Shown here: one piece after another, positions 1 through 64,000 of the stretch
Numbering within the stretch: the stretch's first letter is position 1
Layout of the letters: every line of letters starts with the position of its first letter
NCBI GenBank assembly: GCA_963772565.1
Contig: CAVYXU010000015.1
Span: 4,306-68,305 of the forward strand
Length of the DNA stretch: 64,000 nucleotides
Reading direction: 5' to 3'
From: an uncultured Chloroflexia bacterium
Lineage (GTDB): Bacteria > Chloroflexota > Limnocylindria > Limnocylindrales > CSP1-4
Position numbers and translations under genes: made by a program
The notes under the pieces: generated by a model
Told to the model about the DNA's origin: nothing
The model's input: the letters and a program-made list of their open reading frames with translations, nothing else
Databases searched by the model: none

Positions 1-132
1 AGCGCGCGGCGGTCTGGAAGGGCCGCTGAGGCCGGCGCGTCAACCACGGCCGGCCGCCATCGCCGGGGCCCGCGCTTCGGGGCCCGTTGCGTGCCGCGCT
101 CGCGGGCCAGACCCTCGTGCCACAATCGACGC

Positions 133-1362
133 ATGGCTCGAGACCTGCATCGCCCGCTTCGCGAGGCGTGGATCGTGGATGCCGTCCGGACGCCGATCGG
201 GCGCTACGGCGGCGCGCTCGCGTCCGTTCGCCCCGATGACCTGGCGGCAATCGTGATCAGCGCGATCGTCGATCGCACCGGCATCGAGCCTGGCCTGGTG
301 GAGGACGTCATCTTCGGCTGCGCCAACCAGGCGGGCGAGGACAACCGCAACGTGGCCCGCATGGCCGGGCTGCTCGCGGGGCTGCCGGTCGAGGTCGCGG
401 GCCAGACGGTCAACCGGCTGTGCGGCTCCGGGCTCCAGGCGATCAACGCGGCCGCCCACGCGATCGGCGCCGCGGACGGCGAGGTGTTCGTCGCCGGCGG
501 AGTCGAGTCGATGACCCGCGCGCCGTACGTGATGCTCAAGCCGGAGAGCGCGTTCAAGCGCGGCTCGCCGGCCATGGAGGACTCGACGCTCGGCTGGCGG
601 TTCGTCAATCCCCGGATGGAGGCCGCCTACCCGCCGATCTCGCTGGGCGAGACCGCGGAGTGCGTCGCGGACCAGCAGGCCGTGTCCCGTGAGCGTCAGG
701 ACGCGTTCGCGCTGGAGAGCCAGCGGCGAGCCGTGGCGGCGATCGAGGCCGGACGGTTCGCGTCCCAACTGGTGCCCGTTTCGGTCGCCGGACGCAAGGG
801 CGTGGTCACAAGGGTGGACCGCGATGAGCACCCGCGGCCGGACTCCTCGATCGAAGCACTGGCGGCGCTCAAGCCGGCGTTCAGGGCAGGCGGCACCGTC
901 ACCGCCGGGAACAGCTCCGGGATCAACGATGGTGCGGCCGCGCTGCTGCTGGTCGAGGCGGACCGTGGACGCGCGCTCGGGCTGCGGCCGATGGCGCGCA
1001 TCGTGGCGACGGCGGTCGCGGGCGTCCATCCCGACGTGATGGGGATAGGCCCGGTGCCCGCGGTCCGGAAGGTCCTCGGGCGGGCCGGGCTGGCAGTCCC
1101 GGACATCGACGTCGTCGAGATCAACGAGGCATTCGCGAGCCAGTCGGTCGCCTGCATGGACGCGCTCGGCCTCGACCCGGCGCGCGTCAACCCCAACGGG
1201 GGCGCGATCGCGCTGGGCCACCCGCTGGGCGCCTCCGGCGCGCGCCTGATGACCATGCTGGTCCATGAGCTGGCGCGCACCGGCGGCCGGTACGGGCTCG
1301 CGACGATGTGCATCGGCGTGGGACAGGGGATCGCGACGGTCGTCGAGCGCATCGACGGCTAG
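133..1362 (+). CDS. Acetyl-CoA C-acyltransferase, thiolase II family (beta-ketoadipyl-CoA thiolase-like).
   Basis: The ORF 91-1362 translation carries thiolase signatures: [13 protein letters not shown], the active-site Cys region [11 protein letters not shown], and a C-terminal [13 protein letters not shown] take the ATG at 133 ([16 protein letters not shown]) as the start. Confidence 0.9.
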
Positions 1363-1540
1363 CAAGCGCGCCGCGGGCTTCGTGACCGGTCGCGCTTCGT
1401 GACAGGCCGAAGCTCCTCACCCGCCACACACTGAGGATGATTTTGGCGCAGGTGCTGGACGAAATCCGTTGCGCTGCGTACGATCGTCGAGTTCACGCAC
1501 CGGGTTGGTGCGGGACCTGCGCCCCTCGAAGGAGTTCCAC

Positions 1541-1921
1541 ATGATCGACGCCCAGCCGACGGTCGTCTCGCTCACCGATACGGCAGCCTCGAAGCTGCGC
1601 GAGCTGACCAAGGACGAGACGAGCCCGGACATCGGCCTGCGCGTGTACGTGTACTCGGGCGGCTGCTCGGGCTACAAGTACGGGATGATGCTCGAGGATC
1701 AGCCGACCGCCGACGACAACGTGCTGAACACCAACGGCGTTCGCGTCTACATCGACGGCAACAGCGTGCCGCTGATCGAAGGCAGCCAGATCGACTACGT
1801 CGACACGCTCATGGGGGCCGGCTTCACGGTGAACAACCCCAAGGCCGTGTCGGGTTGTGGCTGCGGATCGAGCTTCCGGACCGAGGCGGACGCCGGCCAG
1901 GCCCGGAGCTGCGCGCACTGA
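1541..1921 (+). CDS. HesB/IscA/ErpA-family iron-sulfur cluster insertion protein.
   Basis: The IscA-type motifs VYVYSGGCSGYKYGM and a C-terminal CGCGSSF are present. The in-frame ATG at 1541 (MIDAQPTV) fits the usual length of about 125 aa. Confidence 0.85.
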   Translation: MIDAQPTVVSLTDTAASKLRELTKDETSPDIGLRVYVYSGGCSGYKYGMMLEDQPTADDNVLNTNGVRVYIDGNSVPLIEGSQIDYVDTLMGAGFTVNNPKAVSGCGCGSSFRTEADAGQARSCAH

Positions 1922-2055
1922 CCGCGCCCCGCCGCTGACAGGAGCCCTGCGGGCCAGCGCCCGCCGCGACAGGCATGAAGCCGCCGGTCCCCGGCGGCTT
2001 CTCGATTTGCCGGCCCAATGCTCGTCGCGGCGGCTCGTCATATGCTGCGACCGAG

Positions 2056-2817
2056 ATGCAGATCCCGCTGTTCCCGCTCCGCACCGTCCTCGCGCCCGGG
2101 ATCGCGCTGCCGCTCCACATCTTCGAGGAGCGGTATCGCATGCTCGTCCGGCACTGCCTGGACACGGGATCGCCGTTCGGGGTCGTGATGATCCGCGAGG
2201 GGACTGAGGTTGCACCCTCGAACGGCGAGCGACACGAGCTCTCGATCGCCGCCGTCGGCACCCTCGCCGAGATCCGGGAAGCGAGCGAGTACCCGGATGG
2301 GCGATGGGACCTGCTGGTCGTCGGCAGCCGCCGGTTCGTGGTGGTCGACGTCGACGGCGATGCTGCCCCGTACATCATGGCCGAGGTCGATCCGATCGAC
2401 GACGAGCTCGGCAATGGTCCCGTGGCCGACGCCCTCGTGCAGCGCGTGACCGCGCGCTTCGTCGACTACCTGCGGCTGCTCCAGCCCCGGGATGGCGAAG
2501 CGGTCGAGCCGATCGACGTTCAGGTCGAGGTCGAGGTGCCCGGGACGGATGGCGAGGACGCGATGCGCCCGGGCGGCGGGCCCGGCGAGCTATCGGCGGC
2601 GTTGCGCATTCCCGACGATCCATCGGCGTTGTCGTTCCTGCTCACGGGCATCGTCCAGGTGGAGCTCGATCGCAAGCAGGCGCTGCTCGAGGCGGCGAGC
2701 GCTGAGCGACGGCTGCGCGATCTCGATGACCTGCTCGATCGCGAGCTGCTGCTGCTTGCCCACCGGCTGGCGCCCTTCGCGCCAGATCGGCCGAGCATCT
2801 CGAACCGCGCCAACTGA
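2056..2817 (+). CDS. Lon N-terminal (LON substrate-binding) domain protein.
   Basis: MQIPLFPLRTVLAPGIALPLHIFEERYRMLV... is the typical start of a stand-alone Lon N-domain protein. The start is the ATG at 2056. Confidence 0.75.
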   Translation: MQIPLFPLRTVLAPGIALPLHIFEERYRMLVRHCLDTGSPFGVVMIREGTEVAPSNGERHELSIAAVGTLAEIREASEYPDGRWDLLVVGSRRFVVVDVDGDAAPYIMAEVDPIDDELGNGPVADALVQRVTARFVDYLRLLQPRDGEAVEPIDVQVEVEVPGTDGEDAMRPGGGPGELSAALRIPDDPSALSFLLTGIVQVELDRKQALLEAASAERRLRDLDDLLDRELLLLAHRLAPFAPDRPSISNRAN

Positions 2818-2824
2818 GCCTCGT

Positions 2825-4129
2825 TCAGGCGCGCGCCGTCACGGCGACCGAGAGCCGACGCCGGGCGACGAAGATCGTGAGCGCCGGGATCGCCAGGAAC
2901 GCGCCGCCGAGGACGGCGAGGGTCTGGTAGCCGAGCCAGTCGAGGATCAGCCCTGAGGACACGCTCGCGGCAGCACCGGCGGTCCACACCAGCACATCGG
3001 TCACGCCCTGAAGGCGGATCCGCTCCTCCAGCGATGCGCCGCTGGTGAGCAGGCTGCTGCCCGCGACGAACCCCAGGTTCCAGCCGTACCCGAGCAGGAA
3101 CAGGCCGAGCGTCAGCACGGGGATCTCGGTATCGCGAGCGACGGCCGCCAGGATGGCCGACACCAGCAGCGTCGCGAACCCGCCGTACAGCACCGCGAAT
3201 GCGCCGAACCGCTGGACCAGGCGACCCGAGAGGGGCGACAGCGCGAACATCCCGAGCGTGTGGGCGCTGATCACGAGGCCCACCGTTGACAGCGTCTCGC
3301 CCATGTCCTGGACGTGGACCGGCGTCATCGTCATGATCAGGACCATCACCGTCTGCCCCGTCACCAGGGCAACGAGCGCGACGCGGACCCGCAGCGGTGC
3401 GATGATGCTGAGGCGCCCCCCGAGGAACCCGGGTCGGTCCGCCACGACGGGTGCTGCCTCGACGTCCACGGGCACCATGGTGTCCAGCGACGCGGCTGGG
3501 TCGTCGCCTGCCGGATCGATCGCGGGCCGCGAGCCGCGGATCCAGGCGAGCGTTACCAGGAGGGCAAGCGCGAAGCCGAGCGTGGTGACCGCCATCCCGC
3601 CTTCGAGCGCGGGCCGGCCCAGCGCCTCAGCGACCCACCCTGCGGGTGCGACGAGGTTGGGTCCCAGCACGGCGCCGGCGGTGCTGCCCCAGACGACCGT
3701 TCCGACCGCCGACGCTCGTCGCTCGGGCGCGAGCAGGTCCGTGGCCGCGTAGCGCGAAAGCTGGATCCCGGCGTTGCCGAATCCGAGCGCCAGGCTGCCG
3801 GCGAGGAGCAGCGCGAATGACGAGAGCGCGATGGCCGCGACCGACGCCGCACCGCCTGCGACCGCGATCGCGAAGCCCACCAGCAGCCCCGGCCGCCGTC
3901 CTCGGCGGGCCATCGTGGCCGACAGCAGGGCGATCGCACCCGCCGTCCCGATCGTCCCGATCGCGCTCGGGAGTCCGGACAGCTCCGCCTTGCCGGTGAT
4001 CTCACGAGCCGCCAGCGCCGCCGACGTGAACGCGGCGATGTAGGCGATGCTGCCGAGCGCCGTTGCGGCGACGAACGGAGCAAGACGAACGGTTCCCGGT
4101 TGTCGCTCCGCCGTCGGGGTTGCGGACAT
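2825..4129 (-). CDS. MFS transporter.
   Basis: The protein has about 12 predicted hydrophobic helices and MFS-like loops (e.g. PLSGRLVQRFG). The start is at MSATPTAERQ, confirmed by cat at 4127-4129. The upstream part of the 513-aa ORF is rejected as R-rich read-through. Confidence 0.8.
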   Translation of the reverse strand: MSATPTAERQPGTVRLAPFVAATALGSIAYIAAFTSAALAAREITGKAELSGLPSAIGTIGTAGAIALLSATMARRGRRPGLLVGFAIAVAGGAASVAAIALSSFALLLAGSLALGFGNAGIQLSRYAATDLLAPERRASAVGTVVWGSTAGAVLGPNLVAPAGWVAEALGRPALEGGMAVTTLGFALALLVTLAWIRGSRPAIDPAGDDPAASLDTMVPVDVEAAPVVADRPGFLGGRLSIIAPLRVRVALVALVTGQTVMVLIMTMTPVHVQDMGETLSTVGLVISAHTLGMFALSPLSGRLVQRFGAFAVLYGGFATLLVSAILAAVARDTEIPVLTLGLFLLGYGWNLGFVAGSSLLTSGASLEERIRLQGVTDVLVWTAGAAASVSSGLILDWLGYQTLAVLGGAFLAIPALTIFVARRRLSVAVTARA

Positions 4130-4257
4130 CCGCGGATCATATCGGGCGATGAGGGACCGGCCCGGTGGTCCGCGGATCAACGGCGCAACTCGCGCATGGG
4201 GGCCGGCGTCAGCCCGGCAGGTTCCGAAGCTGAGCCGCCGCCTGCCTCGAGATGCCG

Positions 4258-4860
4258 CTACTCGCTGAAGCGCTGCTCCTGCCAGGGGTCGGCATCGTTG
4301 TTGTAGCCGTACCGCTCCCAGAACCCGAGCATGTCGTGGGTCAGGAATTCGAGGCCGCGGATCCACTTGGGACCCTTCCAGAAGTAGCGCTTGGGGACGA
4401 TCAGTCGCAGCGGATAGCCGTGGTCCGGCTCCAGGGGCTTGCCCTCATACGTGTCCGCGAGCAGGACGTCATCGTCGTCGAGGACCTCGATCGGCACGTT
4501 CGCGGTGTAGCCCTGCTCGGCGTGCCCGACCACGAACTTCGCGGCCGGCCGGACCTGGGCGAGCTCCAGAATCGTCTGGATCGCGACACCCTCCCAGTGC
4601 GTGTCGAGCTTCGTCCAGCGAGTCACGCAGTGGATGTCGGTCGTGACCTGCTTGCGCGGGAGCGCCTTGAACTCCTGCCAGGTCAGCCGGAGCGGGTTGT
4701 CGACCTCGCCGTAGACCTTGAGGTCCCAGGTGGACAGGTCGGCGTGCGGCACGCTGCCGTAGTGGAGGACCGGGAACTTCTCGGTGAGGTACTGACCGGG
4801 CGGGACGCGGTCGGCGGTGGCGGGATCGCCTCGACGATCCCCGAACAGGCGCTCGAACAT
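4258..4860 (-). CDS. Sulfite-oxidase-family molybdopterin oxidoreductase (YuiH/MsrP-like catalytic domain).
   Basis: The protein aligns along its length to the Moco-binding fold of SO-family enzymes (HYGSVPHADLSTWDLKVYGEVDNPLRLTWQEF...DIHCVTRWTKLDTHWEGV). No signal peptide is seen. Confidence 0.8.
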   Translation of the reverse strand: MFERLFGDRRGDPATADRVPPGQYLTEKFPVLHYGSVPHADLSTWDLKVYGEVDNPLRLTWQEFKALPRKQVTTDIHCVTRWTKLDTHWEGVAIQTILELAQVRPAAKFVVGHAEQGYTANVPIEVLDDDDVLLADTYEGKPLEPDHGYPLRLIVPKRYFWKGPKWIRGLEFLTHDMLGFWERYGYNNDADPWQEQRFSE

Positions 4861-4999
4861 CCTGGACTCCTGCGGGCGCGGGATCGCGCGCTGCTGGTCG
4901 ATCCCGGGGTGTGAACCGTACCAGCGAATGATGACGGAATTGCGACCGGGTGACTGCCCGCGCGTTCAGGGCCGGTTCGCCAGACGGCTCGGACGAGCC

Positions 5000-6547
5000 T
5001 CAATGGACGAACAGTATCCAAGCACCCGAATCGGGCGTCGCCACCGTTTCGGCGCTGTGCGAGCCGAGCATCACCGTGCCACCGACCTCGAGCGCGCGAT
5101 ATGCACCGACCGGGACGTCAAGACGCGAGTGCACGATGACTGAGCCTGGCCGAACGTCCGCCCCGGGCGCGAGAATGGATGGATTCATCCCGGCGACCGC
5201 CCAGAGGGGCAGGTCAAGGTCGACGGCGAGGCGCGGTCTGAGCAGGCCCGGAACGTAGAGCCACGGGGCAGCCTCGGCCGGTGCAGTCTGGCCGGCGACG
5301 AGGCCATCGGGCGCAAGGAGCGGCTCGACGATTGGCACCGCCAGATCCCCTAGGCGAGCGGTCGCCAGCTGCCCCTGCATCGCCGAGGCGACGCTTGAGC
5401 TGATCGGGGCGAATGGCGCCCCGAGGGCCGATGCCCCCACGACTACTGCCGACACGAGGGCTGCGGCCGTCATGGATGGTACCGGCCCAACCGCGCGCGT
5501 CGTCCGTGCACGCGTCACGACAGCTCGCGCGATGGCGGCAGCGCCGATCGCCGCGGCCACCGCCAGCGCAATCTCGATGCCGGCGTAGTACCGCGAGGAA
5601 ACGTATGTGCCGCGAGCCGCCAGCAGCACAAGCAACGCGCCGAGGCCCGGGCCGAGTGCGAGCAGCCCCAGGAGCAGCGGGCGGCGGTCATCCCTCCACA
5701 GTGCCCCCAGCCCAAAGAGCGCCAGGAGCACGGGAATCGGCCGTGCGACCAGGATCACCGCCCCGGCGTGGATTACTTCGCGCGGCGTGGGCACGGAAGC
5801 GGACGCGTTCGAATACGCCGCCGAGACGGACAACCAGAACCACGGGTCGCCCGTAAGCAGCCAATCATGGAGGAGCATCACGGGCAATGCCATTGCGGCC
5901 AGCCCGGTCGCAATCGCCAGGGATCGGATGCCCCAGGGCGACAGCGCGATCCTCCGTTCCGACGACCGTCGCCATCTGACGGATCGCACGATCTGGAGCA
6001 TGAGTGCCAGACCGACCATTCCGGTGACCACTACCGTCTCCAGGCGAGCCAGCGTGGCGAGCATCAGGGCGAGCCCCACGATCCAGGGACGAGGTCGCGG
6101 CCCGAGTGCGGCCAGTGCGGCGACAAGCCATCCGACGAGCGCCCAGGCCACGGGGTAGGCCAGCCCGACGTCAACCGCCAAGCGGGGCGATCCGAGCAGG
6201 ACCAGCGGTGCCGCGACGATGGCGACCCAGCGGGGCGCTCCAGCGGCGGCACGGCTGACGACGAGGACACCAAGGATCGCAGCGAGCGTAAACGCTCCGA
6301 TCGCCATGAGGCTGATCGCCCGCCAGTCCGGAACCAGGGCATGTGTCAGGCCGTAGACGAGCGTCAGCAAGGGCTTCGGCGTCGTGGTCACGAACGCCTC
6401 GAGCTGCTTGCCCGACACGATCCGGTCGAAATGGATCACCGACGCCGCGCTGTCGAAACCTACCGGCCCGACCTTGAGCGGACGGATCATGGCGACGAGC
6501 ACTGCCGATGCCGCCAGAGCACCAATCATGGCGCCCGCGAGCGTCAT
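5000..6547 (-). CDS. Polytopic membrane protein, possibly a GT-C-type glycosyltransferase.
   Basis: The ORF is about 515 aa with more than 10 hydrophobic segments. It lies divergent from the GT2/flippase-like pair. No family motif was recognised by eye, and the start is uncertain. Confidence 0.6.
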   Translation of the reverse strand: MTLAGAMIGALAASAVLVAMIRPLKVGPVGFDSAASVIHFDRIVSGKQLEAFVTTTPKPLLTLVYGLTHALVPDWRAISLMAIGAFTLAAILGVLVVSRAAAGAPRWVAIVAAPLVLLGSPRLAVDVGLAYPVAWALVGWLVAALAALGPRPRPWIVGLALMLATLARLETVVVTGMVGLALMLQIVRSVRWRRSSERRIALSPWGIRSLAIATGLAAMALPVMLLHDWLLTGDPWFWLSVSAAYSNASASVPTPREVIHAGAVILVARPIPVLLALFGLGALWRDDRRPLLLGLLALGPGLGALLVLLAARGTYVSSRYYAGIEIALAVAAAIGAAAIARAVVTRARTTRAVGPVPSMTAAALVSAVVVGASALGAPFAPISSSVASAMQGQLATARLGDLAVPIVEPLLAPDGLVAGQTAPAEAAPWLYVPGLLRPRLAVDLDLPLWAVAGMNPSILAPGADVRPGSVIVHSRLDVPVGAYRALEVGGTVMLGSHSAETVATPDSGAWILFVH

Positions 6548-6824
6548 CCTCGAGCCGGCTGGCACCAACCCACCCGAAACGGCCACCGTAACCTCCGATC
6601 CGCCCCTGGCGATCGCCTTCGTGTTGGATCGCGTCCGACCCGCGCCTGGCCGCCCCGTCGGCGCCGCGATGTGGGCCGCGACCTACGCTACCGCACCGGG
6701 ATGGGATCCAGAGGCATGTCGCCCGTCGTCGGCCCACCTGGGGCGGCCCTCGAGTGTGGCCTGCCGCCAACGACGCCCTGCGCTCGACGTTCGATATCCT
6801 GCGGCTGGTATCGTGCCATTCGTG

Positions 6825-7607
6825 ATGTCCGAGACCAAAGAGGCGGAGCCCCGCGTCGTCATCGTGATGCCCGCCTACAACGCCGCTCGAACGCTCGAGC
6901 GAACCTACGCGGACATCCCCCACGATCTCGTCGATCACCTCATCCTCGTCGATGACGTGTCGAACGACCAGACCGTGGTCATCGCGAAGCAGCTCGGGCT
7001 CGAGGTGATCACGCACCGCCAGAACCTGGGCTACGGCGGCAACCAGAAGACGTGCTACGACCGCGCGCTCGAGTGGGGAGCCGATGTCGTGGTGATGCTC
7101 CATCCCGACTACCAGTACGACGCCACCCGGATCCCCGACCTCGTCGCGCCCATCGTCGCCGGCGACTGCGACCTGATGCTGGGAAGCCGGTTCCTGGGCG
7201 ACCCGCTGGCCGGCGGGATGCCGCGCTGGAAGTACCTCTCGAACCGGTTCCTGACCGGCGTCGAGAACCTCGTGTTCGGTCTCCGGCTGTCCGAGTACCA
7301 CACGGGCCTGCGGGCCTACAGTCGGCGGCTGCTGGAGACCATCCCGTACCGCCTCAACTCGGACGACTTCGTGTTCGACCAGGAGCTGATCTCACAGGTG
7401 GTCGCCGTGGGCGGCCTGCGGATCGGCGAGATCGCCGTGCCCACGCGCTACTTCGAGGAGGCCTCGTCCGTCAACTTCCGCCGCAGCGTCGTGTACGGCC
7501 TGTCCACGCTCCGGGTCGTTGGCCGCTTCCTGCTCCACCGCACCGGACTTCGTCGCTCGGCCAAGCTCCGGCCGCGCGCTGCGGCACGCGAGCCCGGCGC
7601 CGCCTGA
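6825..7607 (+). CDS. Family 2 glycosyltransferase (polyprenol-phosphate sugar synthase / GtrB-like).
   Basis: The protein has VVIVMPAYNAARTLERT, the DxD region LILVDDVSNDQT, and a C-terminal amphipathic region. The ATG at 6825 is preceded by in-frame junk. Confidence 0.85.
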   Translation: MSETKEAEPRVVIVMPAYNAARTLERTYADIPHDLVDHLILVDDVSNDQTVVIAKQLGLEVITHRQNLGYGGNQKTCYDRALEWGADVVVMLHPDYQYDATRIPDLVAPIVAGDCDLMLGSRFLGDPLAGGMPRWKYLSNRFLTGVENLVFGLRLSEYHTGLRAYSRRLLETIPYRLNSDDFVFDQELISQVVAVGGLRIGEIAVPTRYFEEASSVNFRRSVVYGLSTLRVVGRFLLHRTGLRRSAKLRPRAAAREPGAA

Positions 7608-7608
7608 G

Positions 7609-8649
7609 ATGCGTCTGCGCGGCGGTCTCGGTCGGGCCGTCCTGGGCATCGCGATCTCGGTCGTTGCCCTGGCCCTCGTGGTCCGCACGGTGGACCTCGG
7701 GGCCGCCTGGGACACGCTGCGTCGCGCCCAGCCCGGCTGGATCATCCTGCTGCTCGCGTTCGTCGCTGCCGATCTCCTGCTGCGCGCGATCAGGTGGCGC
7801 GTGCTGCTCGCCCCGCTCGCCGACGTCCCGCTCCGGACGACGCTCGGCTCGCTGCTCGTCGGCTACCTCGCGAACAACGTCCTGCCGGCCCGGCTGGGCG
7901 AGATCGTCCGCAGCCACCACCTGGGCGCCAGGACGGGCGTCTCGCGGACCACGATCCTGGGCACGATCGTGGTCGAGCGCGTGGTGGACACGGTCGTGGT
8001 CGTGGCGATCGCCGCCGCCGCCATCCTCGTCCTGTCGGTCCGGGGCGTCGTCGCCTCGGCGGTGCTGGTCGGGCTCGCCGTGACCGCGCTGCTGGTGCTC
8101 GCGATCGCTGTCGGGATGGTCGCTCACCGGCTGCCGGGCGCCGAACGCGTCGCCGCGTTCGTGGGACGGTGGCCGCGCGTTCGCGATGTCCTGGTGCGGC
8201 TCCGCAACGGCCTCGCGATCGCCAGTGATCTGCGGACGATGGCGGCCGCGACGGTGCTCTCGATCGGCTCGTGGTCATGCACGGTGCTCGCGTTCGCCGC
8301 CGCCGGCCAGGCGATCGGGATCGAGCTCACCATCGGCCAGGCGGCCCTGCTCGCGGCGGGCACCAACCTCGCGACCGCGATCCCGGCCGCACCCGGGTAC
8401 GTGGGCACGTTCGAGCTCGCGGCGGTCACCATCGCCGGATCGGTCGGGATCGCCGCCGCGCCCGCGCTGGCGTTCGTGGTCCTGATCCATGCAACGACGC
8501 TGCTGCTGACCTCGGTCGGGGGCGCCCTGGTGGTTGCCCTGGGCAGCCGGCAGGCGCGTGCGGTGACGCCGACGCCGGCCGCGCCGCCGGCCGACGCGGC
8601 ACTGGACGGTCGCGCGGCGACCGAGCTGGCCGCCGACCTCGAGCGATGA
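7609..8649 (+). CDS. Flippase-like membrane protein (lysylphosphatidylglycerol-synthase TM-region family).
   Basis: There are multiple TM helices and the pattern LLVGYLANNVLPARLGEIVRSHH, typical of this family. The ATG at 7609 overlaps the GT2 stop (TGAGATG). Confidence 0.75.
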   Translation: MRLRGGLGRAVLGIAISVVALALVVRTVDLGAAWDTLRRAQPGWIILLLAFVAADLLLRAIRWRVLLAPLADVPLRTTLGSLLVGYLANNVLPARLGEIVRSHHLGARTGVSRTTILGTIVVERVVDTVVVVAIAAAAILVLSVRGVVASAVLVGLAVTALLVLAIAVGMVAHRLPGAERVAAFVGRWPRVRDVLVRLRNGLAIASDLRTMAAATVLSIGSWSCTVLAFAAAGQAIGIELTIGQAALLAAGTNLATAIPAAPGYVGTFELAAVTIAGSVGIAAAPALAFVVLIHATTLLLTSVGGALVVALGSRQARAVTPTPAAPPADAALDGRAATELAADLER

Positions 8650-9374
8650 CGACCTCGCCGCCGGCCGCGTCGCCATGGCCCGGCTCGCTCGACTGGGGCG
8701 GCGGCTGGCTGGAGGACGCGGTCGACGAGCTCGCCCATCTCGGCTTCGTGGTGCGCGACGGGAGCCGGACGGGCACCGTGCCGGGACCCAGGTTGCTGGT
8801 TGCGATCCGGGACCAGCCCACGCTCGAGCACTTCGACCCCGAGGAGGCCACGTACTGGGTCGCTCGCGCAGGGCGCTGCCAGCTCGGTCGCGTGGACGGC
8901 GGGACCCCGATGCCGTTGCATCGCTCGTTCGCCTGGGGCCGGCTACAGATCACCGACCGGGTTCCCGTCTCGAACCAGTTCCTGTCGTTCGGCGGCACGG
9001 TGCTCGGAGCCGTGCACGATGAGCGCGAGACGATCGTGGCATTCGTGTCCCGAGCGCCGATCGTCCGCTGGGCCGGACACTCGCAGGGCATGGACCCACT
9101 CGCGGACGAGATCGGCGCGTTCTTTGCGCGCCTCATGGTGCCCGTCGACTACCAGCCCGATGCCGAGGCACGGATCGCCGACACGGAACCCGAGGCGTTG
9201 TACGCGGCGTTCCTCCAGCACCTGGGCTCGCGGCTGCGACCGGGCGGTCCACTGCGCGCGGCGTACCCGACGCTGGCGCGGAACATGGATCACGAGGGTC
9301 ACCGGCTGCTGGCCGACGCGCCGGTCGTATGGCGTGACGGTGCTGCGCTGCTCGCCTGGCTGGAGCTGGGATAG
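8646..9374 (+). CDS. Hypothetical protein.
   Basis: The ATG at 8646 overlaps the upstream stop (ATGA). The composition is non-repetitive (LAHLGFVVRDGSRTG...). The N-terminal 125 aa of ORF 8271-9374 are rejected as overlap junk. Confidence 0.55.
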   Translation: MTTSPPAASPWPGSLDWGGGWLEDAVDELAHLGFVVRDGSRTGTVPGPRLLVAIRDQPTLEHFDPEEATYWVARAGRCQLGRVDGGTPMPLHRSFAWGRLQITDRVPVSNQFLSFGGTVLGAVHDERETIVAFVSRAPIVRWAGHSQGMDPLADEIGAFFARLMVPVDYQPDAEARIADTEPEALYAAFLQHLGSRLRPGGPLRAAYPTLARNMDHEGHRLLADAPVVWRDGAALLAWLELG

Positions 9375-9430
9375 GGTCGGTCGGCTGCGCCGGCCCGGAG
9401 CCTGATCTGTCGCCCGGGGCCTGGAATTGA

Positions 9431-9458
9431 CAGCGCCCCGGCGTGGGCCGGGGCGCTG
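9431..9458. terminator. Perfect 12-bp stem / 4-nt loop hairpin between convergent genes.
   Basis: The sequence cagcgccccggc-gtgg-gccggggcgctg lies in the 105-bp gap between the 8646-9374 (+) gene and the opu operon end (9480, -). Confidence 0.5.
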
Positions 9459-9479
9459 CGCGTACGGTCGAGCTCCCGG

Positions 9480-10493
9480 TCAGGGGATCGGGTTGGCCAG
9501 GTCGCTGAGCTTGGCCAGGTTGTACTTGGTTGCGGTGGCCTGGGTGACCACGAAGCCGTTCTGGTCCGTGGCGGCCGCCGGCGTCAGGGCCGCGAGGCCC
9601 TTGTCCTTGAGATGCTCGTTGAGCTTCGCGACCGTGGCCACCGGGTCGGTCGACGCCTCACCGGCGCCGCCGTTGACGAACTCGAGGGCCGTCGCGGCAT
9701 ACTCGGCAAGGATGTCGATCTGGCCGGACTCGAGCGCCGGGAACACGATCTCCCGGTTGCCCAGCTGGAACTTGCGGTCCACGGTGAAGCCATTGGCCTC
9801 GAGCGTCTGGGCGAACAGCTCGCCCAGGATCTCCTGCTCGTAGAAGTTGGTCGAGCCAACCGTGATGGTGCCCATGCCCGAGCCGCCGGGGCCGGGCAGG
9901 AAGCCGTTGGCCGTGAGCCACGACTTCGCGGCGTCGGCAGCCGGCGTCCCGTCGACGGTGACCTGCTTGTTGAGCGAGGTCAGCTCGCTCTGGGACAGCT
10001 TGGCCGAGATGCCGTCGAGCAGGGTCGCGACGTCCGGATGGGCGTCGAGCACCGCCTGGCGCACGACCGGGACGAGGTTGTCGGCGAGCTGGAGGCCCTT
10101 GTCGTCGGCCAGCAGGACGAACCCGTTGGACGCGATCGCGGGGTCCGAGGTGAACAGCAGGCCGACCTGGATGTCGTCGTTCTTGAGCGCTTCGACGGTC
10201 AGCGGACCGCCGGCGTCGAGTGCGACGAAGTCCTTGAATGTCAGCCCGTATGTTCCCTGCAGCCCCTCGAGGCAGAAGGGTCGAACCGGGCATTCGGCCG
10301 GGCCGCCCAGCAACAGCTCGCTGGAGATCGCCGGCCCGGCGCTGGCCGGCTCGCTTGAAGCCGGGGCCCCGCTCGCGGCGGCACTCGATGCCGCGGTCGC
10401 CGTCGGCGACGCGCCGCCCCCACCCGACGAGCACGCGCTCAGCACGAGCGCGAGGATCGTCGCCCCGAGGGCAGCAGTGCGGAACTTCCGCAT
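9480..10493 (-). CDS. Glycine betaine/choline/carnitine ABC transporter substrate-binding lipoprotein (OpuCC/OpuBC-like).
   Basis: The start is MRKFRTAALGATILALVLSAC, a lipobox. The rest matches the osmoprotectant-binding fold. cat is confirmed at 10491-10493. Confidence 0.85.
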   Translation of the reverse strand: MRKFRTAALGATILALVLSACSSGGGGASPTATAASSAAASGAPASSEPASAGPAISSELLLGGPAECPVRPFCLEGLQGTYGLTFKDFVALDAGGPLTVEALKNDDIQVGLLFTSDPAIASNGFVLLADDKGLQLADNLVPVVRQAVLDAHPDVATLLDGISAKLSQSELTSLNKQVTVDGTPAADAAKSWLTANGFLPGPGGSGMGTITVGSTNFYEQEILGELFAQTLEANGFTVDRKFQLGNREIVFPALESGQIDILAEYAATALEFVNGGAGEASTDPVATVAKLNEHLKDKGLAALTPAAATDQNGFVVTQATATKYNLAKLSDLANPIP

Positions 10494-10585
10494 GGGTCCT
10501 CCTTCCTGAACAGCCCGCATCGCCATCGGCGATCCAACGGGTCGGCGCATGGTACCTGACGTTGGCGTCTCGTCCGTGACAGTCG

Positions 10586-11266
10586 CTATGGCGCCGCGCG
10601 CGGCGTGCCGCGGGGCTCCCGCAGCCCCGGCGATACCGCCAGGTGCTCGAGGAGGGTCATCCCTCGCTCCGTGGCAACCGCCAGCAGCGCGACCAGGATC
10701 GCGCCGCCGATGAGCATCGCCTGGTCCTGGCGCGCGAACCCGTCGGCGATGAACCGTCCCAGCGTCCCGCCACCGACCAGCGCGGCCAGCGTCGCCGTCG
10801 CGACGACCTGAACGGCAGCGACGCGGACGCCGGCGATCACCACCGGCACGGCCAGCGGCAGCTCCACGTGCCACAGCAGCTCGATCTCGCGCATGCCCAT
10901 GCCGCGGCCGGCCTCGACCATCTCGCGGTCCACTCCGGTCACGCCCGCATAGGTGTTGGTCAGGATCGGCGGCAGCGACAGCAGGACCAACGCAGCCAGC
11001 GCGTTGGGGAACCCGATGCCCAGGATCGGGACGAAGATCACGAGCAGCGCGTAGGACGGCACCGCGCGCCCGAGGTTGCCGATGGCGATCGTCGCCACCG
11101 CACCGCGGCCCGTGTGGCCGATGAACAGTCCCACGGGTACCGCCAGGAGGATGCCGATCAGCACCGCCAGCCCGGCGAGCTCGACGTGCTCCACCAGCCG
11201 GTTCGGGATGCCCGACGACCCGGTCCACGTCGCCGGGTCGAGGAACCACGCAGCCACCGCCTCCAT
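10586..11266 (-). CDS. ABC transporter permease (OpuCD/OpuBD-like).
   Basis: This is a BPD-transporter-type permease. The ATG at 11266 (MEAVAAWFLD) is separated by 2 nt from the upstream permease stop. Confidence 0.8.
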   Translation of the reverse strand: MEAVAAWFLDPATWTGSSGIPNRLVEHVELAGLAVLIGILLAVPVGLFIGHTGRGAVATIAIGNLGRAVPSYALLVIFVPILGIGFPNALAALVLLSLPPILTNTYAGVTGVDREMVEAGRGMGMREIELLWHVELPLAVPVVIAGVRVAAVQVVATATLAALVGGGTLGRFIADGFARQDQAMLIGGAILVALLAVATERGMTLLEHLAVSPGLREPRGTPRAAP

Positions 11267-11268
11267 CG

Positions 11269-11904
11269 CTACCGCTCTCCCGCCCGGAGCCACGGCGTCA
11301 TCAGGCGTCCGGCCAGCACCAGCGCGAGATCCGCCGCGACCGCGAGCCCGACCATCACGACCAGGCTGGCGTAGACGAGCTCCCAGTTGCGCAGCGAGAA
11401 GCCGCGTAGCAGGACCTGTCCGAGCCCGCCCTGTCCGATGACGGCAGTGACCATCACCAGGCCGACCGTGGTCACCGTCGCGATCCGCAACCCGGCGATG
11501 ATCAGCGGCACGGCGAGGGGGATGTCGACGGCGATCAGCCGCTGGAGACCGGTGTGGCCCATGCCGTCGGCGGCCTCCCGGATGTCGGCCGGCACGCCGT
11601 CCAGGCCGGTCAGCATGTTCCGGATCAGGATCAGCAGCGTATACGACACCAGGCCGATCTCCGCCGAGGTCACCGAGAGCCCCGTGATCGGCACCAGCAG
11701 GGCGAACAGGGCGAGGCTGGGGATCGTGTACAGCGTCCCGGTGACGGCCGTGATCGGGCCGGCGAGCCGCCGCCAGCGGACGATGGCGAGCGTGAGCACG
11801 AGGCTGAGCACGAAGCCGACGCCGACGGCGATCCCGGTGAGCACCAGGTGGTCGATGAGGCCGCTCGTCAGCAGACTGCCATTGCGGCGGAGAAACTCGT
11901 CCAC
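11269..11904 (-). CDS. ABC transporter permease (OpuCB/OpuBB-like).
   Basis: This is a BPD-transporter permease. The GTG start abuts the ATPase stop. Confidence 0.8.
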   Translation of the reverse strand: MDEFLRRNGSLLTSGLIDHLVLTGIAVGVGFVLSLVLTLAIVRWRRLAGPITAVTGTLYTIPSLALFALLVPITGLSVTSAEIGLVSYTLLILIRNMLTGLDGVPADIREAADGMGHTGLQRLIAVDIPLAVPLIIAGLRIATVTTVGLVMVTAVIGQGGLGQVLLRGFSLRNWELVYASLVVMVGLAVAADLALVLAGRLMTPWLRAGER

Positions 11905-13170
11905 TCAGCCGCCCTCGCCGCCGAACTCCTCGCCGGACTGCGCCTCCGCGGCGATCGCCTCGGCGGCCTCGTTCATCAGGCGCGGTGGCGCATCCGGGTC
12001 CGACGGCGCGATCTCGCGAGCGGTGTCGCGCATGTACGCCATGATCTGCTCGACGGTCACCAGGCCGCGGTAGGTTCCACGCCGGTCGACGACGACGCCT
12101 GCCTGGACGTCCTCCTCGAGCAGCATCGAGAGCGCGTCCTTGAGCGTCGTGCGACGGTCCAGCAGTGGCGAGGTCGCCTGGACCATCTCCGTCGTGAGCG
12201 GCCCGGACGCCGGGATCCGATCCTCGTCCACCCAGCCGACCGGGCGATCCGACTCGTCGAGCAGCAGCAGGTACTGGAACGGGTCGGCGAGCGTCCGCCG
12301 GCGGGCGTCGCCGGCGTCCGCGCCGAGGCGGGCGGTGACGGCCGGGGCGAGATCGAGCTTCCCCACCCGGGTCAGCGACAGCCGCTTGAGGCCACGGTCG
12401 GCGCCCACGAACCGGGCCACGAAGTCCGAGGCGGGTGCGGCGAGGATCTCGGCCGGGGTCGCAAACTGCTCGACCACGCCACCGTCGCGGAACACCGCCA
12501 CGACATCGCCCATCTTGATCGCCTCGTCGATGTCGTGGGTCACGAACAGGATCGTCTTGGCCAGCAGCTCCTGGAGCCGCAGGAACTCGTTCTGGAGTCG
12601 CTCGCGGACGATCGGGTCGACCGCCCCGAACGGCTCGTCCATGAGCATGATCGGCGGATCCGCCGCGAGCGCTCGGGCGACCCCGACTCGCTGCCGCTCG
12701 CCACCGGACAGCTGCGCGGGATATCGGCCGGCGTACGAGGCGGGGTCGAGCCCGACGATGTCCAGCAGCTCCTCGGCGCGCGCTCGCCGGCGTGACTTCG
12801 GCCAGCCGAGAAGTCGCGGCACCGTTGCGACGTTGTCGGCGATCGTCTGGTGGGGGAACAGGCCGGTCTGCTGGATGACGTACCCGATGCTCCGCCGCAG
12901 CTCGGTCACGTCGCGCGAGGCCGCGTCGACGCCGTCGAGCAGGATCCGCCCCGAGGTGGGTTCGATCAGCCGGTTGACCATCTTGAGTGAGGTCGTCTTG
13001 CCGCAGCCCGACGGACCGACGAGGACGCAGATCCGCCCGGCCGGGACGACGAGCGACAGGTCGTTGACTGCGCCGGGCGTGCCGTCCCGGAACGCCTTCG
13101 GGTCGTACGACTTGGTGACGTGGTCGAACTCGACCGTGGCGGCGCGCTGGGGCGTGGCAGCGGTGGTCAT
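11905..13170 (-). CDS. Osmoprotectant ABC transporter ATP-binding protein with C-terminal tandem CBS domains (OpuCA/ProV-like).
   Basis: Walker A (GPSGCGKTT), LSGGERQRV and a Walker B/D-loop are present, followed by a CBS pair. The start is at MTTAATPQRA, confirmed by cat at 13168-13170. Confidence 0.9.
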   Translation of the reverse strand: MTTAATPQRAATVEFDHVTKSYDPKAFRDGTPGAVNDLSLVVPAGRICVLVGPSGCGKTTSLKMVNRLIEPTSGRILLDGVDAASRDVTELRRSIGYVIQQTGLFPHQTIADNVATVPRLLGWPKSRRRARAEELLDIVGLDPASYAGRYPAQLSGGERQRVGVARALAADPPIMLMDEPFGAVDPIVRERLQNEFLRLQELLAKTILFVTHDIDEAIKMGDVVAVFRDGGVVEQFATPAEILAAPASDFVARFVGADRGLKRLSLTRVGKLDLAPAVTARLGADAGDARRRTLADPFQYLLLLDESDRPVGWVDEDRIPASGPLTTEMVQATSPLLDRRTTLKDALSMLLEEDVQAGVVVDRRGTYRGLVTVEQIMAYMRDTAREIAPSDPDAPPRLMNEAAEAIAAEAQSGEEFGGEGG

Positions 13171-13358
13171 CGGGGCAGTCGGCTCCTCGCGGTGTTCAGG
13201 AACCGTACCCGATCGCGTCGCGCGTGCGCGCTCGACGCGATCGGCGGGGCCGCTCGGCACTTGGCGGCGTCCGCTCCAGTCGCGACGCTGGGAGTGCGAC
13301 GCTGGGCGGACGCTGCGTCCCGCGAGTCGCACGCCGGGCCGGTCGCGGAGGTTCCCCG

Positions 13359-13679
13359 ATGGTCGATGTGCTGCGCTCCCCTCAATACCACTCCGAGATC
13401 GGTGCTGCACGGGATGCGCTCCCGGGCAAGCGTTCCGGCCTCGCACGTGAGCTGCGATCCTTCGCCGAGGATCTGGCGGGTCGCCCGGACCGCGATGAGC
13501 TCACCCTCGCCGAGGAGCAGCTCCTGGCACGCGAGCTCGACGACGCAGTCGCGATCGTCCTGCCACAGGTGCGGGACCGGCTACGGGCCGAGCTGACCCT
13601 GCGGGTGGAATCCCTCCCACTGCACGCACGGATGGCGCTGCTCCGCGCCCGCCAGCGCCGAGAGATGGGGTTCGAGTAG
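13359..13679 (+). CDS. Hypothetical small protein.
   Basis: The in-frame ATG begins MVDVLRSPQYHSE.... The composition is plausible but no homology is recognised. Confidence 0.3.
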   Translation: MVDVLRSPQYHSEIGAARDALPGKRSGLARELRSFAEDLAGRPDRDELTLAEEQLLARELDDAVAIVLPQVRDRLRAELTLRVESLPLHARMALLRARQRREMGFE

Positions 13680-13680
13680 C

Positions 13681-14191
13681 TCAGATCGGCAGCGCCAGCA
13701 GGTCGCGCTCGATGACCGCCCGATCCTCGGGATCGGCGATGGCCTCGAGGGCCGTGACGGCACGCCCTTCCACTTGGCCGCGCCGGTCAGGTCGCCGCTG
13801 ACCGCGAGCGCACGGGCCATCGCCTCCGCGGCGGCGGCCGCGTGCCAGTCCTCGAACCCCTCGCCGCCCGCTTCGACCACCTCGAGCGCACGACGCGCAT
13901 GGTGGGCCTCCGTCAGGCGTTGTCCAGCTCGCGCGAGATCGCCCGCATGATGAACCGCGCCGCCTCGGCGCTCTTGCCGCCGAGCCGCTGCCCCTCGTCC
14001 GCCTGGAGCGCGGCCTCGAGATCGGCGAGCATCGCCCCGAGCACGGGGGTCCGATCGAGCGTCCCGGCACCGAACGCGGCGTTCAACCCGTCGACAGCGT
14101 GCCGAGCGTTCTCGACCGCGTGGCCCTTTGCCTCCATCCACTCCCGGAATGCAGCGCGGGCGGCATCCGCCGCCAAACCTTCGCTCGTCAT
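13681..14191 (-). pseudogene. Hypothetical gene readable only across three frames (two apparent frameshifts).
   Basis: Three ORFs chain into one plausible 170-aa helical protein: 14191-13913, 14141-13581 and 14070-13681, joined near 13915 and 13768. Each piece alone is implausible. Confidence 0.3.
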
Positions 14192-14192
14192 C

Positions 14193-14891
14193 TCACCCTC
14201 CGCGTCGTGGGACGACCCGCTCCTCGTTGACCCCGTCGGCCGGGCCTGACGCGACGGCGGTCCGCTGGTTCGCGTGAGCTGTCGCGTCCGCCTCCGCCTC
14301 CGCCCGGCCCTCGGCTTCGGCTCGCGCCTGCCATCGGGCCGCCCGCCACTCCGGCTCGAGCACGCTCATGTGGACCTCGTCCCACCAGCGTCCGTCGCGC
14401 CAGATCGCCTCGCGCGACCGGCCCTCGATCACGAATCCCACCCGCAGGTAGGCGCGGATCGCCCGCTCGTTGAACGCGAACACCGACAGGGCGACACGGT
14501 GGAGCCCGAGGGAGCCAAGCGCGTGGTCGACCATCAGGCTCGTCGCCTCGCCGCCATACCCGTGGCCCCACGCATCGTGTTCCCCGATGGTGATGTGGAA
14601 CAGCGCGGACCCGTTGTCGCCGTCGAGCTGTGAGAATGCGCACGAGCCGATCAGCCGCTCGGTGTTCCGGACGTGGATCCCCATCGCGAGCGATTCGGGA
14701 CCCAGTGCCCGCATCATGAAGAAGCGCTCGATCTCATCCGGCCGCATGGGGCCGTCCTGGTAGCGCGTCAGGCGGGCGACCTCGGTGTCCTGATACCAGC
14801 GCAGGAAGTCGCGCAGGTTCTCGCGTGAATGGCGGCGAAGCATGACCAGCTCGCCGTCGATGTGCTCGGGGAACCAGCGCCGATGGAGCAT
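14193..14891 (-). CDS. GNAT family N-acetyltransferase (RimJ/RimL-like).
   Basis: GNAT motifs are present (MGIHVRNTERLIGSCAFSQ..., HRVALSVFAFNERAIRAYLRVGF). The start is the ATG at 14891 (MLHRRWF). Confidence 0.8.
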   Translation of the reverse strand: MLHRRWFPEHIDGELVMLRRHSRENLRDFLRWYQDTEVARLTRYQDGPMRPDEIERFFMMRALGPESLAMGIHVRNTERLIGSCAFSQLDGDNGSALFHITIGEHDAWGHGYGGEATSLMVDHALGSLGLHRVALSVFAFNERAIRAYLRVGFVIEGRSREAIWRDGRWWDEVHMSVLEPEWRAARWQARAEAEGRAEAEADATAHANQRTAVASGPADGVNEERVVPRRGG

Positions 14892-14917
14892 CGCGGACAC
14901 CCTATACCATCGCCCCC

Positions 14918-16615
14918 ATGCGCCGCTGGAGCGAGATCGCAGAACAGGTGGCCGGGACGACGAAGACGTCCCAGAAGACATCGATCCTGGCCGGCTACCT
15001 GACGGGCCTGCAGCCGGACGAGCTGCCGATCGCGGCCCGATTCCTGACCGGCCGTCCGTTCGCCGAAGCCGACCAGCGGACGATCGGGATCGGCTGGGCC
15101 GGACTCTCCTCTGCCGTCCTTCGGGTCGCGGGTGCCGATGCCGACGCCCTTCGCCGCGCCTACGATCGATCGTCCGACGTATCGACGGCCGTGGCCGAGG
15201 TGCTCGCGGGGGCCGGGCATGCCCCGGTCGCGGCCGGGGAGCCGACGCTGGCCGACGTCATCGCGGCGTTCGAGGCGATCGAGGCGGCTACTGGGCCGGC
15301 GGCCAAGGCGGCGATCCTCGAGGCGCTCCTCGCCCGCTCTTCGCCGGTCACCGTCGCCGGGATCGTCAAGGTGCTCACGGGCGAGCTCCGGATCGGGCTT
15401 CGCGAGGGCCTGCTCGAGGCGGCGATCGCAAAGGCCTTCGACCGCCCGCTCGACGCGGTCAAGAGGGCCGGAATGCTCACCGGTGACGTCGGACGGACGG
15501 CCGTGCTGGCGCGCGAGGACCGCCTCGAGGAAGCAACGCTGGCCCTGTTCCACCCGCTCAAGTTCATGCTTGCCTCGCCGGCCGAGGATGCCGACGAGAT
15601 CATGGGCCGGCTGGGGCCCACGGTGTGGGTCGAGGACAAGTACGACGGGATCCGCGCCCAGCTCCATCGCGCGGGCGACCAGGCCCGCGTCTACTCGCGC
15701 GACCTGCACGACATCAGCGACCAGTTCCCGGAGGTGATCGAGGGCGCGGTCGGGCTGTCGTGGTCCGGGATCCTCGACGGCGAGATCCTGGCCTGGAAGG
15801 ATGGCACCGTCCTGCCCTTCCTCCAGCTCCAGGCGCGCCTCGGCCGCAAGCGCCCCTCGGCCCGGATCCGCGACGAGGTTCCGGTGATCTACGTCGCGTG
15901 GGATGCGCTCGGGCTCGATGACGGCGACGCCGGCGTCGTCCGGCCGCTGCTCGACCTTCCGCTGCGGGAACGGCGGCGCCGGCTCGAGACCCTGGATCTG
16001 CCCGCGGCGGCTGAGGGCGGGCGCTTCGCGCTCAGCCATCTCCTCGAGGTGGCGTCCGCCGATGGGCTGGAGGCGGCCTTTGCGCAGGCGCGGGCGCGAC
16101 GCAACGAGGGGCTGATGGTCAAGGACCCGGCGAGCGGCTACACACCCGGTCGCCGCGGGCTCGGCTGGCTCAAGATGAAGAAGGCACTCGCGACGCTTGA
16201 CTGCGTCGTGGTGGGGGTCGAGGTGGGCCACGGCAAGCGCCACGGGGTGCTGTCGGACTACACCTTCGCGGTTCGCGACGATGCCACCGGGAGCCTGGTG
16301 ACGATCGGCAAGGCATACAGCGGCCTGACCGATGCCGAGATCGCCGAGATGACCCGCTGGTTCGAGGCGCATACCGTCAGCTCCCACGGCCGGTACCGTG
16401 TCGTGGAGCCCGCCGTCGTGATCGAGGTCGCGTTCGACGTGATCATGCGCTCGGCCCGCCATCGGTCCGGCTTCGCCCTTCGGTTTCCCCGGATCGCTCG
16501 CCTCCGTCCCGACAAGCCTCCGGCGGAGATCGACACCCTGGCGACGGTCACGCGCCTCTACGAGGGCCTGCAGCTCGGAGCAGAGCACCTGGTGACGGCG
16601 AGCGCCAGGCGATAG
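14918..16615 (+). CDS. ATP-dependent DNA ligase (LigB/LigC type).
   Basis: The adenylation motif I KYDGIRAQ and motifs III-V are present, with a C-terminal OB fold. The length is 565 aa. Confidence 0.9.
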   Translation: MRRWSEIAEQVAGTTKTSQKTSILAGYLTGLQPDELPIAARFLTGRPFAEADQRTIGIGWAGLSSAVLRVAGADADALRRAYDRSSDVSTAVAEVLAGAGHAPVAAGEPTLADVIAAFEAIEAATGPAAKAAILEALLARSSPVTVAGIVKVLTGELRIGLREGLLEAAIAKAFDRPLDAVKRAGMLTGDVGRTAVLAREDRLEEATLALFHPLKFMLASPAEDADEIMGRLGPTVWVEDKYDGIRAQLHRAGDQARVYSRDLHDISDQFPEVIEGAVGLSWSGILDGEILAWKDGTVLPFLQLQARLGRKRPSARIRDEVPVIYVAWDALGLDDGDAGVVRPLLDLPLRERRRRLETLDLPAAAEGGRFALSHLLEVASADGLEAAFAQARARRNEGLMVKDPASGYTPGRRGLGWLKMKKALATLDCVVVGVEVGHGKRHGVLSDYTFAVRDDATGSLVTIGKAYSGLTDAEIAEMTRWFEAHTVSSHGRYRVVEPAVVIEVAFDVIMRSARHRSGFALRFPRIARLRPDKPPAEIDTLATVTRLYEGLQLGAEHLVTASARR

Positions 16616-16730
16616 GACCTGCGCCCCCGATCACGGCCCGAACGGGGGGTCGACGGGTGGCGCGACGCACGTATGCTGCACGGGACGCGCTTGCGCGCCC
16701 GGGGGGCGCTTGCACGGAGGAACCGAGCCG

Positions 16731-17324
16731 ATGTATGCGGCATTCAACGAGCTCCAGGGCGTGGAGCTCACCCTGTACACGGACGCGCTGATCGCACGGG
16801 GAACCGTCCGGACCAGACAGCATCGGGTCACGGACATCCTCAACATGGCCGACGAATCGTTCCTGATCCTCGAGGACGTCACCGTCGAGGAGTTCGGCTC
16901 TCGCGGTCAGCCGATCCGGTCTGCCTACGCGCAGGTCAACCTGGAAGCGGTGCTGTTCGCCGTGGCGAACACGTCGGTTGAGTCGTCGCCGGAGCTGCGG
17001 ACGCCGAAGATGGCCGAGCCTGCGATCGTCTCCGTGCCGCCGTTCACGGTGACCGGCCTGATCCACCTGCTGCCGACGGGCGGCGACCTCCGCGCCGCGC
17101 TGACGGAGCTCACCGGTCGCTTCCTCCCCGTCACCGAGGCAACGTACTGGTCGGAACATCTCGGCGAGGGCCGCCAGACGGCGATTGTCGTCGCGGTCAA
17201 CCACGGTCGGGCGCAGATCCTGGCGCCACACCAAGAGGTCGATCCCTGGGCCGGGCTGGACAAGGCGAGCGGCGCGGGATCGGCCCCGAAGGCCCCGTCC
17301 GAACCGCCCGGCGGCGGCTGGTAG
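16731..17324 (+). CDS. Hypothetical protein.
   Basis: MYAAFNELQGVELTLYTDALIARG... has non-repetitive composition. The opposite-strand ORF is R-rich junk. Confidence 0.5.
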   Translation: MYAAFNELQGVELTLYTDALIARGTVRTRQHRVTDILNMADESFLILEDVTVEEFGSRGQPIRSAYAQVNLEAVLFAVANTSVESSPELRTPKMAEPAIVSVPPFTVTGLIHLLPTGGDLRAALTELTGRFLPVTEATYWSEHLGEGRQTAIVVAVNHGRAQILAPHQEVDPWAGLDKASGAGSAPKAPSEPPGGGW

Positions 17325-17352
17325 GACGCCGCAGCCGGGGGACGTTGAGCCG

Positions 17353-18246
17353 CTAGCGCTCCACGGGCAGGTCCAGCCGGTCGCCCCACTCCGCCCAGCC
17401 GCCGTCGTAGACGGCGACGTCGTCGTGGCCGAGCAGGGTCATCACGTACGCGAGCTTGGCGGCCGCGACCCCTGAGCCGTCGTAGCACACAAGCCGGCGA
17501 CCACGCGTGATGTTCGCCTTGAGCAACAGCGACCGGATGTCCGTTGCGTCGCGTAGCTGTTGCGTACCCGGCTGGTGCAGGGCAGCCACGGGCAGGTTGA
17601 CGGCGCCGGGAATGTGGCCGAGGCGGCGCACGTTGCCCTCGAAGCCGCGGTATTCGGCGGGGCCACGCGCATCGATCAGCAGGACATCCGGGGTCCCCAG
17701 CAGCGAGCGCACGTCCGCCGTCGTCAGGCGGAGCCGAGCCTGCGCACGCGGGGTGAACGCCGCCGCCCGGACGTCCGAGGCGCTGGACGTGACCGTGTGG
17801 CCGGCGTCGCGCCAGGCGGGGAACCCGCCCTCCAGGACCCGCGCGGACTCGAACCCGTAGGCTCGGAGGCTCCACCACACGCGAGCCGCGTAGTAGGACA
17901 GCGTGTCGTCGTACAGGACGATGGATGTCCCATTGCCCACCCCGGCGTTCGACATCGCGCCGGCAACGCGATCGGGGGAGGCCAGCAGGAGCGCGTCGCC
18001 GCCCTCGCCGACAGCCGCAAGCGCCGACTTCCAGTCAACGTACACGGCGCCGGGGACGTGCCCCGCCGCATGGAGGGCCTCGCCGGTGCCGTCCGGTCGC
18101 CACCGGACATCGAGGACGCGGAGATCGGACCGCGCGAGGTTTTCCGCCAGCCAGTCTGGGGTCGCGACGAGCTCGGGACGGGCGTATCCGGCCAAGGCGG
18201 CCTCCGAACAGCGTGACGGGGTTTGGGGTGACGCGGGTGCCGGCAA
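17353..18246 (-). CDS. Thiosulfate/3-mercaptopyruvate sulfurtransferase (tandem rhodanese domains).
   Basis: Two rhodanese modules are present, with the catalytic Cys loop CYDGSGVAAAKLAY. The start could be internal. Confidence 0.85.
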   Translation of the reverse strand: MPAPASPQTPSRCSEAALAGYARPELVATPDWLAENLARSDLRVLDVRWRPDGTGEALHAAGHVPGAVYVDWKSALAAVGEGGDALLLASPDRVAGAMSNAGVGNGTSIVLYDDTLSYYAARVWWSLRAYGFESARVLEGGFPAWRDAGHTVTSSASDVRAAAFTPRAQARLRLTTADVRSLLGTPDVLLIDARGPAEYRGFEGNVRRLGHIPGAVNLPVAALHQPGTQQLRDATDIRSLLLKANITRGRRLVCYDGSGVAAAKLAYVMTLLGHDDVAVYDGGWAEWGDRLDLPVER

Positions 18247-18283
18247 CCGGCACCGATATCATACGGGCGTGGTTTCCCCGTTC

Positions 18284-19522
18284 ATGCCGGAGGCCGAGAA
18301 GGTCGCGGCCATCCGCGACCTGCTGCCCGCAACACGCGCCGGGATCTACCTCAACGCGGGTACCGCCGGCCCCATGTCCGCCGAGGCCCAGCGCGCCATG
18401 GACGATCAGGGGGCGCGCGACCTTGCCGTCGGGCGCGCCCACCTCGATGCCTGGCCGGAGACGCTCGAACGGATGGCCGAGGCGCGAGCAGCGGTCGCAG
18501 CGGTGCTCGTGGCCGATCCCGACGACATCGCGCTGACCCATTCCACGACCGACGGCATGAACCTCGCGGTGGGCGCGCTGGCCTGGGCTCCGGGGGATCG
18601 CGTCGTCACGACCCGCCACGAGCACCCGGGCGGGCTGGGGCCGCTGCTCGCCCTGCGCGACCGGTCGGGGGTCGAGGTCGAGCAGGTCGACATCGGTGAC
18701 GGGGGCGACGATCCGCGAACCCTGGCGGCGTTCTCCGCGGCGCTCGGGCGTCCCGCACGCGCGGTCGTGTTCAGCCACGTCCTGTGGACCACGGGGGCGT
18801 TGCTGCCCGCGGCGCCGCTGGTGGCGATGGCGCGCTCGGCGGGCGCGGTGAGCATCGTCGACGGAGCGCAGGCCGCGGGGGCGATACGGGTCCAGCTCGA
18901 TGAGCTCGGGGCGGACGCGTATGCCGTGCCCGCCCAGAAATGGCTCCTTGGACCAGAGGGGATGGGAGCCCTGTGGATCCGGCGCGGGTTGGCCGATGCC
19001 ATCGTGCCGCCCGCGGCAGGGTCCCAGTCCTACGCCTCCTTCGACGCCGCTACCGGCCTAACCCTGCATCCGGGCGCTCGCCGATTCGAGGCAACGGCGT
19101 TTCACCGCCCGTCCCTGGTCGGGTTCGCGCGGGCCTGTGGCTGGCTGTCGATGTCGGTAGGGCTGCCGTGGGCGACCGAGCGGGCCGGCCGTCTCGCTGC
19201 GGCTGCGGCGGACAGGCTGGGCTCGATCCCGGGCGTCGACCTCGTCACGCCGCCCGGGCGGATGAGCACGCTGGTCTCGTTCCGGATTCGGGGCTGGGCC
19301 GCAGCCGAGGCAGCGAACGAGCTGGGCGCCCGGGTGTTCGCGATCATCCGCGACGTTCCGGCCATCGACGCCATCAGGGTGTCGGTGGGGTTCTGGAACA
19401 CCGAGCCGGAGCTCGACCGCTTCGCCGAGGCCGTGGAGCTGCTCGCGCGCCACGGTCCGGACACGATCCCGCCGCGCCGCACCCTGACCATCCTGGGCAG
19501 TGATGACCGACCCATCTCCTGA
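18284..19522 (+). CDS. Class-V aminotransferase (cysteine desulfurase / SufS-CsdA-like).
   Basis: The PLP fold type I region (LTHSTTDGMNLAV, VDGAQAAG, and the KW of QKWLLGPEGMGALW) is present. The ATG is at 18284 (MPEAEKV). The N-terminal 127 aa of the ORF are rejected because they overlap the rhodanese gene. Confidence 0.85.
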   Translation: MPEAEKVAAIRDLLPATRAGIYLNAGTAGPMSAEAQRAMDDQGARDLAVGRAHLDAWPETLERMAEARAAVAAVLVADPDDIALTHSTTDGMNLAVGALAWAPGDRVVTTRHEHPGGLGPLLALRDRSGVEVEQVDIGDGGDDPRTLAAFSAALGRPARAVVFSHVLWTTGALLPAAPLVAMARSAGAVSIVDGAQAAGAIRVQLDELGADAYAVPAQKWLLGPEGMGALWIRRGLADAIVPPAAGSQSYASFDAATGLTLHPGARRFEATAFHRPSLVGFARACGWLSMSVGLPWATERAGRLAAAAADRLGSIPGVDLVTPPGRMSTLVSFRIRGWAAAEAANELGARVFAIIRDVPAIDAIRVSVGFWNTEPELDRFAEAVELLARHGPDTIPPRRTLTILGSDDRPIS

Positions 19523-19922
19523 GGGGCGGTCAACCGTGCCAGCGCGACGGCGCGGCTGGCTCGAGATCCGCTGGCGCCAATTCCGGCGCGCGCCGCGCCC
19601 CGTGGTCCGCGCGGTGGCCAGCAGCCTGGCCGTCGCGGTCGTGACGGGGGTCGCCTATCTCGCCTATGACATCGCGCTCGATCGTGGCGCGGTGCTCCCC
19701 GGCGGCGACCTGCGCCTGCTGGTGCTGACCCTCTACGTGGCGGTGGTGCTGGTGGCGGGCGCGGTGGTGACCTGGCTCGTCGTCCCACTGCCGGCGGGGA
19801 GCGGCACGCGGCGGGCGACGCGGACACCGTGGAGTGCCGCGCTGGGCCTGTTCGCCGCCGTCCCGATCGCGTATCTCGTCCTCGTCGTCCTCCATGAGCT
19901 GGTCAAGCCCCTGCTGGTGTGA
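19503..19922 (+). CDS. Small membrane protein, hypothetical.
   Basis: There are three hydrophobic helices. It overlaps the aminotransferase 3' end by about 20 nt. Confidence 0.45.
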   Translation: MTDPSPEGRSTVPARRRGWLEIRWRQFRRAPRPVVRAVASSLAVAVVTGVAYLAYDIALDRGAVLPGGDLRLLVLTLYVAVVLVAGAVVTWLVVPLPAGSGTRRATRTPWSAALGLFAAVPIAYLVLVVLHELVKPLLV

Positions 19923-19973
19923 CTTCCGGCCGGGTCAGGCGTTGCCACGGCCCGCTATCATCGGTCGCGGTCG

Positions 19974-20324
19974 ATGCACGACCGACTGAGACGAGTGAGG
20001 ATCCGGGTGGCCAACGACGAGCACGTACACGTCGCCCTGCCAAAGCTCTACGGAGCTCCTGCCTATGCGCGCCCACCCGTGGTGCCCGTGCAGCAGGCGG
20101 ACCGACCGCTCGATCCAGATGCCCTGCCGCTCGAGGCGGTGCAGACCGACGAGGAGCGAGAGATCGCGCGTCGCATCTCCGCGCACGGGTACGAGCATGC
20201 CGCGGCCGCCTCGGAGCTGGTGACTGCCGGCAACGGAAAATCGGCACATCTGCGCGGGCGGCAGTTCCGGCTGCGGGCGATCACGGGCCTGTTCCGCGAC
20301 AATGAGGGCGGCACGACCGACTGA
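19974..20324 (+). CDS. Hypothetical protein.
   Basis: An ORF with acceptable composition lies immediately upstream of the tRNA. No motif is recognised. Confidence 0.3.
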   Translation: MHDRLRRVRIRVANDEHVHVALPKLYGAPAYARPPVVPVQQADRPLDPDALPLEAVQTDEEREIARRISAHGYEHAAAASELVTAGNGKSAHLRGRQFRLRAITGLFRDNEGGTTD

Positions 20325-20350
20325 GGCGCGTCGCGTCACAGGTCCATCGT

Positions 20351-20427
20351 GGGGGAGTAGCTCAATCGGTTAGAGCAGCGGGCTTATATCCCGCCGGTTC
20401 CAGGTTCGAGTCCTGGCTCCCCTACCA
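20351..20427 (+). tRNA. tRNA with anticodon UAU (formally tRNA-Ile reading AUA).
   Basis: A cloverleaf was folded by hand: a 7-bp acceptor stem (G1-U72 wobble plus 6 Watson-Crick pairs), D-stem GCTC/GAGC, anticodon stem GCGGG/CCCGC with loop CTTATAT (U33, anticodon TAT at 20385-20387, A37), T-stem CCAGG/CCTGG with loop TTCGAGT, discriminator A, and an encoded CCA. Confidence 0.8.
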
Positions 20428-20505
20428 CACTGCGAGTGGGTGGCATCGCGTGCGCCGGACCGCCGGTCCGGACCACCGTGCCCGATCCCGGACCACCGGG
20501 TCCGG

Positions 20506-21288
20506 TCAGCGTCGGGCGCGTCTGCCCCGGCTCCCGGTCGCCTCGGCTCGCAGCATCTCCACCAGTCGCTCCCGACGATCCGGCGTCAGTCCGCGTTGCG
20601 CCGGGAGCGCCTCGAGCCAGCCGGCGAGCGCGTCAGGTCGAACAACCGCACACGCGGCGGTGCGCTCGACGCGCGGGTCGTCGGTCACGACGACCGCATG
20701 GACCTTGACGAGGAAGTCACGGTCGTCGGACGAGAGCCACCCCCGGACGCGTTCCGCGTCCCGAGCCGTGCCGTCCAGCGGCGGCTCGATCGGGATCCAG
20801 CGGCCCTGCGCGCCGCGGAGCTCCCAGCGGCCCCCGACGATCCGACTCACGCTCGGCGGCGGGACTTCGCCCAGGACGACCACCCCGAACGGTCCCAGGA
20901 CGAGCTCGCGGACCCGGCGGCCCCCCGGAAGCGCAAGGTCGGTCACGGCCACGTGGTCGTCGCCGAGCTTGGTGGCCAGTCGTGGCGCCAGCGTTCGTGG
21001 CCGGGCCGCAGCGTGCTCGACAATGGTGAAGAAGCGAGCGACCCCTAGGATCAGGAAGCCCGCCGGGACGACGATGGCGAAGCCCCACGCGAGGATGCCC
21101 CCGGCCATCTGCATGGCCGTCGCGCGGCCGGTGGGCGTGAACGAGCTGATCATCGGCGTCGCCACGAACATCCAGGCGAGCAACCCGCCCACCAGGATCA
21201 TCATGATGGCGGACACGGCCGCGCGGAAGACGGGGACGCGGCCCGCGCGGGACGCCGGCGCCGCGGCAGCGATCACTTGCATGGCCAT
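20506..21288 (-). CDS. Membrane protein with a NERD-like soluble domain (hypothetical).
   Basis: Two or three N-terminal TM helices are followed by HVAVTDLALPGGRRVRELVLGPFGVVVLGEVPPP, which resembles the nuclease-related NERD fold pattern. Confidence 0.55.
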   Translation of the reverse strand: MAMQVIAAAAPASRAGRVPVFRAAVSAIMMILVGGLLAWMFVATPMISSFTPTGRATAMQMAGGILAWGFAIVVPAGFLILGVARFFTIVEHAAARPRTLAPRLATKLGDDHVAVTDLALPGGRRVRELVLGPFGVVVLGEVPPPSVSRIVGGRWELRGAQGRWIPIEPPLDGTARDAERVRGWLSSDDRDFLVKVHAVVVTDDPRVERTAACAVVRPDALAGWLEALPAQRGLTPDRRERLVEMLRAEATGSRGRRARR

Positions 21289-21584
21289 ATCCTCGCGAGC
21301 CCTTCCTCTCCTGGGTATGCCCCGTTCGGGCTACAACGGGACGGGCCAGGGTCCTCACGACCGTACCGGAGCGCACCGGAGCGAACCGCATCGGTGCCCG
21401 CGTGCACCGCCAATTCGCGGCTCGGGCTGGAACCGACGGCGCGATGCACCCCGGACGACGCGCCGTCTGTACCCCCGCGACCCGGTTGAGGCCGGGACCC
21501 CCGTACCATTGCGCGCCGTCCACGTCGCTCCGATCCTGCAGGTAAGCCGCACATCTGCCGGGGGGCAGGGAGCCTGGAGCCGCG

Positions 21585-22130
21585 TTGGTCCACCTCACGA
21601 TACGAGCACTGCGCATGGTCGTGCGCGGCCTCGGCCAGTCGCCGGCCCGGGCGCTGATCGCGGCCGCCCTCCTGGTTGCGCTGGCCGTCCTTCCGGCTGC
21701 GGCGGGGGGTCCGTCCGGCCTCACGACGCCATCGGTCTCCCCGACGTCCGGCACGACGGCGACGGCAATCTCGTTCGCCGTCACCTATCACAGTGCGAAG
21801 GACGACGCGCCTGACTACGTGCGCGTCGTCGTCGGCTCGAAGACCTACCCGCTGGAGCGAACGGCCGGGTTGGAGACCTGGAAGAACGGCGTCCGGTACA
21901 CAACGACGACCAGGCTGCCCGCGGGTACGTGGACCGTCCGGTTCGAAGCCAGGTCTGGGTCGTTCGAGCCGAGCGTCGCCGGGGATACGGTGACAATCAC
22001 GCCCGCGCCGACGCCCAAACCCACACCTGCGCCAACGCCCAGGCCCACACCAACGCCCAAACCCACACCTGCGCCAACGCCCAGGCCCACGCCCGCGCCG
22101 ACGCCCAAGCCGACCCCGGCGCCCACCTAA
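21585..22130 (+). CDS. Secreted protein with a C-terminal Pro/Thr-rich tandem repeat (possibly the N-terminal part of a frameshifted longer gene).
   Basis: The signal peptide is [41 protein letters not shown]. An approximately 120-aa domain follows, then ([14 protein letters not shown])n ending at TAA 22128-22130. Confidence 0.6.
21993..22127 (+). repeat. Tandem 42-nt coding repeat ([14 protein letters not shown]), 2 near-perfect copies at 22011-22094 plus degenerate flanks.
   Basis: The unit acgcccaaacccacacctgcgccaacgcccaggcccacacca is repeated directly. Confidence 0.8.
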
Positions 22131-23149
22131 GGCCCGCATCGACGCCGGCACCGACGTCGTCGCCGGTCGGGACCGCTTCGCCGAGCGTCCCGCATACGGC
22201 CGTTCTCGATGGCGATCCGGGAGCCGGCCCCGGAACCCAGACGTCCGAGCCGACCCCGAACCTTGACTCGTCGCCCTCGTCGCCCTCGCCGAGTCCCGAT
22301 CCGGTCACCGCGGGGATCCTCGGCGGAACGGGCTCCGGCGGAACGGGGTCCGGTGGCCCCGGCGGTTCCGATAGCTCCGGTTCCGGCGGCCCGGGTCCCG
22401 GCGGGGCCGGCGACGGGAGCGGGAGCCTGCCCGGCGGGCTCAGTGGATCATCGAGCCTGACGGCCACCGTGCTTCGAACCCTGCCCACGGTGGTGGTGAC
22501 GACGGGCGGCGTCACCATGCTCATGGCATTCATGATGTTCGGGAAGCGCCGACGCGACGGCGAGCCCAACGGCTCCGACGACGAGCTCGCCGAGGCCGCG
22601 CGGCGCGGGTACGGCATGGGCGGCTACTCCGGGCTGGTGCCCGAGGCTGCCGCTGCCCCGGCCGCGCTCCAGGCCGTGATCGTATCCGCGCCCGCGGGCG
22701 AGACCGACCAGCACCTGCCGCGCTGGCGCCGGCCCTCGCTGATGGAGGCCCGCAAGAACGATCCGCTGCGCAGTGCCTCCACCACCGTCCGGCTCACCTT
22801 TGACGGGGAAGCCGGGGAGGCCGTCAGCGGCCTTGAACGACGGCTCATCCGGTATCGCCTCGTCAGCCTGCTCGACATGCCCGACGAGGTCCGTGGCGTC
22901 GAGATCGACGTCCTCGACGAGGGTGACGAGGTCGTGCTGCTCGAGAAGCGTGGGACCTACTGGCGGGTGCTGTGCCCCGACGGCCGCGAAGGATGGCTCC
23001 ACAAGATGACGCTGGGCGATGTCGTCATCGGCAGCTCCGTCTCCGACGCGGCGAGCTGGACCTCGGGCGACGAGGATGTCGATGCGGGCGGCTTCGAGGA
23101 CGTCCTGCGCGCCTACGACGAGCACCGGCGGCAGTTCGGAGACGCCTGA
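22131..23149 (+). CDS. Continuation reading frame: Gly/Ser/Pro-rich linker, TM anchor, then a cytoplasmic domain with an SH3-like segment.
   Basis: The frame is open from the TAA of the previous ORF and reads ...LPTVVVTTGGVTMLMAFMMFGKRRRD (TM plus positive stop-transfer), then RGVEIDVLDEGDEVVLLEKRGTYWRVLCPDGREGWLHKM. There is no convincing independent start, though the GTG around 22463 is an alternative. Confidence 0.45.
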
Positions 23150-23151
23150 CC

Positions 23152-24102
23152 TCAGCGATCGGGCTTCGGGGTCGCCTTTGCGGCGCGGGTATTGGCCGGT
23201 GCCTTGCGCAGCACCAGGATGTGCTGGTGCGCGATGTTGGGAACGAATGAGCGCGGGTAGCCGTACGGCCGCAGCCGCGTCCCCGCCTGGTACCAGGCGA
23301 TGTCGCCCTTGGGAACCAGGCCCGCGGCGTCCGCCCGAGCTGCGAGATCGGCGGCCGTGAACAGGTACCGGCCGCCCTGGTACGCGTCGCGCACGATCAG
23401 CACCGCATAGCGGCCCGGGCGAAGGATCCGATGGACCTCGCCGAGCACCTCGCCCATCGCGTCCAGAAACGACGGGTAGTCGGGCAGGTTCGCCAGGTCC
23501 GCGTCAAGCGACGACACCATCGCGTAGTCGGTGCGCCGGTTCGCGTGCGCCTCCGCCAGCCTCCCACCCGCCATCGTCATCGGCAGCTGGACGTTGTACG
23601 GCGGGTCCGTGACCACGAAATCGATCGAGTCCGCCCCGATCGTGGGCAGGATCGCCCTGGCGTCGCCCACGCGCAGCTCGAGACCGGAGGGATCGAACGA
23701 GCGCACGCCACCTGGGTCGCTGGCACCCAGGTCCGCGAGCCGTGGCCCCAGGCCATCCCGCTCGGCGGCGAGCGACGCGACGGTTTCGGCGTAGACCGCT
23801 GCCCAGCGCGGGTCGAGCTCGATGCCCAGCGCTCGCCGGGGTCTGCGGGCGATTGCCGCACCCAGCAGCGTGCCGCCCACGCCGGCGAACGGGTCGAGCA
23901 CGAGCTCGTCGCTGCGGGTGAAGAACTCGATCAGGCGGGCCATGAGGCGGGGCGGCTTGTTGGCGCCGTGGACCTTCCGTCGATCGTGCCCGAGCTCCGA
24001 CGGGTAGGCGGTGGTCCAGACGGACTTCGTGAAGTACAGCCACTCCTCGCCGGACAGCTCGTTGAGCTCGTTGGCGGGGTGGGGCGGCCGACGGTCCTGC
24101 AC
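23152..24102 (-). CDS. DNA amino-methyltransferase (N6-adenine or N4-cytosine) with motif I before DPPY.
   Basis: The order is HGANKPPRLMARLIEFFT, DELVLDPFAGVGGT, GIELDP, and then VVTDPPYN about 95 aa later. No restriction endonuclease is seen nearby. Confidence 0.8.
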   Translation of the reverse strand: MQDRRPPHPANELNELSGEEWLYFTKSVWTTAYPSELGHDRRKVHGANKPPRLMARLIEFFTRSDELVLDPFAGVGGTLLGAAIARRPRRALGIELDPRWAAVYAETVASLAAERDGLGPRLADLGASDPGGVRSFDPSGLELRVGDARAILPTIGADSIDFVVTDPPYNVQLPMTMAGGRLAEAHANRRTDYAMVSSLDADLANLPDYPSFLDAMGEVLGEVHRILRPGRYAVLIVRDAYQGGRYLFTAADLAARADAAGLVPKGDIAWYQAGTRLRPYGYPRSFVPNIAHQHILVLRKAPANTRAAKATPKPDR

Positions 24103-24188
24103 CCGCGAAGCGTACCGGCCACCGCGATCGCCGTGGCCGGGAGCGGGCGGGACTGTCTCGAGGCTCAGCGCGGCGTCCCTACAATGCG

Positions 24189-27100
24189 TTGATGCCGGGC
24201 AGAGTCGTCAGCCGCCAGTTCATCGGGCGTGAGCCGGAGCTCGCGCAGATCGACGCGGCCATCGCGGCGGGTGCAAAGGGCGGGGCAGCAACCGTCGTGG
24301 TCGCCTCGAGCGCGGGCATGGGCGCCTCGCGGTTCATCGACGAGGCGCTGACACGCGCCGCGTCGGGAGCCATGCCCCCGCTCGTCATGCGCGGCCGTGC
24401 CGAAGGCCCGGTCGATTCTCCGTGGGCGGCCGTGCTCGAAGCACTGGGACCGGTGCTGTCCGTTCGCCCCCGGGAGGAGCAGCTGGCCCTCCTCCGGCGC
24501 GATCCCCGCTCAATGCTGCTCGCGCTGCCTGGTATGGCCGCGCTTGCCGCCGAGCTCCCCGCTCCTCCGGTCAGCGCGCTGGCTGACCCGGAGCGCCGGC
24601 AGCCCCGGGCTCTCGCGGCACTCCTGCGCTGGCTCGGGCGGCTTGCCCTCGAGAAACCGCTGGTCATCGTGCTCGAGGACCTGCACATCGCCGATGCCGC
24701 CACCCGGGCGTTCGCCACCTTCGTCGCGCGGATTGCCCGGGATGAGCGGCTCACGCTCATCGTCACGTACCAGCCGGACCGCATGACCCGGGAGCATCCG
24801 CTGCGCGACAACCTCGCGATCATCGAGGGCGGCCTCCGCCCGCCGGTCAACATCGAGCTCCGTCCTCTTGCGCGACGGGAGATCGCACGAATGATCGAGG
24901 GCATCGAGGGGGAGCGGCCATCGGCCTCGATCGTGGTTCTCGTCGCCGAGCGCTCGGGCGGCTCGCCGATGGTCGTCGAAGAGCTGGTCGCTGCGCGTCG
25001 GGAGATCCGCAACGTCACCCTCACCGGGACGCTTTCCGACCTCGTCGCGGCGCGACTCCAGGGGCGATCACCCGAGTGCCGGCGCGTTCTGCGGCTCATG
25101 GCGCCCGCGGAGCGCGCGATGAATCGCGGGCAGCTGGCCCTCGCCGCCGCGACGTTCGAGGCCGGGCCGCAGACCCGCCTCCCTCCGCGCTCGACATCCC
25201 TGCCACGGCGCGGAACCGCGTTGATGGATGCCGACCTGTTGGCCGGCCTGGACGAGGCGCTCGAGCACGGGTTCGTGCGCGCCGATGCCGAGGGCCGGAT
25301 GCGGATCCGTCACGAGATGGTCGCCCGCGCCGTGGTCAGCGATCTGCTGCCGACCCAGCTTCCCAGGTATCGAGCCGCGGTGGCCAGGGCGTTCGACGAC
25401 GTGCCCATCGTCGCGGCCATGCACTGGCGTGCGGCACACCGGCTGGTGGAGGCGCGCGACGCCGCCATCCGTGCCGGCCGGCTGGCGATGACCGTCGACG
25501 CGCCCCAGGATGCGCTGGCCGCGTTCGAGATCGCGCTCGAGCTCCCGCCGCCCGATGACCCCGGGGTCGCCGATGAGATGAACGTGGGTCTCCAGGACGA
25601 GGCGGCTGAGGCCGCGCTCGCCGCCCTGCGCCCGACCCGCGCGGTTGCCTACGCGGAAGCGGCGATCGGGGCACTGCGCGAGCGGAGCGATCGGGTCCGG
25701 CACGGGGTTCTCGAAGCCCGACTGGGTCGCTACCGGCTGGCCGCGGGCGATACCGCGGGTGCCACGACGGCGCTCCGGCGGGCCGCGGAGGTCGTGCCGG
25801 ATGCGCCATCGATCGAGCGCGCCCGGATCCTCGCGCTCCTTGCCCAGGAGCGGATGATCGCGGGCGCGTTCCGCGACGCCGAGCGCGCCGCAACCGGGGC
25901 GCTCGTGATCACCGAAGGTCTCGGACCCTCGGCCGAGCCCGAGGCGATCCACGCCATGACGACGCTCGCGGTCGTCAAGGGCTGGAGCGACGATCCGGAG
26001 TCGGCGCTGCCGATCCTCGAGCAGGCGGTCGAGCGCTCCCGCGCCCTCGGCCTGGTCGAGGAATGGTGGCGGGCCGGGGCGAACATGGCCGTCGTCCTGG
26101 AGCTGCTCGGGCGCCAGCAGGAGGCGATCGACGTTGCCTTCCGCGACATGGAGGAGGCGCGCGCCAACGACCTCGACGCGATCTACGGCAACCTGCTCGG
26201 TGGCAACGTCGCCGGGCTCCTGGTCGACGTCGGGCGCTGGCAGGAGGCGCGCGAGCTCAGCCTCCGTGCGCTCGACTGGAGTCCCGCGGGCGTGCCGTTC
26301 GTCAACGCGCTGATCAACCTCGTGCTCGTCGAGATCGAGTCGGAGGCCGGCGAAGAAGCCGGCCGGCTGCTTGGCCGGATCCTGGTGGAGCTCGAGACGG
26401 GCGGCGATCTCCAGTTTGCCGTCCCTGCCTACCAGGCGACCGCCTCGTACGCGATGTGGAGCGGCGACCTGGCCGACGCCCGACGCGCGATCGAGCGCGG
26501 CTGGGCACGCCTGCGCGGGTCCGAGGACTGGGTTCTGGTCGCGCGCATGGCGGCGACGGCGCTCGAGGTCGAGTCCGCGATCGTCACCGCCGCGCTCGAG
26601 AAGCGCCGGATCGCGGACGTGGCCGCCTCGCGGGAGCGCGCGGGCCGGATGCTGGCCGAGGCGGAGGCAGCGGTCGCGCGGGCCGGCCTGGAGTCACCGG
26701 CGACCGCCGGTCGCGAGCCCGGTACCAGCCTGGCAACGGCGCGCGCCTTCTACGAACGGCTTCACGGTCGGGATGATCCGTCGCACTGGGCAAGCCTGGC
26801 GGAGCGATGGCACGAGCTCGGCGATCCGTACCGCGAGGCGCGCGCCCTGTGGCGCCAGGCGGAGGCGAACCTGAACCTGGCCATCGCCGGCAGGGCGGCG
26901 GGGACCCGGGTCAGGACGGACGCCCGCCTCGCGCGTGCCGAGGCACGGGATCCGCTGATCCGGGCGGTCGAGCTTGCGATGGGCCTCCACGCGCGGCCGC
27001 TGCTGCGGGCGCTCCGGGACCTGGGGGGCCGCGCCCTGATCACGCTGCCGCCTGAGGTCGATGCGCTGCTCGAGGAGCCCGTGCCGGCGCCCGCAGAGCC

Positions 27101-27413
27101 GCGGGCGTCGGTTTCGCCGGGCCCTGTCGTCCAGGCATCGGGACCCCCGCCGGTGCCAGTCCCCGCCGGCTTGCGACCCGCCACCGGCGGGGACACGTTC
27201 GGGCTCTCGCGCCGGGAGCTCGAGGTGCTCGCGCTGATCGCGAAGGGTCGGACGAACCGCGAGATCGGCGACCGCCTGTTCATCAGCCAGAAGACCGTGG
27301 GCGTCCACGTCGGAAACATCCTGGCCAAGCTCGGCGTGTCGGGCCGCGTCGAGGCCGCGGCGGTCGCGATCCGGCTGGGTCTCGAGGAGGAGGCGGCGGC
27401 GCGGCGCCGTTGA
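24189..27413 (+). CDS. Large ATP-dependent LuxR-family regulator (LAL/MalT-like: AAA+ NTPase, TPR, C-terminal LuxR HTH).
   Basis: The N-terminal P-loop region is VVVASSAGMGASRF and the Walker B is LVIVLEDLHIAD. There is a long helical repeat region and a C-terminal LSRRELEVLALIAKGRTNREIGDRLFISQKTVGVHVGNILAKLGV. Confidence 0.85.
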   Translation: MMPGRVVSRQFIGREPELAQIDAAIAAGAKGGAATVVVASSAGMGASRFIDEALTRAASGAMPPLVMRGRAEGPVDSPWAAVLEALGPVLSVRPREEQLALLRRDPRSMLLALPGMAALAAELPAPPVSALADPERRQPRALAALLRWLGRLALEKPLVIVLEDLHIADAATRAFATFVARIARDERLTLIVTYQPDRMTREHPLRDNLAIIEGGLRPPVNIELRPLARREIARMIEGIEGERPSASIVVLVAERSGGSPMVVEELVAARREIRNVTLTGTLSDLVAARLQGRSPECRRVLRLMAPAERAMNRGQLALAAATFEAGPQTRLPPRSTSLPRRGTALMDADLLAGLDEALEHGFVRADAEGRMRIRHEMVARAVVSDLLPTQLPRYRAAVARAFDDVPIVAAMHWRAAHRLVEARDAAIRAGRLAMTVDAPQDALAAFEIALELPPPDDPGVADEMNVGLQDEAAEAALAALRPTRAVAYAEAAIGALRERSDRVRHGVLEARLGRYRLAAGDTAGATTALRRAAEVVPDAPSIERARILALLAQERMIAGAFRDAERAATGALVITEGLGPSAEPEAIHAMTTLAVVKGWSDDPESALPILEQAVERSRALGLVEEWWRAGANMAVVLELLGRQQEAIDVAFRDMEEARANDLDAIYGNLLGGNVAGLLVDVGRWQEARELSLRALDWSPAGVPFVNALINLVLVEIESEAGEEAGRLLGRILVELETGGDLQFAVPAYQATASYAMWSGDLADARRAIERGWARLRGSEDWVLVARMAATALEVESAIVTAALEKRRIADVAASRERAGRMLAEAEAAVARAGLESPATAGREPGTSLATARAFYERLHGRDDPSHWASLAERWHELGDPYREARALWRQAEANLNLAIAGRAAGTRVRTDARLARAEARDPLIRAVELAMGLHARPLLRALRDLGGRALITLPPEVDALLEEPVPAPAEPRASVSPGPVVQASGPPPVPVPAGLRPATGGDTFGLSRRELEVLALIAKGRTNREIGDRLFISQKTVGVHVGNILAKLGVSGRVEAAAVAIRLGLEEEAAARRR

Positions 27414-27462
27414 GCGGGCCACGATCGCGCCGCGGCGCCGTTGAGCGGGCCACGACCGCGCC
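27401..27462 (+). repeat. Direct tandem duplication of 31 nt (1 mismatch) spanning the LuxR stop codon.
   Basis: gcggcgccgttgagcgggccacgatcgcgcc is followed by gcggcgccgttgagcgggccacgaccgcgcc. Confidence 0.85.
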
Positions 27463-27575
27463 GCGATGCCGCAGATCGGGGCGCGACTGCGGCGCGGAGG
27501 AACCGCCGGCGGACGCATCTCTCGCGGGCATTGGGTAGGATCGGGCCGTTCCGCGCCGCCCCGATCGAGGTTTAC

Positions 27576-28061
27576 ATGCGCCGTCTTCTCCTTGGAACCG
27601 CGCTCGTCGCGCTCACCCTTGCCGCCGCCGCCTGTGCGACCGCAAGCCCCGGCTGGACCTATGCCGCGCCGACGGAGGCACCGCCGTCGCAGCCGGCCGC
27701 CTCGAGCGACGCATCGACCGCCCCTTCAGAGGCGCCGGCCTCGGCCGCCCCAACGGAAGCGGCCTCCGCGGGCACTGGCGGCGCGACCGTCCAGATCTCC
27801 GCGTTCAACATCGCGTTCGAGCAGAGCGACGTCAGCGCACCGGCCGGCGCGCCGTTCGTGATCCACTTCGACAACAAGGACGCGAGCGTGCCGCACGACA
27901 TCGCGATCAAGGACGCCAGCGGTACGCAGGTGTTCAAGGGCGACGTCGTCACCGGGCCCGCCGAGACCGACTACAACGTGCCCGCCCTGCCGGCCGGCAC
28001 CTACCAGTTCATGTGCACGATCCATCCGAACATGACCGGCACGCTCACGGTGGGCGGCTGA
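27576..28061 (+). CDS. Cupredoxin (blue-copper, plastocyanin/pseudoazurin-like) lipoprotein.
   Basis: The start is MRRLLLGTALVALTLAAAAC, a lipobox. The T1 copper ligands are in canonical spacing: H in VPHD, and C, H, M in YQFMCTIHPNMTG. Confidence 0.8.
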   Translation: MRRLLLGTALVALTLAAAACATASPGWTYAAPTEAPPSQPAASSDASTAPSEAPASAAPTEAASAGTGGATVQISAFNIAFEQSDVSAPAGAPFVIHFDNKDASVPHDIAIKDASGTQVFKGDVVTGPAETDYNVPALPAGTYQFMCTIHPNMTGTLTVGG

Positions 28062-28071
28062 GGTCCCCGGT

Positions 28072-28824
28072 GTGACGCCGCGGGTCGACGAGGTCTGCTA
28101 CCGCGACGCCTATCTCCGTACGCTCGAGTCGCGGGTCCTCGAGGTTGCCGGTGCCGACGGACCGCCCATGGTCGTGCTGGAGGCGACGGCGTTCTATCCG
28201 GGTGGCGGCGGCCAGCCATCGGACCGAGGCACCATCCTGCGCGCCGGCGATGGCCGATCCTGGGTCGTCCGGACGGCCAGGCGAGTGGGCGGCGAGATCG
28301 TGCACGAGCTGGAGCCGCCCGAGGATGGCGAGCTGCCACACGCGGGCGATCGGGTCACCGTCGACGTCGAGTGGGCACGCCGGTACGCGCTGATGCGGAC
28401 GCACACGGCACTGCATGCGCTGTGTGGTGTCGTCTGGCGCGACTACGGGGCGCTGGTGACCGGCGGCAACATGGAACCGGGCTCGGGCCGGATGGACTTC
28501 GAGTTCGAGCGGATGTCGGGCGACCTGGTCGAGGACATCGAGGCGAAGGTCAACGCGGAGCTTGTGGCTGCCCACGATGTCCGCGTCAACGTGCTGCCGC
28601 GCGACCAGGCGTTCGCGATCCCCGACCTGATCCGGACGAAGGTGAACCTTCTGCCCCCGGGGATCGAGCAGATTCGGACGATCGAGATCGTCGGGCTTGA
28701 CCTGCAGGCCGACGGGGGCACGCACGTCGCGAACACCCGCGAGGTGGGCGGGATCAGGGTCACGGGCTACGAGTCCAAGGGCCGGATCAACAAGCGGGTC
28801 CGGGTCGCGCTGGTCGACGCATGA
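28072..28824 (+). CDS. AlaX-like Ala-tRNA editing protein (threonyl/alanyl-tRNA synthetase second additional domain).
   Basis: The zinc motif HTALHALCGVV (HxxxH...C) and a later GGTH are present. Confidence 0.8.
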   Translation: MTPRVDEVCYRDAYLRTLESRVLEVAGADGPPMVVLEATAFYPGGGGQPSDRGTILRAGDGRSWVVRTARRVGGEIVHELEPPEDGELPHAGDRVTVDVEWARRYALMRTHTALHALCGVVWRDYGALVTGGNMEPGSGRMDFEFERMSGDLVEDIEAKVNAELVAAHDVRVNVLPRDQAFAIPDLIRTKVNLLPPGIEQIRTIEIVGLDLQADGGTHVANTREVGGIRVTGYESKGRINKRVRVALVDA

Positions 28825-28908
28825 GGATCAACCTGGCGGGTGACTCAATCCGTTGCCCGGCGACGATGATTGACAGCTCGGGGGCCGCGTCCGGTAGTTG
28901 ACCGGTCA

Positions 28909-30282
28909 CTACCCGACGTCGACCTTCTGGGCCGTCATCAGGCCGTTGTTGGAGAAGATGAACCCCCGCACGTGGTTGAAATACGCGGTGCTTGCGACGG
29001 ACGGGCGGTTGCCGGTGATCGAGACGTTGGAGGCCGGGCGCGACGAGCTGTAGCCGTCAACGCGGACCCGGCCCTTGTCCATGATGTTGTTGCGGATGAC
29101 GATGTTCGTGGGCTGGACGTCCACCTTGGCCGGCGTGAGCACGACCGCATAGCCCTCGCCGGAGGGCGTATGCCCGTAGTCGAAGTTACGCAGGACACAG
29201 CCCTCGACGACGATGTTCTTGAGCACATCGCTCGAGCGGTTGGGCTCCCCGTCGATCGCGTGGAGCGCGGCGTGGTTGATCGACACCCCGCTGATCGTCG
29301 CGCCGTTGACTGAGATCAGGCCGATCCCGTTGCGGCCGATGACGTCCATCTTGACGTTTGCGATCAGCACCCCGGTTGTCGGTCCGTCGACACCCGAGGC
29401 GTTGCGCGGGCGCAGGTCGACGCCGTCGCCCCATGTGCCATGGATCGTGGCGTTGCGGAGGGTGAAGCCGGACGTCGTCTCCACCGAGAAGGCCGCCTGG
29501 TCCTGCCGATCGTCGCTACCGAACACCCGGTTCTGCACGTTGGCCAGCGTGGCCGGTCCGGTGATGTTGAGGCCGTCGACGACGATGTTCTTGCCCTGCA
29601 CGATCCTGAGGTGGGAGGACTGGCTGGTCGAGGCCGTGTAGCGCTTGAACGTCGCGCCGTGGCCGTAGATGGTGCCGGTCCAGCCGACGAGCTCGATCCG
29701 GCCGTCAACGCGGTAGACGGCGCCCGATGCGAAGCACACCCGCTTGCCGGCGTTCGCCCGGAGGAAGCTGGCGATCGCGCTGGACTGATCGCTCGTCTTG
29801 GAGGGTGCCTGGGCGAACGTCGCGTCGCACCCGGTCGCGGGCTTGGGCGTCGGTGCGGGCGTGAGCCGGGGGGTCGGCTTCGGGGTGGGCGTTGGCCTGC
29901 CCGTGGGCGTCGGCTTCGTCGTCGGCGTCCCGATGGCCCTGGGGGTGGGCGTCGCTGCGTCGGCCGGCGCCGTCGTCGGGTCGCCGGCCGGGATCGCCAC
30001 CGTCGAGGTGGGTGTCGGATCTGCGATCGCCGGCAGGGTCGGCGCGGGCACAATGGTCGCGAACGGCAGCGCCGAGACCGCGGTGCTCGGTGGGGTTGGC
30101 GTCTGCCCGGCGCGATCCGGCATGGATGCGTCGCACCCAGCGACGAGCGGGACGCCGAGGAGGAGGCCCGCGAGGAGCAGCGCGCCCACAGAGAGCCGGC
30201 CATCGGGCCGGCGAGGGGACTTCGGGGGCGGCGTGAGGGTCTGGTCGGTCCGCCGGAATTCGTCTACGGCCATGCGAAACAC
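28909..30282 (-). CDS. Lipoprotein with a right-handed parallel beta-helix (pectate-lyase-like) domain and a PT-rich linker.
   Basis: The signal/lipobox is LLLGVPLVAGC. The linker is [30 protein letters not shown]. Repetitive ..NIV..G..I.N.. beta-helix rungs follow. Confidence 0.7.
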   Translation of the reverse strand: MFRMAVDEFRRTDQTLTPPPKSPRRPDGRLSVGALLLAGLLLGVPLVAGCDASMPDRAGQTPTPPSTAVSALPFATIVPAPTLPAIADPTPTSTVAIPAGDPTTAPADAATPTPRAIGTPTTKPTPTGRPTPTPKPTPRLTPAPTPKPATGCDATFAQAPSKTSDQSSAIASFLRANAGKRVCFASGAVYRVDGRIELVGWTGTIYGHGATFKRYTASTSQSSHLRIVQGKNIVVDGLNITGPATLANVQNRVFGSDDRQDQAAFSVETTSGFTLRNATIHGTWGDGVDLRPRNASGVDGPTTGVLIANVKMDVIGRNGIGLISVNGATISGVSINHAALHAIDGEPNRSSDVLKNIVVEGCVLRNFDYGHTPSGEGYAVVLTPAKVDVQPTNIVIRNNIMDKGRVRVDGYSSSRPASNVSITGNRPSVASTAYFNHVRGFIFSNNGLMTAQKVDVG

Positions 30283-30818
30283 TGCTCCTTCGGCAGCCCG
30301 GTTGACGCCCAGCGTCGCGGGCTGTGGGCTTCGCCTCCCGGCAGGCGCAGCCTGAGGATCGTCGGGCGTGGATCACGGACACTGGTGGCGGCACAGCCGC
30401 AGCCAAGGTCATGACCACGCACGAATATGGGGCATGCGGGGGGCACGAAGGCCCATGCTCGGCCCCGACCGGCCGCATCCGGATCCCGCTGGTAAACATC
30501 GGCGCCACAGAGCGCCGGATACGGGTTTCCGAGCCACGGGGGCGTTGCTGCGGGGAGTCTACCCGCAGTCTCTGGACGGCGCTGTCCGAATGACAGCCGA
30601 GCGCGCAGTGGTGCGAGCCGCCATCCTTGATCCCACGACTGCCAGTCATGCCTGACGGGGTCACTTCATGGTTGTGGTGCGCTGGCGCACCACAACCATC
30701 GCGGGACGTACGCCTCACGCCCTTGACCGTATTGACCCTCCGCATTCGAGACAGTACTTTCGTCCCGCTGCACCTAGTCCGAACAGACTACGCCGGGGTT
30801 CAAGCTGGGAGGTCTTCG

Positions 30819-31118
30819 TTGTCAACGCATCGACGCCTCATTGCACCAACGATCGTGCTCGGGGCACTGCTCGTCGGGGCGCCGACCGTCGTCGCGCGCG
30901 AGCCGTTCCCCCATGAGTTCCACCACAACATGGGGTATTGCGCGCCGTACCTTGCCCAGCTCCGGTTGCCGGACGGGTCGCCAGTTCGCCCGTGGATCAA
31001 CCACCTCATCCACGATCTGACGACACAGTTCGGGTCGTTCGAAGGGCAGAAGAACGTCGGCGACCTGTACAGCGATCGGGCGCGCAGCGAGACGGACCAG
31101 AACTGCGTTGCACGCTGA
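30819..31118 (+). CDS. Small secreted His/Cys-containing protein (hypothetical).
   Basis: GGGAGG at 30807-30812 is followed after 6 nt by a TTG start. There is a signal-like segment LIAPTIVLGALLVGAPTVVA, then PHEFHHNMGYC. The ATG-initiated extension back to 30627 would put 64 aa before the signal peptide, so it is rejected. Confidence 0.4.
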   Translation: MSTHRRLIAPTIVLGALLVGAPTVVAREPFPHEFHHNMGYCAPYLAQLRLPDGSPVRPWINHLIHDLTTQFGSFEGQKNVGDLYSDRARSETDQNCVAR

Positions 31119-31158
31119 CGATCTGATCCTGGTAGGGAGTGAAAGGAGATCCCGGTAC

Positions 31159-31611
31159 ATGAAGCGTGTCCTGCTCTCGATGGCCGCCGCGGGCCTGCTG
31201 GTCTTCGCGTCGGTTGGAGCCGTCGCCGCGACGGGCGGCCACGGAGGGAATCCGCACCGGACCCTTGCGACGCCGAGCACGGCGTGCCGGATCATGGTCC
31301 AGTACCACGTCGGTGGCTACACCTCGTTTGGCGACTGCATGGGCAGCCTCCACGGTGACATGGCGGCCTACCGCTTCCCGGACGACGCGGACCCCACGAA
31401 ATTGCTGACGCTCTCCGAGCGCTGCACGCAGCTGGAGCAGGGTGTCTACGACGAGATGGTGGGCGGGCTGCTCCAGATCAGCTACCCGTTCTACTTCGAA
31501 GAGTTCCCCGGCTGGCCGTTCCCCACGCTCACGGGGCAGAACCATCAGCAGTGCATGACGACCCTGTTCACTTACCACAATCTTGCGAGCCTTCTGTTCG
31601 GCCCCGAGTAG
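31159..31611 (+). CDS. Small secreted His/Cys-containing protein (hypothetical).
   Basis: AAAGGAG lies 9 nt upstream of the ATG at 31159. The signal peptide is MKRVLLSMAAAGLLVFASVGAVAA. There are four Cys and GGHGGNPH. Confidence 0.55.
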   Translation: MKRVLLSMAAAGLLVFASVGAVAATGGHGGNPHRTLATPSTACRIMVQYHVGGYTSFGDCMGSLHGDMAAYRFPDDADPTKLLTLSERCTQLEQGVYDEMVGGLLQISYPFYFEEFPGWPFPTLTGQNHQQCMTTLFTYHNLASLLFGPE

Positions 31612-31702
31612 GACAGACCTGCGCGCAACGCGCGATCCACGGCCGGCACGGGCAGGTCCCGAGCCGGCCGTTCCATGTCCAGCGTCGCCTTCGCCGAGCC
31701 CC

Positions 31703-32447
31703 TCAGGCGTTACCCAGGCGCTCGACCACCGGGCGCATCGCCTCGAGCGTCTCGAGCGTCGGGGGCCAGGGGACGCATTCGACCTGCGTCACCCCGACCT
31801 CGGTGAAGGCGTGCAATGCATCGGCGATCCGGTCGGCCGAACCGCGAACCGGCACGCCGAAGCCGGCAGCCTCGGAACCGGTCGCGTCCGTCGGCTCGAC
31901 GGCACCGATCATCAGCGGGACCGCCCCGGACCGTGGTCCACGGGGCCGCGACTCGACGTCCTTCGCGTGGTGATACGGCCCGGCGTGGTCGGCCCGGCCG
32001 GTCCGGAGCAGCGGCATGATGATCTCGAGCGCGTCCTCGAACGCCCGACGACATGGTCGAGCGGAAGGCCGTATGCCTCGGCTTCCGAGTCGCCACTGCC
32101 GGCGCCCAGGCCGAACACGAAACGCCCACCCGAGATCTCGTCGAGGGTCTCGACCGCCCGAACCGTGACACCGGGGTTGCGGTGGTTCGCGGACAGCACC
32201 CACGTTCCGACCTCGATCCGCTCGGTTGCGTCCGCCAGGGCCCCGGCGATCGCGACGCACTCCCACCAGCCGCGTGGCCCGGGCCACGCATCGACGCGCC
32301 ACAGGAGCTCGTCCGGGACGCAGACAGTGTCGAAGCCTATGTCCTCGGCCAGCCTCCCCATGGCGCGCAGCTCGTCCCATCGGTGCCGCGCCCGGTCTCG
32401 ATGTCTTCGTACAGGGGGAGCACGACGCCGAACTTGAGGTCACGCAT
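31703..32447 (-). pseudogene. Luciferase-like (F420-dependent-type) oxidoreductase disrupted by two frameshifts.
   Basis: The N-terminus MRDLKFGVVLPLYEDIETG is in one frame. The middle (RWDELRAMGRLAEDIGFDTV...WPGPRGWWECVAIAGALADATERIEVGTWVLSANHRNPGV...GRFVFGLGAGSGDSEAEAYGLP) is in a second frame. The C-terminus (FEDALEIIMPLLRTGRADHAGPYHHA...) is in a third. The shifts are near 32395 and 32040. Confidence 0.7.
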
Positions 32448-32586
32448 GGGTGTCGGCCTCCGATGAGCGAGGGATCACGCGGGCGCGGTCATCCGTCGCG
32501 GTCGAATGGTCTCATGCGCTTCGCCCGGTACCCTCAGGCTGACATCCGACCGCCCGATCCGGCGCCATCGAGGGAGACGACCAGCC

Positions 32587-34107
32587 ATGCCCACCACCGA
32601 CACGCCCGCCTCGCCGCCCGAGTCAGGATCCGGCCCCGGACCCGGCAAGACGGAAGCCGGAGCGTCGGCACCGCCCCCGGAGCCGACCGACGACCTCGTC
32701 ACCCGCCAGCACGTGCTCGCCGTCGGGCGCCGACGGCTGAAGTACACCTCGACCTCGGGACGGATGGTGCTGCGGGAGGAGGTCGTCGAGGACGGCAAGG
32801 TCCAGGGCTACAAGCCGCGGGCCAGCGTGTTCCTCACGGCGTACACGCTGGACCGCTCGGATCACCGGCAGCGGCCGGTCACGTTCGCCTTCAACGGCGG
32901 GCCCGGCTCATCGAGCGTCTGGCTCCACCTCGGCCTGCTGGGGCCGCGGCGAGTGGTGTCCGGGGACGCCGGGACGCCCGTTGCGCCGCCGTACGAGCTC
33001 GTCGACAACCCGGCCAGCCTGCTCGTCCACTCCGACATCGTGTTCATCGACCCGATCTCCACGGGCTACTCGCGCGCCGTCGACGGTGTGAAGCCGGGCG
33101 ACTACCACGGGTTCACCGCCGATATCGAGTCGGTCGGCGAGGTGATCCGACTGTGGACCTCGCGGAACGGGCGATGGCTCTCGCCCAAGTACCTGGCGGG
33201 GGAGTCGTACGGCACCCTGCGCGCCGCCGGCCTCGCGGCCCACCTCCAGCAGCGCCACGGGATGTATCTCAACGGGCTGATGCTCATCTCCAGCGTGCTG
33301 GACCTCTCGAGCATCTTCTTCACCGAGCAGAATGACGTCCCGCACGCCATGTACCTGCCGACCTACGCGGCGATCGCGCACTACCACGGCCTGCACGGGG
33401 ACCGGCCGCTGGCGGAGGTGCTGGCGGAGGCCGAGGCGTACGCCGCCGGCGAGTACCCGCGGCTGCTCGCGCTCGGTACCCGGATGACCCCGGACGAGCG
33501 GACCAGGGCCGTCGCAACCCTCGCCCGATTGACCGGGCTGAGCGCGGACTACGTCGATCGCGTCAACCTCAGGATCGAGCACATCCGGTTCTTCACCGAG
33601 CTGCTCCGCGACCGGCGTCGGGCGGTCGGCCGGCTCGACGGGCGGTTCCTGGGCTGGGAGCCCGATGGCGGCCGTGAGCACTTCACCGCTGATCCCTCGC
33701 ACACGGCGATCGCGGGTGCATACACGGCGGCCGTCAACCAGTACGTGCGCGAGGAGCTGGGCTACGAGAACGACCTCCCCTACGAGATCCTGTCGTCGGC
33801 AACAAACCAGGCGTGGAGCTACAAGGAGTTCGAAGGCCGGAGTGTCTCGGTCGTGGACCGGCTGGGCGAGACGATGCGCGGGAACCCGCATCTCAGGATC
33901 TACGTGGGCTGCGGCTATTACGACGGCGCCACCCCGTACTTCGCCGCCGAGGCGGTCTTCGCCCACCTGCCGATTCCGGAGGAGCTCCGCGCCAACGTCT
34001 CGTTCTCGTACTTCGAGGCGGGGCACATGATGTACGTCCACGAGCCGTCGCGGGTCCGGCAGTCGGAGGAGCTCGCAGCGTTCGTGGCGGCCAAGCCCGA
34101 GGACTGA
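32587..34107 (+). CDS. Peptidase S10-family serine carboxypeptidase.
   Basis: The nucleophile motif YLAGESYGT is present, the length is about 506 aa, and the ATG is at 32587 (MPTTDTP). Confidence 0.8.
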   Translation: MPTTDTPASPPESGSGPGPGKTEAGASAPPPEPTDDLVTRQHVLAVGRRRLKYTSTSGRMVLREEVVEDGKVQGYKPRASVFLTAYTLDRSDHRQRPVTFAFNGGPGSSSVWLHLGLLGPRRVVSGDAGTPVAPPYELVDNPASLLVHSDIVFIDPISTGYSRAVDGVKPGDYHGFTADIESVGEVIRLWTSRNGRWLSPKYLAGESYGTLRAAGLAAHLQQRHGMYLNGLMLISSVLDLSSIFFTEQNDVPHAMYLPTYAAIAHYHGLHGDRPLAEVLAEAEAYAAGEYPRLLALGTRMTPDERTRAVATLARLTGLSADYVDRVNLRIEHIRFFTELLRDRRRAVGRLDGRFLGWEPDGGREHFTADPSHTAIAGAYTAAVNQYVREELGYENDLPYEILSSATNQAWSYKEFEGRSVSVVDRLGETMRGNPHLRIYVGCGYYDGATPYFAAEAVFAHLPIPEELRANVSFSYFEAGHMMYVHEPSRVRQSEELAAFVAAKPED

Positions 34108-34173
34108 GGGCGAGCGCCATGGCGGCGGTTCGCGTGCCCTCGGCTGAGCGGGCAGCTCGGCGGATGGCCACTT

Positions 34174-34215
34174 GGCACCGCTGCAAGCGGTTCTGGCACC
34201 GCTGCAAGCGGTTTG
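34174..34215 (+). repeat. Intergenic 21-nt direct tandem repeat (2 copies).
   Basis: ggcaccgctgcaagcggttct is followed by ggcaccgctgcaagcggtttg. Confidence 0.8.
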
Positions 34216-34649
34216 CAAGGCCGTCGCCACCCGCGGCATGGACGCCGGGAGAGCTGCCCTCCAGGATGGGTCGACGAAGGAGGTGCAGCATGGCGATCAC
34301 CACTGCAACCCGTCACGGCCACGCATCCACGACGGCTCGCCCATGAGCTCGGGCGCAGTCGACGCGGACCTCTTCGGCCCCGGAACGCGCGTCCCCCCTG
34401 CGAGCGTTCGCACGCGACGCCGCGCTCGGCGCTGACCCCAGCCGCTCTGGGCTGTCACCAGCTCGCGTTGCCGCGGGGTCCGTCGGACAAGGACCCGGGC
34501 GCGGCGTCGCGACGACGCCTGCCCGAAACGAGATCAAACCTGATCCACGTGCCAGGCGCGCCTGTCCGCCCGGCCCTGCGCACGGGTCCGACATGTCCGG
34601 CATCGCCGCCGTTCGGGATCCCGGGCGCGACCGTTCTCAAGGAGATGAC

Positions 34650-35063
34650 ATGAGCTATCAGATTGGACGCTCATCGCTCACGGAAGATCATGCAGCCGGG
34701 TCAACGACCCGCGAATCGCTGCGCCGGGTCGATACGGAGGAGATTGTCACCACGCGACCGGCGGGGATCACGGTTGCCGCCCGGCTGGTGACCCTGCTGT
34801 TCGGCCTCGTCCAGCTCGTGATCGCGCTGCGCATCGTCCTGCTCGCGTTCGACGCGCGCCAGGGGAACGACATCGTGACCACGATCATGACCATCAGCGG
34901 CGTGTTCGTCGCTCCGTTCGAAGGCGTCCTCCAAACGGACGCGATGTCCGCGAGCGGCGCCGTCCTCGACATCGCCGCCGTGGTGGCCCTCGTGGGCTGG
35001 ACCATCGTGGAGCTGATCGCGCTCCAGGTGATCCGCATCGGCAGTGTCAGGCCGGACGCATAG
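34650..35063 (+). CDS. Small integral membrane protein, hypothetical.
   Basis: GGAGA lies 5 nt upstream of the ATG at 34650 (MSYQIGRSS). There are two to three TM helices. Confidence 0.6.
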   Translation: MSYQIGRSSLTEDHAAGSTTRESLRRVDTEEIVTTRPAGITVAARLVTLLFGLVQLVIALRIVLLAFDARQGNDIVTTIMTISGVFVAPFEGVLQTDAMSASGAVLDIAAVVALVGWTIVELIALQVIRIGSVRPDA

Positions 35064-35074
35064 CGCACCCGTCG

Positions 35075-35623
35075 TCAGGGCAGCCACCGGACGATCCACG
35101 CGGTCGTCCGGGCCGGCTCCCAGGCGCGACCCGAACCCGGGGCAGGTCCGACGACGTTGATCCACGCCTGCGCGCCGGAGCCCAGGGACACCACCGCGCT
35201 GCCCAGCGGCTGGGCGTCGGCGATCGTTGCCGCGGGGCACGCGACGTCGTCATTGCACAGGAGGCTGGGCGAGACGGCGATGCGCGTCACGGGACCATCG
35301 GCGGTCGTCAGCGTCGCGATCGACGCCCGGGCAACCTGACCGCACGTCACCTGATCCAGGCCGCGGCACACGATGGCGTCCTGCGCGGGCATGCCGGGCG
35401 CGATGACAGGTGTGCTGGTCGCATGCGCAATCTGGGTCGGCAGCGATCCGGCCTGCGGCGCGGCATCGACCGCGAGCGCTAAGGGTGAGCCGTCGGGCGG
35501 CGTCGCGGGAGTGTCCGCCATCACCAGGGCGAACGCGACGATGGCGATCGCCCCGCCCGCCACCCCCACAGCCCGGCGCCATCCACGCTGCCGGAGCGGC
35601 TGGGGCGCGACATCGAATTCCAT
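35075..35623 (-). CDS. Membrane-anchored extracytoplasmic Cys-containing protein, hypothetical, likely co-transcribed with the sigma/anti-sigma pair.
   Basis: The start is MEFDVAPQPL.... One TM helix (AIAIVAFALVMA) is present with four Cys in the soluble part. It begins 16 bp downstream of the anti-sigma stop. Confidence 0.5.
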   Translation of the reverse strand: MEFDVAPQPLRQRGWRRAVGVAGGAIAIVAFALVMADTPATPPDGSPLALAVDAAPQAGSLPTQIAHATSTPVIAPGMPAQDAIVCRGLDQVTCGQVARASIATLTTADGPVTRIAVSPSLLCNDDVACPAATIADAQPLGSAVVSLGSGAQAWINVVGPAPGSGRAWEPARTTAWIVRWLP

Positions 35624-35713
35624 GCGGATCGTGGTCCAGCATAGCGAGTGGTCTCGCCGGGGAGCCCTGCCCGTGACCGGCGATCTGTGCGCCCCCAACT
35701 GACCAACGGAGGA

Positions 35714-36634
35714 TCAGCTCCCGATCGTCAGCGTTGCCCGGACGTCCGGGTGCTTCGGGTCGACAATCGTATAGCTGCCGTCGGGCAGCGCGTCGATCGA
35801 GTACCGGATCGTCGCCGGCCCGGTGATCGAGTTCTGCTCCCACGCGTAGTCGCCGTTGGCGAACAGGATCCGGATCCCATGCTCGACCCCTGGATCGTTG
35901 TTGACGAGCTCGATCGAGAACCGGCGCCCGCCGGCGAATGAGACCGCGTCGGGAGAGAAGCCCGTGGCCGACACCGTGAGCATGATGTCCTGCGGGGGCA
36001 GGGTCTCCTCGGGCGCCGCCGATGGAGGTGGCGGTGCGCTCTGTCCAACGTGGAGCGTCCCGGTCATCAGCGGATGCACGGGGTCCGTGAACGCATGGGT
36101 CCCGGCTGCCAGCGCCGGGATGCCGTACGTGCGCTGGGCCGGCCCGACGAAGATCGTGCCACTGAACACGACCGTGCCGGCGGCATCGCTGATGTCGAGG
36201 CCGTGGGGCACGGCCTCCTTGCTGTCCAGCAGGATCGTGATCGCGGTGTCGGCCGGCCAGTAGAGATCGGTCTGGTCGAAGACGACGTTGTCGGCCGTCA
36301 GCACCAGCGTGCCGCGCGGTCCGGGCGACGTCGACGCGGCCGGGGCAGCCGACGACGGTGCAGGGGAGACCGACGGGCCGCCGACGACGGCCGGCGCGTC
36401 CCGACCGGCGAGCCAGCTCGCGGCGACGAGCGCGACGGCTGCCATCACCACCACGGCGGCGAGCCGCCCCAGCCCCACCGTCGGGCGAACGCCGCCGATC
36501 CCCGGGAACCGCCTGCGCTGCGCCGTCCGGACCACCTCAGCCTCGATCGACGCGACCAGGCGCCCCGGGGCGTCGTCCGGGCCGGGGCGCAGCCACGCGG
36601 CGAGGACCTCGTCGATGTCACGGTCTGCGCTCAT
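35714..36634 (-). CDS. Membrane-spanning anti-sigma factor whose extracytoplasmic part is two cupredoxin-like domains lacking the Cys ligand.
   Basis: The ATG overlaps the sigma stop (ATGA at 36631-36634). The short cytoplasmic N-terminus is MSADRDIDEVLAAWLRPGP.... The TM helix is LAAVVVMAAVALVAASWLA. Domain 1 (LVLTADNVVFDQTDL...VPHGLDI...HAFTDPVHPLMTGTLHVG) aligns to the cupredoxin at 27576-28061, with C replaced by T. Confidence 0.7.
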   Translation of the reverse strand: MSADRDIDEVLAAWLRPGPDDAPGRLVASIEAEVVRTAQRRRFPGIGGVRPTVGLGRLAAVVVMAAVALVAASWLAGRDAPAVVGGPSVSPAPSSAAPAASTSPGPRGTLVLTADNVVFDQTDLYWPADTAITILLDSKEAVPHGLDISDAAGTVVFSGTIFVGPAQRTYGIPALAAGTHAFTDPVHPLMTGTLHVGQSAPPPPSAAPEETLPPQDIMLTVSATGFSPDAVSFAGGRRFSIELVNNDPGVEHGIRILFANGDYAWEQNSITGPATIRYSIDALPDGSYTIVDPKHPDVRATLTIGS

Positions 36635-37269
36635 GCGGAAGTACCCCTCGCTGCGATGCTGCGCGCGTCGGCGTCGAGTGCTGCGCGCATCACCCGATGT
36701 GCGTGGTGGAGTCGCGATCGGACGGTGCCGTCCGGGATCCCGAGGATCTCCGCGATCTCGGCCGTCTCGTGGCCCGCGTAGTGGCGCAGCACCAGCAGCG
36801 CCCGCTGCTCGGGCGTCAGTCGCCGGAAGGCGCGGTCGAGCTCGTCGCGCTGGGCGATCCCGAGGTACTCATCCCGCCCGACGGCGATGTCAACCGGCAG
36901 CTCGACGAGGCTGGTCACGTGCCGTCGCACCCGCTTCGCGTCGGCGATGCAGGCATGAACGACGAGCCGGTGGAGCCAGGCATCGAAGCGATCGGGATCC
37001 CGCAGGGACGGGAGATCTCGCCAGGCCGCCACGAGCGCCTCCTGGACCGCGTCCTCCGCCCGGTCGACGTCGCGCAGGATGCGCTCGGCGATCGCGAACA
37101 GGCGCCCCACCCGCGGGCGCAGGAGCTCCGAGTACGCCCGACGGTCGCCGTTGCGAGCCGCCTCGACAAGGTCGCGATCCACGGTCCACCAGCTGCCGGC
37201 GTCCAGCGGGGACGCCACTCCAGACGCTATGGGTGTCGGCAGGTAATCCGTGTTCAATCCCGGCATCAT
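36631..37269 (-). CDS. ECF (sigma-70 family group IV) RNA polymerase sigma factor.
   Basis: Region 2 is AARNGDRRAYSELLRPRVGRLFAIAERILRDVDRAEDAVQEALVAAWRDLPSLRDPDRFDAWLHRL. Region 4 is LTPEQRALLVLRHYAGHETAEIAEILGIPDGTVRSRLHHA. The upstream 335 aa of the ORF are rejected. Confidence 0.85.
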   Translation of the reverse strand: MMPGLNTDYLPTPIASGVASPLDAGSWWTVDRDLVEAARNGDRRAYSELLRPRVGRLFAIAERILRDVDRAEDAVQEALVAAWRDLPSLRDPDRFDAWLHRLVVHACIADAKRVRRHVTSLVELPVDIAVGRDEYLGIAQRDELDRAFRRLTPEQRALLVLRHYAGHETAEIAEILGIPDGTVRSRLHHAHRVMRAALDADARSIAARGTSA

Positions 37270-37275
37270 TCGTGG

Positions 37276-39039
37276 ATGCCAGACCTCGACCACGCGCTTG
37301 CCGCGCTCGACGACAGATTCCGCCGCCTCCGCGATGAGGCGCACATCCCCGGCGTGGCCTGGGGGGTCGTCGCCGGCGGCGCGCTGGTCCACACCGGCGG
37401 TGCCGGGACGATTCGCGACGGCGAGGATCAGCGTCCCGATGCGGACTCCGTGTACCGGATCGCATCGATGACGAAGAGCTTCACGGCCGCGACGCTGATC
37501 CTGCTGCGCGACGAGGGTCGCCTCGGGCTCGACGTGCCGGTGGCCAGGTACGTGCCGGAGCTCGCCGGCTGGCGGCCCACGACGGCGGACAGCCCGCCGA
37601 TCACCGTTCGGCAACTGATGACGATGTCGGGCGGCCTGCCCACCGACGATCCGTGGGGCGACCGGCAGCAGGGCCTCGACCTCGGTCGGTTCGCCGCGCT
37701 GCTCGCCGCCGGACCGTCCTTTGCATGGCCCCCAGGCGTCACCTTCGAGTACAGCAACCTGGGCTACGGAATCCTCGGGCGCGTGATCACCAACGTCGCC
37801 GGCCGCGAGTATCGCGAGATGGTCCGCGACCGGCTGCTGGTACCGCTGGGGATGACCTCGACGGCGTACCTCGATACGGACGTCGCACAGGCCGACCTTG
37901 CGCACGGCTACGTCCGTCGGGACGAGGCGTACGTGCGCGAGGGCACGGACGGGTACGGCGCGCTGGCGTCGATGGGCGGCGTGTTCTCGACGGTGCGCGA
38001 CCTGTCGCGCTGGGTGCTCGAGTTCCTGGACGCGTTTCCGGCGCGCGACGACCCGGAAGGCGATCACCCGCTGCGACGATCGTCGCGACGCGAGATGCAG
38101 CAGGTGCAGCGCGCCATCGGCCCGATGGTGCTTGCGCACGCGCCGGACGCCGAGCCATCGTTCACCGCTGGCGGCTACGGCTTCGGGCTGTTCGTTGGCC
38201 AGGACCCGGAGCTGGGCTCGATCATCAGCCACGCCGGCGGCTACCCGGGCTTCGGCACCCACATGGCCTGGCACCCGGCGACGGGGCTGGGTGTGATCGG
38301 GCTGGGCAACCTGCGTTACGCACCGGTCAGGCCCGTGGTCAAGGAGGTCCTCGAGGACCTGGTTCGCGCGAAGGTTGCACCCCGCCGCCGCATCATCGTC
38401 ATGCCTGCAGTCGACCGGTTTCGCCCGGTGGCGGAGCAGCTCATCAATGTCTGGGACGATGCGCTCGCGGATACGTCGTTCGCCGGCAACATGGACCTCG
38501 ACGAGCCCCGTGAGATCCGCCGGGCGTCGGTCGCGAAGGTCCGTGAACAGCTGGGTCCGTTCCGGCGTGACGAGACGCGGCCCACGACCTCGGACTCACC
38601 GGCCGATGTGGCCTGGTGGCTGCGCGGAGCCAACGGCTGGTTGCGTGTGTCGATCCTCGTGAGCCCGGAGCCGACCCCGCGCCTGCAGCGACTCGCACTG
38701 CGTCCGGTCGGGGACCCGTCGGCCGAGATTCGTTCGCTGGCCGAACGGGTCGTTGCCCTGACCGGCGCCCAGGACCCCGCCTGGCCGGCAGACCTTCCGC
38801 TGGGCGAGGGGCAGGATCGCGAGGCCCTGGAGCGAGCGGTGCGTGCTGCCGGCCCACGGTTGGGCGTGCTGCGCCTGAGTGACCCGATCGACGGCGACGG
38901 CCGCACGACCAGCACGTTCGAGCTCCACGGCGAGCGCGGCATGGCCGAGCTCAAGCTCACTCTGGAACCCGGCACGGCCGCGCTGTCGACCGTCTCGCTC
39001 CAGCTGCCCCAGCGGAACCCGTTGCCCGAGGCCTGGTAG
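37276..39039 (+). CDS. Beta-lactamase-family serine hydrolase with a C-terminal extension.
   Basis: The SxxK motif is in YRIASMTKSF. The YSN element is in TFEYSNLGY, and a G-x-G stretch is in SHAGGYPGFGTH. The ATG is at 37276, only 6 nt from the annotated sigma start codon. Confidence 0.85.
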   Translation: MPDLDHALAALDDRFRRLRDEAHIPGVAWGVVAGGALVHTGGAGTIRDGEDQRPDADSVYRIASMTKSFTAATLILLRDEGRLGLDVPVARYVPELAGWRPTTADSPPITVRQLMTMSGGLPTDDPWGDRQQGLDLGRFAALLAAGPSFAWPPGVTFEYSNLGYGILGRVITNVAGREYREMVRDRLLVPLGMTSTAYLDTDVAQADLAHGYVRRDEAYVREGTDGYGALASMGGVFSTVRDLSRWVLEFLDAFPARDDPEGDHPLRRSSRREMQQVQRAIGPMVLAHAPDAEPSFTAGGYGFGLFVGQDPELGSIISHAGGYPGFGTHMAWHPATGLGVIGLGNLRYAPVRPVVKEVLEDLVRAKVAPRRRIIVMPAVDRFRPVAEQLINVWDDALADTSFAGNMDLDEPREIRRASVAKVREQLGPFRRDETRPTTSDSPADVAWWLRGANGWLRVSILVSPEPTPRLQRLALRPVGDPSAEIRSLAERVVALTGAQDPAWPADLPLGEGQDREALERAVRAAGPRLGVLRLSDPIDGDGRTTSTFELHGERGMAELKLTLEPGTAALSTVSLQLPQRNPLPEAW

Positions 39040-39050
39040 CGCGGCGCGGG

Positions 39051-39992
39051 TCAGGCTTCGGGCGTGCCCGGCGGCAGGTCGAACAGCGACGGGTCGGCCT
39101 GATGAGCGCGAAGGAGCGTGAAGATGAAGCCCATCCGCTCCCGGTAGGACTCCCAGTCAGGCGCATCGCTCTCGGCGGCGGAGTCCATGTCCTGGCCGAA
39201 CCTGGCCGCCAGGGCGATGGCGTCGGGGTCGCCGAGCCGGACGAGCTCCGGTGGGAACATCGCGCCGCCAAGGTACGCGGGCGCCGGGATGTCCCGGTTG
39301 AGCTCGAGCGTTCCTTCGGGGATCCGGATGCCGAGGTGGCTGGTGGCCGCGATCGCCGTGATCCAGCGGCCCGGGATCGCCTTCCGCACGAACGGATCCG
39401 CCACCAGCTGCTCGTGAGCGCCCACCGAGACGTTCGCGACGAGGATCCGTTGTGCGCGCCTGACAGAGCTTGCTCGGTCGTCCGCGCGCCGCAGGAGCAT
39501 CGAGTCCACGTACGCCGTGAACGCCCTTGCCAGGTCCTCGCTGGCCGCAACCTGAGGATCGGCGAGCACGGTGTCAAGTCCGCGCCTCGCGGCGCCATCG
39601 TCGACGAGCACGGCGCGGAACCCGGCAAACGCGCGGACGAAGCGGATGAACGGCGGGGCGACGTCCCCGAAGATCGTCGCATTGCCGGCCGCGACGGCCT
39701 CCGCGACCTCGGCACCGAAGAACGGCCGGAGGGCAGCGGGCACGGCCTCGCCATCGATCGAACGGCGCGCCTCGGCGCTCGCCCACTGGCCGTAGGTCAG
39801 CCAGTTCGCCTGGTCGCGGCCGATGATCGCGGCCACCGCCTCTGACAGCGCGTGGTAGCCGCGCGTGATCGCGGCGTTACGGACGAGGGGGTCCGCGATC
39901 CGGACGACTCGCGCGATCAGCCCCAGGTCGAGGTACGGAGTCCCGAGAGGATCGGGCGTGGCGCTGGTCACGTCTCGGGCCGTCAGGTCCAA
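39051..39992 (-). CDS. Hypothetical protein.
   Basis: A 313-aa ORF of non-repetitive composition. No motif is recognised. Confidence 0.55.
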   Translation of the reverse strand: MDLTARDVTSATPDPLGTPYLDLGLIARVVRIADPLVRNAAITRGYHALSEAVAAIIGRDQANWLTYGQWASAEARRSIDGEAVPAALRPFFGAEVAEAVAAGNATIFGDVAPPFIRFVRAFAGFRAVLVDDGAARRGLDTVLADPQVAASEDLARAFTAYVDSMLLRRADDRASSVRRAQRILVANVSVGAHEQLVADPFVRKAIPGRWITAIAATSHLGIRIPEGTLELNRDIPAPAYLGGAMFPPELVRLGDPDAIALAARFGQDMDSAAESDAPDWESYRERMGFIFTLLRAHQADPSLFDLPPGTPEA

Positions 39993-40597
39993 AGGTCCGG
40001 GGCCCGCACCGACGCCCCGATGGCCGCTGCCAGGCGTTCGACAACCGAGAACCAGTCGAACCGGCTGGTGACCTCGGACGCCCGGAGCGTCACGAGCCGG
40101 GCGGGCGCGACCAGCGTCGGCAGCACCGTGTCCAGGATTGCCTCCACCTCGTCCCGGAATGCGTCGCTGGTCGACCGCACGCCGTCGGCCTGGAGCGCGA
40201 CGTCCGGCAGCAGGCGCACGACCAGGTCGTAGGTCTCGGACCAGCGCCGGACCAGCGGCTCGACGTGGAACTCGTCACCGCCGCCGCAGGCACGCAGGTA
40301 GTACGCGTAGTTGTCCATCACGCCGCGATCCGTAGCCAGGATGTCGGCCTTGCGCGTCAGCTCCAGCTCCTGGCGGATCTGCGACACGAGGACCCACAGC
40401 TGCGCCTCGCCGGTGGCGCCTTCGTTGATCCCCAGCGGGTTGTCGCGCACGACCTCGCGACCCAGCTCGACGGAGCGTCCCGCGCGCTGGACCTCCGCCG
40501 CGAAGGCCAGCAGCGCGGACGTCTTGCGGATCCCATGAGAGCCGATGAACGCGATCTTTGCGGGGCGGGGCCAGGCGGGGGGTCGTCGTCGGGGCAT
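39983..40597 (-). CDS. P-loop NTPase (AAA-domain / NadR-like kinase family).
   Basis: The Walker A is IAFIGSHGIRKTSA and the Walker B-like stretch is LATDRG. Confidence 0.6.
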   Translation of the reverse strand: MPRRRPPAWPRPAKIAFIGSHGIRKTSALLAFAAEVQRAGRSVELGREVVRDNPLGINEGATGEAQLWVLVSQIRQELELTRKADILATDRGVMDNYAYYLRACGGGDEFHVEPLVRRWSETYDLVVRLLPDVALQADGVRSTSDAFRDEVEAILDTVLPTLVAPARLVTLRASEVTSRFDWFSVVERLAAAIGASVRAPDLWT

Positions 40598-40675
40598 CGC
40601 CTACAGGGTATGGCCGCGCGGCGCCCGGCGCCGGCCCATGGGGCGGGGCGCCCCCGGACCGGTGCGGCCGGGGGC

Positions 40676-41867
40676 TCAGCCCGGGATCTGGCCGAGGGTG
40701 ACCTGCACGGTCACCTGGCTGCCGGCCGACTTCATCACCACCACGGGCACCGTCTGCCCCGGCTCGAGGCCCGCGAGCACCACCGACAGGGTATTGCTGT
40801 CCGGCGTCGGCTTGGAATCGATGCTCACGATCAGCTCGCCCGTCTGGATGCCGGCCACGGCGGCCGGCCCGCCGGCGTCGATGCCGTAGACCAGGACGCC
40901 CTGAGCTCCCATCACGTTCGCGGCGCGGATCCCGAGGTAGGCACGATGCGAGCTGGTCACCTTGCCCGAGGCGATCAGCTGTCCCGCGAAGTCCTTCGCG
41001 TCGTTGCTCGGGATCGCGAACCCGATGCCCGGCGCCGACCCTCCGATCTGCTGATCCACGGCGGCGAGTGTCGGGATCCCGACGACATCGCCGTGGATGT
41101 CGACCAGCGCCCCCCCGCTGTTGCCGGGGTTGATCGCAGCGCTGGTCTGAATCGTGCCGGGCAGGGTCACGCCACCGGGCTCGGTCACGGTACGGCCGAG
41201 CGCGCTGACGATGCCCTGGGTGACGCTGGTCTGGAGGCCGAGCGGGTTGCCGACCGCCATCACGATCTGGCCGACCCGGAGCATCGCCGAAATCGGCGAA
41301 CGTCGCCGGCTGCAGACCGGTCGCGTGGATCGACAGCACGGCGATGTCATTCGCCGCGAAGGTGCCGACGAGCGTCCCGGTGAACTGGCGGCCGTCGGCG
41401 AGGGTGACGTTGAAGGTGCTGGCTCCGCCGACCACGTGTGCGTTGGTCACGATGTCGCCGTTGGCGTCGAGCACGATCCCCGATCCGAGGCCGAGCGGCG
41501 TCTGGATCACGACGACGGAGGGGGAGACCCGCTGCACGACAGACTCGTAGTCCTGCTGCAGCTGCGCGAGGGCGTTGCCGTCGCCCGGCAGACCCGACGT
41601 GGAGCCCACACCCGGTGTCGCGCTCGGTGCGGCGGGGACGCTCGTGGGAGCGGACCCTGGCGTGGAGACGGCAGCGGAGGCCGGGGCCGTCGTCGAGGCC
41701 GGGGCCGACCCGCAGGCCGCGACGATCAGCAGGGTTGCCGCCAGCCAGCCAAGCAGCCTGCGGGGCGGCCGAGCGCCCGCAGGGCGATGTGGTGTCGAGG
41801 ACGTGGGGACGCGCGCGCGGCCGCGACGCGTCGGCAGGGTCATGGTCTGCATCTGCACTCCGATCAC
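40676..41867 (-). pseudogene. htrA: HtrA/DegP-type trypsin-like serine protease with PDZ domain, interrupted by a single frameshift near 41285.
   Basis: The N-terminal half (signal anchor, then [29 protein letters not shown] with His, and the Asp region NDIAVLSI) is in one frame to ..ATFADF. The remainder is in another frame: [28 protein letters not shown] with Ser, and the PDZ domain. Confidence 0.7.
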
Positions 41868-42349
41868 GCGGGTCGCTCCGACGGAGACGCCTGCGGCCGC
41901 GTGCGTTGCGGCCGGTCGCCTGCGGCGCGCTCCCCGCGGCTGCTCGCCACCCGTCCGAGACCTCCGGCCTCGACCGGCGGATGGCTGCTCGTGTCACTTC
42001 ACACCGTGACCGTAGCCGATCCATCTTCGTGCTCTCTGAGAACGGCAACGCTCCGGGTTGCGACGCCCTCGGCCACGTCGGTTCGCATCGCGCCCCGTGA
42101 TCCCGCCCCGATCCGCGCCACGCCCGCAAACGGTCGATCAGGACCCAGCCGACTGCTTGTCGCTGTCTCGGCCCGTATGAGACGCGATCCCGGGTCACCC
42201 AGTCGCTTGGGTCCTGCCTGGCGCTGAAGCGCCGCCGACCTCACGACGAGCTGGTGCCGAAGATGCGCCCGAGTGCTCAATGACAGAGAATCCGGCGGCG
42301 CCCCAACCCCGCGCTGCCACGACACTCGCCGCACGGCTGGGAATCGAAC

Positions 42350-42373
42350 GGCCCCGGCGTCGCCGCCGGGGCC
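42350..42373 (-). terminator. Hairpin (10-bp perfect stem, 4-nt loop) about 30 nt downstream of pntB.
   Basis: ggccccggcg-tcgc-cgccggggcc. The run of U on the transcript is weak. Confidence 0.4.
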
Positions 42374-42399
42374 GTCACGCAATGCGCGGGACCGCGCCT

Positions 42400-43821
42400 C
42401 TAGAGCTCCTTCACCGCCGCGATCAGATCCGACAGCCCCTGCTTCGCATCGGCGAACAGCATCCCCGTCTTGGGGTTGCTGTACAGCTCGTTGTCGATGC
42501 CGGCGTAGCCGCGGCCCATCGAGCGCTTGATCACGATGATGTTCTTGGCGTGGTCGACGTCCAGGATCGGCATCCCGGAGACCGGCGAGCCGGGCCGGCG
42601 GGCGGCCGGGTTCGTCACGTCGTTGGCGCCGATGACGAGGGCGACATCGCACCGGTCGAACTCCGGGTTGATGTCCTCCATCTCCTTGAGCTGCGGATAC
42701 GGGACGTTCGCCTCGGCGAGGAGGACGTTCATGTGCCCCGGCATCCGGCCCGCGACCGGGTGGATCGCGTACTTCACGTCGACGCCCCGAGCCTCGAGCA
42801 GCTCGCCCAGCTCGCGGCACGCGTGCTGGGCCTGGGCCACCGCGAGACCGTAGCCCGGGACCACGATGACCGACGACGCATACGCCAGCTGGATGGCCGC
42901 GTCATCGACCCCCAGCTCGCGAACGCTGCCGCCCGCACCCGTCGCTGCGCCGACCGTGCCTTCACCGCCGCCGAAACCGCCGATCATGATGTTGAGCACG
43001 GAGCGGTTCATGGCATCGGCCATGAGCTTGGTCAGGATCGCGCCCGACGCGCCCACGAGCGCTCCGGCGATGATCAGGACCGGGTTGTTGAGCACGAAGC
43101 CGGCCATCGCCACCGCCGTGCCCGTGAACGAGTTGAGCAGGCTGATGACGACCGGCATGTCCGCGCCGCCGATCGGCAGCGTCATGGTGACGCCGAAGAT
43201 GAGCGCGGCAGCAAGGATGATGAGCATCACGGCGACGCTCAGGTTGGGAATCCACAGGAAGATCGCACCGGCAACGACGATCAGCGCGAGCGCCCCGGTC
43301 ACCAGCTGGCCACCGGGGATCATGACCGGCCGGGAGGGCGTGATCTTGAGGCCCATCAGCTTGCCCGAGGCGATCAGCGACCCCGTGAACGTGATCGAGC
43401 CGATCACGATGTCGAGCACGGTGGCGACGTTGATCTGGAGTCCGGGCGCCGCCTTCAGGCCGAGGTAGTCGTCGATCGCGATGAGCGCGGCGGCACCGCC
43501 GCCGACTGCGTTGAACAGCGACACGAGCTGGGGCATCGCGGTCATCTTCACGGTGCGCGCCGTGTACAGGCCGTAGCCGCCGCCGAGCGCGATGCCGGCG
43601 AACACGACGACCCAGCCGACCACGTTGAGGCCGCCCTCGCTGGGTCGCAGGGCCAGGTACAGAGCCGTGGCGACGATGGCCACGGCCATGCCGCCGCCGG
43701 ACATCAGGTTGCCGTTGCGCGCCGTTGCCGGCGAGTTCATCCGGATCAGCCCGATGACGAACGCGATGGCACCCACCAGCCAGGCGAGCCGGACGAGGGG
43801 TTCGAGGATGTCGAGGCTCAT
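42400..43821 (-). CDS. pntB: NAD(P) transhydrogenase subunit beta.
   Basis: A full-length PntB-like protein with TM domain and NADP(H)-binding dIII (GYGLAVAQAQH...). It overlaps the pntAB stop. Confidence 0.92.
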   Translation of the reverse strand: MSLDILEPLVRLAWLVGAIAFVIGLIRMNSPATARNGNLMSGGGMAVAIVATALYLALRPSEGGLNVVGWVVVFAGIALGGGYGLYTARTVKMTAMPQLVSLFNAVGGGAAALIAIDDYLGLKAAPGLQINVATVLDIVIGSITFTGSLIASGKLMGLKITPSRPVMIPGGQLVTGALALIVVAGAIFLWIPNLSVAVMLIILAAALIFGVTMTLPIGGADMPVVISLLNSFTGTAVAMAGFVLNNPVLIIAGALVGASGAILTKLMADAMNRSVLNIMIGGFGGGEGTVGAATGAGGSVRELGVDDAAIQLAYASSVIVVPGYGLAVAQAQHACRELGELLEARGVDVKYAIHPVAGRMPGHMNVLLAEANVPYPQLKEMEDINPEFDRCDVALVIGANDVTNPAARRPGSPVSGMPILDVDHAKNIIVIKRSMGRGYAGIDNELYSNPKTGMLFADAKQGLSDLIAAVKEL

Positions 43822-44147
43822 CGGTCAGCCTCCGCCTTCTCGGCCTTGGGCGCGACAGGCTTGCGCCGGAACATCTGGAGCATCCGGTCCGTGACCACGT
43901 AGCCGCCGACCACGTTGAGGGTTGCGAACGTGACCGCGACGAATGCGAGCAGGTACGACAGCGGGTCGTCTGCCCCCAGGGCAATGAACATCGAGCCCAC
44001 GAGGACGATGCCGTGGATCGAGTTGGCGCCCGACATCAGCGGTGTGTGAAGGGTCGCCGGAACCTTCGAGATCACCGCGAACCCGCACAGGATCGCGAGC
44101 ACGAACACCGTGAAGTTCTGGATGAGCTGTGCGACCTCGGGGCTCAT
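43818..44147 (-). CDS. pntAB: NAD(P) transhydrogenase subunit alpha, part 2 (membrane).
   Basis: A 109-aa three-TM protein. It overlaps both neighbours by 4 nt. Confidence 0.9.
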   Translation of the reverse strand: MSPEVAQLIQNFTVFVLAILCGFAVISKVPATLHTPLMSGANSIHGIVLVGSMFIALGADDPLSYLLAFVAVTFATLNVVGGYVVTDRMLQMFRRKPVAPKAEKAEADR

Positions 44148-45295
44148 GTCTTGCCTCCATCCGGAGCCAGGAGCTTCTGCACGGCCTCGGACAGCACCGC
44201 ACCGCCATGGGTGACCACGGTCGCCTTGGTCACCTCCTCCTCCAAGTCGAGGCTGAGGCTCCCGTCCTTGACCATGTTGAGCAGCAGCATCGAGATGTTC
44301 CGGGCGTAGAACTGCGACGCTCCGGTCGGCATCGAGGCCGGCAGGTTGTCGGGCGCGACGATCGTCACGCCGTTGTCGGTGGCGACGGTCTCGCCCGCCT
44401 TCGACAGCTCACAATTGCCACCCAGCGCCGATGCCGCCATATCGACGATCACCGAGCCCGGGCGCATCGCCTTGACCGCGTCCGCCGTGACCAGGACCGG
44501 CGGCTTGCGCCCCGGAACCTGAGCCGTCGTGATCACCACATCCTGGCCGGCGATGATCTCGTTGAGCTCCACCTGCTGGGCTCCACGTTCCTCGGCCGTC
44601 AGCTCTCGAGCGTAGCCGCCCGCACCGGTCGCGTCGATGGAGGTCTTCAGGCGCACGAACTTCGCGCCCAGTGACTCGGCCTGCTCGGCGGTCTCGGGCC
44701 GCACGTCGTAGGCGGACACCACCGCGCCCAGCCGGCGAGCGGTGCCGATGGCCTGGAGGCCGGCCACGCCGATCCCGAGGATCAGCACGTTGGCGGGCTT
44801 GGCCGTGCCGGCGGCGGTGGTGAGCAACGGGAAGTAGCGCCCGTACGTCGTCGCGGCGATGAGCACGGCCTTGTAGCCGCCCACGTTCGCCTGCGACGAC
44901 AGGGCATCCATCGTCTGGGCCCGCGACAGGGTACGAGGAATGGCGTCCAGGCTGATCGCCGTCACATCGGCCTTGGCCAGCGTCTGCATCAGGGACGGGT
45001 CGAGGAGCGGCTGGAGGAGGCCGATGACGGCCTGCCCGCCGCGCAGCTTCTTGGCCTCACCCTTGTCCGGCTTCTGGACGCGGAGGATGACGTCGCAGGC
45101 CTTGTACAGCTCGTCGGTCTTCACGACCGTCGCCCCGGCGTCCACGTACGCCTGGTCTGGGATCGTGGCACCGGCGCCTGCGCCTGCCTCGACAAGGATC
45201 TCGAGCCCGGCCGCCGTGAGCTTGCCGAGCGCTTCGGGCACCAGTGCGACGCGCCGTTCGCCGGCCGCAGTCTCCCTGGCGACGCCGACTTTCAT
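44144..45295 (-). CDS. pntAA: NAD(P) transhydrogenase subunit alpha, part 1 (AlaDH/PNT dI NAD(H)-binding).
   Basis: MKVGVARETAAGERRVALVPE... with the Rossmann motif VLILGIGVAGLQAIGTARRLGA. Confidence 0.92.
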   Translation of the reverse strand: MKVGVARETAAGERRVALVPEALGKLTAAGLEILVEAGAGAGATIPDQAYVDAGATVVKTDELYKACDVILRVQKPDKGEAKKLRGGQAVIGLLQPLLDPSLMQTLAKADVTAISLDAIPRTLSRAQTMDALSSQANVGGYKAVLIAATTYGRYFPLLTTAAGTAKPANVLILGIGVAGLQAIGTARRLGAVVSAYDVRPETAEQAESLGAKFVRLKTSIDATGAGGYARELTAEERGAQQVELNEIIAGQDVVITTAQVPGRKPPVLVTADAVKAMRPGSVIVDMAASALGGNCELSKAGETVATDNGVTIVAPDNLPASMPTGASQFYARNISMLLLNMVKDGSLSLDLEEEVTKATVVTHGGAVLSEAVQKLLAPDGGKT

Positions 45296-45414
45296 GGGGC
45301 ATCACCGTCCATCTGGACACAGTTGGTTGGACCCGACCAGTCTACCGGAGCGGGCTGGTGGCGGGATGTTGCGGCCCGGTGGCGGCGGTGGTGGCGGAAT
45401 GGTGACAGCCCGGG

Positions 45415-47130
45415 TCAGATGAGGTCGTCGTCCTCGTAGCGAGGCAGCGAGACCGTGAAGGCCGCCCCACCGGTCGGCCGTCGTTCGGCCCGGATGCGGC
45501 CGCCCATGGCCTGGACCAGCTGGCGGCACACGAACAGCCCGATCCCGGCCCCGGCCACGCTGGTCGCCACGGTCGGGGATCGGAAGAACAGGTCGAACAG
45601 CTGATCGGCCTCGGACGCCTCGATCCCGGGTCCCTCATCCAGCACGCGCATGCGCACGTGGTCATCGTCGGCCTCCGCGGTCACCGTCACCGTGGAGCCG
45701 ACACCCCCGTACTTGGCCGCGTTTCCGAGCAGGTTCCGGAGCACCTGCTCCGCGTACGTGTCCTCGCCCCTGACCGACGGCAGGTCCGGGGGCACCTCGG
45801 TCCTGAACTGGATGCCCGGCCAGCGCGGCTGCTCGGAGCTCACCACCCGCTCGAGGAGCCGTCCGAGATGGACCGGCTCATCGCCAACATCGAGCGATCC
45901 CCGCTCGACCTTGGTCAGCACGAGCAGGTCCTCGACCAGCCGGTACAGGCGATCGGCCTCCTCGACGACGTCCTTGAGGATGTCATCGCGTGCGTCGGGC
46001 TCCATGTCCCGCCAACGGCGCGCCAGGACACGGGTCCCGCCGAAGATCGTGGTGATCGGCGTCCGCAGCTCGTGCGAGACGACGCCGATGAACGCATCCC
46101 GGAGGTGAGCAGCGTCTCGCTCGGCCTGGATGAGCCGGTCCCGCTCGAGCTCGGCAAGCATGCGATCCGTGATGTCAAGCGACGTGCCCAGCATCCTCGA
46201 GGGCCTGCCGGCGGTGTCCGGGAACACCCGCCCGGTGCCCTCCGTCCAGCGGGCGGAGCCATCGGGGCGGATGATCCTGTACGTCTCGCCGTATGCGCGT
46301 AGCTCGCGAGCGCTCGCCATGATCGCCGTCCGCACCCGGTCGCGATCGTCCTCGTGGACGAGTGCCAGGTAGGCCTCGAGGTTGGCGGGGACCTCGCCCA
46401 GCGGGAGCCCGTGGAGCGCGTGGACCTCGGGTGACCAGGTCAGCCGGTCGTCCGTCAGGCTCCACTCCCAGGTTCCGATGTTCGATGCCTCGAGGGCGAA
46501 CCGGAGACGCTCGTCCCGCTCGCGCAACGCCGCAAACAGCCGCGCCCGCTCGAGCGACTGCGAGCCTTGCGCGGCGAGGGCCCCGAGAAACCAGCGCTCG
46601 TCATCGTCCAGCTCCCTGACCGTGTCGAACGCAACTCCCAGTGCCCCGATCACCCGGCCCTCGATCGTGAGCGGGACGGCGGCCGAGGCCTCCGTGCCGG
46701 ACGTTGCGCCGCCGCGGGCCCGGATCGCCGGGAACGCCTCGCTCCGTGCATCCGCCGAAGCAAGGACGATCCAGCTCCCCGTCCGGATCGCCTCGGTCAT
46801 CGGCGTCTCGATGTCGAGCGACAGGTGGGACCACGGCCCGATGACCTCGGGCGGGTAGCCGGCGCTGCGGATGATCTCGGCATCTCTACCGGCCGGGGTG
46901 ACGACGGCGACCCAGCCTTTCGGCGCCCCGAGCGCCCCGAGTGCGGCGTCGAGGATCCGCGTTGCCACGGCGCTCGGGTCGGCGGCCTGCGACAGCGCGG
47001 CCGTGACCGCCTGCAGCCACTCGCGCTGCTCGACGATGCGCTGGGCCGCGGTCCGGGCACGCGACTTCGGCCCCGTGCGAGGAGCGGGGCGTGCGGCTGC
47101 GCGACGGTTCGGTGATCGGGTGGAGCTCAC
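45415..47130 (-). CDS. Sensor histidine kinase with GAF and PAS domains (HisKA plus HATPase_c).
   Basis: The PAS segment is ASNIGTWEWSLTDDRLTWSPEVHALHGL. The H-box is VVSHELRTPITTI. N, G1 and G2 boxes are present (NLLGNAAKYG, LDEGPGI, GAGIGL). The start is uncertain: GTG 47130, GTG 47193 and ATG 47223 are all possible. Confidence 0.8.
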   Translation of the reverse strand: MSSTRSPNRRAAARPAPRTGPKSRARTAAQRIVEQREWLQAVTAALSQAADPSAVATRILDAALGALGAPKGWVAVVTPAGRDAEIIRSAGYPPEVIGPWSHLSLDIETPMTEAIRTGSWIVLASADARSEAFPAIRARGGATSGTEASAAVPLTIEGRVIGALGVAFDTVRELDDDERWFLGALAAQGSQSLERARLFAALRERDERLRFALEASNIGTWEWSLTDDRLTWSPEVHALHGLPLGEVPANLEAYLALVHEDDRDRVRTAIMASARELRAYGETYRIIRPDGSARWTEGTGRVFPDTAGRPSRMLGTSLDITDRMLAELERDRLIQAERDAAHLRDAFIGVVSHELRTPITTIFGGTRVLARRWRDMEPDARDDILKDVVEEADRLYRLVEDLLVLTKVERGSLDVGDEPVHLGRLLERVVSSEQPRWPGIQFRTEVPPDLPSVRGEDTYAEQVLRNLLGNAAKYGGVGSTVTVTAEADDDHVRMRVLDEGPGIEASEADQLFDLFFRSPTVATSVAGAGIGLFVCRQLVQAMGGRIRAERRPTGGAAFTVSLPRYEDDDLI

Positions 47131-47152
47131 GCCACGGGAGTATGCGACGCGC

Positions 47153-48388
47153 TCAGCCCCCGGTCGACTCGCGCCACATCCGGACGCCTCCACCGAGCTC
47201 CTTGACCGCGTACATCGCGGCATCGGCGCGCCGGCGGAACTCGAGCTCTGTCTCCTTCGCCTGTGGCTCGATCAGGGCGACACCGACGGACGCCCCGACC
47301 CGCATCTCGCCGATGTCGGTCGAGTACGGCGCAACAATGGTGGTGTGCAGCCGCTTCGCGAGGCGCTCTGCGGTCACCTCGTCGGGAACGCCGGCCAGCA
47401 GCACCACGAACTCGTCGCCGCTCCGCCGGCCGGCCGCGTCGTTGGCCCGGATCGCCCCCCGCAGGCGGAGGCCGACCTGGGCCAGGACCTGGTCGCCGAC
47501 ATGGTGATCGCGAGCGGCGTCGTTCACGGCCTTGAAGTTGTCGAGGTCGATGAACACGTATGCGGCGCTCTCGACCCCGCGCCGCGCCCGGTCGACCGCC
47601 TCGACCGCGCACGCCGTGAACGCCGTCATGCTGAGCACGCCAGTCAGCTCGTCCCGCCGGGTCTGCTCGGAGGCACCCGACGCTCGCCACAGGGCAAGGA
47701 CCATCACGGTGCACACGATGGGCCCCCACCAGCCGACCGCGATGTAGGCGACCGTGAGGAGCCAGCCGAGCAGGGTCTCCGCGATCGTGCTCGTCCGGAA
47801 CGACTCGTCGAACAGGGCCAGCGTTTCGCGCACCGTGATCCCGTCACGGAGCACGATCGTGCCGGCCGCGAGGCCCACCGTCACGGCCACATAGATGAAC
47901 GTCCCGGCGAGGACGGCGACGAGCGTGAACCCCGAGTTCCCGGCCAGGCCGAGCGCGTCGCCCGTGGCGCCGAGGACCAGGATGACGAGCCCGCCCACGA
48001 TCGCCCCCAACGTGAGCGCAGCGTGGTTCGCGAGGATGCCGTACCAGGGCGTCTCCTCGAGCTCATGCCTGTCGAACGAGGAGATCATCGCGACCCAGCC
48101 ACCGGCAACCGGGCCACCGAGCGCCATCGCCGCGACGACGAAGGGCATGTGGAACGTGAACACGCCGTGCCCGGACGGCTCACGCACGATCCGCGCAGCG
48201 CCGGCGAGGCCGAACAGCGTCCACAGCACGACACCTGCCGGCAGGTCAACCCCGGGACCGAGAGCCGCGATCGCGATCTGGGGGGAGACCGGGACCAGCA
48301 GCGTCACCAGCATCAGCGCTCCGGCACCGATCACGATCGTGGCCGACGTGTACAGGGGCAACAGGAGGCTGCGGGCCCCGTCCGCCAT
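47153..48388 (-). CDS. Membrane-anchored diguanylate cyclase (GGDEF domain; active-site variant SGDEF).
   Basis: An N-terminal multi-TM region is followed by a GGDEF fold (FIDLDNFKAVND..., RRSGDEFVVLL). The start could be at 48436 instead. Confidence 0.8.
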   Translation of the reverse strand: MADGARSLLLPLYTSATIVIGAGALMLVTLLVPVSPQIAIAALGPGVDLPAGVVLWTLFGLAGAARIVREPSGHGVFTFHMPFVVAAMALGGPVAGGWVAMISSFDRHELEETPWYGILANHAALTLGAIVGGLVILVLGATGDALGLAGNSGFTLVAVLAGTFIYVAVTVGLAAGTIVLRDGITVRETLALFDESFRTSTIAETLLGWLLTVAYIAVGWWGPIVCTVMVLALWRASGASEQTRRDELTGVLSMTAFTACAVEAVDRARRGVESAAYVFIDLDNFKAVNDAARDHHVGDQVLAQVGLRLRGAIRANDAAGRRSGDEFVVLLAGVPDEVTAERLAKRLHTTIVAPYSTDIGEMRVGASVGVALIEPQAKETELEFRRRADAAMYAVKELGGGVRMWRESTGG

Positions 48389-48745
48389 CAGGGCCTGTTC
48401 CCTCGACGTGCGGAACCGAGCCCGCGTCAGGCGCATCGGATGCCTCGGAGCGCGATCGGGCCGCGCCTGCGCCGCAGCTCGGGGGCGTGGCGAGGCGCTC
48501 GCGAGCCGCCTGCCGTCCACGCCACGATCATCGATCTCTCCCTGGCGACCCTGAGTCGCGGATCCTCGGTCGCCACATGTCGCAATGAAACCCCAAATCG
48601 CCGCTCAGATCACCCAACCAGTGGTCCTGACGAGGCTCGATACCGTGCGTGCACGCACCACGTGAGCGCCGGGGTCGGGACGATCGTCTCATTGACGGCG
48701 CTCGGCACTTGACGCCACCGTTCCCGGATCGGGCACCATGCGCAG

Positions 48746-50188
48746 GTGAGCGACGCGCGCGCCGACGAGCCAGCCGGCAACCGAATTCTGGATGCCGGCC
48801 CGGGGGCCGACCTGCCGCCGCATCGCGACCCCGATCCCCACGCAGGGCCCGACGATGCGTCGTCGGGCGGGCACGCGCCTGTCGAGGCCGTGCGCGGCCG
48901 CACCGCCCGCCGCCAGAACCGCGGGGCGGCCATCGGGCTGATGGCGCTCGTCGTCGCCCTCGCCTTCGGCGCCGGGCTGGCCATCGGTCGCGCCAGCGTC
49001 CCGGCAACGCCGGTCGGGTCGCAGCCGGCCGGATCCCTCGCGCCCGGTGCGGCGTCGGCGGTTCCGACGGCCGGCGCGGGGCTGCCGTCCGACGGACCGC
49101 GGCTGGGGCGTGCCGACGCAACCGTCGTGATCGACTACTGGGCCGACTACCAGTGCCCCTTCTGTGCGCGGTTTGCCGAGACCGTCATCCCGGAGCTCAC
49201 GTCCCGGATCGCCGACGGGACGGTCGCACTCGTCCACCGCGACTACGCATTCCTGGGCGACGAGTCGGTGGACGCGGCGGTCGCCGTTCGGTGCGCCGGT
49301 CGCGAGGACAAGTTCTGGGCCATGCACGACGCGGTCTACACCGCCCAGCAGGGCGAGAACCAGGGTGCCTTCGCGCGCCCGAGGCTGGCCCAGATCGCCG
49401 CAAGCGTCGGCCTCGATGCCGCGGCCTTCGATGCGTGCATGGACGACCGATCCGTGCTGGTCGAGGTCCTCGACGACACGTCAGCCGGCGTCCGGTCCGG
49501 CATCGTGTCCACGCCCACGATCGATGTCAACGGCACCCGGTTCCCCGGCGTTGACGATGTCTCGAAGCTGATGGCAACGGTCGATGCGGCTGCAGCCGGC
49601 GCCTCGCCTGCGGCGCTTCCGACACCGGTGTCGTCGCCCGACCCATGGAGCGGCGTGGTCACGAACGGGCGCGCGGCCGGCGACGCGGCGGCTGCCGTCT
49701 CGGTTGAGCTGTGGATGGACTATCAGGCGCCCGGATCGGCGGTGGTCGCCACCGAGCTCGAACCGATGCTGCGCACCCGGATCCTCGCCGGGAGCATCCG
49801 AGTCGAGCAGCACGACCTGGCGACGCTGGGCGACGAATCCGTCCTTGCGGCGGCTGCGGTGCGGTGCATCGCCCGCCAGGGCGGGCCGACCTGGTTCACC
49901 CACGACGTGCTGGCCGCCGCGGCGCAGGGAGCGGGTGCCGGGATCTTCACGACCCGGAACATCCTGCGCTTCGGGTCCCGCATGGGTCTCGACGTCAGCG
50001 CGCTCAGCGCCTGCCTCGACGACCCCGCCATCGTGGCGGACGTCACGGAGGACACGGCTGCGGGTGATGCGGCGGGGCTCTCGAACCCCCCGGCAGTCGT
50101 CGTGCGGCGGGGAGGGCTGGAGGTGGCCCGCTTCTCCGGCACCCTGGACGTCACGGCAATCCTGGCGGCGATCGACGGGGGGAGCTGA
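48746..50188 (+). CDS. Membrane-anchored protein with tandem DsbA-like thioredoxin domains (first with CPFC, second lacking CxxC).
   Basis: Domain 1 is VIDYWADYQCPFCARF. Domain 2 is VELWMDYQAPGSAV. There is an N-terminal TM anchor. Confidence 0.75.
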   Translation: MSDARADEPAGNRILDAGPGADLPPHRDPDPHAGPDDASSGGHAPVEAVRGRTARRQNRGAAIGLMALVVALAFGAGLAIGRASVPATPVGSQPAGSLAPGAASAVPTAGAGLPSDGPRLGRADATVVIDYWADYQCPFCARFAETVIPELTSRIADGTVALVHRDYAFLGDESVDAAVAVRCAGREDKFWAMHDAVYTAQQGENQGAFARPRLAQIAASVGLDAAAFDACMDDRSVLVEVLDDTSAGVRSGIVSTPTIDVNGTRFPGVDDVSKLMATVDAAAAGASPAALPTPVSSPDPWSGVVTNGRAAGDAAAAVSVELWMDYQAPGSAVVATELEPMLRTRILAGSIRVEQHDLATLGDESVLAAAAVRCIARQGGPTWFTHDVLAAAAQGAGAGIFTTRNILRFGSRMGLDVSALSACLDDPAIVADVTEDTAAGDAAGLSNPPAVVVRRGGLEVARFSGTLDVTAILAAIDGGS

Positions 50189-50200
50189 CCCGCGCGGGTC
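50187..50200. terminator. Short palindrome between convergent genes.
   Basis: gacccgcgcgggtc lies in the 39-bp gap between 50188 (+) and 50228 (-). Confidence 0.3.
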
Positions 50201-50227
50201 CCGTGTCGGGCGTCCCGTCCCGGCGCG

Positions 50228-50932
50228 CTACAGGTCTGCGACGCTGATGATCCCGCGCCGGATCGCGTACTTGAGCAGCTCGACCCGGTCGTGGAAGCCG
50301 AGCTTCTCCATGATGTTCGCCCGGTAGTTGTGAACGGTCTGCTCGGACAGGTGGAACACCTTGGCGATCTCGCGGTTGGTGTGCCCGACCGCCGCCAGCA
50401 GCAGGACCTCCTTCTCGCGGTCGGACAGGTTGGCGTAGGCGTCCTCGAGCGAGCCGTCCGGGCTGCGCAGGACGTAGGTGTTGACCATCCGGGTCACGAT
50501 CGCCGGGCTCACGTACGTCTGCCCCCGGCTGACCGAGCGCACCGCGGCCAGGATGTCGCCCGGTTCCGCCTCCCGCGTGAGGAACCCATCCGCACCGGCC
50601 TTGAGGGCCAGGCTGAACTGCTCGCTGCCGCTGCGGCACTCGAGGGCGAGGACCTTCGCGCCGGGCTTTGCCGCACGGATCTGCTCGATGGTCTCGAAGG
50701 TCGTCCCACCGCTCCCAGCGGTGAACGGCAGGCATTCCGCCACGACGATGTCGGCCGAGGCCTGGCCCAGGCTGTCGTCGAGGCTCTCACGATCCGGAAC
50801 GATGCCCACCACGCGCATGTCGAGCTCGTCATCGATCACGGACCGGAACCCTTCGACGAGCATCGGGAAGTCGAAGATCGCAAGCAGGACCCCCAGCTTG
50901 CCGACTCCGGAACCTGTCCCGTTGCTCGCCAC
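50228..50932 (-). CDS. NarL/LuxR-family response regulator with an atypical receiver domain.
   Basis: The C-terminal LuxR HTH is LSDREKEVLLLAAVGHTNREIAKVFHLSEQTVHNYRANIMEKLG. In the receiver domain the phospho-acceptor position reads VVAECLP (Glu for Asp) and the conserved Lys position reads FLTRE (Arg). I take the GTG start at 50932; ATG 50860 is an alternative. Confidence 0.7.
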   Translation of the reverse strand: MASNGTGSGVGKLGVLLAIFDFPMLVEGFRSVIDDELDMRVVGIVPDRESLDDSLGQASADIVVAECLPFTAGSGGTTFETIEQIRAAKPGAKVLALECRSGSEQFSLALKAGADGFLTREAEPGDILAAVRSVSRGQTYVSPAIVTRMVNTYVLRSPDGSLEDAYANLSDREKEVLLLAAVGHTNREIAKVFHLSEQTVHNYRANIMEKLGFHDRVELLKYAIRRGIISVADL

Positions 50933-51196
50933 CCCAGCCCTCGGCTTCCATTTGCGCGCGTGCGCGATCCCTGCGTTCCGGGACCGCAAGGCCAACTCTC
51001 GCGCGCCTCGATGGCCAACTGACGGGCCATCGGTCGCGTTGCCGTCCCCTCCGGGTCCACTCCGACCGGGACCCACGGGCCCCTAGGCCCGGGCCCTTCG
51101 GGTCGCTCTCGGGCACGGCTGCGGGCGGGTGTCCACCGGCAACGCGCGTTGCCGGGCAACCGACGGCCGTGCACTTCAACCGACGGCCGTCGCGAA

Positions 51197-52483
51197 ATGG
51201 GCGACGCTCGTCGCCCTCGTTTGACGCTCGACGCCACCGGGCACACGCTTGCCCACGTGCATCGTCATCGGCTGGCTGCCCTGGGGTTCATCGTCGCGTT
51301 GATCGCGGCCGTGGCGGGCTGCGATTCCGGATCGGCCGGCCGGCTGACGACCATGTCCGCCGGCGCGACGGCGCAGCCGGAAACCCCGGTCCCGACGGTG
51401 CACCCGGTGCCCGGGCACGAGGTCTATGGATTTCTCCCGTACTGGGAGATGGACGACACCATCGCCGCATACGTCAACACGACCTTCCTCACGACGCTCG
51501 GCCTGTTCTCGGTGACGAATACACGCGATGGCTCGATCGACACCAGCCAGAACGGCTATCGACGGATCACCGGAGATATCGGGGCGCAGCTGATCCGTGA
51601 GGCAAGGCAGCGCGGCGTCCGCACCGAGCTCGTGTACACGAGCTTCGGGACCGACCGCAACACCCGGCTGTTCGAAGACCTCGCGCTCCAGGACGCCACG
51701 ATCCGGAGCCTGGTCGGCCTCGCCGCGCGGCTCGGGGTCGATGGTGTCAACGTCGATGTCGAGTCGCTCCCGCCGACGCTGGTGCCTGCCTACGGCGCGT
51801 TCGTCGGCCGGTTGCGGAATGCCGTCCTCGCGGCGAATCCGGAGGACCAGGTCTCGGTGGCGACCGCCGCGAACACGCTGGGTGCCGCGATGGCGGTCGC
51901 GGCTGCGGACGCCGGCGCCGATCGGATCTTCCTGATGGGCTACGACTATCACTCGGCCGGATCGAGCCCCGGCGCCTCGGCGCCGCTCGTCCGGCGCGAC
52001 GGCAGCGCGAAGACCCTCCGCTGGTCGCTCGACCTGTACGCGGACCTGGGCGTGCCCGTCGACCGGACGCTGCTCGGCCTGCCCCTCTACGGCATGGTGT
52101 GGCCGGTTGCCGGCCCCGTGATCGGGGCACCCCGGACGGGGCGGGGCGCCCCGTGGATCCCGCGTCAGCACCTCGACGTGCTTGCCGACCCGGCGATCGT
52201 GCCGCTTCGGGACGAGATCGAGGTCGTCGAGGTGTACCTCCTCGCTTCGGACGGCTCGATTGGAGCCCCGATGGAACCGGCCTCGGGAGGGCCGCTGGGA
52301 CCCGAGACCCGGAGCTGGCGAGCGGTGTACATCGACTCGCCGGCGACCCTCGCCGTCAAGCTCGCGCTGGCCAACGACCGGGGCCTCGCGGGGGCGGGCC
52401 TGTGGGCAGTCGGGTACGAGCGCGGCCTGCCCGGCTTCACGGACCTCATCGGGCGCTTCGGCGCCGGAGCGCCGCTTCCGTAG
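51197..52483 (+). CDS. Glycoside hydrolase family 18-like lipoprotein.
   Basis: The lipobox is AAVAGC. The catalytic-motif-like stretch is DGVNVDVE (DxxDxDxE). Confidence 0.7.
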   Translation: MGDARRPRLTLDATGHTLAHVHRHRLAALGFIVALIAAVAGCDSGSAGRLTTMSAGATAQPETPVPTVHPVPGHEVYGFLPYWEMDDTIAAYVNTTFLTTLGLFSVTNTRDGSIDTSQNGYRRITGDIGAQLIREARQRGVRTELVYTSFGTDRNTRLFEDLALQDATIRSLVGLAARLGVDGVNVDVESLPPTLVPAYGAFVGRLRNAVLAANPEDQVSVATAANTLGAAMAVAAADAGADRIFLMGYDYHSAGSSPGASAPLVRRDGSAKTLRWSLDLYADLGVPVDRTLLGLPLYGMVWPVAGPVIGAPRTGRGAPWIPRQHLDVLADPAIVPLRDEIEVVEVYLLASDGSIGAPMEPASGGPLGPETRSWRAVYIDSPATLAVKLALANDRGLAGAGLWAVGYERGLPGFTDLIGRFGAGAPLP

Positions 52484-52498
52484 GTTCCGGGGCCTGCC

Positions 52499-52798
52499 TC
52501 AGGTGCCGGCGATCGCGTGATCCGACGGCGCGAGGGCCACGGGCTCCGTTCGAGGCACCAGCAGCCACGTCGGGATCGGGCCCTTGCCCTTCACGTCGAC
52601 CAGGCCGCGGGACTCGAAGGCGAACACGCCGCCGCTCGCCGGGTTCGCGTAGATGAGGTACCCGTCGCCGTCGACACGCAGCACCGGGTTCGGGTTGTCG
52701 TCCGGGAAGCGGTTGATCGCGCTGATCTGCTCGCCGGTGAGGCGCGCGGTGCCGGCGTGCGACGGTCCAGGAGTGGCTCGGGGGACACGTCCTGCCAT
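52499..52798 (-). pseudogene. Gene remnant: a PAS-like fragment fused to the C-terminal tail of a class III nucleotidyl cyclase.
   Basis: DDNPNPVLRVDGDGYLIYANPASGG is followed directly by VFAFESRGLVDVKGKGPIPTWLL. There is no catalytic core. The ORF is 99 aa. Confidence 0.25.
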
Positions 52799-52989
52799 CG
52801 TCAGATCCTGGGGGAGACGTCAAACGAACGGCGAAACGTCGCATCCGGACCGGAGCAAATGGCCCTACGCGAGCAGGCCGGTCGCGGCTGATGCTGCCCT
52901 CTGCACCCAGCGTCCTGCGCTTCATCCGCTCACGATCGGCGGCCGCCCAACGGGTCGACCTCGCCGGTTCGCCCTGGAGGGTTCGCACC

Positions 52990-53466
52990 ATGGTCACGGC
53001 CCAGCACGCCATCGACGACTTCCTTGCTCAGCCGCGCATCGCGGTCGCCGGCGTGTCGCGCGAGGCCGCGGGCCACGGGGGCAACGTCGTGTACAAGCGG
53101 CTGCGCGACCGCGGCTACCAGGTGTTCGCGGTCAACCCGAATGCGGACACCATCGAAGGTGACACCTGCTATCGGGACCTGCGTTCGATCCCCGGTGGTG
53201 TCGACGCCGTGGTGATCGCGACCGCACCGGACGCTGCCGAGTCGGTCGCCAGGGAGTGCAAGGAGCTCGGGATCACGCGCGTCTGGATGCACCGCTCGTT
53301 CGGGGCAGGCAGCGTCTCGGCCGAGGCACACGAGTTCTGCCGGACAAACGGGATCGCGTCGATCGCCGGCGGCTGCCCCCTGATGTACGGCAGGACATCG
53401 GACGGCGGCCACCGGATGATGCGCTGGTGGCTGGGCCTGCTCGGCCGGCTGCCCCGAGAAGCCTGA
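52990..53466 (+). CDS. CoA-binding domain protein (YccU/YneT-like).
   Basis: RIAVAGVSREAAGHGGNVVYKRLRDRGYQVFAVNPNADTIEG is typical. Confidence 0.8.
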   Translation: MVTAQHAIDDFLAQPRIAVAGVSREAAGHGGNVVYKRLRDRGYQVFAVNPNADTIEGDTCYRDLRSIPGGVDAVVIATAPDAAESVARECKELGITRVWMHRSFGAGSVSAEAHEFCRTNGIASIAGGCPLMYGRTSDGGHRMMRWWLGLLGRLPREA

Positions 53467-53468
53467 CC

Positions 53469-53855
53469 GTGTCCGGGGCCCGGGAAGACCGCCCGGCTGG
53501 TCGTCGCGCCTCCCGCGCCATCGCGCTGACCCTCGTCCGCGCGGGGCACTCGGGCGTGTTCCTCGTCGAGCTGGCAGCGATCCTGTGGCTGGTCATCACC
53601 GGCATCGTGGGGCGCCGGGACCGAACCGTCGGAATCGCGGCGGGCCTGGTGGCGATCGAGGGTGGGGTGTTCCTTGCCGGTCGGGGCGTGTGCCCGTTGA
53701 CGCCCCTCGCAGAGCGGCTCGGCGCCCGCCGCGGCTCCGTATCCGACATCTTTCTGCCGGACCCGATCGCGCGCACGATCCCGATCTGGTCGTCCGCGCT
53801 GCTCGTGATCGCCGCGGTCCTGCACCTGCGCGGGCTCGCGAGCTCCGCACGCTGA
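53469..53855 (+). CDS. Small membrane protein (DUF2784-like).
   Basis: A GTG start lies 3 nt after the upstream stop. There are two to three TM helices. Confidence 0.5.
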   Translation: MSGAREDRPAGRRASRAIALTLVRAGHSGVFLVELAAILWLVITGIVGRRDRTVGIAAGLVAIEGGVFLAGRGVCPLTPLAERLGARRGSVSDIFLPDPIARTIPIWSSALLVIAAVLHLRGLASSAR

Positions 53856-54303
53856 GACGAGGATCGGGGGGTGCCCCGCGTCCTGATCGCGGGGCGGGCC
53901 TTTCCGTCCAGGAAACGATGAGGTGCGTGCAGCCGTTCGCTCGCCAGGGAGCTCCGGGTCCGCGCCCGGGATCGTGCGCCCCGACGGCCGGTTCAACGGC
54001 GCCGACTTGGCCACCAAACGTCGAGATGCGTCTTCGGGCAGCTGGTCCTGGCCAAGCACGCTGCCCAGCTGTAGGTGGCAACAAATCCCACGCTCCCGGC
54101 CGATACGACGGCGCCTGAACGTTGGGTGGCCAGATCGTCGGCGGGTGCCGCGAGATGCGACCTATCCGATCGTTTTGTGGCCAGGTGTCAGTTGCGGTGC
54201 CACTCGCAAATGTCGGACGCGGTTGTCGCGGCGTCGATGCCGGGCTGGACCGGGCGGGGGCGCGGTGGCGCCGGATTGCCTCCGCGAGCGTGCCGGCGCC
54301 CGT

Positions 54304-54597
54304 TCAAGCTCGCGAGGCGCCCACCACGATGTCTCCCTGCTCGGGGTGGCGCTCGAGATATGCCTTGACATACGGGCAGATCGGGATCACCCGAAGCTCG
54401 CGGCTACGCGCGTCGTCAAGCGCGAAGCGGACGAGCTGCGCGGCGACCCCGCGACCCTCGTGGCCGGCCACCGTCTCCGTATGGACCAGCGCGATCCGGC
54501 CCCGCTTGAGCACGTAGTCGATGAAGCCGGCAAGCTCGCCGCCGTCCCGGGCTTCGTATCGCTGCGCGTCGGCGGCATCGGTGATCGCAAGGCTCAT
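54304..54597 (-). CDS. Small GNAT-fold acetyltransferase-like protein (about 97 aa).
   Basis: MSLAITDAADAQRYEARDGGELAGFIDYVLKRGRIALVHTETVAGHEGRGVAAQL.... Only the C-terminal 97 aa of the 316-aa ORF are accepted. Confidence 0.6.
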   Translation of the reverse strand: MSLAITDAADAQRYEARDGGELAGFIDYVLKRGRIALVHTETVAGHEGRGVAAQLVRFALDDARSRELRVIPICPYVKAYLERHPEQGDIVVGASRA

Positions 54598-54682
54598 CGA
54601 CGCGATGGTACCCGCGCACCCGTGCGCGTGGCGCGGCGGCTCGTGTCCCGGCGTCTGGTCCGCTGTGCCACCCGCGGCCCGA

Positions 54683-55666
54683 TCAGGGGATCGCCCGGAA
54701 CAGCCTCCGGAACGTCGGCCGGAAGCCGAGCCTGGGCCACGTGCGGCTCGACAGCAGGTTGGTCTCGCGCCAATCGGTGACGACGGTCTCGTAGCCGGCG
54801 TCGCGCGACCAGGCGAGCACCGCCTCGCCGAGCGCGCGTCCGGCGCCCAGGCCGCGCCCCTCGGGCAGCACGGCCGCGAAGCCCAGGAACCCGGCGTGCT
54901 CAGGCCGGACGATGCCCTTGTGCTCGGACGACTCCTCGATCGAGCAACCCACCGCCGAGCCGATGACCAGGCCGTCGTGCTCGGCAACGAACGTCGTGAA
55001 CCGGGGATCGTCGAAGTCCTCCTCCAGCTCGTTGACGGCGTCCTCGAGCGCCGGCATCCGCTGCCCGCTGAACACCGGGGACAGCGCCTGGTGCTCCGGC
55101 AGCACGAGATCGAGGCGGCCCAGGATCGGAATGTCGCGGCGCTCCGCCCGGCGGACCCGCAGATCGTCGGGAACCACGAACACCTCGTCCGGCCCGGGTA
55201 CCTCGCGGATCGCGTGAACGTGCTGCTGGCCGAAGCCGACACCGAACCATGCATCCACGACGCGGGGATCCGTCGCCGGCACGACGGCGTAGTGGCTCAC
55301 GATGCCGGATTCAACCCAGCGCGAGGCGGCGAAACCGTAGAGGTCGCGGACGAGTTCCGGCTCATCCGCGATGACCGCATGACCGGCGCCCTCGACCCAG
55401 GTGTTCGGGCCCCACATCGGGGCTCGCGGCGTGCCGACGAGATAGCCGATGAGCCTGCCGGCCCGGAGCGCGACGGCGCCCGACGCGCCATCCACGGTGA
55501 GGAGGCGCTCGATCTCGGCGCGCGCGGCGGTCCGATCCTCGTAGCCGGGCGCGAGCCCCGGTTCGATGATCCGTTGCGCACGATGCCGGTCTGCAAGGAG
55601 CTGCGCGGCGTCATCCAGGTGGGCGTCCTCGAAGGTGCGCAGCTCGAGCGCGATGCCGCTCCTCAC
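54683..55666 (-). CDS. Tandem-GNAT N-acetyltransferase.
   Basis: There are two acetyltransferase folds. GAAGGAGG lies 6 nt upstream of the GTG at 55666. Confidence 0.75.
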   Translation of the reverse strand: MRSGIALELRTFEDAHLDDAAQLLADRHRAQRIIEPGLAPGYEDRTAARAEIERLLTVDGASGAVALRAGRLIGYLVGTPRAPMWGPNTWVEGAGHAVIADEPELVRDLYGFAASRWVESGIVSHYAVVPATDPRVVDAWFGVGFGQQHVHAIREVPGPDEVFVVPDDLRVRRAERRDIPILGRLDLVLPEHQALSPVFSGQRMPALEDAVNELEEDFDDPRFTTFVAEHDGLVIGSAVGCSIEESSEHKGIVRPEHAGFLGFAAVLPEGRGLGAGRALGEAVLAWSRDAGYETVVTDWRETNLLSSRTWPRLGFRPTFRRLFRAIP

Positions 55667-55787
55667 GCAGGCCCTCCTTCGTCGTCGGTGACATCCCGGC
55701 ATCCAGCATCCGGCGGAGGGACGATATCGAACTCGCGGGCGCGTCGTGCCCCCCCACGCGCGAGAACGGCCGAGGGCACCATCGAAT

Positions 55788-55835
55788 TGACTGACTAGTC
55801 AGTCATGCATAGGATGATGACTGAACGCTCAGTCA
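55788..55835. promoter_or_regulatory. Two operator-like palindromes in the divergent GNAT/TetR intergenic region.
   Basis: The first is a perfect 18-bp palindrome, TGACTGACTAGTCAGTCA, at 55788-55805. The second is TGACTGA-ACGC-TCAGTCA at 55818-55835. The half-site TGACTGA is shared. Confidence 0.7.
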
Positions 55836-55847
55836 GTGAGGTAGGAC

Positions 55848-56465
55848 ATGGCACCGGAGACTGACCGCGGGCCCGAGACGACGAGGGCCGCGAGCACGGC
55901 TCGCGTGCTCGACGCGGCGAGATCGCTGTTCGCCGAGCGCGGATTCTCGGCCTGCCGGGTGACCGACATCGCGCGGCAGGCAGGGATGAGCTCCGGCAAT
56001 GTCTACTGGCTGTTCGAATCGAAGAACGCGATCCTGCGCACGATCCTCAACGACGGGCTCGCGGCGCTCGAGGCGTCCGTCGGCGTGGTCGCCGACGAGT
56101 ACGGCCCGGCGCGCCGCAAGCTGGACCTCCTTGTCGCCCGGACGATCGACTTCTACCGGCACAACGGGGCCTTGATGACCATCCTCGGCAGCCTCAACGG
56201 CGAGGGCGGTCAGGAGCTGCTCGCGAAGCTCGGGATCGACCGCGAGGCGATCGAACATCGGCGTCGCGCCAGCCTTCGGCGGGTGTTCGCCGAGGCGCGG
56301 TCGGAAGGAGCCGTGTCGGCCGCCGACCCCGACCTGCTGGTCACCCTCTACGTCGCCCTGTTCGACGGGCTCCTCGCCGGCGACCGAGGGCGATGGATCA
56401 AGATCCCGCCCGACGACCTGCGCGACGCCGCGCTGCGGCTCGTGGGATACCGCCCCGCTGGATAG
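55848..56465 (+). CDS. TetR/AcrR-family transcriptional regulator.
   Basis: The N-terminal HTH is LDAARSLFAERGFSACRVTDIARQAGMSSGNVYWLFESK. Confidence 0.85.
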   Translation: MAPETDRGPETTRAASTARVLDAARSLFAERGFSACRVTDIARQAGMSSGNVYWLFESKNAILRTILNDGLAALEASVGVVADEYGPARRKLDLLVARTIDFYRHNGALMTILGSLNGEGGQELLAKLGIDREAIEHRRRASLRRVFAEARSEGAVSAADPDLLVTLYVALFDGLLAGDRGRWIKIPPDDLRDAALRLVGYRPAG

Positions 56466-56486
56466 ACCGCGTCGCGAACCGCCGCC

Positions 56487-57284
56487 TTACTTCCGGTACA
56501 GGAAGGCGTCCTGCACGTCCGACTCGCCGAGCGCAAGGCGCTGGAGCCGGTACAGGTGGGTCCCCATGGCGTAGGCGTCGTCGGGCGAAAGCCCCTCGGA
56601 CCGCCGGCTGGACTCGAACTCGATCCGGACGCCCAGGGGCGGATGTCGCGTGATCAGCCCCGCGATGCGCTCCGCTTCGGCGATCAGGTCCGCCGGCTCG
56701 ACGATCCGGTTTACCAGGTGCACCCGGAGCGCCTCGGCAGCATCGATCGGTTCGCCCGTCAGCGCCATCTCCCACGCCGTCGTTGGTGGCACGTGGCGAA
56801 ACAGCTGCATCGCACCGGCAAGCCCGCCCATGCCGTAGGCAATCTCCGGGAGGCCGAACCGGGCGTCGGGCGTGGCGATTCGGATGTCGGTGAGCTTGAG
56901 CAGGTATGCCAGGCCGCGGCCGAGGCACCAGCCGCGCACGGCGCCGATGATGGGCTTGGTCCGCACGAGCCCGAGGACGCGATCGGCCCAGTCGTAGCCG
57001 GGTGCCGAGGCATCGCCGGATCGGGCTGGCCCCGAGCTCATCGCGGCCAGCAGGTCGCTCGCCGCGGACCCCGAGCCCGGCTCCTCTGACTTGATGTCGT
57101 CCCCGGCGCAGAACGCCCGCTCACCGGCTCCGGTCAGGATCCCGATGGTGAGCCCGGGATCGGCCTGGAAGTCCAGCAGGGCCTCATGCATCTCCCGATG
57201 CATGGCCTGGGTCAGCGGGTTCACCTTGCCGTTGCGGATGGTGAACGTGGCCACCTGCCCCGTCTTGACGTAATCGATGGTCAC
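56487..57284 (-). CDS. Enoyl-CoA hydratase/isomerase (crotonase family).
   Basis: The crotonase fold (VATFTIRNGKVNPLTQAMHREMHEAL, GAGERAFCAGDDIK) is present over a length of 265 aa. Confidence 0.85.
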   Translation of the reverse strand: MTIDYVKTGQVATFTIRNGKVNPLTQAMHREMHEALLDFQADPGLTIGILTGAGERAFCAGDDIKSEEPGSGSAASDLLAAMSSGPARSGDASAPGYDWADRVLGLVRTKPIIGAVRGWCLGRGLAYLLKLTDIRIATPDARFGLPEIAYGMGGLAGAMQLFRHVPPTTAWEMALTGEPIDAAEALRVHLVNRIVEPADLIAEAERIAGLITRHPPLGVRIEFESSRRSEGLSPDDAYAMGTHLYRLQRLALGESDVQDAFLYRK

Positions 57285-57398
57285 CGAAGCTCCCTTGCCT
57301 GGATGGCTGCGTCGCAGTCAGGGTGCCCGGGGTCGGCGACGGCGGCCCCATGGTGCGCTGCCGGTTTCCAGCATGCCTCAAGCGAACGCAGTCACCGG

Positions 57399-58574
57399 CT
57401 ACTCGCCGTTGCCCTCGCGCGTCCCGGCCGCGCCGGAACCGTCAACGCCGTTCTCGCTCAGGAATCGACCCAGGCTGGCACGCCACATCGCCCGCGAGTG
57501 GAACGATCCGCCCGGGTTGATGGCTGCCGGGACCCCATACCGGATCAGCGTTTCGAGCAGGGGCGACAGCTGGGAGCCGTAGAGCTGCATGCACGCCTCC
57601 GGTGCGACGCCGGGCCAGGAGTAGCACGAGACGACCGTGCGCCGGTGTCCCGTCGGGACCCCTGCGGGGAGCCGGTCCCAGGCCGGGTCGTCGGGTCCGA
57701 ACTCCCACTGGTCGAGGTTGCCCTGCGGGATGCCCTCGATCCCCCGCACGACCGGCGGATCGTTGTCGAGCAGGTAGGGATCCACCGCGAGGTCGCAGAT
57801 CACGGCATGTGCGGGCATGAAGCCGAGCCACCCATTGGGGAGCAGCGGACGCGACGTGTCGCGCCGGGCCGTGGCGTCGACGAGGACGTCGGTGACCGCA
57901 AGGCAGTGCTGGAGATAGGCCTCGTTCCCGGACAGGTTCTGATCGACGACCACGACCTCCACCCCCGGCAGACCCTCGCGCATGAACCGCTCGTTGCGCG
58001 CGTCGTCGCCGCATCGGACCGCCCATTCAACGGCGAGCTTGCCGACCCCGCCCGAACCCATGATCGTGACCCGGACCGGGAGTCGCATCGGCGACATCAG
58101 CGCCGGCCACCGACGCTCGAGCGCCTCGAATGCCGCCGCCAGGCCGTTGCGGGCCACGTCGCGCAGGTTCTGGACGAGGCGCCGGCCGTCGTCGCCGGTC
58201 ACCATGTCGAGGGCGATGGCCTCGATGCCGAGGCCGCCGAGCATCTCGACCCGCGCCGGCCGGGTCATGAAATGGAGCATGGAGATCAGCAGCGTGCCGG
58301 GCCGCAGCAGGTCGTAGCGGCCCTCGGGCGCACGGAGGACGACCACGATGTCCTGGGCGTAGGCGGTGGCTTCGTCCACGATGTGGACGTTCGGCGACGT
58401 GGCGCTGTAGGCATCGTCCGCGTAGCCCATGCCCGTCCCGCTGCCGCTCTCGACGAACACGTCGAGTCCCTTGTCGGCCAGCTGGCCGATCAACGCGGGC
58501 AGGAAGGCCCGCCGCTCCCCGGGCTCGTTGTACATGCGCGGGAAGCCGATGCTGAGGTCGTCGTCCGGGATCAT
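57399..58574 (-). CDS. AlaDH/PNT-family NAD(P)-dependent dehydrogenase (alanine dehydrogenase / N5-(carboxyethyl)ornithine synthase-like).
   Basis: The N-terminal substrate domain and the Rossmann motif VTIMGSGGVGKLAVEWA are present. Confidence 0.7.
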   Translation of the reverse strand: MIPDDDLSIGFPRMYNEPGERRAFLPALIGQLADKGLDVFVESGSGTGMGYADDAYSATSPNVHIVDEATAYAQDIVVVLRAPEGRYDLLRPGTLLISMLHFMTRPARVEMLGGLGIEAIALDMVTGDDGRRLVQNLRDVARNGLAAAFEALERRWPALMSPMRLPVRVTIMGSGGVGKLAVEWAVRCGDDARNERFMREGLPGVEVVVVDQNLSGNEAYLQHCLAVTDVLVDATARRDTSRPLLPNGWLGFMPAHAVICDLAVDPYLLDNDPPVVRGIEGIPQGNLDQWEFGPDDPAWDRLPAGVPTGHRRTVVSCYSWPGVAPEACMQLYGSQLSPLLETLIRYGVPAAINPGGSFHSRAMWRASLGRFLSENGVDGSGAAGTREGNGE

Positions 58575-58913
58575 CGATACCTCGGTCGCTGGCGTGCGGG
58601 TGGGTCCTGGTGTGCGTTGGGTGCTCGCGTTCCCACGAGCATCGCTGGGTCAATCATCGATCAGGCGAGCGCGGTGACACAACGTCCAGGCGGACCAACC
58701 GGGCCATCGCTCGCAACTGCCCGGCAGGTCGTTTGGCCGGCATGCCCATGTTGACCTGGGGCAGCCGTGGAGCGGGCGGACCGACCTCCCGGAAGACGCC
58801 CACGCCTGCCGGTGCCTCGCTGCACCCGCTGTTGCCGGTGTTCAGTTGCGCTGATCACCTCGAGCCGCCATCATCGCCGCTTCGGGGCAGCGGCAGGAGG
58901 CGATGTGCGCAGG

Positions 58914-61370
58914 ATGGTCGTCGGAATCAGCTGGTCGGCACGGCATCGCGCCCAGGTGGCGGCGTTCCTCGGGGCGGTCATCGTCGGGCTCGTCCCATTG
59001 CTCGCGGCACCGGTGGCAGCGGCACCCGACCGCGGTCCCGTTGTCGGCCAGGCCGTCATGCACGACGTCTCACCTGCGCTGCGCGACCTCGCGCCACTGC
59101 CCGGCGGCGAGGAGGACGGGCACGGCCCGCCGCAGGACCTGCTCGAGAACCGCCCGACCCACGCACACGGCCCGAGCTCGAACGTCACGGACCCGGTGGT
59201 CCAGTCGACCTCGCCCGCCTCGACGGCGCCTTCGACGGCCGCCAACTTCGAGGGCATCAGCAACCTCGATGGTGTCTACCCGCCCGACACCAATGGCGAC
59301 GTCGGACCCAACCACTACGTCCAGTGGGTGAATCTCCACTTCGCGATCTACTCCAAGACCGGAACGCTCCTGTATGGACCCGCCGCCGGCAACACGCTCT
59401 GGTCCGGCTTCGGCAACCCCTGCCAGAACCAGAACGGGGGCGACCCGATCGTGCAGTACGACCAGCTTGCCGACCGCTGGCTGATGGCCCAGTTCACCAC
59501 CTCCAAGCCGTACGGCGAGTGCGTGGCCGTCTCGACCAGTCCCGACCCGACGGGGTCGTGGAACCGCTACTTCTTCCAGTTCAGCACCCGCGTCTTCTAC
59601 GACTACCCGAAGATCGGCGTCTGGCCGGACGGCTACTACCTGACCGCCAACCGGTTCGGTGGCGCATTCGGCAGCTTCCAGGGCGCGAGTGCCATCGTCC
59701 TCGACCGGGCCGCGATGATCGCCGGGCAGCCGGCGGCGTTCCAGGAGTTCAAGACGGGCTCAAGCTACGGCTCGCTCCTGCCCGCCGACCTTGATGGGTC
59801 AACGCTGCCGCCAGCGGGCGCGCCCGAGCCGATCATGGAGGTCGGGTCATCGGCCCTCCATGGCTGGCGCTTCCACGTGAGCTGGTCGAACCCGTCGAGC
59901 TCGACGTTCACGGGACCGATGACGACCCCGGTCGCGGCCTACAACGAGCTGTGCCCCTCGACCCGGAGCTGCATCACGCAGCCGGGCACGAGCGTCGGCC
60001 TTGACGGCCTCGGCGACCGCCTGATGTACCGGCTTGCGTACCGGAACATCGGTGGTCACGAATCGCTCGTCGTCAATCACAGCGTCAACGTGAACGCGAG
60101 CGGCACGGTTCGGGCCGGCGTGCGCTGGTACGAGATCCGCAACGCCACCGCCGGAACCCCCACCCTGTTCCAGCAGGGCACGTTCTCCCCAGATTCGACC
60201 AACCGGTGGCTCGGGTCGGTGGCGATGGACGGTGCCGGCAACATCGCGCTGGGCTACAGCGTCGCCAGCAGCTCCGTGTCCGCGGGCATCCGCGTGACCG
60301 GACGGCTCGCCGGGGACGCGCCGGGCCTGATGACCCAGGGCGAGACGACGATCATCGCGGGCAGCGGCTCACAGACGGGGAGCGCCTCGCGCTGGGGCGA
60401 CTATGCGTCGATGTCGGTCGACCCGACGGATGACTGCACGTTCTGGTTCACCACCGAGTACATGCCGTCGACCGGCGGGGCTCCGTGGCAGACGCGGATC
60501 GCCTCGTTCACGCTCCCCGGATGCTCGGCGACGCCTGTCTCCAAGCCCAGTGCCCCGACGAATCTCACCGCCACCGCCGGCAACGCGACCGTCCACCTTG
60601 CGTGGGCGGCGCCGACGACCGGCGACGCTCCGACGGGCTACCAGGTCTATCGCGGCGGCAACCTCGTGGCGACGCTGGGCAACGTCCTTGCCTTCGACGA
60701 CGCAGGGCTCGTGAACGGGACCCAGTACTCGTACACGGTCACTGCGACCAACTCGGCGGGCGAGGGACCGGCCGCCGGTCCGGTCAGTGCGACACCGGTG
60801 GCGCCGGCTGCGACCGCGCCGGGGGCGCCGACGGGACTCACGGCCACGGCCGGCGACACGGTCGTTGACCTTCAGTGGAGCCCGCCATCGAGCGACGGCG
60901 GTAGCCCGATCCAGAGCTACGTCGTCTATCGCAACGGGAGCTCAATCGGCACGCCTTCGGGCACGAGCTTCCACGACACCGGCGTGGATGAACGGCCAGA
61001 CCTACACGTACGCGGTCGCCGCGGTCAATGCCGTCGATATGGGGTTCCGCAGTCCGATCCGGTCGATGCGACGCCGAGCGCGGCACCCGATGGTGTCAGC
61101 GCCGTCGTTCCGCCACTGGACCTGACGGCAGGCCAGGCGAAGGGCAGGGGTGTCCAGCTCAGCTGGTCCGCCCCAACCTACGATGGCGGGAGCGCGATCA
61201 CCGAATACAGGATCTACCGGGACGGGTCGCTGCTCACGACGGTGACCGCCACCACGACCAGCTACAAGGACACGTCGACCGCGCGAGGTGCCACCTACAC
61301 CTACGGCGTCAGCGCCTTCAACGGGTCCCTGGAGGGGCCGCAGGCCACGGTCTACGCGGCGGCGAAATAG
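58914..61370 (+). CDS. Large secreted protein: unrecognised N-terminal domain of about 480 aa plus three C-terminal fibronectin-III-like repeats.
   Basis: AGGAGG is at 58895-58900. A GTG at 58905 or the ATG at 58914 are possible starts. The signal peptide is VVGISWSARHRAQVAAFLGAVIVGLVPLLAAPVAAA. FN3 repeats follow (LTATAGNATVHLAWAAP...YQVYRGG etc.). Confidence 0.75.
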   Translation: MVVGISWSARHRAQVAAFLGAVIVGLVPLLAAPVAAAPDRGPVVGQAVMHDVSPALRDLAPLPGGEEDGHGPPQDLLENRPTHAHGPSSNVTDPVVQSTSPASTAPSTAANFEGISNLDGVYPPDTNGDVGPNHYVQWVNLHFAIYSKTGTLLYGPAAGNTLWSGFGNPCQNQNGGDPIVQYDQLADRWLMAQFTTSKPYGECVAVSTSPDPTGSWNRYFFQFSTRVFYDYPKIGVWPDGYYLTANRFGGAFGSFQGASAIVLDRAAMIAGQPAAFQEFKTGSSYGSLLPADLDGSTLPPAGAPEPIMEVGSSALHGWRFHVSWSNPSSSTFTGPMTTPVAAYNELCPSTRSCITQPGTSVGLDGLGDRLMYRLAYRNIGGHESLVVNHSVNVNASGTVRAGVRWYEIRNATAGTPTLFQQGTFSPDSTNRWLGSVAMDGAGNIALGYSVASSSVSAGIRVTGRLAGDAPGLMTQGETTIIAGSGSQTGSASRWGDYASMSVDPTDDCTFWFTTEYMPSTGGAPWQTRIASFTLPGCSATPVSKPSAPTNLTATAGNATVHLAWAAPTTGDAPTGYQVYRGGNLVATLGNVLAFDDAGLVNGTQYSYTVTATNSAGEGPAAGPVSATPVAPAATAPGAPTGLTATAGDTVVDLQWSPPSSDGGSPIQSYVVYRNGSSIGTPSGTSFHDTGVDERPDLHVRGRRGQCRRYGVPQSDPVDATPSAAPDGVSAVVPPLDLTAGQAKGRGVQLSWSAPTYDGGSAITEYRIYRDGSLLTTVTATTTSYKDTSTARGATYTYGVSAFNGSLEGPQATVYAAAK

Positions 61371-61408
61371 CCCGGGCGATCCGACGGCGCACCACCTCGA
61401 CCGCACGC

Positions 61409-61422
61409 CGGAGCCGGCTCCG
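61409..61422. terminator. Palindrome between convergent genes.
   Basis: cggagccggctccg lies in the 64-bp gap between 61370 (+) and 61435 (-). Confidence 0.3.
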
Positions 61423-61434
61423 AGTGCTGTTCCG

Positions 61435-62913
61435 TCAGGCGTTTGCGGCCAGCTCCCGACCGACCGTGATCACCTCGTCGACCAGGGCGTCGGCGTCGGC
61501 GAGCGTCGTTCTGGGGTTGATGAAGCAGGGGCGTATGGCGAACTTTCCATCGACCCGAGTGCTGGACGGCACGACCCGCCCGCGGGCGCGGACCGCGTGG
61601 AGCAGCGCATCGTTGAGCTCCTCCAGGCGAGCCTCGTCGGTCCATCCGGTCGGCCGATAACGGAAGCAGCAGATCGACAGCACCGGCTCCGCGAGCAGCT
61701 CCAGCTCGTCGGACGACCGCGCCCGCTCCGCAACGTGGCGGGCGCAGTCGTTGTGCCGGACCACGCGGTCGCGCATCCCATCGGCACCGATCTCCCGGAG
61801 GATCGCCCACACGGCCAGGCCACGCGCGGGTGTCGAGAAGTCGACGCCCAGGTCCGGCGTTCCGTGGCCGAGCGCCTCGAAGGGGGACGCCGTGTCCCCC
61901 TCGTCCGCGGTCGCGTGGCGCTCCCGGTCGTAGTCGCCGGTCTCGATCGTGAACGCGCGCCCAAGGATGCCTTCATCGCGCACGATCGTGGCCCCGGTCC
62001 CGACCGGGGCGGCCATCCACTTGTGCGGATCCACAGCAAACGAGTCGTACGTCGAGACATCGCCGTACCGGTCGCGGACGCGCGGGTCGAGGATGCCGAA
62101 GCCGCCGTATGCGCCGTCCACGTGCAGCCAGATCTCCCGCTCGTGGGCGATGCGTGCGAGCTCGGCCATCGGATCGACCCTGCCCCCGTTCACGTCGCCC
62201 GCGCAGCCGACGACGGCGACCTGCGTGCAGCCCGCGGCGCGGTCCTCGTCGAGGGCCCGCTGGAGCAGGTCGAGGTCGATGGTGCCCTCACGGTTGAGTG
62301 GGATCAACCGGAGGTTGCGTCGTCCCATCCCGAGGACACCCAGCGCGCGGCCCACGACGTGATGGGTCTCCGCGCTCGCGTAGACGCGCGGCTCCGGCAT
62401 CCCGTCGATCCCGTCGAGTGACGGCCGGAGCCCGAGCCGCTCCCCGGCATGCTGCCGCGCGGCGCCGATGCCCAGCAGGTTTGCCGTCGAGCCACCGGCC
62501 GTGAAGGTTCCCTCGAACGTGGCCGGGAAGCCGAGCAGCTCGATCAGCCAGCGCATCGCCAGGTGATCTGCGAAGTTCCCGGGCGTCATCCACCAGCGCT
62601 GCGGGACGGCAACGGCCTGGGCCAGATTCGCGGCAGCGCCGACGTCAGTCGGGCCGGTCGTCACCCAGCCGGAGAACCCCGGGTGCCCGACGCGCAGGCC
62701 GTTGGCGATCACGACCTCGGCCAGTTCGCGGAGCGTCTCGTCGCGCCCGACGCCGGCCGCCGGCAGCGGTCGATCCAGGGCTGGGCGCCAACCCGACCGC
62801 TCCCGGGCCGGATCCGGCCCTTCGAAGCGGAGGAACTGCTCGAGCGACGGGAGGATGGCCTGGATCGACATTCCCAGGTCATCGATGGATGCGGCATCGC
62901 GGCGGTCATTCAT
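61435..62913 (-). CDS. PLP-dependent group II decarboxylase (aromatic-L-amino-acid / glutamate decarboxylase family).
   Basis: The PLP lysine is in SFAVDPHKWMAAP. HVDGAYGG and the fold type I N-terminus are present. The start is at MNDRRDAAS, confirmed by cat at 62911-62913. Confidence 0.85.
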   Translation of the reverse strand: MNDRRDAASIDDLGMSIQAILPSLEQFLRFEGPDPARERSGWRPALDRPLPAAGVGRDETLRELAEVVIANGLRVGHPGFSGWVTTGPTDVGAAANLAQAVAVPQRWWMTPGNFADHLAMRWLIELLGFPATFEGTFTAGGSTANLLGIGAARQHAGERLGLRPSLDGIDGMPEPRVYASAETHHVVGRALGVLGMGRRNLRLIPLNREGTIDLDLLQRALDEDRAAGCTQVAVVGCAGDVNGGRVDPMAELARIAHEREIWLHVDGAYGGFGILDPRVRDRYGDVSTYDSFAVDPHKWMAAPVGTGATIVRDEGILGRAFTIETGDYDRERHATADEGDTASPFEALGHGTPDLGVDFSTPARGLAVWAILREIGADGMRDRVVRHNDCARHVAERARSSDELELLAEPVLSICCFRYRPTGWTDEARLEELNDALLHAVRARGRVVPSSTRVDGKFAIRPCFINPRTTLADADALVDEVITVGRELAANA

Positions 62914-62970
62914 CGCAGGCGAGTGTATCGGGTCGGTCGAGGACCGGTTGTCCTGCCCTATGCTCCCGGC

Positions 62971-64000
62971 ATGCCCGACACACCCACGACCGCGCGCGCG
63001 ATCGCCGACGAGCTGCGCGAGCACCAGCTGGCCCACGATCACGACAGGGCGCTGCGTCAGGGCGATGTCGACCACGTCGAGCGCTGGTCCGACTACTCGG
63101 CCGGCGGGATCGGCGATCGCCTTGCGGTCATGCGCGACATCGCGGATCGGGCCGATGCCACGCCGGCAGCCAGCCGGTCGGAACAGAACCTGCTCGACGC
63201 TGTCGCCTTCAGCGCCCGCAGCGAGGCCCTCTACCTCGAGATCGCGCCGACCCTGACCGGGATCAACCCCGCTGTGGGCATGGTGGCCACGATTCTCACC
63301 TTCCTCCCGCGGTACCCGCTCGTGACCGCCGACCACGGTGCTCGGTACCACGAGAAGCTGCGCGCGTTCCCCGACTTCATCGAGGGGTGGTGCGATCGAC
63401 TCCGCGCAGCCGCAGCGGACGGCGTCGTACCGATCCGGCACCTCGTCCAGGCCCAGATCACACTGCTCGACGCGATGCTGGCGGGCCCGTTGTCCGCGGG
63501 CCAGCTCGCTGCTCAACGGCCTCCGACGGAGCTCGATGCCGACGCGGCCGCGCGGTGGTCGACCACGCTGCACGGGCTCCTCGACGGACCGGTGACCCAG
63601 GGGTTCGCGCACCTGCGCGCGACCCTTGCCGAGCACACGCTGCCCGCGGCGCTTCCGGACGACCGGCCCGGGATCATGCACCTCGAAGGCGGTCGCGAGG
63701 CCTATGACCGGTTTCTCTGGGCGGCGACGAGCCTGGACATGACCGCCGAGCAGATCCACCACGTCGGCCTCGAGCAGGTCGCCCGGGTCGAGGCCGAGTA
63801 CCTGCGGATCGCGGCTCCGGTTCTGGGGACCGACGACATCGCGGAGATCTACCGGCGGCTCCGTGACGACCCGGCGCTCCACTATCGGGACGGCGACGCG
63901 GTGATCAGCGATGCGACCGAGGCGCTTGCCCGGGCGACCGCAGCCGCACCGGGATGGTTCGGGACCCTGCCCGTGGCGCCATGCACGGCACACCCGACCA
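62971..64000 (+). CDS. DUF885-family protein, 5' portion (runs off the window end).
   Basis: This is a manual translation from the ATG at 62971: MPDTPTTARAIADELREHQLAHDHDRALRQGDVDHVERWSDYSAGGIGDRLAVMRDIADRA.... It was not in the ORF track because there is no stop inside the window. Confidence 0.6.
   Translation, partial: MPDTPTTARAIADELREHQLAHDHDRALRQGDVDHVERWSDYSAGGIGDRLAVMRDIADRADATPAASRSEQNLLDAVAFSARSEALYLEIAPTLTGINPAVGMVATILTFLPRYPLVTADHGARYHEKLRAFPDFIEGWCDRLRAAAADGVVPIRHLVQAQITLLDAMLAGPLSAGQLAAQRPPTELDADAAARWSTTLHGLLDGPVTQGFAHLRATLAEHTLPAALPDDRPGIMHLEGGREAYDRFLWAATSLDMTAEQIHHVGLEQVARVEAEYLRIAAPVLGTDDIAEIYRRLRDDPALHYRDGDAVISDATEALARATAAAPGWFGTLPVAPCTAHPT

Follow-up and report, generated by a model that had tools for sequence, protein, structure and literature searches.

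Introduction

Reading the codon AUA without misreading AUG is a classic problem of decoding, and TilS, which is essential, is the answer to it in nearly all bacteria. In the canonical system the tRNA-Ile2 gene encodes the anticodon CAU and TilS converts position 34 to lysidine; the known exceptions to TilS are limited to a small number of reduced parasites together with Bifidobacterium and Neorickettsia. A genomically encoded tRNA-Ile(UAU) is uncommon in bacteria, as a sequence-only reading of the DNA described here had supposed: 19 species were found in tRNADB-CE in 2014 (PMC4013482), and a dedicated study described three clades with nine tilS-less species between them, a small number of species that have both systems and, from the environment, 371 unique tDNA-Ile(TAT) sequences (PMC3575796).

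The tRNA-Ile2(UAU) of Mycoplasma mobile is a single-copy, lineage-inherited gene with a genomic UAU anticodon and A37, dedicated to AUA. Its host is a tiny AT-rich parasite for which the loss of tilS, an unmodified U34, Arg865 in IleRS and a discriminating ribosome have been shown experimentally (PMC3575796). An E. coli-type IleRS charges the UAU anticodon poorly, with 1.1% of kcat/Km, and the remedy in M. mobile is an Arg in the Zn-binding domain of IleRS (PMC3575796). Bifidobacterium and Neorickettsia, in which the UAU tRNA is clade-wide and not sporadic, are without tilS and have a horizontally acquired eukaryote-type IleRS as their remedy (PMC3575796); in eukaryotic IleRS a conserved Arg contacts the 4-carbonyl of U34 (PMC11685878). 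Lactobacillus casei, L. plantarum, Cyanothece PCC 7424 and Ferrimonas balearica are ordinary free-living bacteria in which the UAU tRNA stands beside tilS (PMC3575796).

Here we describe a tRNA-Ile(UAU) of the class Candidatus Limnocylindria, which is encoded in a 64 kb stretch of DNA (the window, by which we mean the whole stretch that was analysed). It shares with the M. mobile tRNA a genomic UAU, A37, a single copy, inheritance within the lineage and, as far as can be read from the gene, dedication to AUA, but its host, known here from sequence, is free-living, with ∼71% GC, a genome of ∼3.6 Mb and AUA at ∼0.4 per 1,000 codons. As in Bifidobacterium (also high-GC and also of the Terrabacteria) and Neorickettsia, the tRNA is found throughout a clade, although this clade is a whole class in a different phylum. 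The cases of coexistence with tilS resemble it in that the host is an ordinary free-living bacterium; these are scattered species or narrow groups, whereas the Limnocylindria gene is class-wide and at a fixed locus. It would do the same job as the canonical tRNA-Ile2(CAU) with lysidine, namely reading AUA as Ile, and differs in that position 34 is encoded as U and not as C. Phage tRNA-Ile(UAU) has the same anticodon and a similar D-arm, but the phage copies lie clustered with other tRNAs on contigs of low GC (median 0.40), and among the viral matches listed the best (L092) is only 84% identical. The D-arm may also resemble that of E. coli ileX.

We found nothing specific in the literature on tRNA-Ile(UAU), tilS or lysidine in Limnocylindria or other Chloroflexota. 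A class-wide tRNA-Ile(UAU) in a free-living, high-GC, non-reduced lineage, with an odd invariant G1.U72 and U38, is an addition to the known cases and lengthens the list of such tRNAs. This abundant, uncultured soil and freshwater class also supplies a defined set of genomes for questions of TilS loss, IleRS adaptation and wobble-U chemistry.

The tRNA gene and its conservation

The gene and its anticodon are placed as follows.

20351..20427, + strand: tRNA-Ile(UAU), 77 nt, with encoded CCA, G1.U72, A37 and discriminator A73 (ARAGORN, Rfam, covariation, identical copies)
20385..20387, + strand: anticodon TAT (U34 A35 U36), in the loop CUUAUAU at 20383-20389; ARAGORN puts the anticodon at gene position 35

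ARAGORN reports one tRNA in the 64 kb window, a tRNA-Ile with anticodon tat at 20351-20427(+), and the same gene is the sole Rfam family match within the window (RF00005, full length over 20351-20424, 71.8 bits against a gathering score of 29, E = 1e-13). The encoded CCA end at 20425-20427 was read directly from the sequence. The coordinates, the cloverleaf and the TAT anticodon of the sequence-only reading were all right, the scanner assigning tRNA-Ile(tat) at the same coordinates. A pattern made of the D-arm and the anticodon matches once in the window and never in 100 shuffles, and identical copies of the tRNA sequence are present at 14 other loci. Thermodynamic folding was tried as a test of the cloverleaf and rejected: the minimum free energy (MFE) is -31.5 kcal/mol (z = -1.87) and no cloverleaf comes out of it, as is usual for MFE folds of unmodified tRNA sequences. 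Because thermodynamic folding alone gives no cloverleaf, a covariance model and covariation were used for the fold; ARAGORN, Rfam and covariation all give a canonical cloverleaf with U34-A35-U36.

The 241 copies collected from genomes and metagenomes collapse to 35 variants, which differ mainly in the D-loop, at positions 26 and 44 and at one T-loop base. Across 13 distinct variants the cloverleaf is 99.6% paired and seven pairs are altered on both sides, a result equalled by none of 500 shuffles, and the signal is lost once the partners of the pairs are offset by one to three columns. The compensatory changes fall in the acceptor, anticodon and T stems and are carried by the Limnocylindrus variant (L206), L157 and L366. 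At four syntenic loci the tRNA is unchanged except at positions 26 and 44, and both flanks are without similarity. The tRNA is under purifying selection: its body is near-invariant, its flanks are fully diverged and its stems covary.

Positions 26 and 44 (window 20377 and 20395) shift jointly, as A26/C44, U26/C44 or G26/U44, which suggests a constrained tertiary pair. The G1.U72 wobble (window 20351 and 20422) is invariant in all 13 distinct variants, the divergent body of L366 included; an elongator tRNA would not usually have it, and it may act as an identity or processing element.

A C34 (CAU) version of the family body gave no match in 241 million metagenome records, against at least 120 matches for the U34 version in the same collection, which served as the positive control. 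U34 is thus fixed in the family. That the gene arose recently from a CAU gene of the same body, by mutation of C34 to U34, was considered and rejected, there being no C34 allele in the metagenome collection.

One locus is rearranged (L366:12141-19993). Its tRNA-Ile(UAU) is inverted (15139-15216, minus strand, 78 nt, loop CUUAUAC) and keeps the acceptor stem and the UAU anticodon, while the D, anticodon and T stems differ. Its neighbours are a 729-aa gene that encodes Phage_holin_4_2 and phosphodiesterase domains, and a transposase-family gene (DUF772). This variant has no match among viral contigs, on which ground a phage origin for it was rejected, and it is absent from all of the other loci fetched. 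Judging from L366, the anticodon, more than a particular body, appears to be what the lineage retains.

Distribution in Candidatus Limnocylindria

Genomes were scanned at one per species with a pattern that held the anticodon arm exact; this replaced a generic tRNA-Ile(UAU) pattern, which was unspecific and drew low-GC phage tRNA clusters. At least 120 genomes, each representing a species, have the lineage tRNA, as do at least 120 metagenome contigs. Of the genome matches listed, 115 of 120 are labelled Chloroflexota/Limnocylindria (the record labels being 'Candidatus Limnocylindria', 'Limnocylindrales', 'Limnocylindrus' and 'uncultured Chloroflexia' MAGs), and the other five have the same synteny. 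ARAGORN finds the tRNA in 121 of 123 genome loci; most of the loci counted here were selected for having it, since the pattern fixed the anticodon arm. The unbiased sample consists of ten long contigs for which the flanking aminotransferase protein, and not the tRNA, served as the query, at 70-86% protein identity. All ten have tRNA-Ile(UAU) at the locus, nine of them in the canonical position and one (L366) rearranged. The nearest database homologue of the window aminotransferase is 92% identical.

The tRNA is a lineage-normal, near-invariant, single-copy core gene at a fixed chromosomal position; comparison of the locus in relatives thus goes against the sequence-only reading, to which the gene had looked unexpected. 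That reading had also implied an actinomycete-like genome, whereas the lineage is Chloroflexota, class Ca. Limnocylindria. Genomes of the class are ∼3.6 Mb in size with ∼71% GC, one complete chromosome among them being 3.62 Mb (OY970218.1, 3,624,741 bp, of MAG MFD04716.bin.1.117), with the tRNA locus at about 1.63 Mb.

Eight loci carry odd labels. L169, L184, L192, L202 and L203 bear among them the labels Sulfomarinibacteraceae, Patescibacteria, Verrucomicrobiia, Eisenbacteria and Methylomirabilota, and L132, L153 and L201 are labelled 'Anaerolineaceae', yet each has the Limnocylindria tRNA. Because all eight have the same flanking genes, they are probably mislabelled or misbinned Limnocylindria contigs.

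Gene neighbourhood

Genes in the window were called by third-position GC and annotated with Pfam and NCBIfam. The order around the tRNA starts with an ATP-dependent DNA ligase and a DUF6812 protein, and continues as listed.

17353..18258, - strand: two-domain rhodanese (sulfurtransferase-like; PF00581, 1.6e-34), divergent from the aminotransferase and kept in relatives
18284..19522, + strand: class-V aminotransferase (cysteine desulfurase/lyase-like), 412 aa (PF00266; homologues 412 aa)
19536..19922, + strand: small membrane protein with hydrophobic segments, 128 aa, conserved, no assigned function (tblastn matches in 108 of 123 loci)
19995..20324, + strand: small soluble protein (from its translation), 109 aa, conserved, no assigned function (tblastn matches in 108 of 123 loci)
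20351..20427, + strand: the tRNA
20506..21288, - strand: 260-aa membrane protein convergent with the tRNA (called NERD-like in the sequence-only reading), directly downstream of it in 91 of 104 loci
21929-23149, + strand: repeat/SH3-like protein, 406 aa, 5' end uncertain (conserved downstream block)
23152-24102, - strand: N6/N4 DNA methyltransferase (Pfam/NCBIfam; conserved downstream block)
24189-27413, + strand: LuxR-family large ATP-binding (LAL/STAND-type) regulator (Pfam/NCBIfam; conserved downstream block)
27531-28061, + strand: cupredoxin (Pfam/NCBIfam; conserved downstream block)
28072-28824, + strand: AlaX-M editing protein (Pfam/NCBIfam; conserved downstream block)

The aminotransferase starts at the ATG at 18284 and opens a same-strand run that the tRNA closes; it is directly upstream of the tRNA in 94 of the 97 loci with enough flank. 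The stop codon of the 109-aa ORF lies 26 nt upstream of the tRNA in the window, and the corresponding gap is 24-40 nt in eight of the nine canonical relatives and 72 nt in L364. The 260-aa membrane protein has no Pfam, NCBIfam or PADLOC match. By tblastn across loci, the downstream block (21929..28824) has the same order in L121-L123, L367, L369 and others, at 54-92% protein identity. In two relatives (L202:900-3042 and L203:3430-5600) the tRNA and the convergent 260-aa gene are separated by an extra ORF of ∼300 aa, so the site just 3' of the tRNA tolerates small insertions.

The divergent rhodanese and cysteine-desulfurase-like aminotransferase (17353-19522) are both of sulfur-mobilising types and are arranged in this way throughout the class. 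The pair has no MnmA-like thiolase gene close by, and a sulfur-relay link between it and thiolation of U34 was set aside as speculation.

The window also holds several repeats. At its 3' end the LAL regulator gene has a tandem 31-nt duplication (27396-27457), and within the 406-aa repeat protein there is a six-copy, Pro/Thr/Ala-codon-rich repeat (21998-22129, spaced 12-24 nt start to start). A 21-nt sequence (GCACGACCGACTGAG...) at 19976-19996, just before the start of the second small ORF, recurs at 20311-20331, at the stop codon of that ORF and 20 nt upstream of the tRNA; the two copies may be a chance match.

Use of AUA

AUA accounts for seven of the 17,114 codons in 46 confident window genes, which is 0.41 per 1,000 and 1.0% of the Ile codons, bearing out the view of the sequence-only reading that it is very rare in this genome. 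In 605 genes of relatives it accounts for 69 of 196,337 codons (0.35 per 1,000) and only UUA is rarer. At this rate a genome of 3.6 Mb would hold about 400 AUA codons, which would call for a decoder. Four of the seven window AUA codons are in a single gene (61435-63882, minus strand), an 815-aa PLP-dependent decarboxylase-like gene that has the lowest third-position GC (0.84) among the large genes.

The AUA codons stand at Ile positions. One is the codon for Ile in the invariant MG-I-GP motif of thiolase, and the position of another, at 18884 in the aminotransferase, is Ile in 109 of 121 sequences. At 88 AUA sites the orthologues have Ile in 49%, Val in 16%, Leu in 12% and Met in 6%, a profile like that of AUC and AUU and unlike that of AUG (Met 47%). 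The host thus uses AUA as an Ile codon, and the suggestion of the sequence-only reading that the tRNA might be a suppressor finds no support. The AUA in the aminotransferase is unique to this genome, AUC being at the site in 69 of 81 cases among relatives, which rules out a conserved regulatory AUA in this upstream gene. AUA is an ordinary, sporadically arising Ile codon with no sign of reassignment or of a conserved regulatory AUA.

Proposed role and its alternatives

We conclude that the tRNA is very probably a vertically inherited, functional reader of the rare Ile codon AUA in Ca. Limnocylindria, as judged from the gene, its conservation and the sites at which AUA is used. The scheme that we propose starts from the order of the locus, which is class-V aminotransferase, two small ORFs, tRNA and convergent membrane-protein gene. 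The tRNA is probably co-transcribed with the aminotransferase and small-ORF genes and would then be excised by RNase P and 3' processing; co-transcription is suggested because the gap after the upstream stop is 24-40 nt and there is no consensus promoter, no sigma-70-like promoter or intrinsic terminator having been found for the tRNA. U34, in whatever state of modification, would pair with the A in AUA, A37 would be expected to bear t6A by analogy with other ANN-reading tRNAs, IleRS would charge the tRNA with Ile and the misreading of AUG would have to be avoided.

Among the IleRS elements of the window tRNA, A35, U36, A37, A73 and U12-A23 are present, position 38 is U and the pairs 4-69 and 29-41 are G-C. 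A38, C4-G69 and C29-G41 of the E. coli set are thus missing. An adapted IleRS would be expected in Limnocylindria because an E. coli-type IleRS charges the UAU anticodon poorly. Neither tilS nor ileS is in the 64 kb window according to Pfam and NCBIfam, and no PP-loop ORF was seen in ∼950 kb of fetched Limnocylindria loci, a chance look that is uninformative on tilS.

Whether this AUA reader is the only one is a separate matter. By analogy with M. mobile, Bifidobacterium and Neorickettsia, the tRNA could well be the sole AUA decoder, the class having replaced TilS and its lysidine-modified tRNA-Ile2(CAU); we regard this as a close call, at or just under an even chance. TilS would be unable to act on the Limnocylindria tRNA itself because its position 34 is U, with no C34 allele among the 241 million metagenome records. 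Alternatively, TilS and a lysidine-modified tRNA-Ile2(CAU) are kept and tRNA-Ile(UAU) is a redundant second reader of AUA, which would compete with the sole-decoder claim only and leave the role in AUA reading as it stands. This is a substantial possibility, if more clearly short of an even chance: TilS is near-universal, being present in 98.2% of surveyed bacteria (PMC6063277), and coexistence of tilS with tRNA-Ile(TAT) is documented (PMC3575796). A redundant gene would, however, be expected to decay somewhere, yet the tRNA is present at all ten of the unbiased loci, the family is near-invariant and UAU is kept even in the rearranged locus with a different body (L366); this suggests that the gene is not redundant. 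Universal retention thus argues mildly for a non-redundant role.

The sole-decoder reading has a fuller form, in which the whole class has lost TilS and tRNA-Ile2(CAU), and G1.U72, C32/U38, the fixed U34 and the place behind the cysteine-desulfurase-like/rhodanese pair are parts of a lineage solution to AUA/AUG discrimination, with an adapted IleRS and possibly a new modification of U34. We put this forward tentatively, as slightly short of an even chance. If it is true, Limnocylindria would surpass in size every other bacterial clade that decodes AUA without TilS and would be the first of them to be free-living and not reduced.

An improbable alternative is that the tRNA is regulatory in the manner of bldA (Streptomyces tRNA-Leu UAA), gating the few genes that contain AUA, its own abundance being determined by the operon. 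The rarity of AUA, exceeded only by that of UUA, would fit such a role, as would a single-copy tRNA that is apparently without a consensus promoter of its own and the presence of an AUA in the gene just upstream. That upstream AUA is confined to this genome, however, AUA sites have the look of synonymous drift that arises sporadically at ordinary Ile positions (those in core enzymes such as thiolase included) and no target regulon is evident. Still less probable, to the point of being very doubtful, is that the gene is not an Ile tRNA in practice and is instead a pseudogene, is charged with a different amino acid, or reads AUG or a reassigned codon. The absence of some E. coli IleRS elements (the tRNA having U38, G4-C69 and G29-C41) and the unusual invariant G1.U72 could be taken this way, but conservation of the structure is strong and includes compensatory changes, Rfam matches the gene over its full length and substitutions at the AUA sites follow the pattern of Ile and not Met.

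Evidence against horizontal transfer

The sequence-only reading had proposed that the tRNA may mark a horizontally acquired region and had described the downstream 7 kb as island-like. The ground for such a view is that tRNA genes are common integration sites, that the downstream genes include a lone DNA methyltransferase and a STAND-type regulator and that phages commonly carry tRNA-Ile(UAU): a generic pattern matched viral contigs of which 117 of the 120 listed (L001-L120) have this tRNA, with 532 tRNAs in all and a median GC of 0.40. Against it, the same locus is found in ten of ten protein-seeded relatives and in at least 120 species genomes, and gene order on both sides of the tRNA is held across relatives whose proteins are 54-92% identical. 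Pfam and NCBIfam find no family of integrases, recombinases or phage proteins among the ∼50 proteins of the 64 kb window. A search for an att repeat found no second copy of the 25-nt 3' end of the tRNA in the window with up to three mismatches allowed, and there is no relevant direct repeat in 18000-34000. GC is 0.71-0.74 on either side of the tRNA, in a window of ∼71% GC without a compositional break, and no defence system is found in the window beyond the lone methyltransferase. The lineage-specific tRNA pattern has no match in viral contigs, for which reason a phage origin of the lineage tRNA was rejected.

The downstream 7 kb is core synteny because its genes follow in the same order in relatives, and the locus as a whole is conserved core synteny and not an island. 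It is thus hardly credible that the tRNA is the marker of a genomic island or prophage, or came in with one, and that the downstream 7 kb is its cargo. Annotators have no reason to treat the Limnocylindria tRNA-Ile(UAU) as an island marker.

The nearest viral tRNA among the matches listed, which is 84% identical to that of the window, is the tRNA-Ile(UAU) at L092:1129-1205 (IMGVR_UViG_3300009183_008240, GC 0.50). Its acceptor and T arms are like those of the Limnocylindrus variant (L206) and it too has G1.U72; the contig may come from a phage of the Limnocylindria lineage or be a host fragment.

Follow-up and report, generated by a model that had tools for sequence, protein, structure and literature searches.

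The locus at positions 21585-23149 of the 64,000-nucleotide stretch of DNA that was analysed here, which we refer to as the window, raises the question of whether two adjacent open reading frames encode two proteins or are the halves of one interrupted gene. A sequence-only reading had favoured the latter, proposing that a secreted protein with a Pro/Thr-rich tail and a downstream membrane protein with an SH3-like segment had been separated by a frameshift within a 42-nt tandem repeat. The first frame, termed ORF1, begins at a TTG codon with a GGAG sequence 5 nt upstream, closes with Pro/Thr repeats and a stop codon as had been described, and is adjoined by a second frame which is open from that point. 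This second frame, termed ORF2 (codons at positions that leave a remainder of 2 on division by 3), is free of stops from 21815 to the TGA ending at 23149, and codes for a P/S/G-rich stretch followed by LPTVVVTTGGVTMLMAFMMFG-KRRRD and then by an SH3-like segment. The only in-frame starts are GTG 21929, which lies within ORF1, and GTG 22469, and inspection of the start context of the latter revealed no Shine-Dalgarno-like sequence, so that the downstream frame indeed has no convincing start of its own. The openness of this frame is by itself not significant, since 36% of all 113-codon stretches in the window (71% G+C) are stop-free, and the weight of the argument is therefore carried by homology; a GC3 frame plot was blurred over the linker by the compositional bias of this region. 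The features of the locus are compiled in Table 1.

Table 1. Features of the split locus, with positions numbered along the window and the basis on which each was assigned
Feature	Positions	Strand	Description and basis
ORF1	21585-22130	+	TTG start, 181 aa; ends in Pro/Thr repeat, then TAA 22128-22130
Signal peptide (predicted)	21585-21707	+	Arg-rich n-region, hydrophobic core, A-x-A-type end
Ig-like beta-sandwich domain, extracytoplasmic (predicted)	21714-22001	+	Residues 44-139; AlphaFold2 and Foldseek
Pro/Thr repeat linker, ORF1 frame	21998-22126	+	Tandem Repeats Finder; contains 42-nt duplication 22011-22090
Frame junction	22128-22129	+	Reads ACC/TA/AGG; one base missing, or TA extra
Linker continuation, ORF2 frame	22130-22480	+	P/S/T-rich, then G/S-rich; DP(V/L)TAG at 22298-22315; no start before 22469
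Single transmembrane helix (predicted)	22481-22543	+	LPTVVVTTGGVTMLMAFMMFG, then KRRRD; hydropathy and flanking charges
Cytoplasmic motif	22712-22756	+	HLPRWRRPSLMEARK; three alignments
SH3-fold domain, cytoplasmic (predicted)	22838-23023	+	AlphaFold2 (pLDDT 90-97) and Foldseek
Conserved C-terminal helix and stop	23093-23149	+	FEDVLRAY..R.QFG, then TGA; alignment and AlphaFold2

The most direct evidence comes from relatives of the locus. A search with the transmembrane (TM) and cytoplasmic part returned 707 relatives, from Chloroflexota metagenome-assembled genomes (MAGs) that are mostly labelled Candidatus Limnocylindrales, and a scan with one genome per species gave a set of 80 loci, 69 of which have enough upstream flank for comparison with the ORF1 domain. 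In every one of these 69 Limnocylindrales (Chloroflexota) loci, tblastn places a homolog of the ORF1 domain immediately 5' of the TM/SH3 part, and in 55 of them the two parts are in frame without an intervening stop, forming an ORF of about 490-540 codons. The uninterrupted loci include the three closest to the window (L001, L002 and L003; 90-94% identity over the C-terminal part), and the orthologs do not consistently form two genes. The linker is equally informative. When translated in the ORF2 frame, positions 22133-22468 are 57-64% identical to the linkers of these three relatives (E = 1e-36 to 1e-42), whereas translation in either remaining frame gives weak low-complexity matches only, and the DP(V/L)TAG motif within it is conserved in orthologs. 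This segment is thus conserved coding sequence without a start of its own, and must be read by ribosomes that initiate further upstream. Among database proteins, 602 relatives of the cytoplasmic part were identified when 1.84 billion representatives were searched exhaustively with phmmer; of the 147 representatives not listed before, 82 reach a length of at least 440 aa, and 62 of these 82 also have the ORF1-type Ig-like domain. Databases contain many full-length proteins, about 470-550 aa in size, an example being a 494-aa protein (P0135) that matches both ORF1 (E = 9e-28) and the C-terminal part (E = 5e-80). Judged from the sequences of the locus and its relatives, 21585-23149 is a single gene of about 521 codons that lies here in two frames, and annotation should join the two ORFs into one gene or record them as a frameshifted gene. 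The parts of this gene do not share one uninterrupted frame in the window, where a TAA at 22128-22130 and a frame offset intervene, whereas they do in the 55 relatives; the family member in the window is either broken or misread.

Where the frame changes can be narrowed to a short interval. The ORF1 frame is Pro/Thr-like through ACC 22125-22127, which encodes its last Thr, and AGG 22130-22132 specifies the first ORF2-frame residue that aligns to orthologs; the sequence as given over 22120-22135 includes CCCACCTAAGGCCC. From these frames, the lesion is a small indel at 22128-22129, either the loss of 1 nt or the gain of 2 nt, which creates the TAA and shifts the remainder of the gene into the next frame. 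When the DNA of the junction was aligned with that of the three closest relatives, the Pro/Thr array was seen to vary in unit number between genomes, and because of these differences in array length the edit is placed by the frames only to this 2-nt interval. The proposal that the break sits in the 42-nt repeat needs to be restated accordingly. Tandem Repeats Finder detects an exact 42-nt unit in 1.9 copies at 22011-22090, enclosed by a degenerate Pro/Thr array at 21998-22126, and the break is 38 nt 3' of the exact copies, on the downstream margin of the degenerate array and outside the 42-nt repeat proper. Slippage had been suggested as one of two possible causes, and this half of the suggestion has to be given up, as repeat units of 42, 24 or 6 nt keep the frame, so that slippage or collapse of the array cannot cause the shift and an indel of +/-1 nt is needed. 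The junction itself is a TA dinucleotide beside a C-rich repeat, not a long homopolymer.

The other suggested cause, an assembly error, is the one that we favour, and the indel probably arose as an error in the consensus of a metagenome assembled from long reads of the Nanopore type. At least three genes are split in the 64-kb window (at 22128, ~32040 and ~41290). In a gene for an HtrA-like protease on the minus strand, positions 1-73 and 74-144 of the Pfam Trypsin_2 model (the latter together with a PDZ domain) are matched in different frames that meet at ~41290, and shortening the TTT at 41290-41292 by one T restores the frame. In a gene for a luciferase-like monooxygenase, positions 30-127 and 124-176 of the Bac_luciferase model are likewise in different frames, meeting at ~32040, and lengthening the TT at 32040-32041 by one T restores GRFEDALEIIMPLL. 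The genes that flank the split locus have lengths like those of their orthologs. Among the relatives, the gene is disrupted in 13 of the 69 loci, and these cases are unevenly distributed, the Microflora Danica MAGs contributing 12 cases in 44 loci and other assemblies one case in 24 (Fisher p=0.024). For the Microflora Danica MAGs, Nanopore reads alone were assembled with Flye, and one round of Medaka polishing followed (PMC12313526). The disruptions in relatives are single-base indels or stops at scattered sites, the conserved SH3/cytoplasmic region included, where for example one locus (L071) has an extra G and another (L052) an extra C; this scatter is the pattern of random error and is at odds with recoding at a conserved site or with a switch driven by the repeat. 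It is the two further splits of a single T, together with the excess of disruptions in Nanopore-only MAGs, that make a consensus indel error the most likely cause. The split itself then belongs to a well-known kind, the indel-split gene, and is most probably a long-read consensus error. It resembles the split genes of Nanopore-only MAGs in that one small indel divides a conserved gene into two ORFs in overlapping frames, in that several splits occur on one contig, and in the excess among Nanopore-only relatives; it differs from them in its TA junction, which contains no long homopolymer. Long homopolymers are the classic site of Nanopore error. With at least three split genes in 64 kb, the contig is best regarded as containing residual single-base indels, and other short ORFs in the window that appear split or novel are also suspect.

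The alternative that survives best is that the frameshift is genuine, the source population carrying a pseudogene of recent origin or a loss-of-function variant at the level of the strain. The product would then be a secreted 181-aa fragment comprising the Ig-like domain and the Pro/Thr tail, with little or no membrane-anchored SH3 part. Such a natural loss-of-function variant is the less likely reading, and we regard it as improbable, though it has several points in its favour: the indel is, after all, present in the sequence as given, its junction does not contain the long homopolymer that might have betrayed an error, Pro/Thr linkers evolve fast, and one locus from a short-read-type assembly (L079) is disrupted as well. 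Set against these are the conservation, in about 80 loci of the class, of both the gene and its surroundings and the state of the downstream part, in which no additional decay is seen. Three or more split genes within 64 kb would, moreover, amount to an unusually high pseudogene load among otherwise intact neighbours, and the concentration of disrupted relatives in Nanopore-only MAGs suggests error instead.

That the locus comprises two bona fide genes, one for a secreted Ig-like protein with a Pro/Thr tail and one for a membrane protein of N-out/C-in topology translated from GTG 22469 (MLRTLPTVVV...), is highly improbable. This reading gained some initial credence from word-indexed searches, in which the best 120 of the 707 relatives were 150-345 aa long, short products thus being called in many assemblies, and in which a search for the N-terminal domain gave 5 proteins among the matches listed. 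A protein of 226 aa (P0001), which is 94% identical to the C-terminal part encoded in the window, is even annotated from the equivalent GTG. However, the DNA of its own locus (L002, which is the same locus as L081) is an intact 520-codon ORF of which this protein was called only in part, the gene caller having placed a 94-aa wrong-frame gene across the linker and so shortened the real gene to a TM/SH3 fragment. The short matches are thus attributable to ranking, to the sensitivity of the search tool and to truncation by gene callers. Furthermore, the 340 nt 5' of GTG 22469 are conserved as protein in the ORF2 frame yet contain no start, the GTG itself has no ribosome-binding site, and the two parts are in frame in the majority of relatives described above. 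The suggestion from the word-indexed searches that the orthologs are two genes was rejected, as the DNA of the same loci contains one ORF and phmmer finds many full-length proteins, and the two-gene reading is largely refuted already. 

The weakest proposal, a programmed ribosomal frameshift or a phase-variable repeat switch choosing between a secreted and an anchored form, could draw on the position of the junction at the edge of repetitive DNA and on the disruption of 13 of the 69 relatives, but is scarcely credible given that orthologs, the closest ones included, need no shift, that other loci break at different, scattered positions, some in the SH3 region, that repeat units which are multiples of 3 nt do not switch the frame, and that no slippery heptamer is present at the junction CCCACCTAAGG. 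Assignment to the programmed-frameshift genes was rejected on the same grounds, neither a conserved shift site (55 of 69 loci being in frame) nor a slippery sequence having been found.

The miscalled relative illustrates how, at high genomic G+C, a low-complexity Pro/Thr-Gly/Ser linker leads gene callers astray although nothing interrupts the ORF, and many short database entries of the family may have arisen by the same miscalling. The main value of the locus is practical, and it makes no open question newly testable.

If the frameshift is disregarded, the product of the intact gene is predicted from its sequence to be a type-I single-pass membrane protein. Its predicted parts are, in order, a Sec-type signal peptide, an Ig-like domain, a stalk that is first rich in Pro/Thr and then in Gly/Ser, a TM helix, a PRWRRPS motif and an SH3 fold. 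The reconstructed product of ~521 aa has two hydrophobic segments, at residues 16-47 and 299-320. The first is a hydropathy peak that corresponds to the signal peptide, and the pattern of n-region, hydrophobic region and AxA site recurs in all 55 intact orthologs. The second is followed directly by KRRR, which by the positive-inside rule puts the N-terminus outside and the C-terminus in the cytoplasm. The earlier expectation of a single TM helix, an external domain and a cytoplasmic SH3-like domain is thus supported by hydropathy and charges for the fused translation, and by the folds predicted for its two domains.

Outside the membrane, the Ig-like domain is modelled by AlphaFold2 with a pLDDT of 85-98 over residues 41-140, and its best Foldseek match in the PDB is a module of a multi-modular xanthanase (6fhn; E=6.6e-6, rmsd 1.7 Å, 103 columns), the remaining matches being generic Ig-like folds. 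The domain matches no Pfam family, and searches of Pfam and NCBIfam with ORF1 gave low-complexity noise only. The stalk of ~160 residues consists of 25% Pro, 18% Gly, 15% Ser and 15% Thr, and orthologs have Pro/Thr linkers at the equivalent place that vary in length.

The TM helix is unusually well conserved, with A, F, F and G residues that are invariant in all three alignments and flanking M and RRR residues that are invariant or present in at least 90% of sequences. The consensus ..TTGG..M.MAF..FGKRRRD for the TM and juxtamembrane region is nearly invariant across the family and is found in the window. This degree of conservation in a membrane-spanning segment suggests that the helix may dimerise or have a partner within the membrane. 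The cytoplasmic motif is conserved to a similar extent; within HLPRWRRPSLMEARK, none of the three alignments shows any variation at PRWRR, the S and a later R, and the other residues are invariant or nearly so. In the SH3 domain that follows, the best Foldseek match is the SH3b domain of dipeptidyl-peptidase VI (3npf; E=1.2e-3, rmsd 1.8 Å), other matches include Clostridium SH3 domains, an endolysin SH3_3 domain and eukaryotic SH3 domains, and the top 50 are almost all SH3. The sequence-only reading had proposed a search for SH3_3 or SH3b over 22860-23010, with which the position of the predicted fold agrees. Pfam SH3_3 (PF08239) matches 35 of the 55 orthologs (E<=0.01; best E=8.9e-6); the window sequence itself scores 17.9 bits (E=0.0036), which is under the gathering threshold of 27 bits.

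Comparison with known protein families reveals partial likenesses. By its predicted structure (AlphaFold2, Foldseek) the domain in the window shares the SH3 beta-barrel fold of bacterial SH3b domains and of PF08239, from which it departs in its sub-threshold score. SH3b domains are mostly extracytoplasmic modules that bind the cell wall, whereas the topology of the window protein (signal peptide, one TM helix, KRRR) predicts that its SH3 domain is in the cytoplasm. The combination of an SH3 domain with a membrane anchor is shared with TIGR04211 (SH3_and_anchor), in which an N-terminal SH3 domain is followed by a C-terminal anchor and there is neither an Ig-like domain nor a Pro/Thr stalk; the window protein has the reverse order and both additional parts, and membership of TIGR04211 was rejected (17 bits against a cut-off of 65 bits). 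A third likeness is to LPXTG sortase substrates, which also have a secreted domain, a Pro/Thr-rich stalk of the wall-spanning type, a hydrophobic helix and a KRRR-like charged cluster, and a single weak match to Gram_pos_anchor was obtained in the 55 orthologs (E=4e-4, Pfam). In contrast to these substrates, the charged cluster of the window protein is not at the C-terminus and precedes ~200 conserved cytoplasmic residues. This assignment too was rejected, as a conserved LPXTG is absent and the orthologs read LPT, APT, WPT, ISI and so on at this place. A search of PDB sequences with the family profile gave no match, and a search of the literature for Limnocylindr* together with SH3 found nothing.

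The domain architecture alone prompts the proposal that the intact protein would act as a transmembrane tether or scaffold, with the Ig-like head held off the membrane by the stalk and the SH3 domain and cytoplasmic motif binding a cytoplasmic partner. We suggest, tentatively, that the intact gene defines an uncharacterised and syntenic family of Limnocylindrales-type Chloroflexota, in which an envelope-spanning protein would join a cytoplasmic SH3 domain, by way of the conserved TM helix and the PRWRRPS motif, to an Ig-like head borne outside on a Pro/Thr stalk, and which could possibly be a new transmembrane signalling or anchoring module. The features of this family are present in the window, namely a signal peptide with an Ig-like domain homologous to residues 44-139 of ORF1, together with the conserved TM helix, the PRWRRPS motif and the C-terminal SH3 domain. 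The locus is mildly novel in one respect only, namely that the family is class-wide, uncharacterised and equipped with an SH3 domain predicted to be cytoplasmic; the split itself is ordinary. The family may be of interest for studies of the cell envelope of Chloroflexota. The gene is flanked upstream by a divergently oriented gene for a 260-aa membrane protein (20506-21288, minus strand) and downstream by genes for an N6_N4 DNA methylase and an AAA_16-GerE regulator (Pfam). These neighbours are matched in 70, 80 and 75, respectively, of the 80 loci (tblastn; the window's own entry left out), and a neighbourhood conserved in nearly all of these loci indicates that the gene belongs to the core genome of the group.

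Frameshifts or in-frame stops disrupt the ortholog of the gene under study in 13 of the 69 related Limnocylindrales loci with enough upstream flank (L004, L010, L011, L028, L032, L035, L052, L056, L058, L059, L062, L071 and L079). The lesions occur at scattered positions, and all but one of the 13 loci (12/13) come from Nanopore-only Microflora Danica metagenome-assembled genomes. Split genes are also found elsewhere in the window. In a luciferase-like monooxygenase, positions 30-127 of the Bac_luciferase model fall in one frame and positions 124-176 in another; lengthening the TT at 32040-32041 by a single T brings back ...GRFEDALEIIMPLL. In an HtrA-like serine protease, Pfam matches place Trypsin_2 model positions 1-73 in one frame and positions 74-144 together with the PDZ domain in another; here the typical 22-residue sequence returns when the TTT at 41290-41292 is shortened by a single T.

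Features in and around the gene under study and split genes elsewhere in the window
Feature	Window position	Strand	Remark
Conserved syntenic block	20506-27413		
Putative TTG start of the gene under study	21585		
Single TM helix of the gene under study	22481-22560		
Divergent membrane protein	within 20506-27413		260 aa; no Pfam match
N6_N4 DNA methyltransferase	23152-24102	minus	
AAA_16 + GerE (LuxR-type) regulator	within 20506-27413		1074 aa
Luciferase-like monooxygenase	31706-32443	minus	frameshift-split; junction ~32040-32041
HtrA-like serine protease	40679-41867	minus	frameshift-split; junction ~41290-41292

Intact copies of the gene can be mis-annotated too. At L081, which is the L002 locus, an uninterrupted ORF of 520 codons (2122-3681) encodes the ortholog, and the deposited calls consist of a wrong-frame 94-aa gene over the PT linker and a 226-aa C-terminal fragment, with no gene called over the Ig-like domain. 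The same kind of truncation may lie behind many short database entries for this family. The gene in the window appears to start at a TTG, as do its orthologs at the equivalent positions in L001-L003, L013, L019 and L044; a conserved N-terminal LVHL accompanies this putative start, and a GGAG lies 5 nt ahead of it. The region of the start lacks an ATG in many orthologs, which may add to the failure of gene callers.

The single TM helix carries the pattern TTGG..M.MAF..FGKRRRD. None of the three alignments (A1-A3) shows any variation at the A, F, F and G of MAF..FG, and the other conserved positions are shared by at least 90% of sequences. Such conservation is unusual for a membrane anchor and suggests that the helix dimerises or makes a specific contact within the membrane.

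The syntenic block around the gene, with the divergent membrane protein, the methyltransferase and the regulator, is strongly conserved across the window and the 80 loci. Its N6_N4 methyltransferase is present in every genome of the locus set and no restriction enzyme was identified among the neighbouring genes examined, so that it could be an orphan regulatory methylase. The window copy is 316 aa long, whereas the other seven proteins clustered with it at 90% identity are all 330 aa; the window gene may differ in its start site or carry another small lesion.

Follow-up and report, generated by a model that had tools for sequence, protein, structure and literature searches.

Pairs of an ECF sigma factor and its anti-sigma factor rank among the principal mechanisms of bacterial signalling. 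To our knowledge the input has not been assigned for most ECF groups, and the metal-responsive ECF sensors that we know of, namely TonB receptors, CnrX and Cys-rich extensions of the sigma factor, are quite different from the one considered herein. The blue (type-1) copper site of cupredoxins cannot do without its Cys thiolate. Several described systems bear on the locus that we report. In the CnrH/CnrY/CnrX system of Cupriavidus metallidurans (ECF20), which responds to nickel and cobalt, the cytoplasmic domain of CnrY is of class II, with two helices in about 45 residues (PMC6851896). CorE (ECF44) and CarQ/CarR of Myxococcus xanthus are copper-responsive ECF sigma systems (PMC6851896, PMC3107203), and RsiV, the single-pass anti-sigma factor of sigma-V in Bacillus subtilis, is removed once its own ectodomain has bound the inducing ligand (PMC4183432). 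Among proteins of the cupredoxin fold, the C112D and 'type zero' azurins, in which Asp replaces Cys and both His are kept, bind Cu(II) according to the passage of PMC11966278 that cites Lancaster et al. (2009; PMC2841405), while the cupredoxin domains of FtrB and EfeO are natural Cys-less cupredoxins that bind Cu2+ at non-classical sites (PMC11966278).

The locus described herein lies in a window of 64 kb from an uncultured Chloroflexia lineage, by which we mean the whole stretch of DNA that was analysed, and it encodes an ECF sigma factor together with a single-pass membrane partner bearing two Cys-less cupredoxin domains. Judged from its sequence and from its recurrence elsewhere, this pairing is real, conserved and rare. 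Only about seven members of the Asp-cupredoxin anti-sigma family were recovered among 1.84 billion representative proteins, and one family locus each came from a scan of JGI metagenomes and from a scan of the genomes of 185,579 species. The sequence-only reading from which we set out had regarded the architecture as non-standard, and this holds, as the homologues found in other genomes are not commonly annotated and neither annotations nor the papers searched yielded an anti-sigma factor whose ectodomain is a cupredoxin or a plastocyanin.

The sigma gene (36631..37182, minus strand) encodes a 183-residue group 4 ECF factor with regions sigma-2 and sigma-4 only. Its product matches Sigma70_r2, Sigma70_r4_2 and Sigma70_ECF in Pfam and exceeds the cutoff of the NCBIfam model TIGR02937 (71.5 bits vs. 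42.9), which bears out the initial assignment to the ECF superfamily; the NCBIfam profile search returned no specific equivalog at or above cutoff. Orthologues with 74–80% identity are present in four other loci (L001, L002, L003, and L006). The gene had been read from an ATG at 37269, and we prefer the GTG at 37182 as the most likely start because a conserved promoter-like motif falls inside the longer ORF and because the sequence GTGGA at the shorter start is conserved in all four loci compared (the window, L001, L002, and L003). The 29-codon extension between 37269 and 37182 has an atypical codon-position GC pattern.

The motif in question, TGAAC-N17-ACCCATAG (37228..37256, minus strand), is of the ECF promoter type, its −35 element containing AAC, and it is situated upstream of the sigma gene and 20 nt from the start codon of a divergent beta-lactamase-like gene (37276-39039, plus strand). 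The pattern GAAC-N17-19-CCCATA occurs once in the window, where 0.08 copies are expected by chance. L001, L002, and L003 likewise have a single copy apiece, in every case a short way before the orthologous sigma gene. Conserved upstream of these four orthologues, the motif is a candidate autoregulatory promoter, with both its promoter function and its dependence on this sigma factor being putative, and neither exact nor relaxed patterns detected further copies before other genes in the window or the related loci. The predicted 5' leader contains a small GC hairpin, GGCGTCC-CCGCT-GGACGCC (37198..37216, minus strand), for which RNAalifold gives a consensus on the four orthologous leaders; two of its 12 pairs are compensatory, a weak covariation with an unfavourable covariation term. 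A scan of 34500-37500 for sigma-70 promoters and intrinsic terminators was empty, and such a scan is uninformative at 71% GC.

As first noticed from the sequence, the stop codon of the sigma gene overlaps the start of the next gene in an ATGA (36631-36634). The same 4-bp overlap is seen in L001, L003, and L004, the two genes are adjacent in L002 and L006, and at every checkable locus a sigma gene lies immediately upstream of the family gene. The second gene of the window pair (35714-36634, minus strand) encodes a single-pass membrane protein of 306 residues that is devoid of Cys. In the window the reading frames are intact, and the codon-position GC is strongly coding-like, with a GC3 of 0.90. 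An AF2 model and hydropathy analysis agree with the short cytoplasmic segment and one TM helix that had been proposed: the N-terminal module comprises residues 1-45 (36500..36634, minus strand), with helices at 2-15 and 23-40, and is followed by a TM helix at residues 54-77 (36404..36475, minus strand; hydropathy maximum of 2.47 at residues 58-76) and by a Pro/Ser/Ala-rich linker (residues 78-105) modeled with a pLDDT below 50. Since six Arg residues precede the TM helix and one follows it, the N-terminus should be inside.

The N-terminal module has the motif D-x-L-A-A-W-L-R-P-G-P-x-D-A-P ... T-x-Q-R-R. It is conserved in three homologous proteins (P0002, P0006, and P0122) and in the corresponding ORF of L002 at 33–44% identity while the ectodomains diverge, and it recurs directly after ECF sigma genes in two further loci (L010 and L011), there with unrelated C-terminal parts. 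A class I anti-sigma domain of the zf-HC2 or RskA type consists of four helices in about 80–90 residues. The window protein has only about 45 cytoplasmic residues in two helices, and searches of Pfam, NCBIfam and PDB sequences, including the anti-sigma families, gave no match of the N-terminus to a known anti-sigma domain even at E values up to 10, which sets it apart from class I. A two-helix cytoplasmic segment of this length joined to a single TM helix is class II-like, in form only. Of the operon as first described, the ECF sigma factor, the overlap and the single-pass partner stand, and it is by position, topology and the recurring N-terminal module that we regard the 306-residue protein as a putative anti-sigma factor.

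The cupredoxin nature of the ectodomain is clear from several lines of evidence. PF13473 (Cupredoxin_1) matches the 306-residue product in two stretches (E 4e-11; 43.2 bits vs. a cutoff of 27), the better one covering residues 214-304, and AF2 predicts two all-beta domains, A (residues 107-197; 36044..36316, minus strand) and B (residues 214-305; 35720..35995, minus strand), with pLDDT values of 95–98 and 93–97, respectively. The top Foldseek matches of the model are two-domain cupredoxin proteins (NirK and small laccases; E about 1e-10), and amicyanin is among the top PDB sequence matches of the domains, at E of about 0.1–0.3. The likeness to a blue-copper lipoprotein encoded elsewhere in the window (27576..28061, plus strand), originally noted for domain A, is considerable by BLASTP (48% identity, E 8e-25) and extends to domain B (34% identity, E 3e-14). 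Neither domain has the His-Cys-His-(Met) ligand set of type-1 copper. The ligand positions are H144/D184/H187/M190 in domain A and H252/D292/H295/V298 in domain B, so that the Met position is occupied by Met in the former and Val in the latter, as the absence of a conserved Met in domain B had indicated. The absence of the ligand Cys from both domains had likewise been recognized, with Thr taken as its replacement in domain A. Three independent alignments (BLASTP, HMMER against amicyanin, and MAFFT of 239 domains) instead place Asp at the Cys position, D184 in 'FTDPVHPLM' and D292 in 'IVDPKHPDV', and T183 is the adjoining residue.

The MAFFT alignment comprises 13 domains of the Asp family and 226 related cupredoxin domains outside it, and the difference between the two groups is striking. 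While all 226 outside domains retain His/Cys/His/Met, the family domains have Asp in 13 of 13, the N-terminal His in 12, the C-terminal His in 11 and Met in 5. Gly follows the first His in 12 of the 13, vs. Asn or Asp in 210 of the 226, and Pro follows the Asp in 11 of the 13, giving a co-changed signature H-G...D-P-x-H-P. Because Asp is invariant, the His residues are mostly kept and the surrounding positions have changed together, the site looks rebuilt rather than decayed, and the alignment points to a His2-Asp(-Met) site that is potentially metal-competent and not the plainly degenerate cupredoxin of the sequence-only reading. A complete metal site is not universal in the family, since Met is present in only 5 of 13 domains and the two members that diverge most have lost one His per domain, with Leu in domain A and Asp in domain B of P0006 and Asn in domain B of P0010. 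In a distant relative, P0122, the same N-terminal module is fused to a cupredoxin that has kept all of H/C/H/M. In a neighbor-joining tree of the 239 domains (94 columns, without support values), domain A is nested in the lipoprotein-type clade and domain B falls elsewhere. A direct origin of domain A by copying of the adjoining lipoprotein gene was considered and is not supported, as that gene is not its sister in this tree.

The lipoprotein-type paralogue itself has all four ligands (H107, C147, H150, and M153) and matches PF13473 and Copper-bind in Pfam. Its gene belongs to a conserved trio, LuxR-AAA_16/cupredoxin/AlaX-like, which adjoins the sigma/anti-sigma pair in L001 and L002, and an intact paralogue is found near the pair in three genomes. 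No genes for copper handling (CopA, CopC/D, or multicopper oxidase) were found in the operon or nearby in the window, L001, or L002. The pair is dispensable, as it is absent from the closest relatives (L007 and L008) and has two frameshifts in L002, although the latter may be indels of a long-read assembly.

A gene for a Cys-rich membrane protein lies downstream of the pair (35075..35623, minus strand). It had been described as encoding 183 residues from a start 16 bp after the anti-sigma stop codon, and our analysis places the start at the ATG at 35623, which is 90 bp downstream and gives 182 residues; all eight homologues begin with MEFDV or MDFDV, and a TTG 16 bp downstream of the stop would instead yield 207 residues with five Cys. 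The gene is coding-like, with a GC3 of 0.86, and the product is a single-pass membrane protein whose four Cys (C86, C94, C123, and C129), invariant among the homologues, lie in an extracytoplasmic domain of about 100 residues. The protein has no match in Pfam or NCBIfam, an AF2 pLDDT of 52 and no Foldseek match at E < 0.4. The gene is missing downstream of the pair in L001 and L002, and in L007 and L008 it directly follows the same −35 region, a promoter remnant, with no sigma or anti-sigma genes between. By this comparison of gene orders it is not a conserved operon partner, contrary to its initial inclusion as a co-transcribed member.

We propose that the pair is an autoregulated ECF sigma/single-pass anti-sigma system whose input is the metal occupancy of the Asp-cupredoxins, a model that we hold tentatively and would rate a little below an even chance as a whole. 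The short two-helix head of about 45 residues would hold the sigma factor, while two classical cupredoxin domains of the amicyanin/plastocyanin type would project outside the cell. With Cys exchanged for Asp in both domains, both His kept and Met present in domain A, such a site can no longer support the fast electron transfer of a blue-copper protein. The analogy of C112D azurin suggests that binding of Cu(II), or of some other divalent metal, should nevertheless persist. Metal binding would change the ectodomain, either in conformation or in exposure to proteolysis, and the sigma factor would then be released to transcribe from TGAAC-N17-ACCCATAG; the putative transcription unit comprises the operon of the system itself, to which the window genome would add the gene for the four-Cys membrane protein that lies downstream. 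The ligand pattern suggests, although it does not prove, that the ectodomain senses copper or another metal, and the sensed metal would probably be Cu(II). A link to copper is seen in the intact site of P0122 and in the blue-copper paralogue that neighbors the pair in three genomes. Points against the model are the N-terminus that matches no known anti-sigma family, the incomplete ligand sets of P0006 and P0010, the lack of linked copper-handling genes, the single promoter copy in 64 kb and the dispensability of the pair. The more specific proposal, in which an anti-sigma factor binds extracytoplasmic Cu(II) directly through a natural carboxylate-for-thiolate ('C112D-like') classical cupredoxin as its receptor, is possible, and we consider it distinctly less probable than the general model.

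The sigma/anti-sigma pair might also be real and its Asp-cupredoxins bind proteins in place of metal, which we think unlikely without dismissing it. The domains could mimic the blue-copper lipoprotein and dock on the redox partner of the latter in the membrane or on its maturation machinery; the system would then monitor that partner or the integrity of the envelope. Alternatively, they could simply be the substrate of a site-1 protease. Cupredoxins have a well-known hydrophobic docking patch that would suit such a role, an intact blue-copper paralogue is a conserved neighbor, no metal-homeostasis genes are linked, and the ligands are incomplete in P0006 and P0010, with Met lost in 8 of the 13 domains. 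A gene for an HtrA-like Trypsin-PDZ protease near the pair in the window and L002 would fit the protease variant; however, it is not conserved in L001 or L003, and an Asp in 13 of 13 domains with near-invariant His and coordinated H-G/D-P-x-H-P changes exceeds what docking needs.

The two remaining explanations concern whether the 306-residue protein is an anti-sigma factor that senses at all. It could be a cupredoxin-like effector anchored in the membrane, perhaps one that binds or buffers Cu(II) or performs non-blue copper redox chemistry, and be co-transcribed with the sigma factor and regulated by it. The lack of homology to any curated anti-sigma domain speaks for such an effector, as do the many relatives that are plain membrane-anchored multi-cupredoxin proteins, but these common proteins are anchored in other ways, by several TM segments or as lipoproteins, and do not carry the N-terminal module. 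Together with the retention of that module despite ectodomain divergence, its recurrence directly behind ECF sigma genes in proteins whose C-terminal parts are unrelated and the translational coupling by the 4-bp overlap in four loci, this makes an effector improbable in our estimation. Least probable of all, and in our view very much so, is a decaying remnant, in which a former copper-dependent anti-sigma factor has lost its Cys and is drifting to loss with no current sensing. The deletion of the pair in L007 and L008, the two L002 frameshifts and the extreme rarity of the family could be taken in this sense. Against it, the L002 frameshifts may be assembly artifacts, the window frames are intact with a high GC3, and the promoter and start codon are conserved; moreover, the same Asp is kept in every domain of members only about 40% identical to one another, which indicates purifying selection.

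Should the Cu(II)-receptor proposal be true, this would be the first ECF pathway to sense copper outside the cell via a cupredoxin, the engineered type-2/'type zero' azurin sites would have their first counterpart in nature, and P0122 and the Asp form would mark an evolutionary series that begins with an intact blue-copper anti-sigma factor. The sensor would be an electron-transfer fold that a single invariant ligand exchange, Cys to Asp, has made into a receptor, and protein chemists have introduced this exchange into azurin to obtain non-blue copper sites. It would have been recruited from a family of lipoprotein-type blue-copper proteins with a gene in the neighborhood. Provided that metal binding is confirmed, the pair would represent a new compact module by which monoderm-type envelopes sense copper or another metal, a natural case in which to study the re-tuning of cupredoxin sites, and a small orthogonal set of sigma factor, anti-sigma factor and promoter (TGAAC-N17-ACCCATAG) for synthetic biology.

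Compared with the known systems, the window protein shares individual features with each. The N-terminal domains of FtrB and EfeO (Cup-II and Cup-I) are covered by the same broad Pfam model, but they belong to soluble proteins that take part in Fe2+ uptake and differ in topology, which has three sheets, whereas the window domains are most similar to classical Cup-III proteins and are anchored to an anti-sigma module. The anti-sigma protein falls outside the EfeO/FtrB family, as its nearest relatives are classical Cys-containing cupredoxins, NCBIfam gave no EfeO match to it and no efeUOB or ftrABCD genes were found nearby. C112D azurin is a laboratory mutant of an electron carrier, while here the Asp is natural and family-invariant, is accompanied by second-sphere changes (H-G and D-P) and resides in a signalling protein with putative copper binding. 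Of the copper-responsive systems, CorE is itself the copper-binding protein, by way of a Cys-rich extension in the cytoplasm, and works without an anti-sigma factor. CarR is an anti-sigma factor that crosses the membrane several times and lacks a cupredoxin, and neither system uses an extracytoplasmic cupredoxin. RsiV provides the parallel of a single-pass anti-sigma factor with a ligand-binding ectodomain, although its ligand is lysozyme, its ectodomain fold and anti-sigma class differ, and proteolysis is only proposed for the window system. The Cnr system, from a different phylum and for a different metal, would be similar in conveying an extracytoplasmic metal signal via a single-pass anti-sigma factor from an autoregulated operon, and the N-terminal head of the window protein resembles CnrY in size and shape, not in sequence, where no similarity was detected. 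The sensor in Cnr is the separate four-helix protein CnrX, whereas in the window pair the putative sensor is a cupredoxin fused to the anti-sigma factor itself.

The minus-strand locus at 35075-37269 comprises three genes arranged head to tail, led by an ECF sigma factor gene (36631..37182 (-)) whose 183-residue product matches Sigma70_r2, Sigma70_r4_2 and Sigma70_ECF in Pfam and TIGR02937 in NCBIfam (71.5 bits, cutoff 42.9), with none of the specific NCBIfam equivalog models reached above its own cutoff. The coding sequence probably begins at GTG 37182, since four orthologous sigma upstream regions share an ECF-type promoter-like motif, TGAAC-N17-ACCCATAG (37228-37256 (-) in the window), together with a conserved 'GTGGA' start; an earlier, sequence-only reading had chosen ATG 37269, and the motif falls inside that longer reading frame. 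The 64-kb window contains a single copy of the motif, against a chance expectation of 0.08, and L001, L002 and L003, related loci from other genomes or assemblies, have one copy apiece, each time ahead of the sigma gene. A divergent beta-lactamase-like gene starts at 37276, and thus the intergenic region up to the sigma GTG measures 93 bp. Between promoter and sigma start, the predicted 5' leader contains a GC-rich hairpin (GGCGTCC-CCGCT-GGACGCC, 37198-37216 (-)), which recurs in the orthologous leaders with slight compensatory change.

The second gene (35714-36634 (-)), whose start overlaps the sigma stop codon as ATGA (36631-36634), encodes a 306-residue putative anti-sigma protein without cysteine and with a single strongly hydrophobic helix (hydropathy peak at residues 58-76; AF2 helix 54-77), preceded by six Arg and followed by one, which indicates a predicted N-in, C-out topology. 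Two stretches match Cupredoxin_1 (PF13473; 43.2 bits, cutoff 27), and by BLASTP domain A (residues 107-197) is 48% identical over 90 residues (E 8e-25) and domain B (residues 214-305) 34% identical over 89 residues (E 3e-14) to the lipoprotein-type blue-copper protein encoded at 27576-28061 (+). The AF2 model, built on an input alignment of 68 sequences, has a pLDDT of ~95 in both beta domains, two N-terminal helices (residues 2-15 and 23-40) and a linker of Pro, Ser and Ala that is disordered. NirK and small laccases, which are cupredoxin proteins of two domains, are its top Foldseek matches (E ~1e-10). Because Pfam, BLASTP, AF2 and Foldseek agree, the core observation of the sequence-only reading, a Cys-free single-TM protein with two cupredoxin domains after an ECF sigma gene, stands, except that its domains are properly termed extracytoplasmic rather than periplasmic, because the relative that has an organism name is a MAG from uncultured Chloroflexia. 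The ligand Cys is indeed gone from both domains and the Met position is not conserved in domain B, where it is Val, but the replacement is Asp rather than the Thr proposed for domain A: D184 ('FTDPVHPLM') and D292 ('IVDPKHPDV') occupy the Cys position in the BLASTP alignment to the paralogue, the HMMER alignment to amicyanin and a MAFFT alignment of 239 domains. The His ligands are retained in both domains (H144/H187 in A, H252/H295 in B), as is M190 in domain A.

An exhaustive HMMER search over 1.84 billion representative proteins gave 1210 matches, nearly all of them ordinary Cys-containing cupredoxins (lipoproteins, or two- or three-domain proteins anchored in the membrane). The Cys-less clade consists of only seven sequences, the window protein and the related proteins P0002 (which has three domains), P0003, P0006, P0010, P0012 and P0017, and it is represented by one locus among 185,579 species genomes and by one fragment in JGI metagenomes. 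Across the 239 aligned domains, the N-terminal His, Cys, C-terminal His and Met are each present in 226/226 domains outside the family, while the 13 family domains have His in 12, Asp in 13, His in 11 and Met in 5 at the respective positions. Gly follows the first His in 12/13 family domains, whereas 210/226 of the others have Asn or Asp there, and Pro follows the Asp in 11/13; these two second-sphere positions shift together with the Cys-to-Asp exchange, giving a family signature of H-G ... D-P-x-H-P. As the Asp is invariant and its neighbours are coordinated in members only ~40% identical to one another, the site looks re-engineered rather than the product of random decay. One His per domain is swapped for Leu, Asp or Asn in P0006 and P0010, so a complete ligand site is not universal in the family.

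A link to intact copper sites is provided by P0122 (L004:3007-3618), a 203-residue protein that shares the N-terminal module and the TM helix with the window protein and whose single cupredoxin domain has the full His/Cys/His/Met set of a type-1 copper site. Its gene overlaps by 4 bp an ECF sigma gene whose product is 55% identical to the window sigma, and P0122 would be a candidate anti-sigma factor whose ectodomain is a genuine blue-copper domain; intact as well as Asp-substituted cupredoxins therefore serve as ectodomains in this putative anti-sigma lineage. The gene for the intact lipoprotein-type blue-copper protein belongs to a conserved trio with genes for an AAA_16/LuxR-type regulator (1074 residues) and an AlaX-like tRNA-editing domain protein (window 24189-28824 (+); L001:9322-13236; L002:7812-12475), found together in every related genome examined and separated from the sigma/anti-sigma pair by ~1-3 kb in L001 and L002 and ~7.7 kb in the window. 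A neighbour-joining tree of cupredoxin domains, a rough guide only, nests domain A in the lipoprotein-type clade, not as sister to the neighbouring gene, and places domain B in a separate clade. Relative to L002, a variable block sits between trio and pair, encoding a Peptidase_S10, a YGGT-like protein and a 457-residue secreted or anchored beta-helix protein (28909-30282 (-)) in which a long linker is rich in Pro and Thr and the match to the right-handed beta-helix is weak. Elsewhere, the window holds a tRNA-Ile gene (20351-20427 (+)) whose anticodon is UAU (TAT in DNA). This anticodon is uncommon in bacteria, where AUA is usually read by a lysidine-modified CAU tRNA.

The third gene (35075..35623 (-)) encodes a four-Cys membrane protein of 182 residues that starts at ATG 35623, 90 bp past the anti-sigma stop, and not the 183-residue product 16 bp downstream first described; all eight homologues (8/8) begin MEFDV or MDFDV, and the four Cys are invariant in all. 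The protein has no family match in Pfam or NCBIfam and no fold match, and its AF2 model has a pLDDT of 52. Its proposed operon membership is not conserved, since the gene was not found downstream of the pair in L001 and L002. It follows an ECF-type promoter region in 3/3 genomes that have it at this position, so in this sub-lineage the sigma factor may control it.

The nearest relatives of the window by shared markers are L007 and L008 (PntB identity 95.6% and 96.2%, versus 93.4% for L002; AlaX-like identity 92% for L008 and 87% for L002, with none in the fetched stretch of L007). Both have the window's gene order without the sigma and anti-sigma genes, the four-Cys gene coming directly after the beta-lactamase-like gene, and their short intergenic region (L007:5860-6034, L008:5875-6058, compared with window 35600-35740 and 37150-37300) retains the -35 region seen in the window (GGGATTGAACGCGGATTGCC), after which the -10 is degenerate. 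Deletion of the pair in the L007/L008 lineage is the simplest explanation, because the more distant L002 has it at the same syntenic slot and L001 also has it. The window-only segment of ~1.56 kb is flanked by similar short sequences, CTGCCGACA and CGCCGGTCA, which suggest a microhomology deletion, and L007 has a tandem duplication of ACCCACGGCG at the expected -10 position. In L002 (5500-6060) both genes are frameshifted, the sigma gene by loss of 1 nt close to its 3' end and the anti-sigma gene within its linker, and gene callers annotate a 313-residue 'sigma' and a 185-residue cupredoxin fragment; this could be real decay or long-read assembly error.

The case that the 306-residue protein is an anti-sigma factor is circumstantial but consistent, as its N-terminus matches no curated anti-sigma domain in Pfam, NCBIfam or PDB profiles at E up to 10. 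In the window, L001, L003 and L004 a 4-bp overlap couples its gene translationally to that of the ECF sigma factor, and in L002 and L006 the two genes are adjacent. The N-terminal module (D-x-L-A-A-W-L-R-P-G-P-x-D-A-P ... T-x-Q-R-R, then the TM helix; 33-44% identity among members) is absent from ordinary membrane-bound cupredoxins and also directly follows sigma genes with unrelated C-terminal parts in L010 (two pairs) and L011. There (L010:2744-3357, 5513-6357; L011:435-1412, 3001-3327) it reads 'MTDDRSLERAARSWLEAGPTxAPDRAVEAALLRIETTPQERD' before the TM helix, and many proteins of related metagenome assemblies carry it, repeatedly beside ECF sigma genes; their C-termini are unrelated and mostly without an annotated domain. 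The module looks like an uncurated anti-sigma domain family expanded in these assemblies, and its form, a cytoplasmic part of ~45 residues with two helices ahead of a single TM helix, resembles that of the CnrY class II domain (PMC6851896). That the protein is instead an effector, a reading the missing curated match leaves room for, is improbable beside this recurrent pairing. Genes for an HtrA-like Trypsin-PDZ protease and an AAA_28 protein sit a few kb away from the sigma gene (window 39983-41350 (-); L002:3043-4910), or from its slot in L007 and L008. This protease might be a candidate for site-1 cleavage, but it is not conserved beside the pair in L001 or L003.

We tentatively propose, at somewhat short of even odds for the mechanism as a whole, a metal-sensing sigma/anti-sigma pair with an Asp-cupredoxin ectodomain. 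At rest, the two-helix head would sequester the sigma factor at the membrane, and the Asp-cupredoxin domains, having lost the blue-copper electron-transfer thiolate and kept a His2-carboxylate (plus Met) site, would take metal occupancy as input. Occupancy would lead, through conformational change or proteolysis, to release of sigma, which would then raise the expression of its own operon from TGAAC-N17-ACCCATAG and would, in this genome, also drive that of the four-Cys protein. C112D azurin, with the His2-carboxylate type of site, binds Cu(II) as cited in PMC11966278, and the natural Cys-less cupredoxins FtrB and EfeO bind Cu2+ (PMC11966278). A less likely but serious competitor is that the cupredoxin domains serve for docking without metal or as substrates of a protease, to be weighed with the incomplete sites of P0006 and P0010 on one side and the invariant Asp on the other. 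Least credible is a decaying remnant: the frameshifts in L002 and the dispensability of the pair in sister genomes stand beside the coordinated Asp signature of divergent members.

Both the architecture and the invariant Asp come as a surprise and lend themselves to direct testing, the function being what we infer. Full-text literature searches found no published anti-sigma factor whose ectodomain is described as a cupredoxin or plastocyanin. Among the metal-responsive ECF systems described in reviews, namely FecI-type, CnrYXH, CarQ/CarR and CorE, none uses a cupredoxin (PMC6851896, PMC10141476). The sigma/anti-sigma logic of the pair is standard, and the cupredoxin as its putative sensor would be new in that role, as would the natural Cys-to-Asp classical cupredoxin.
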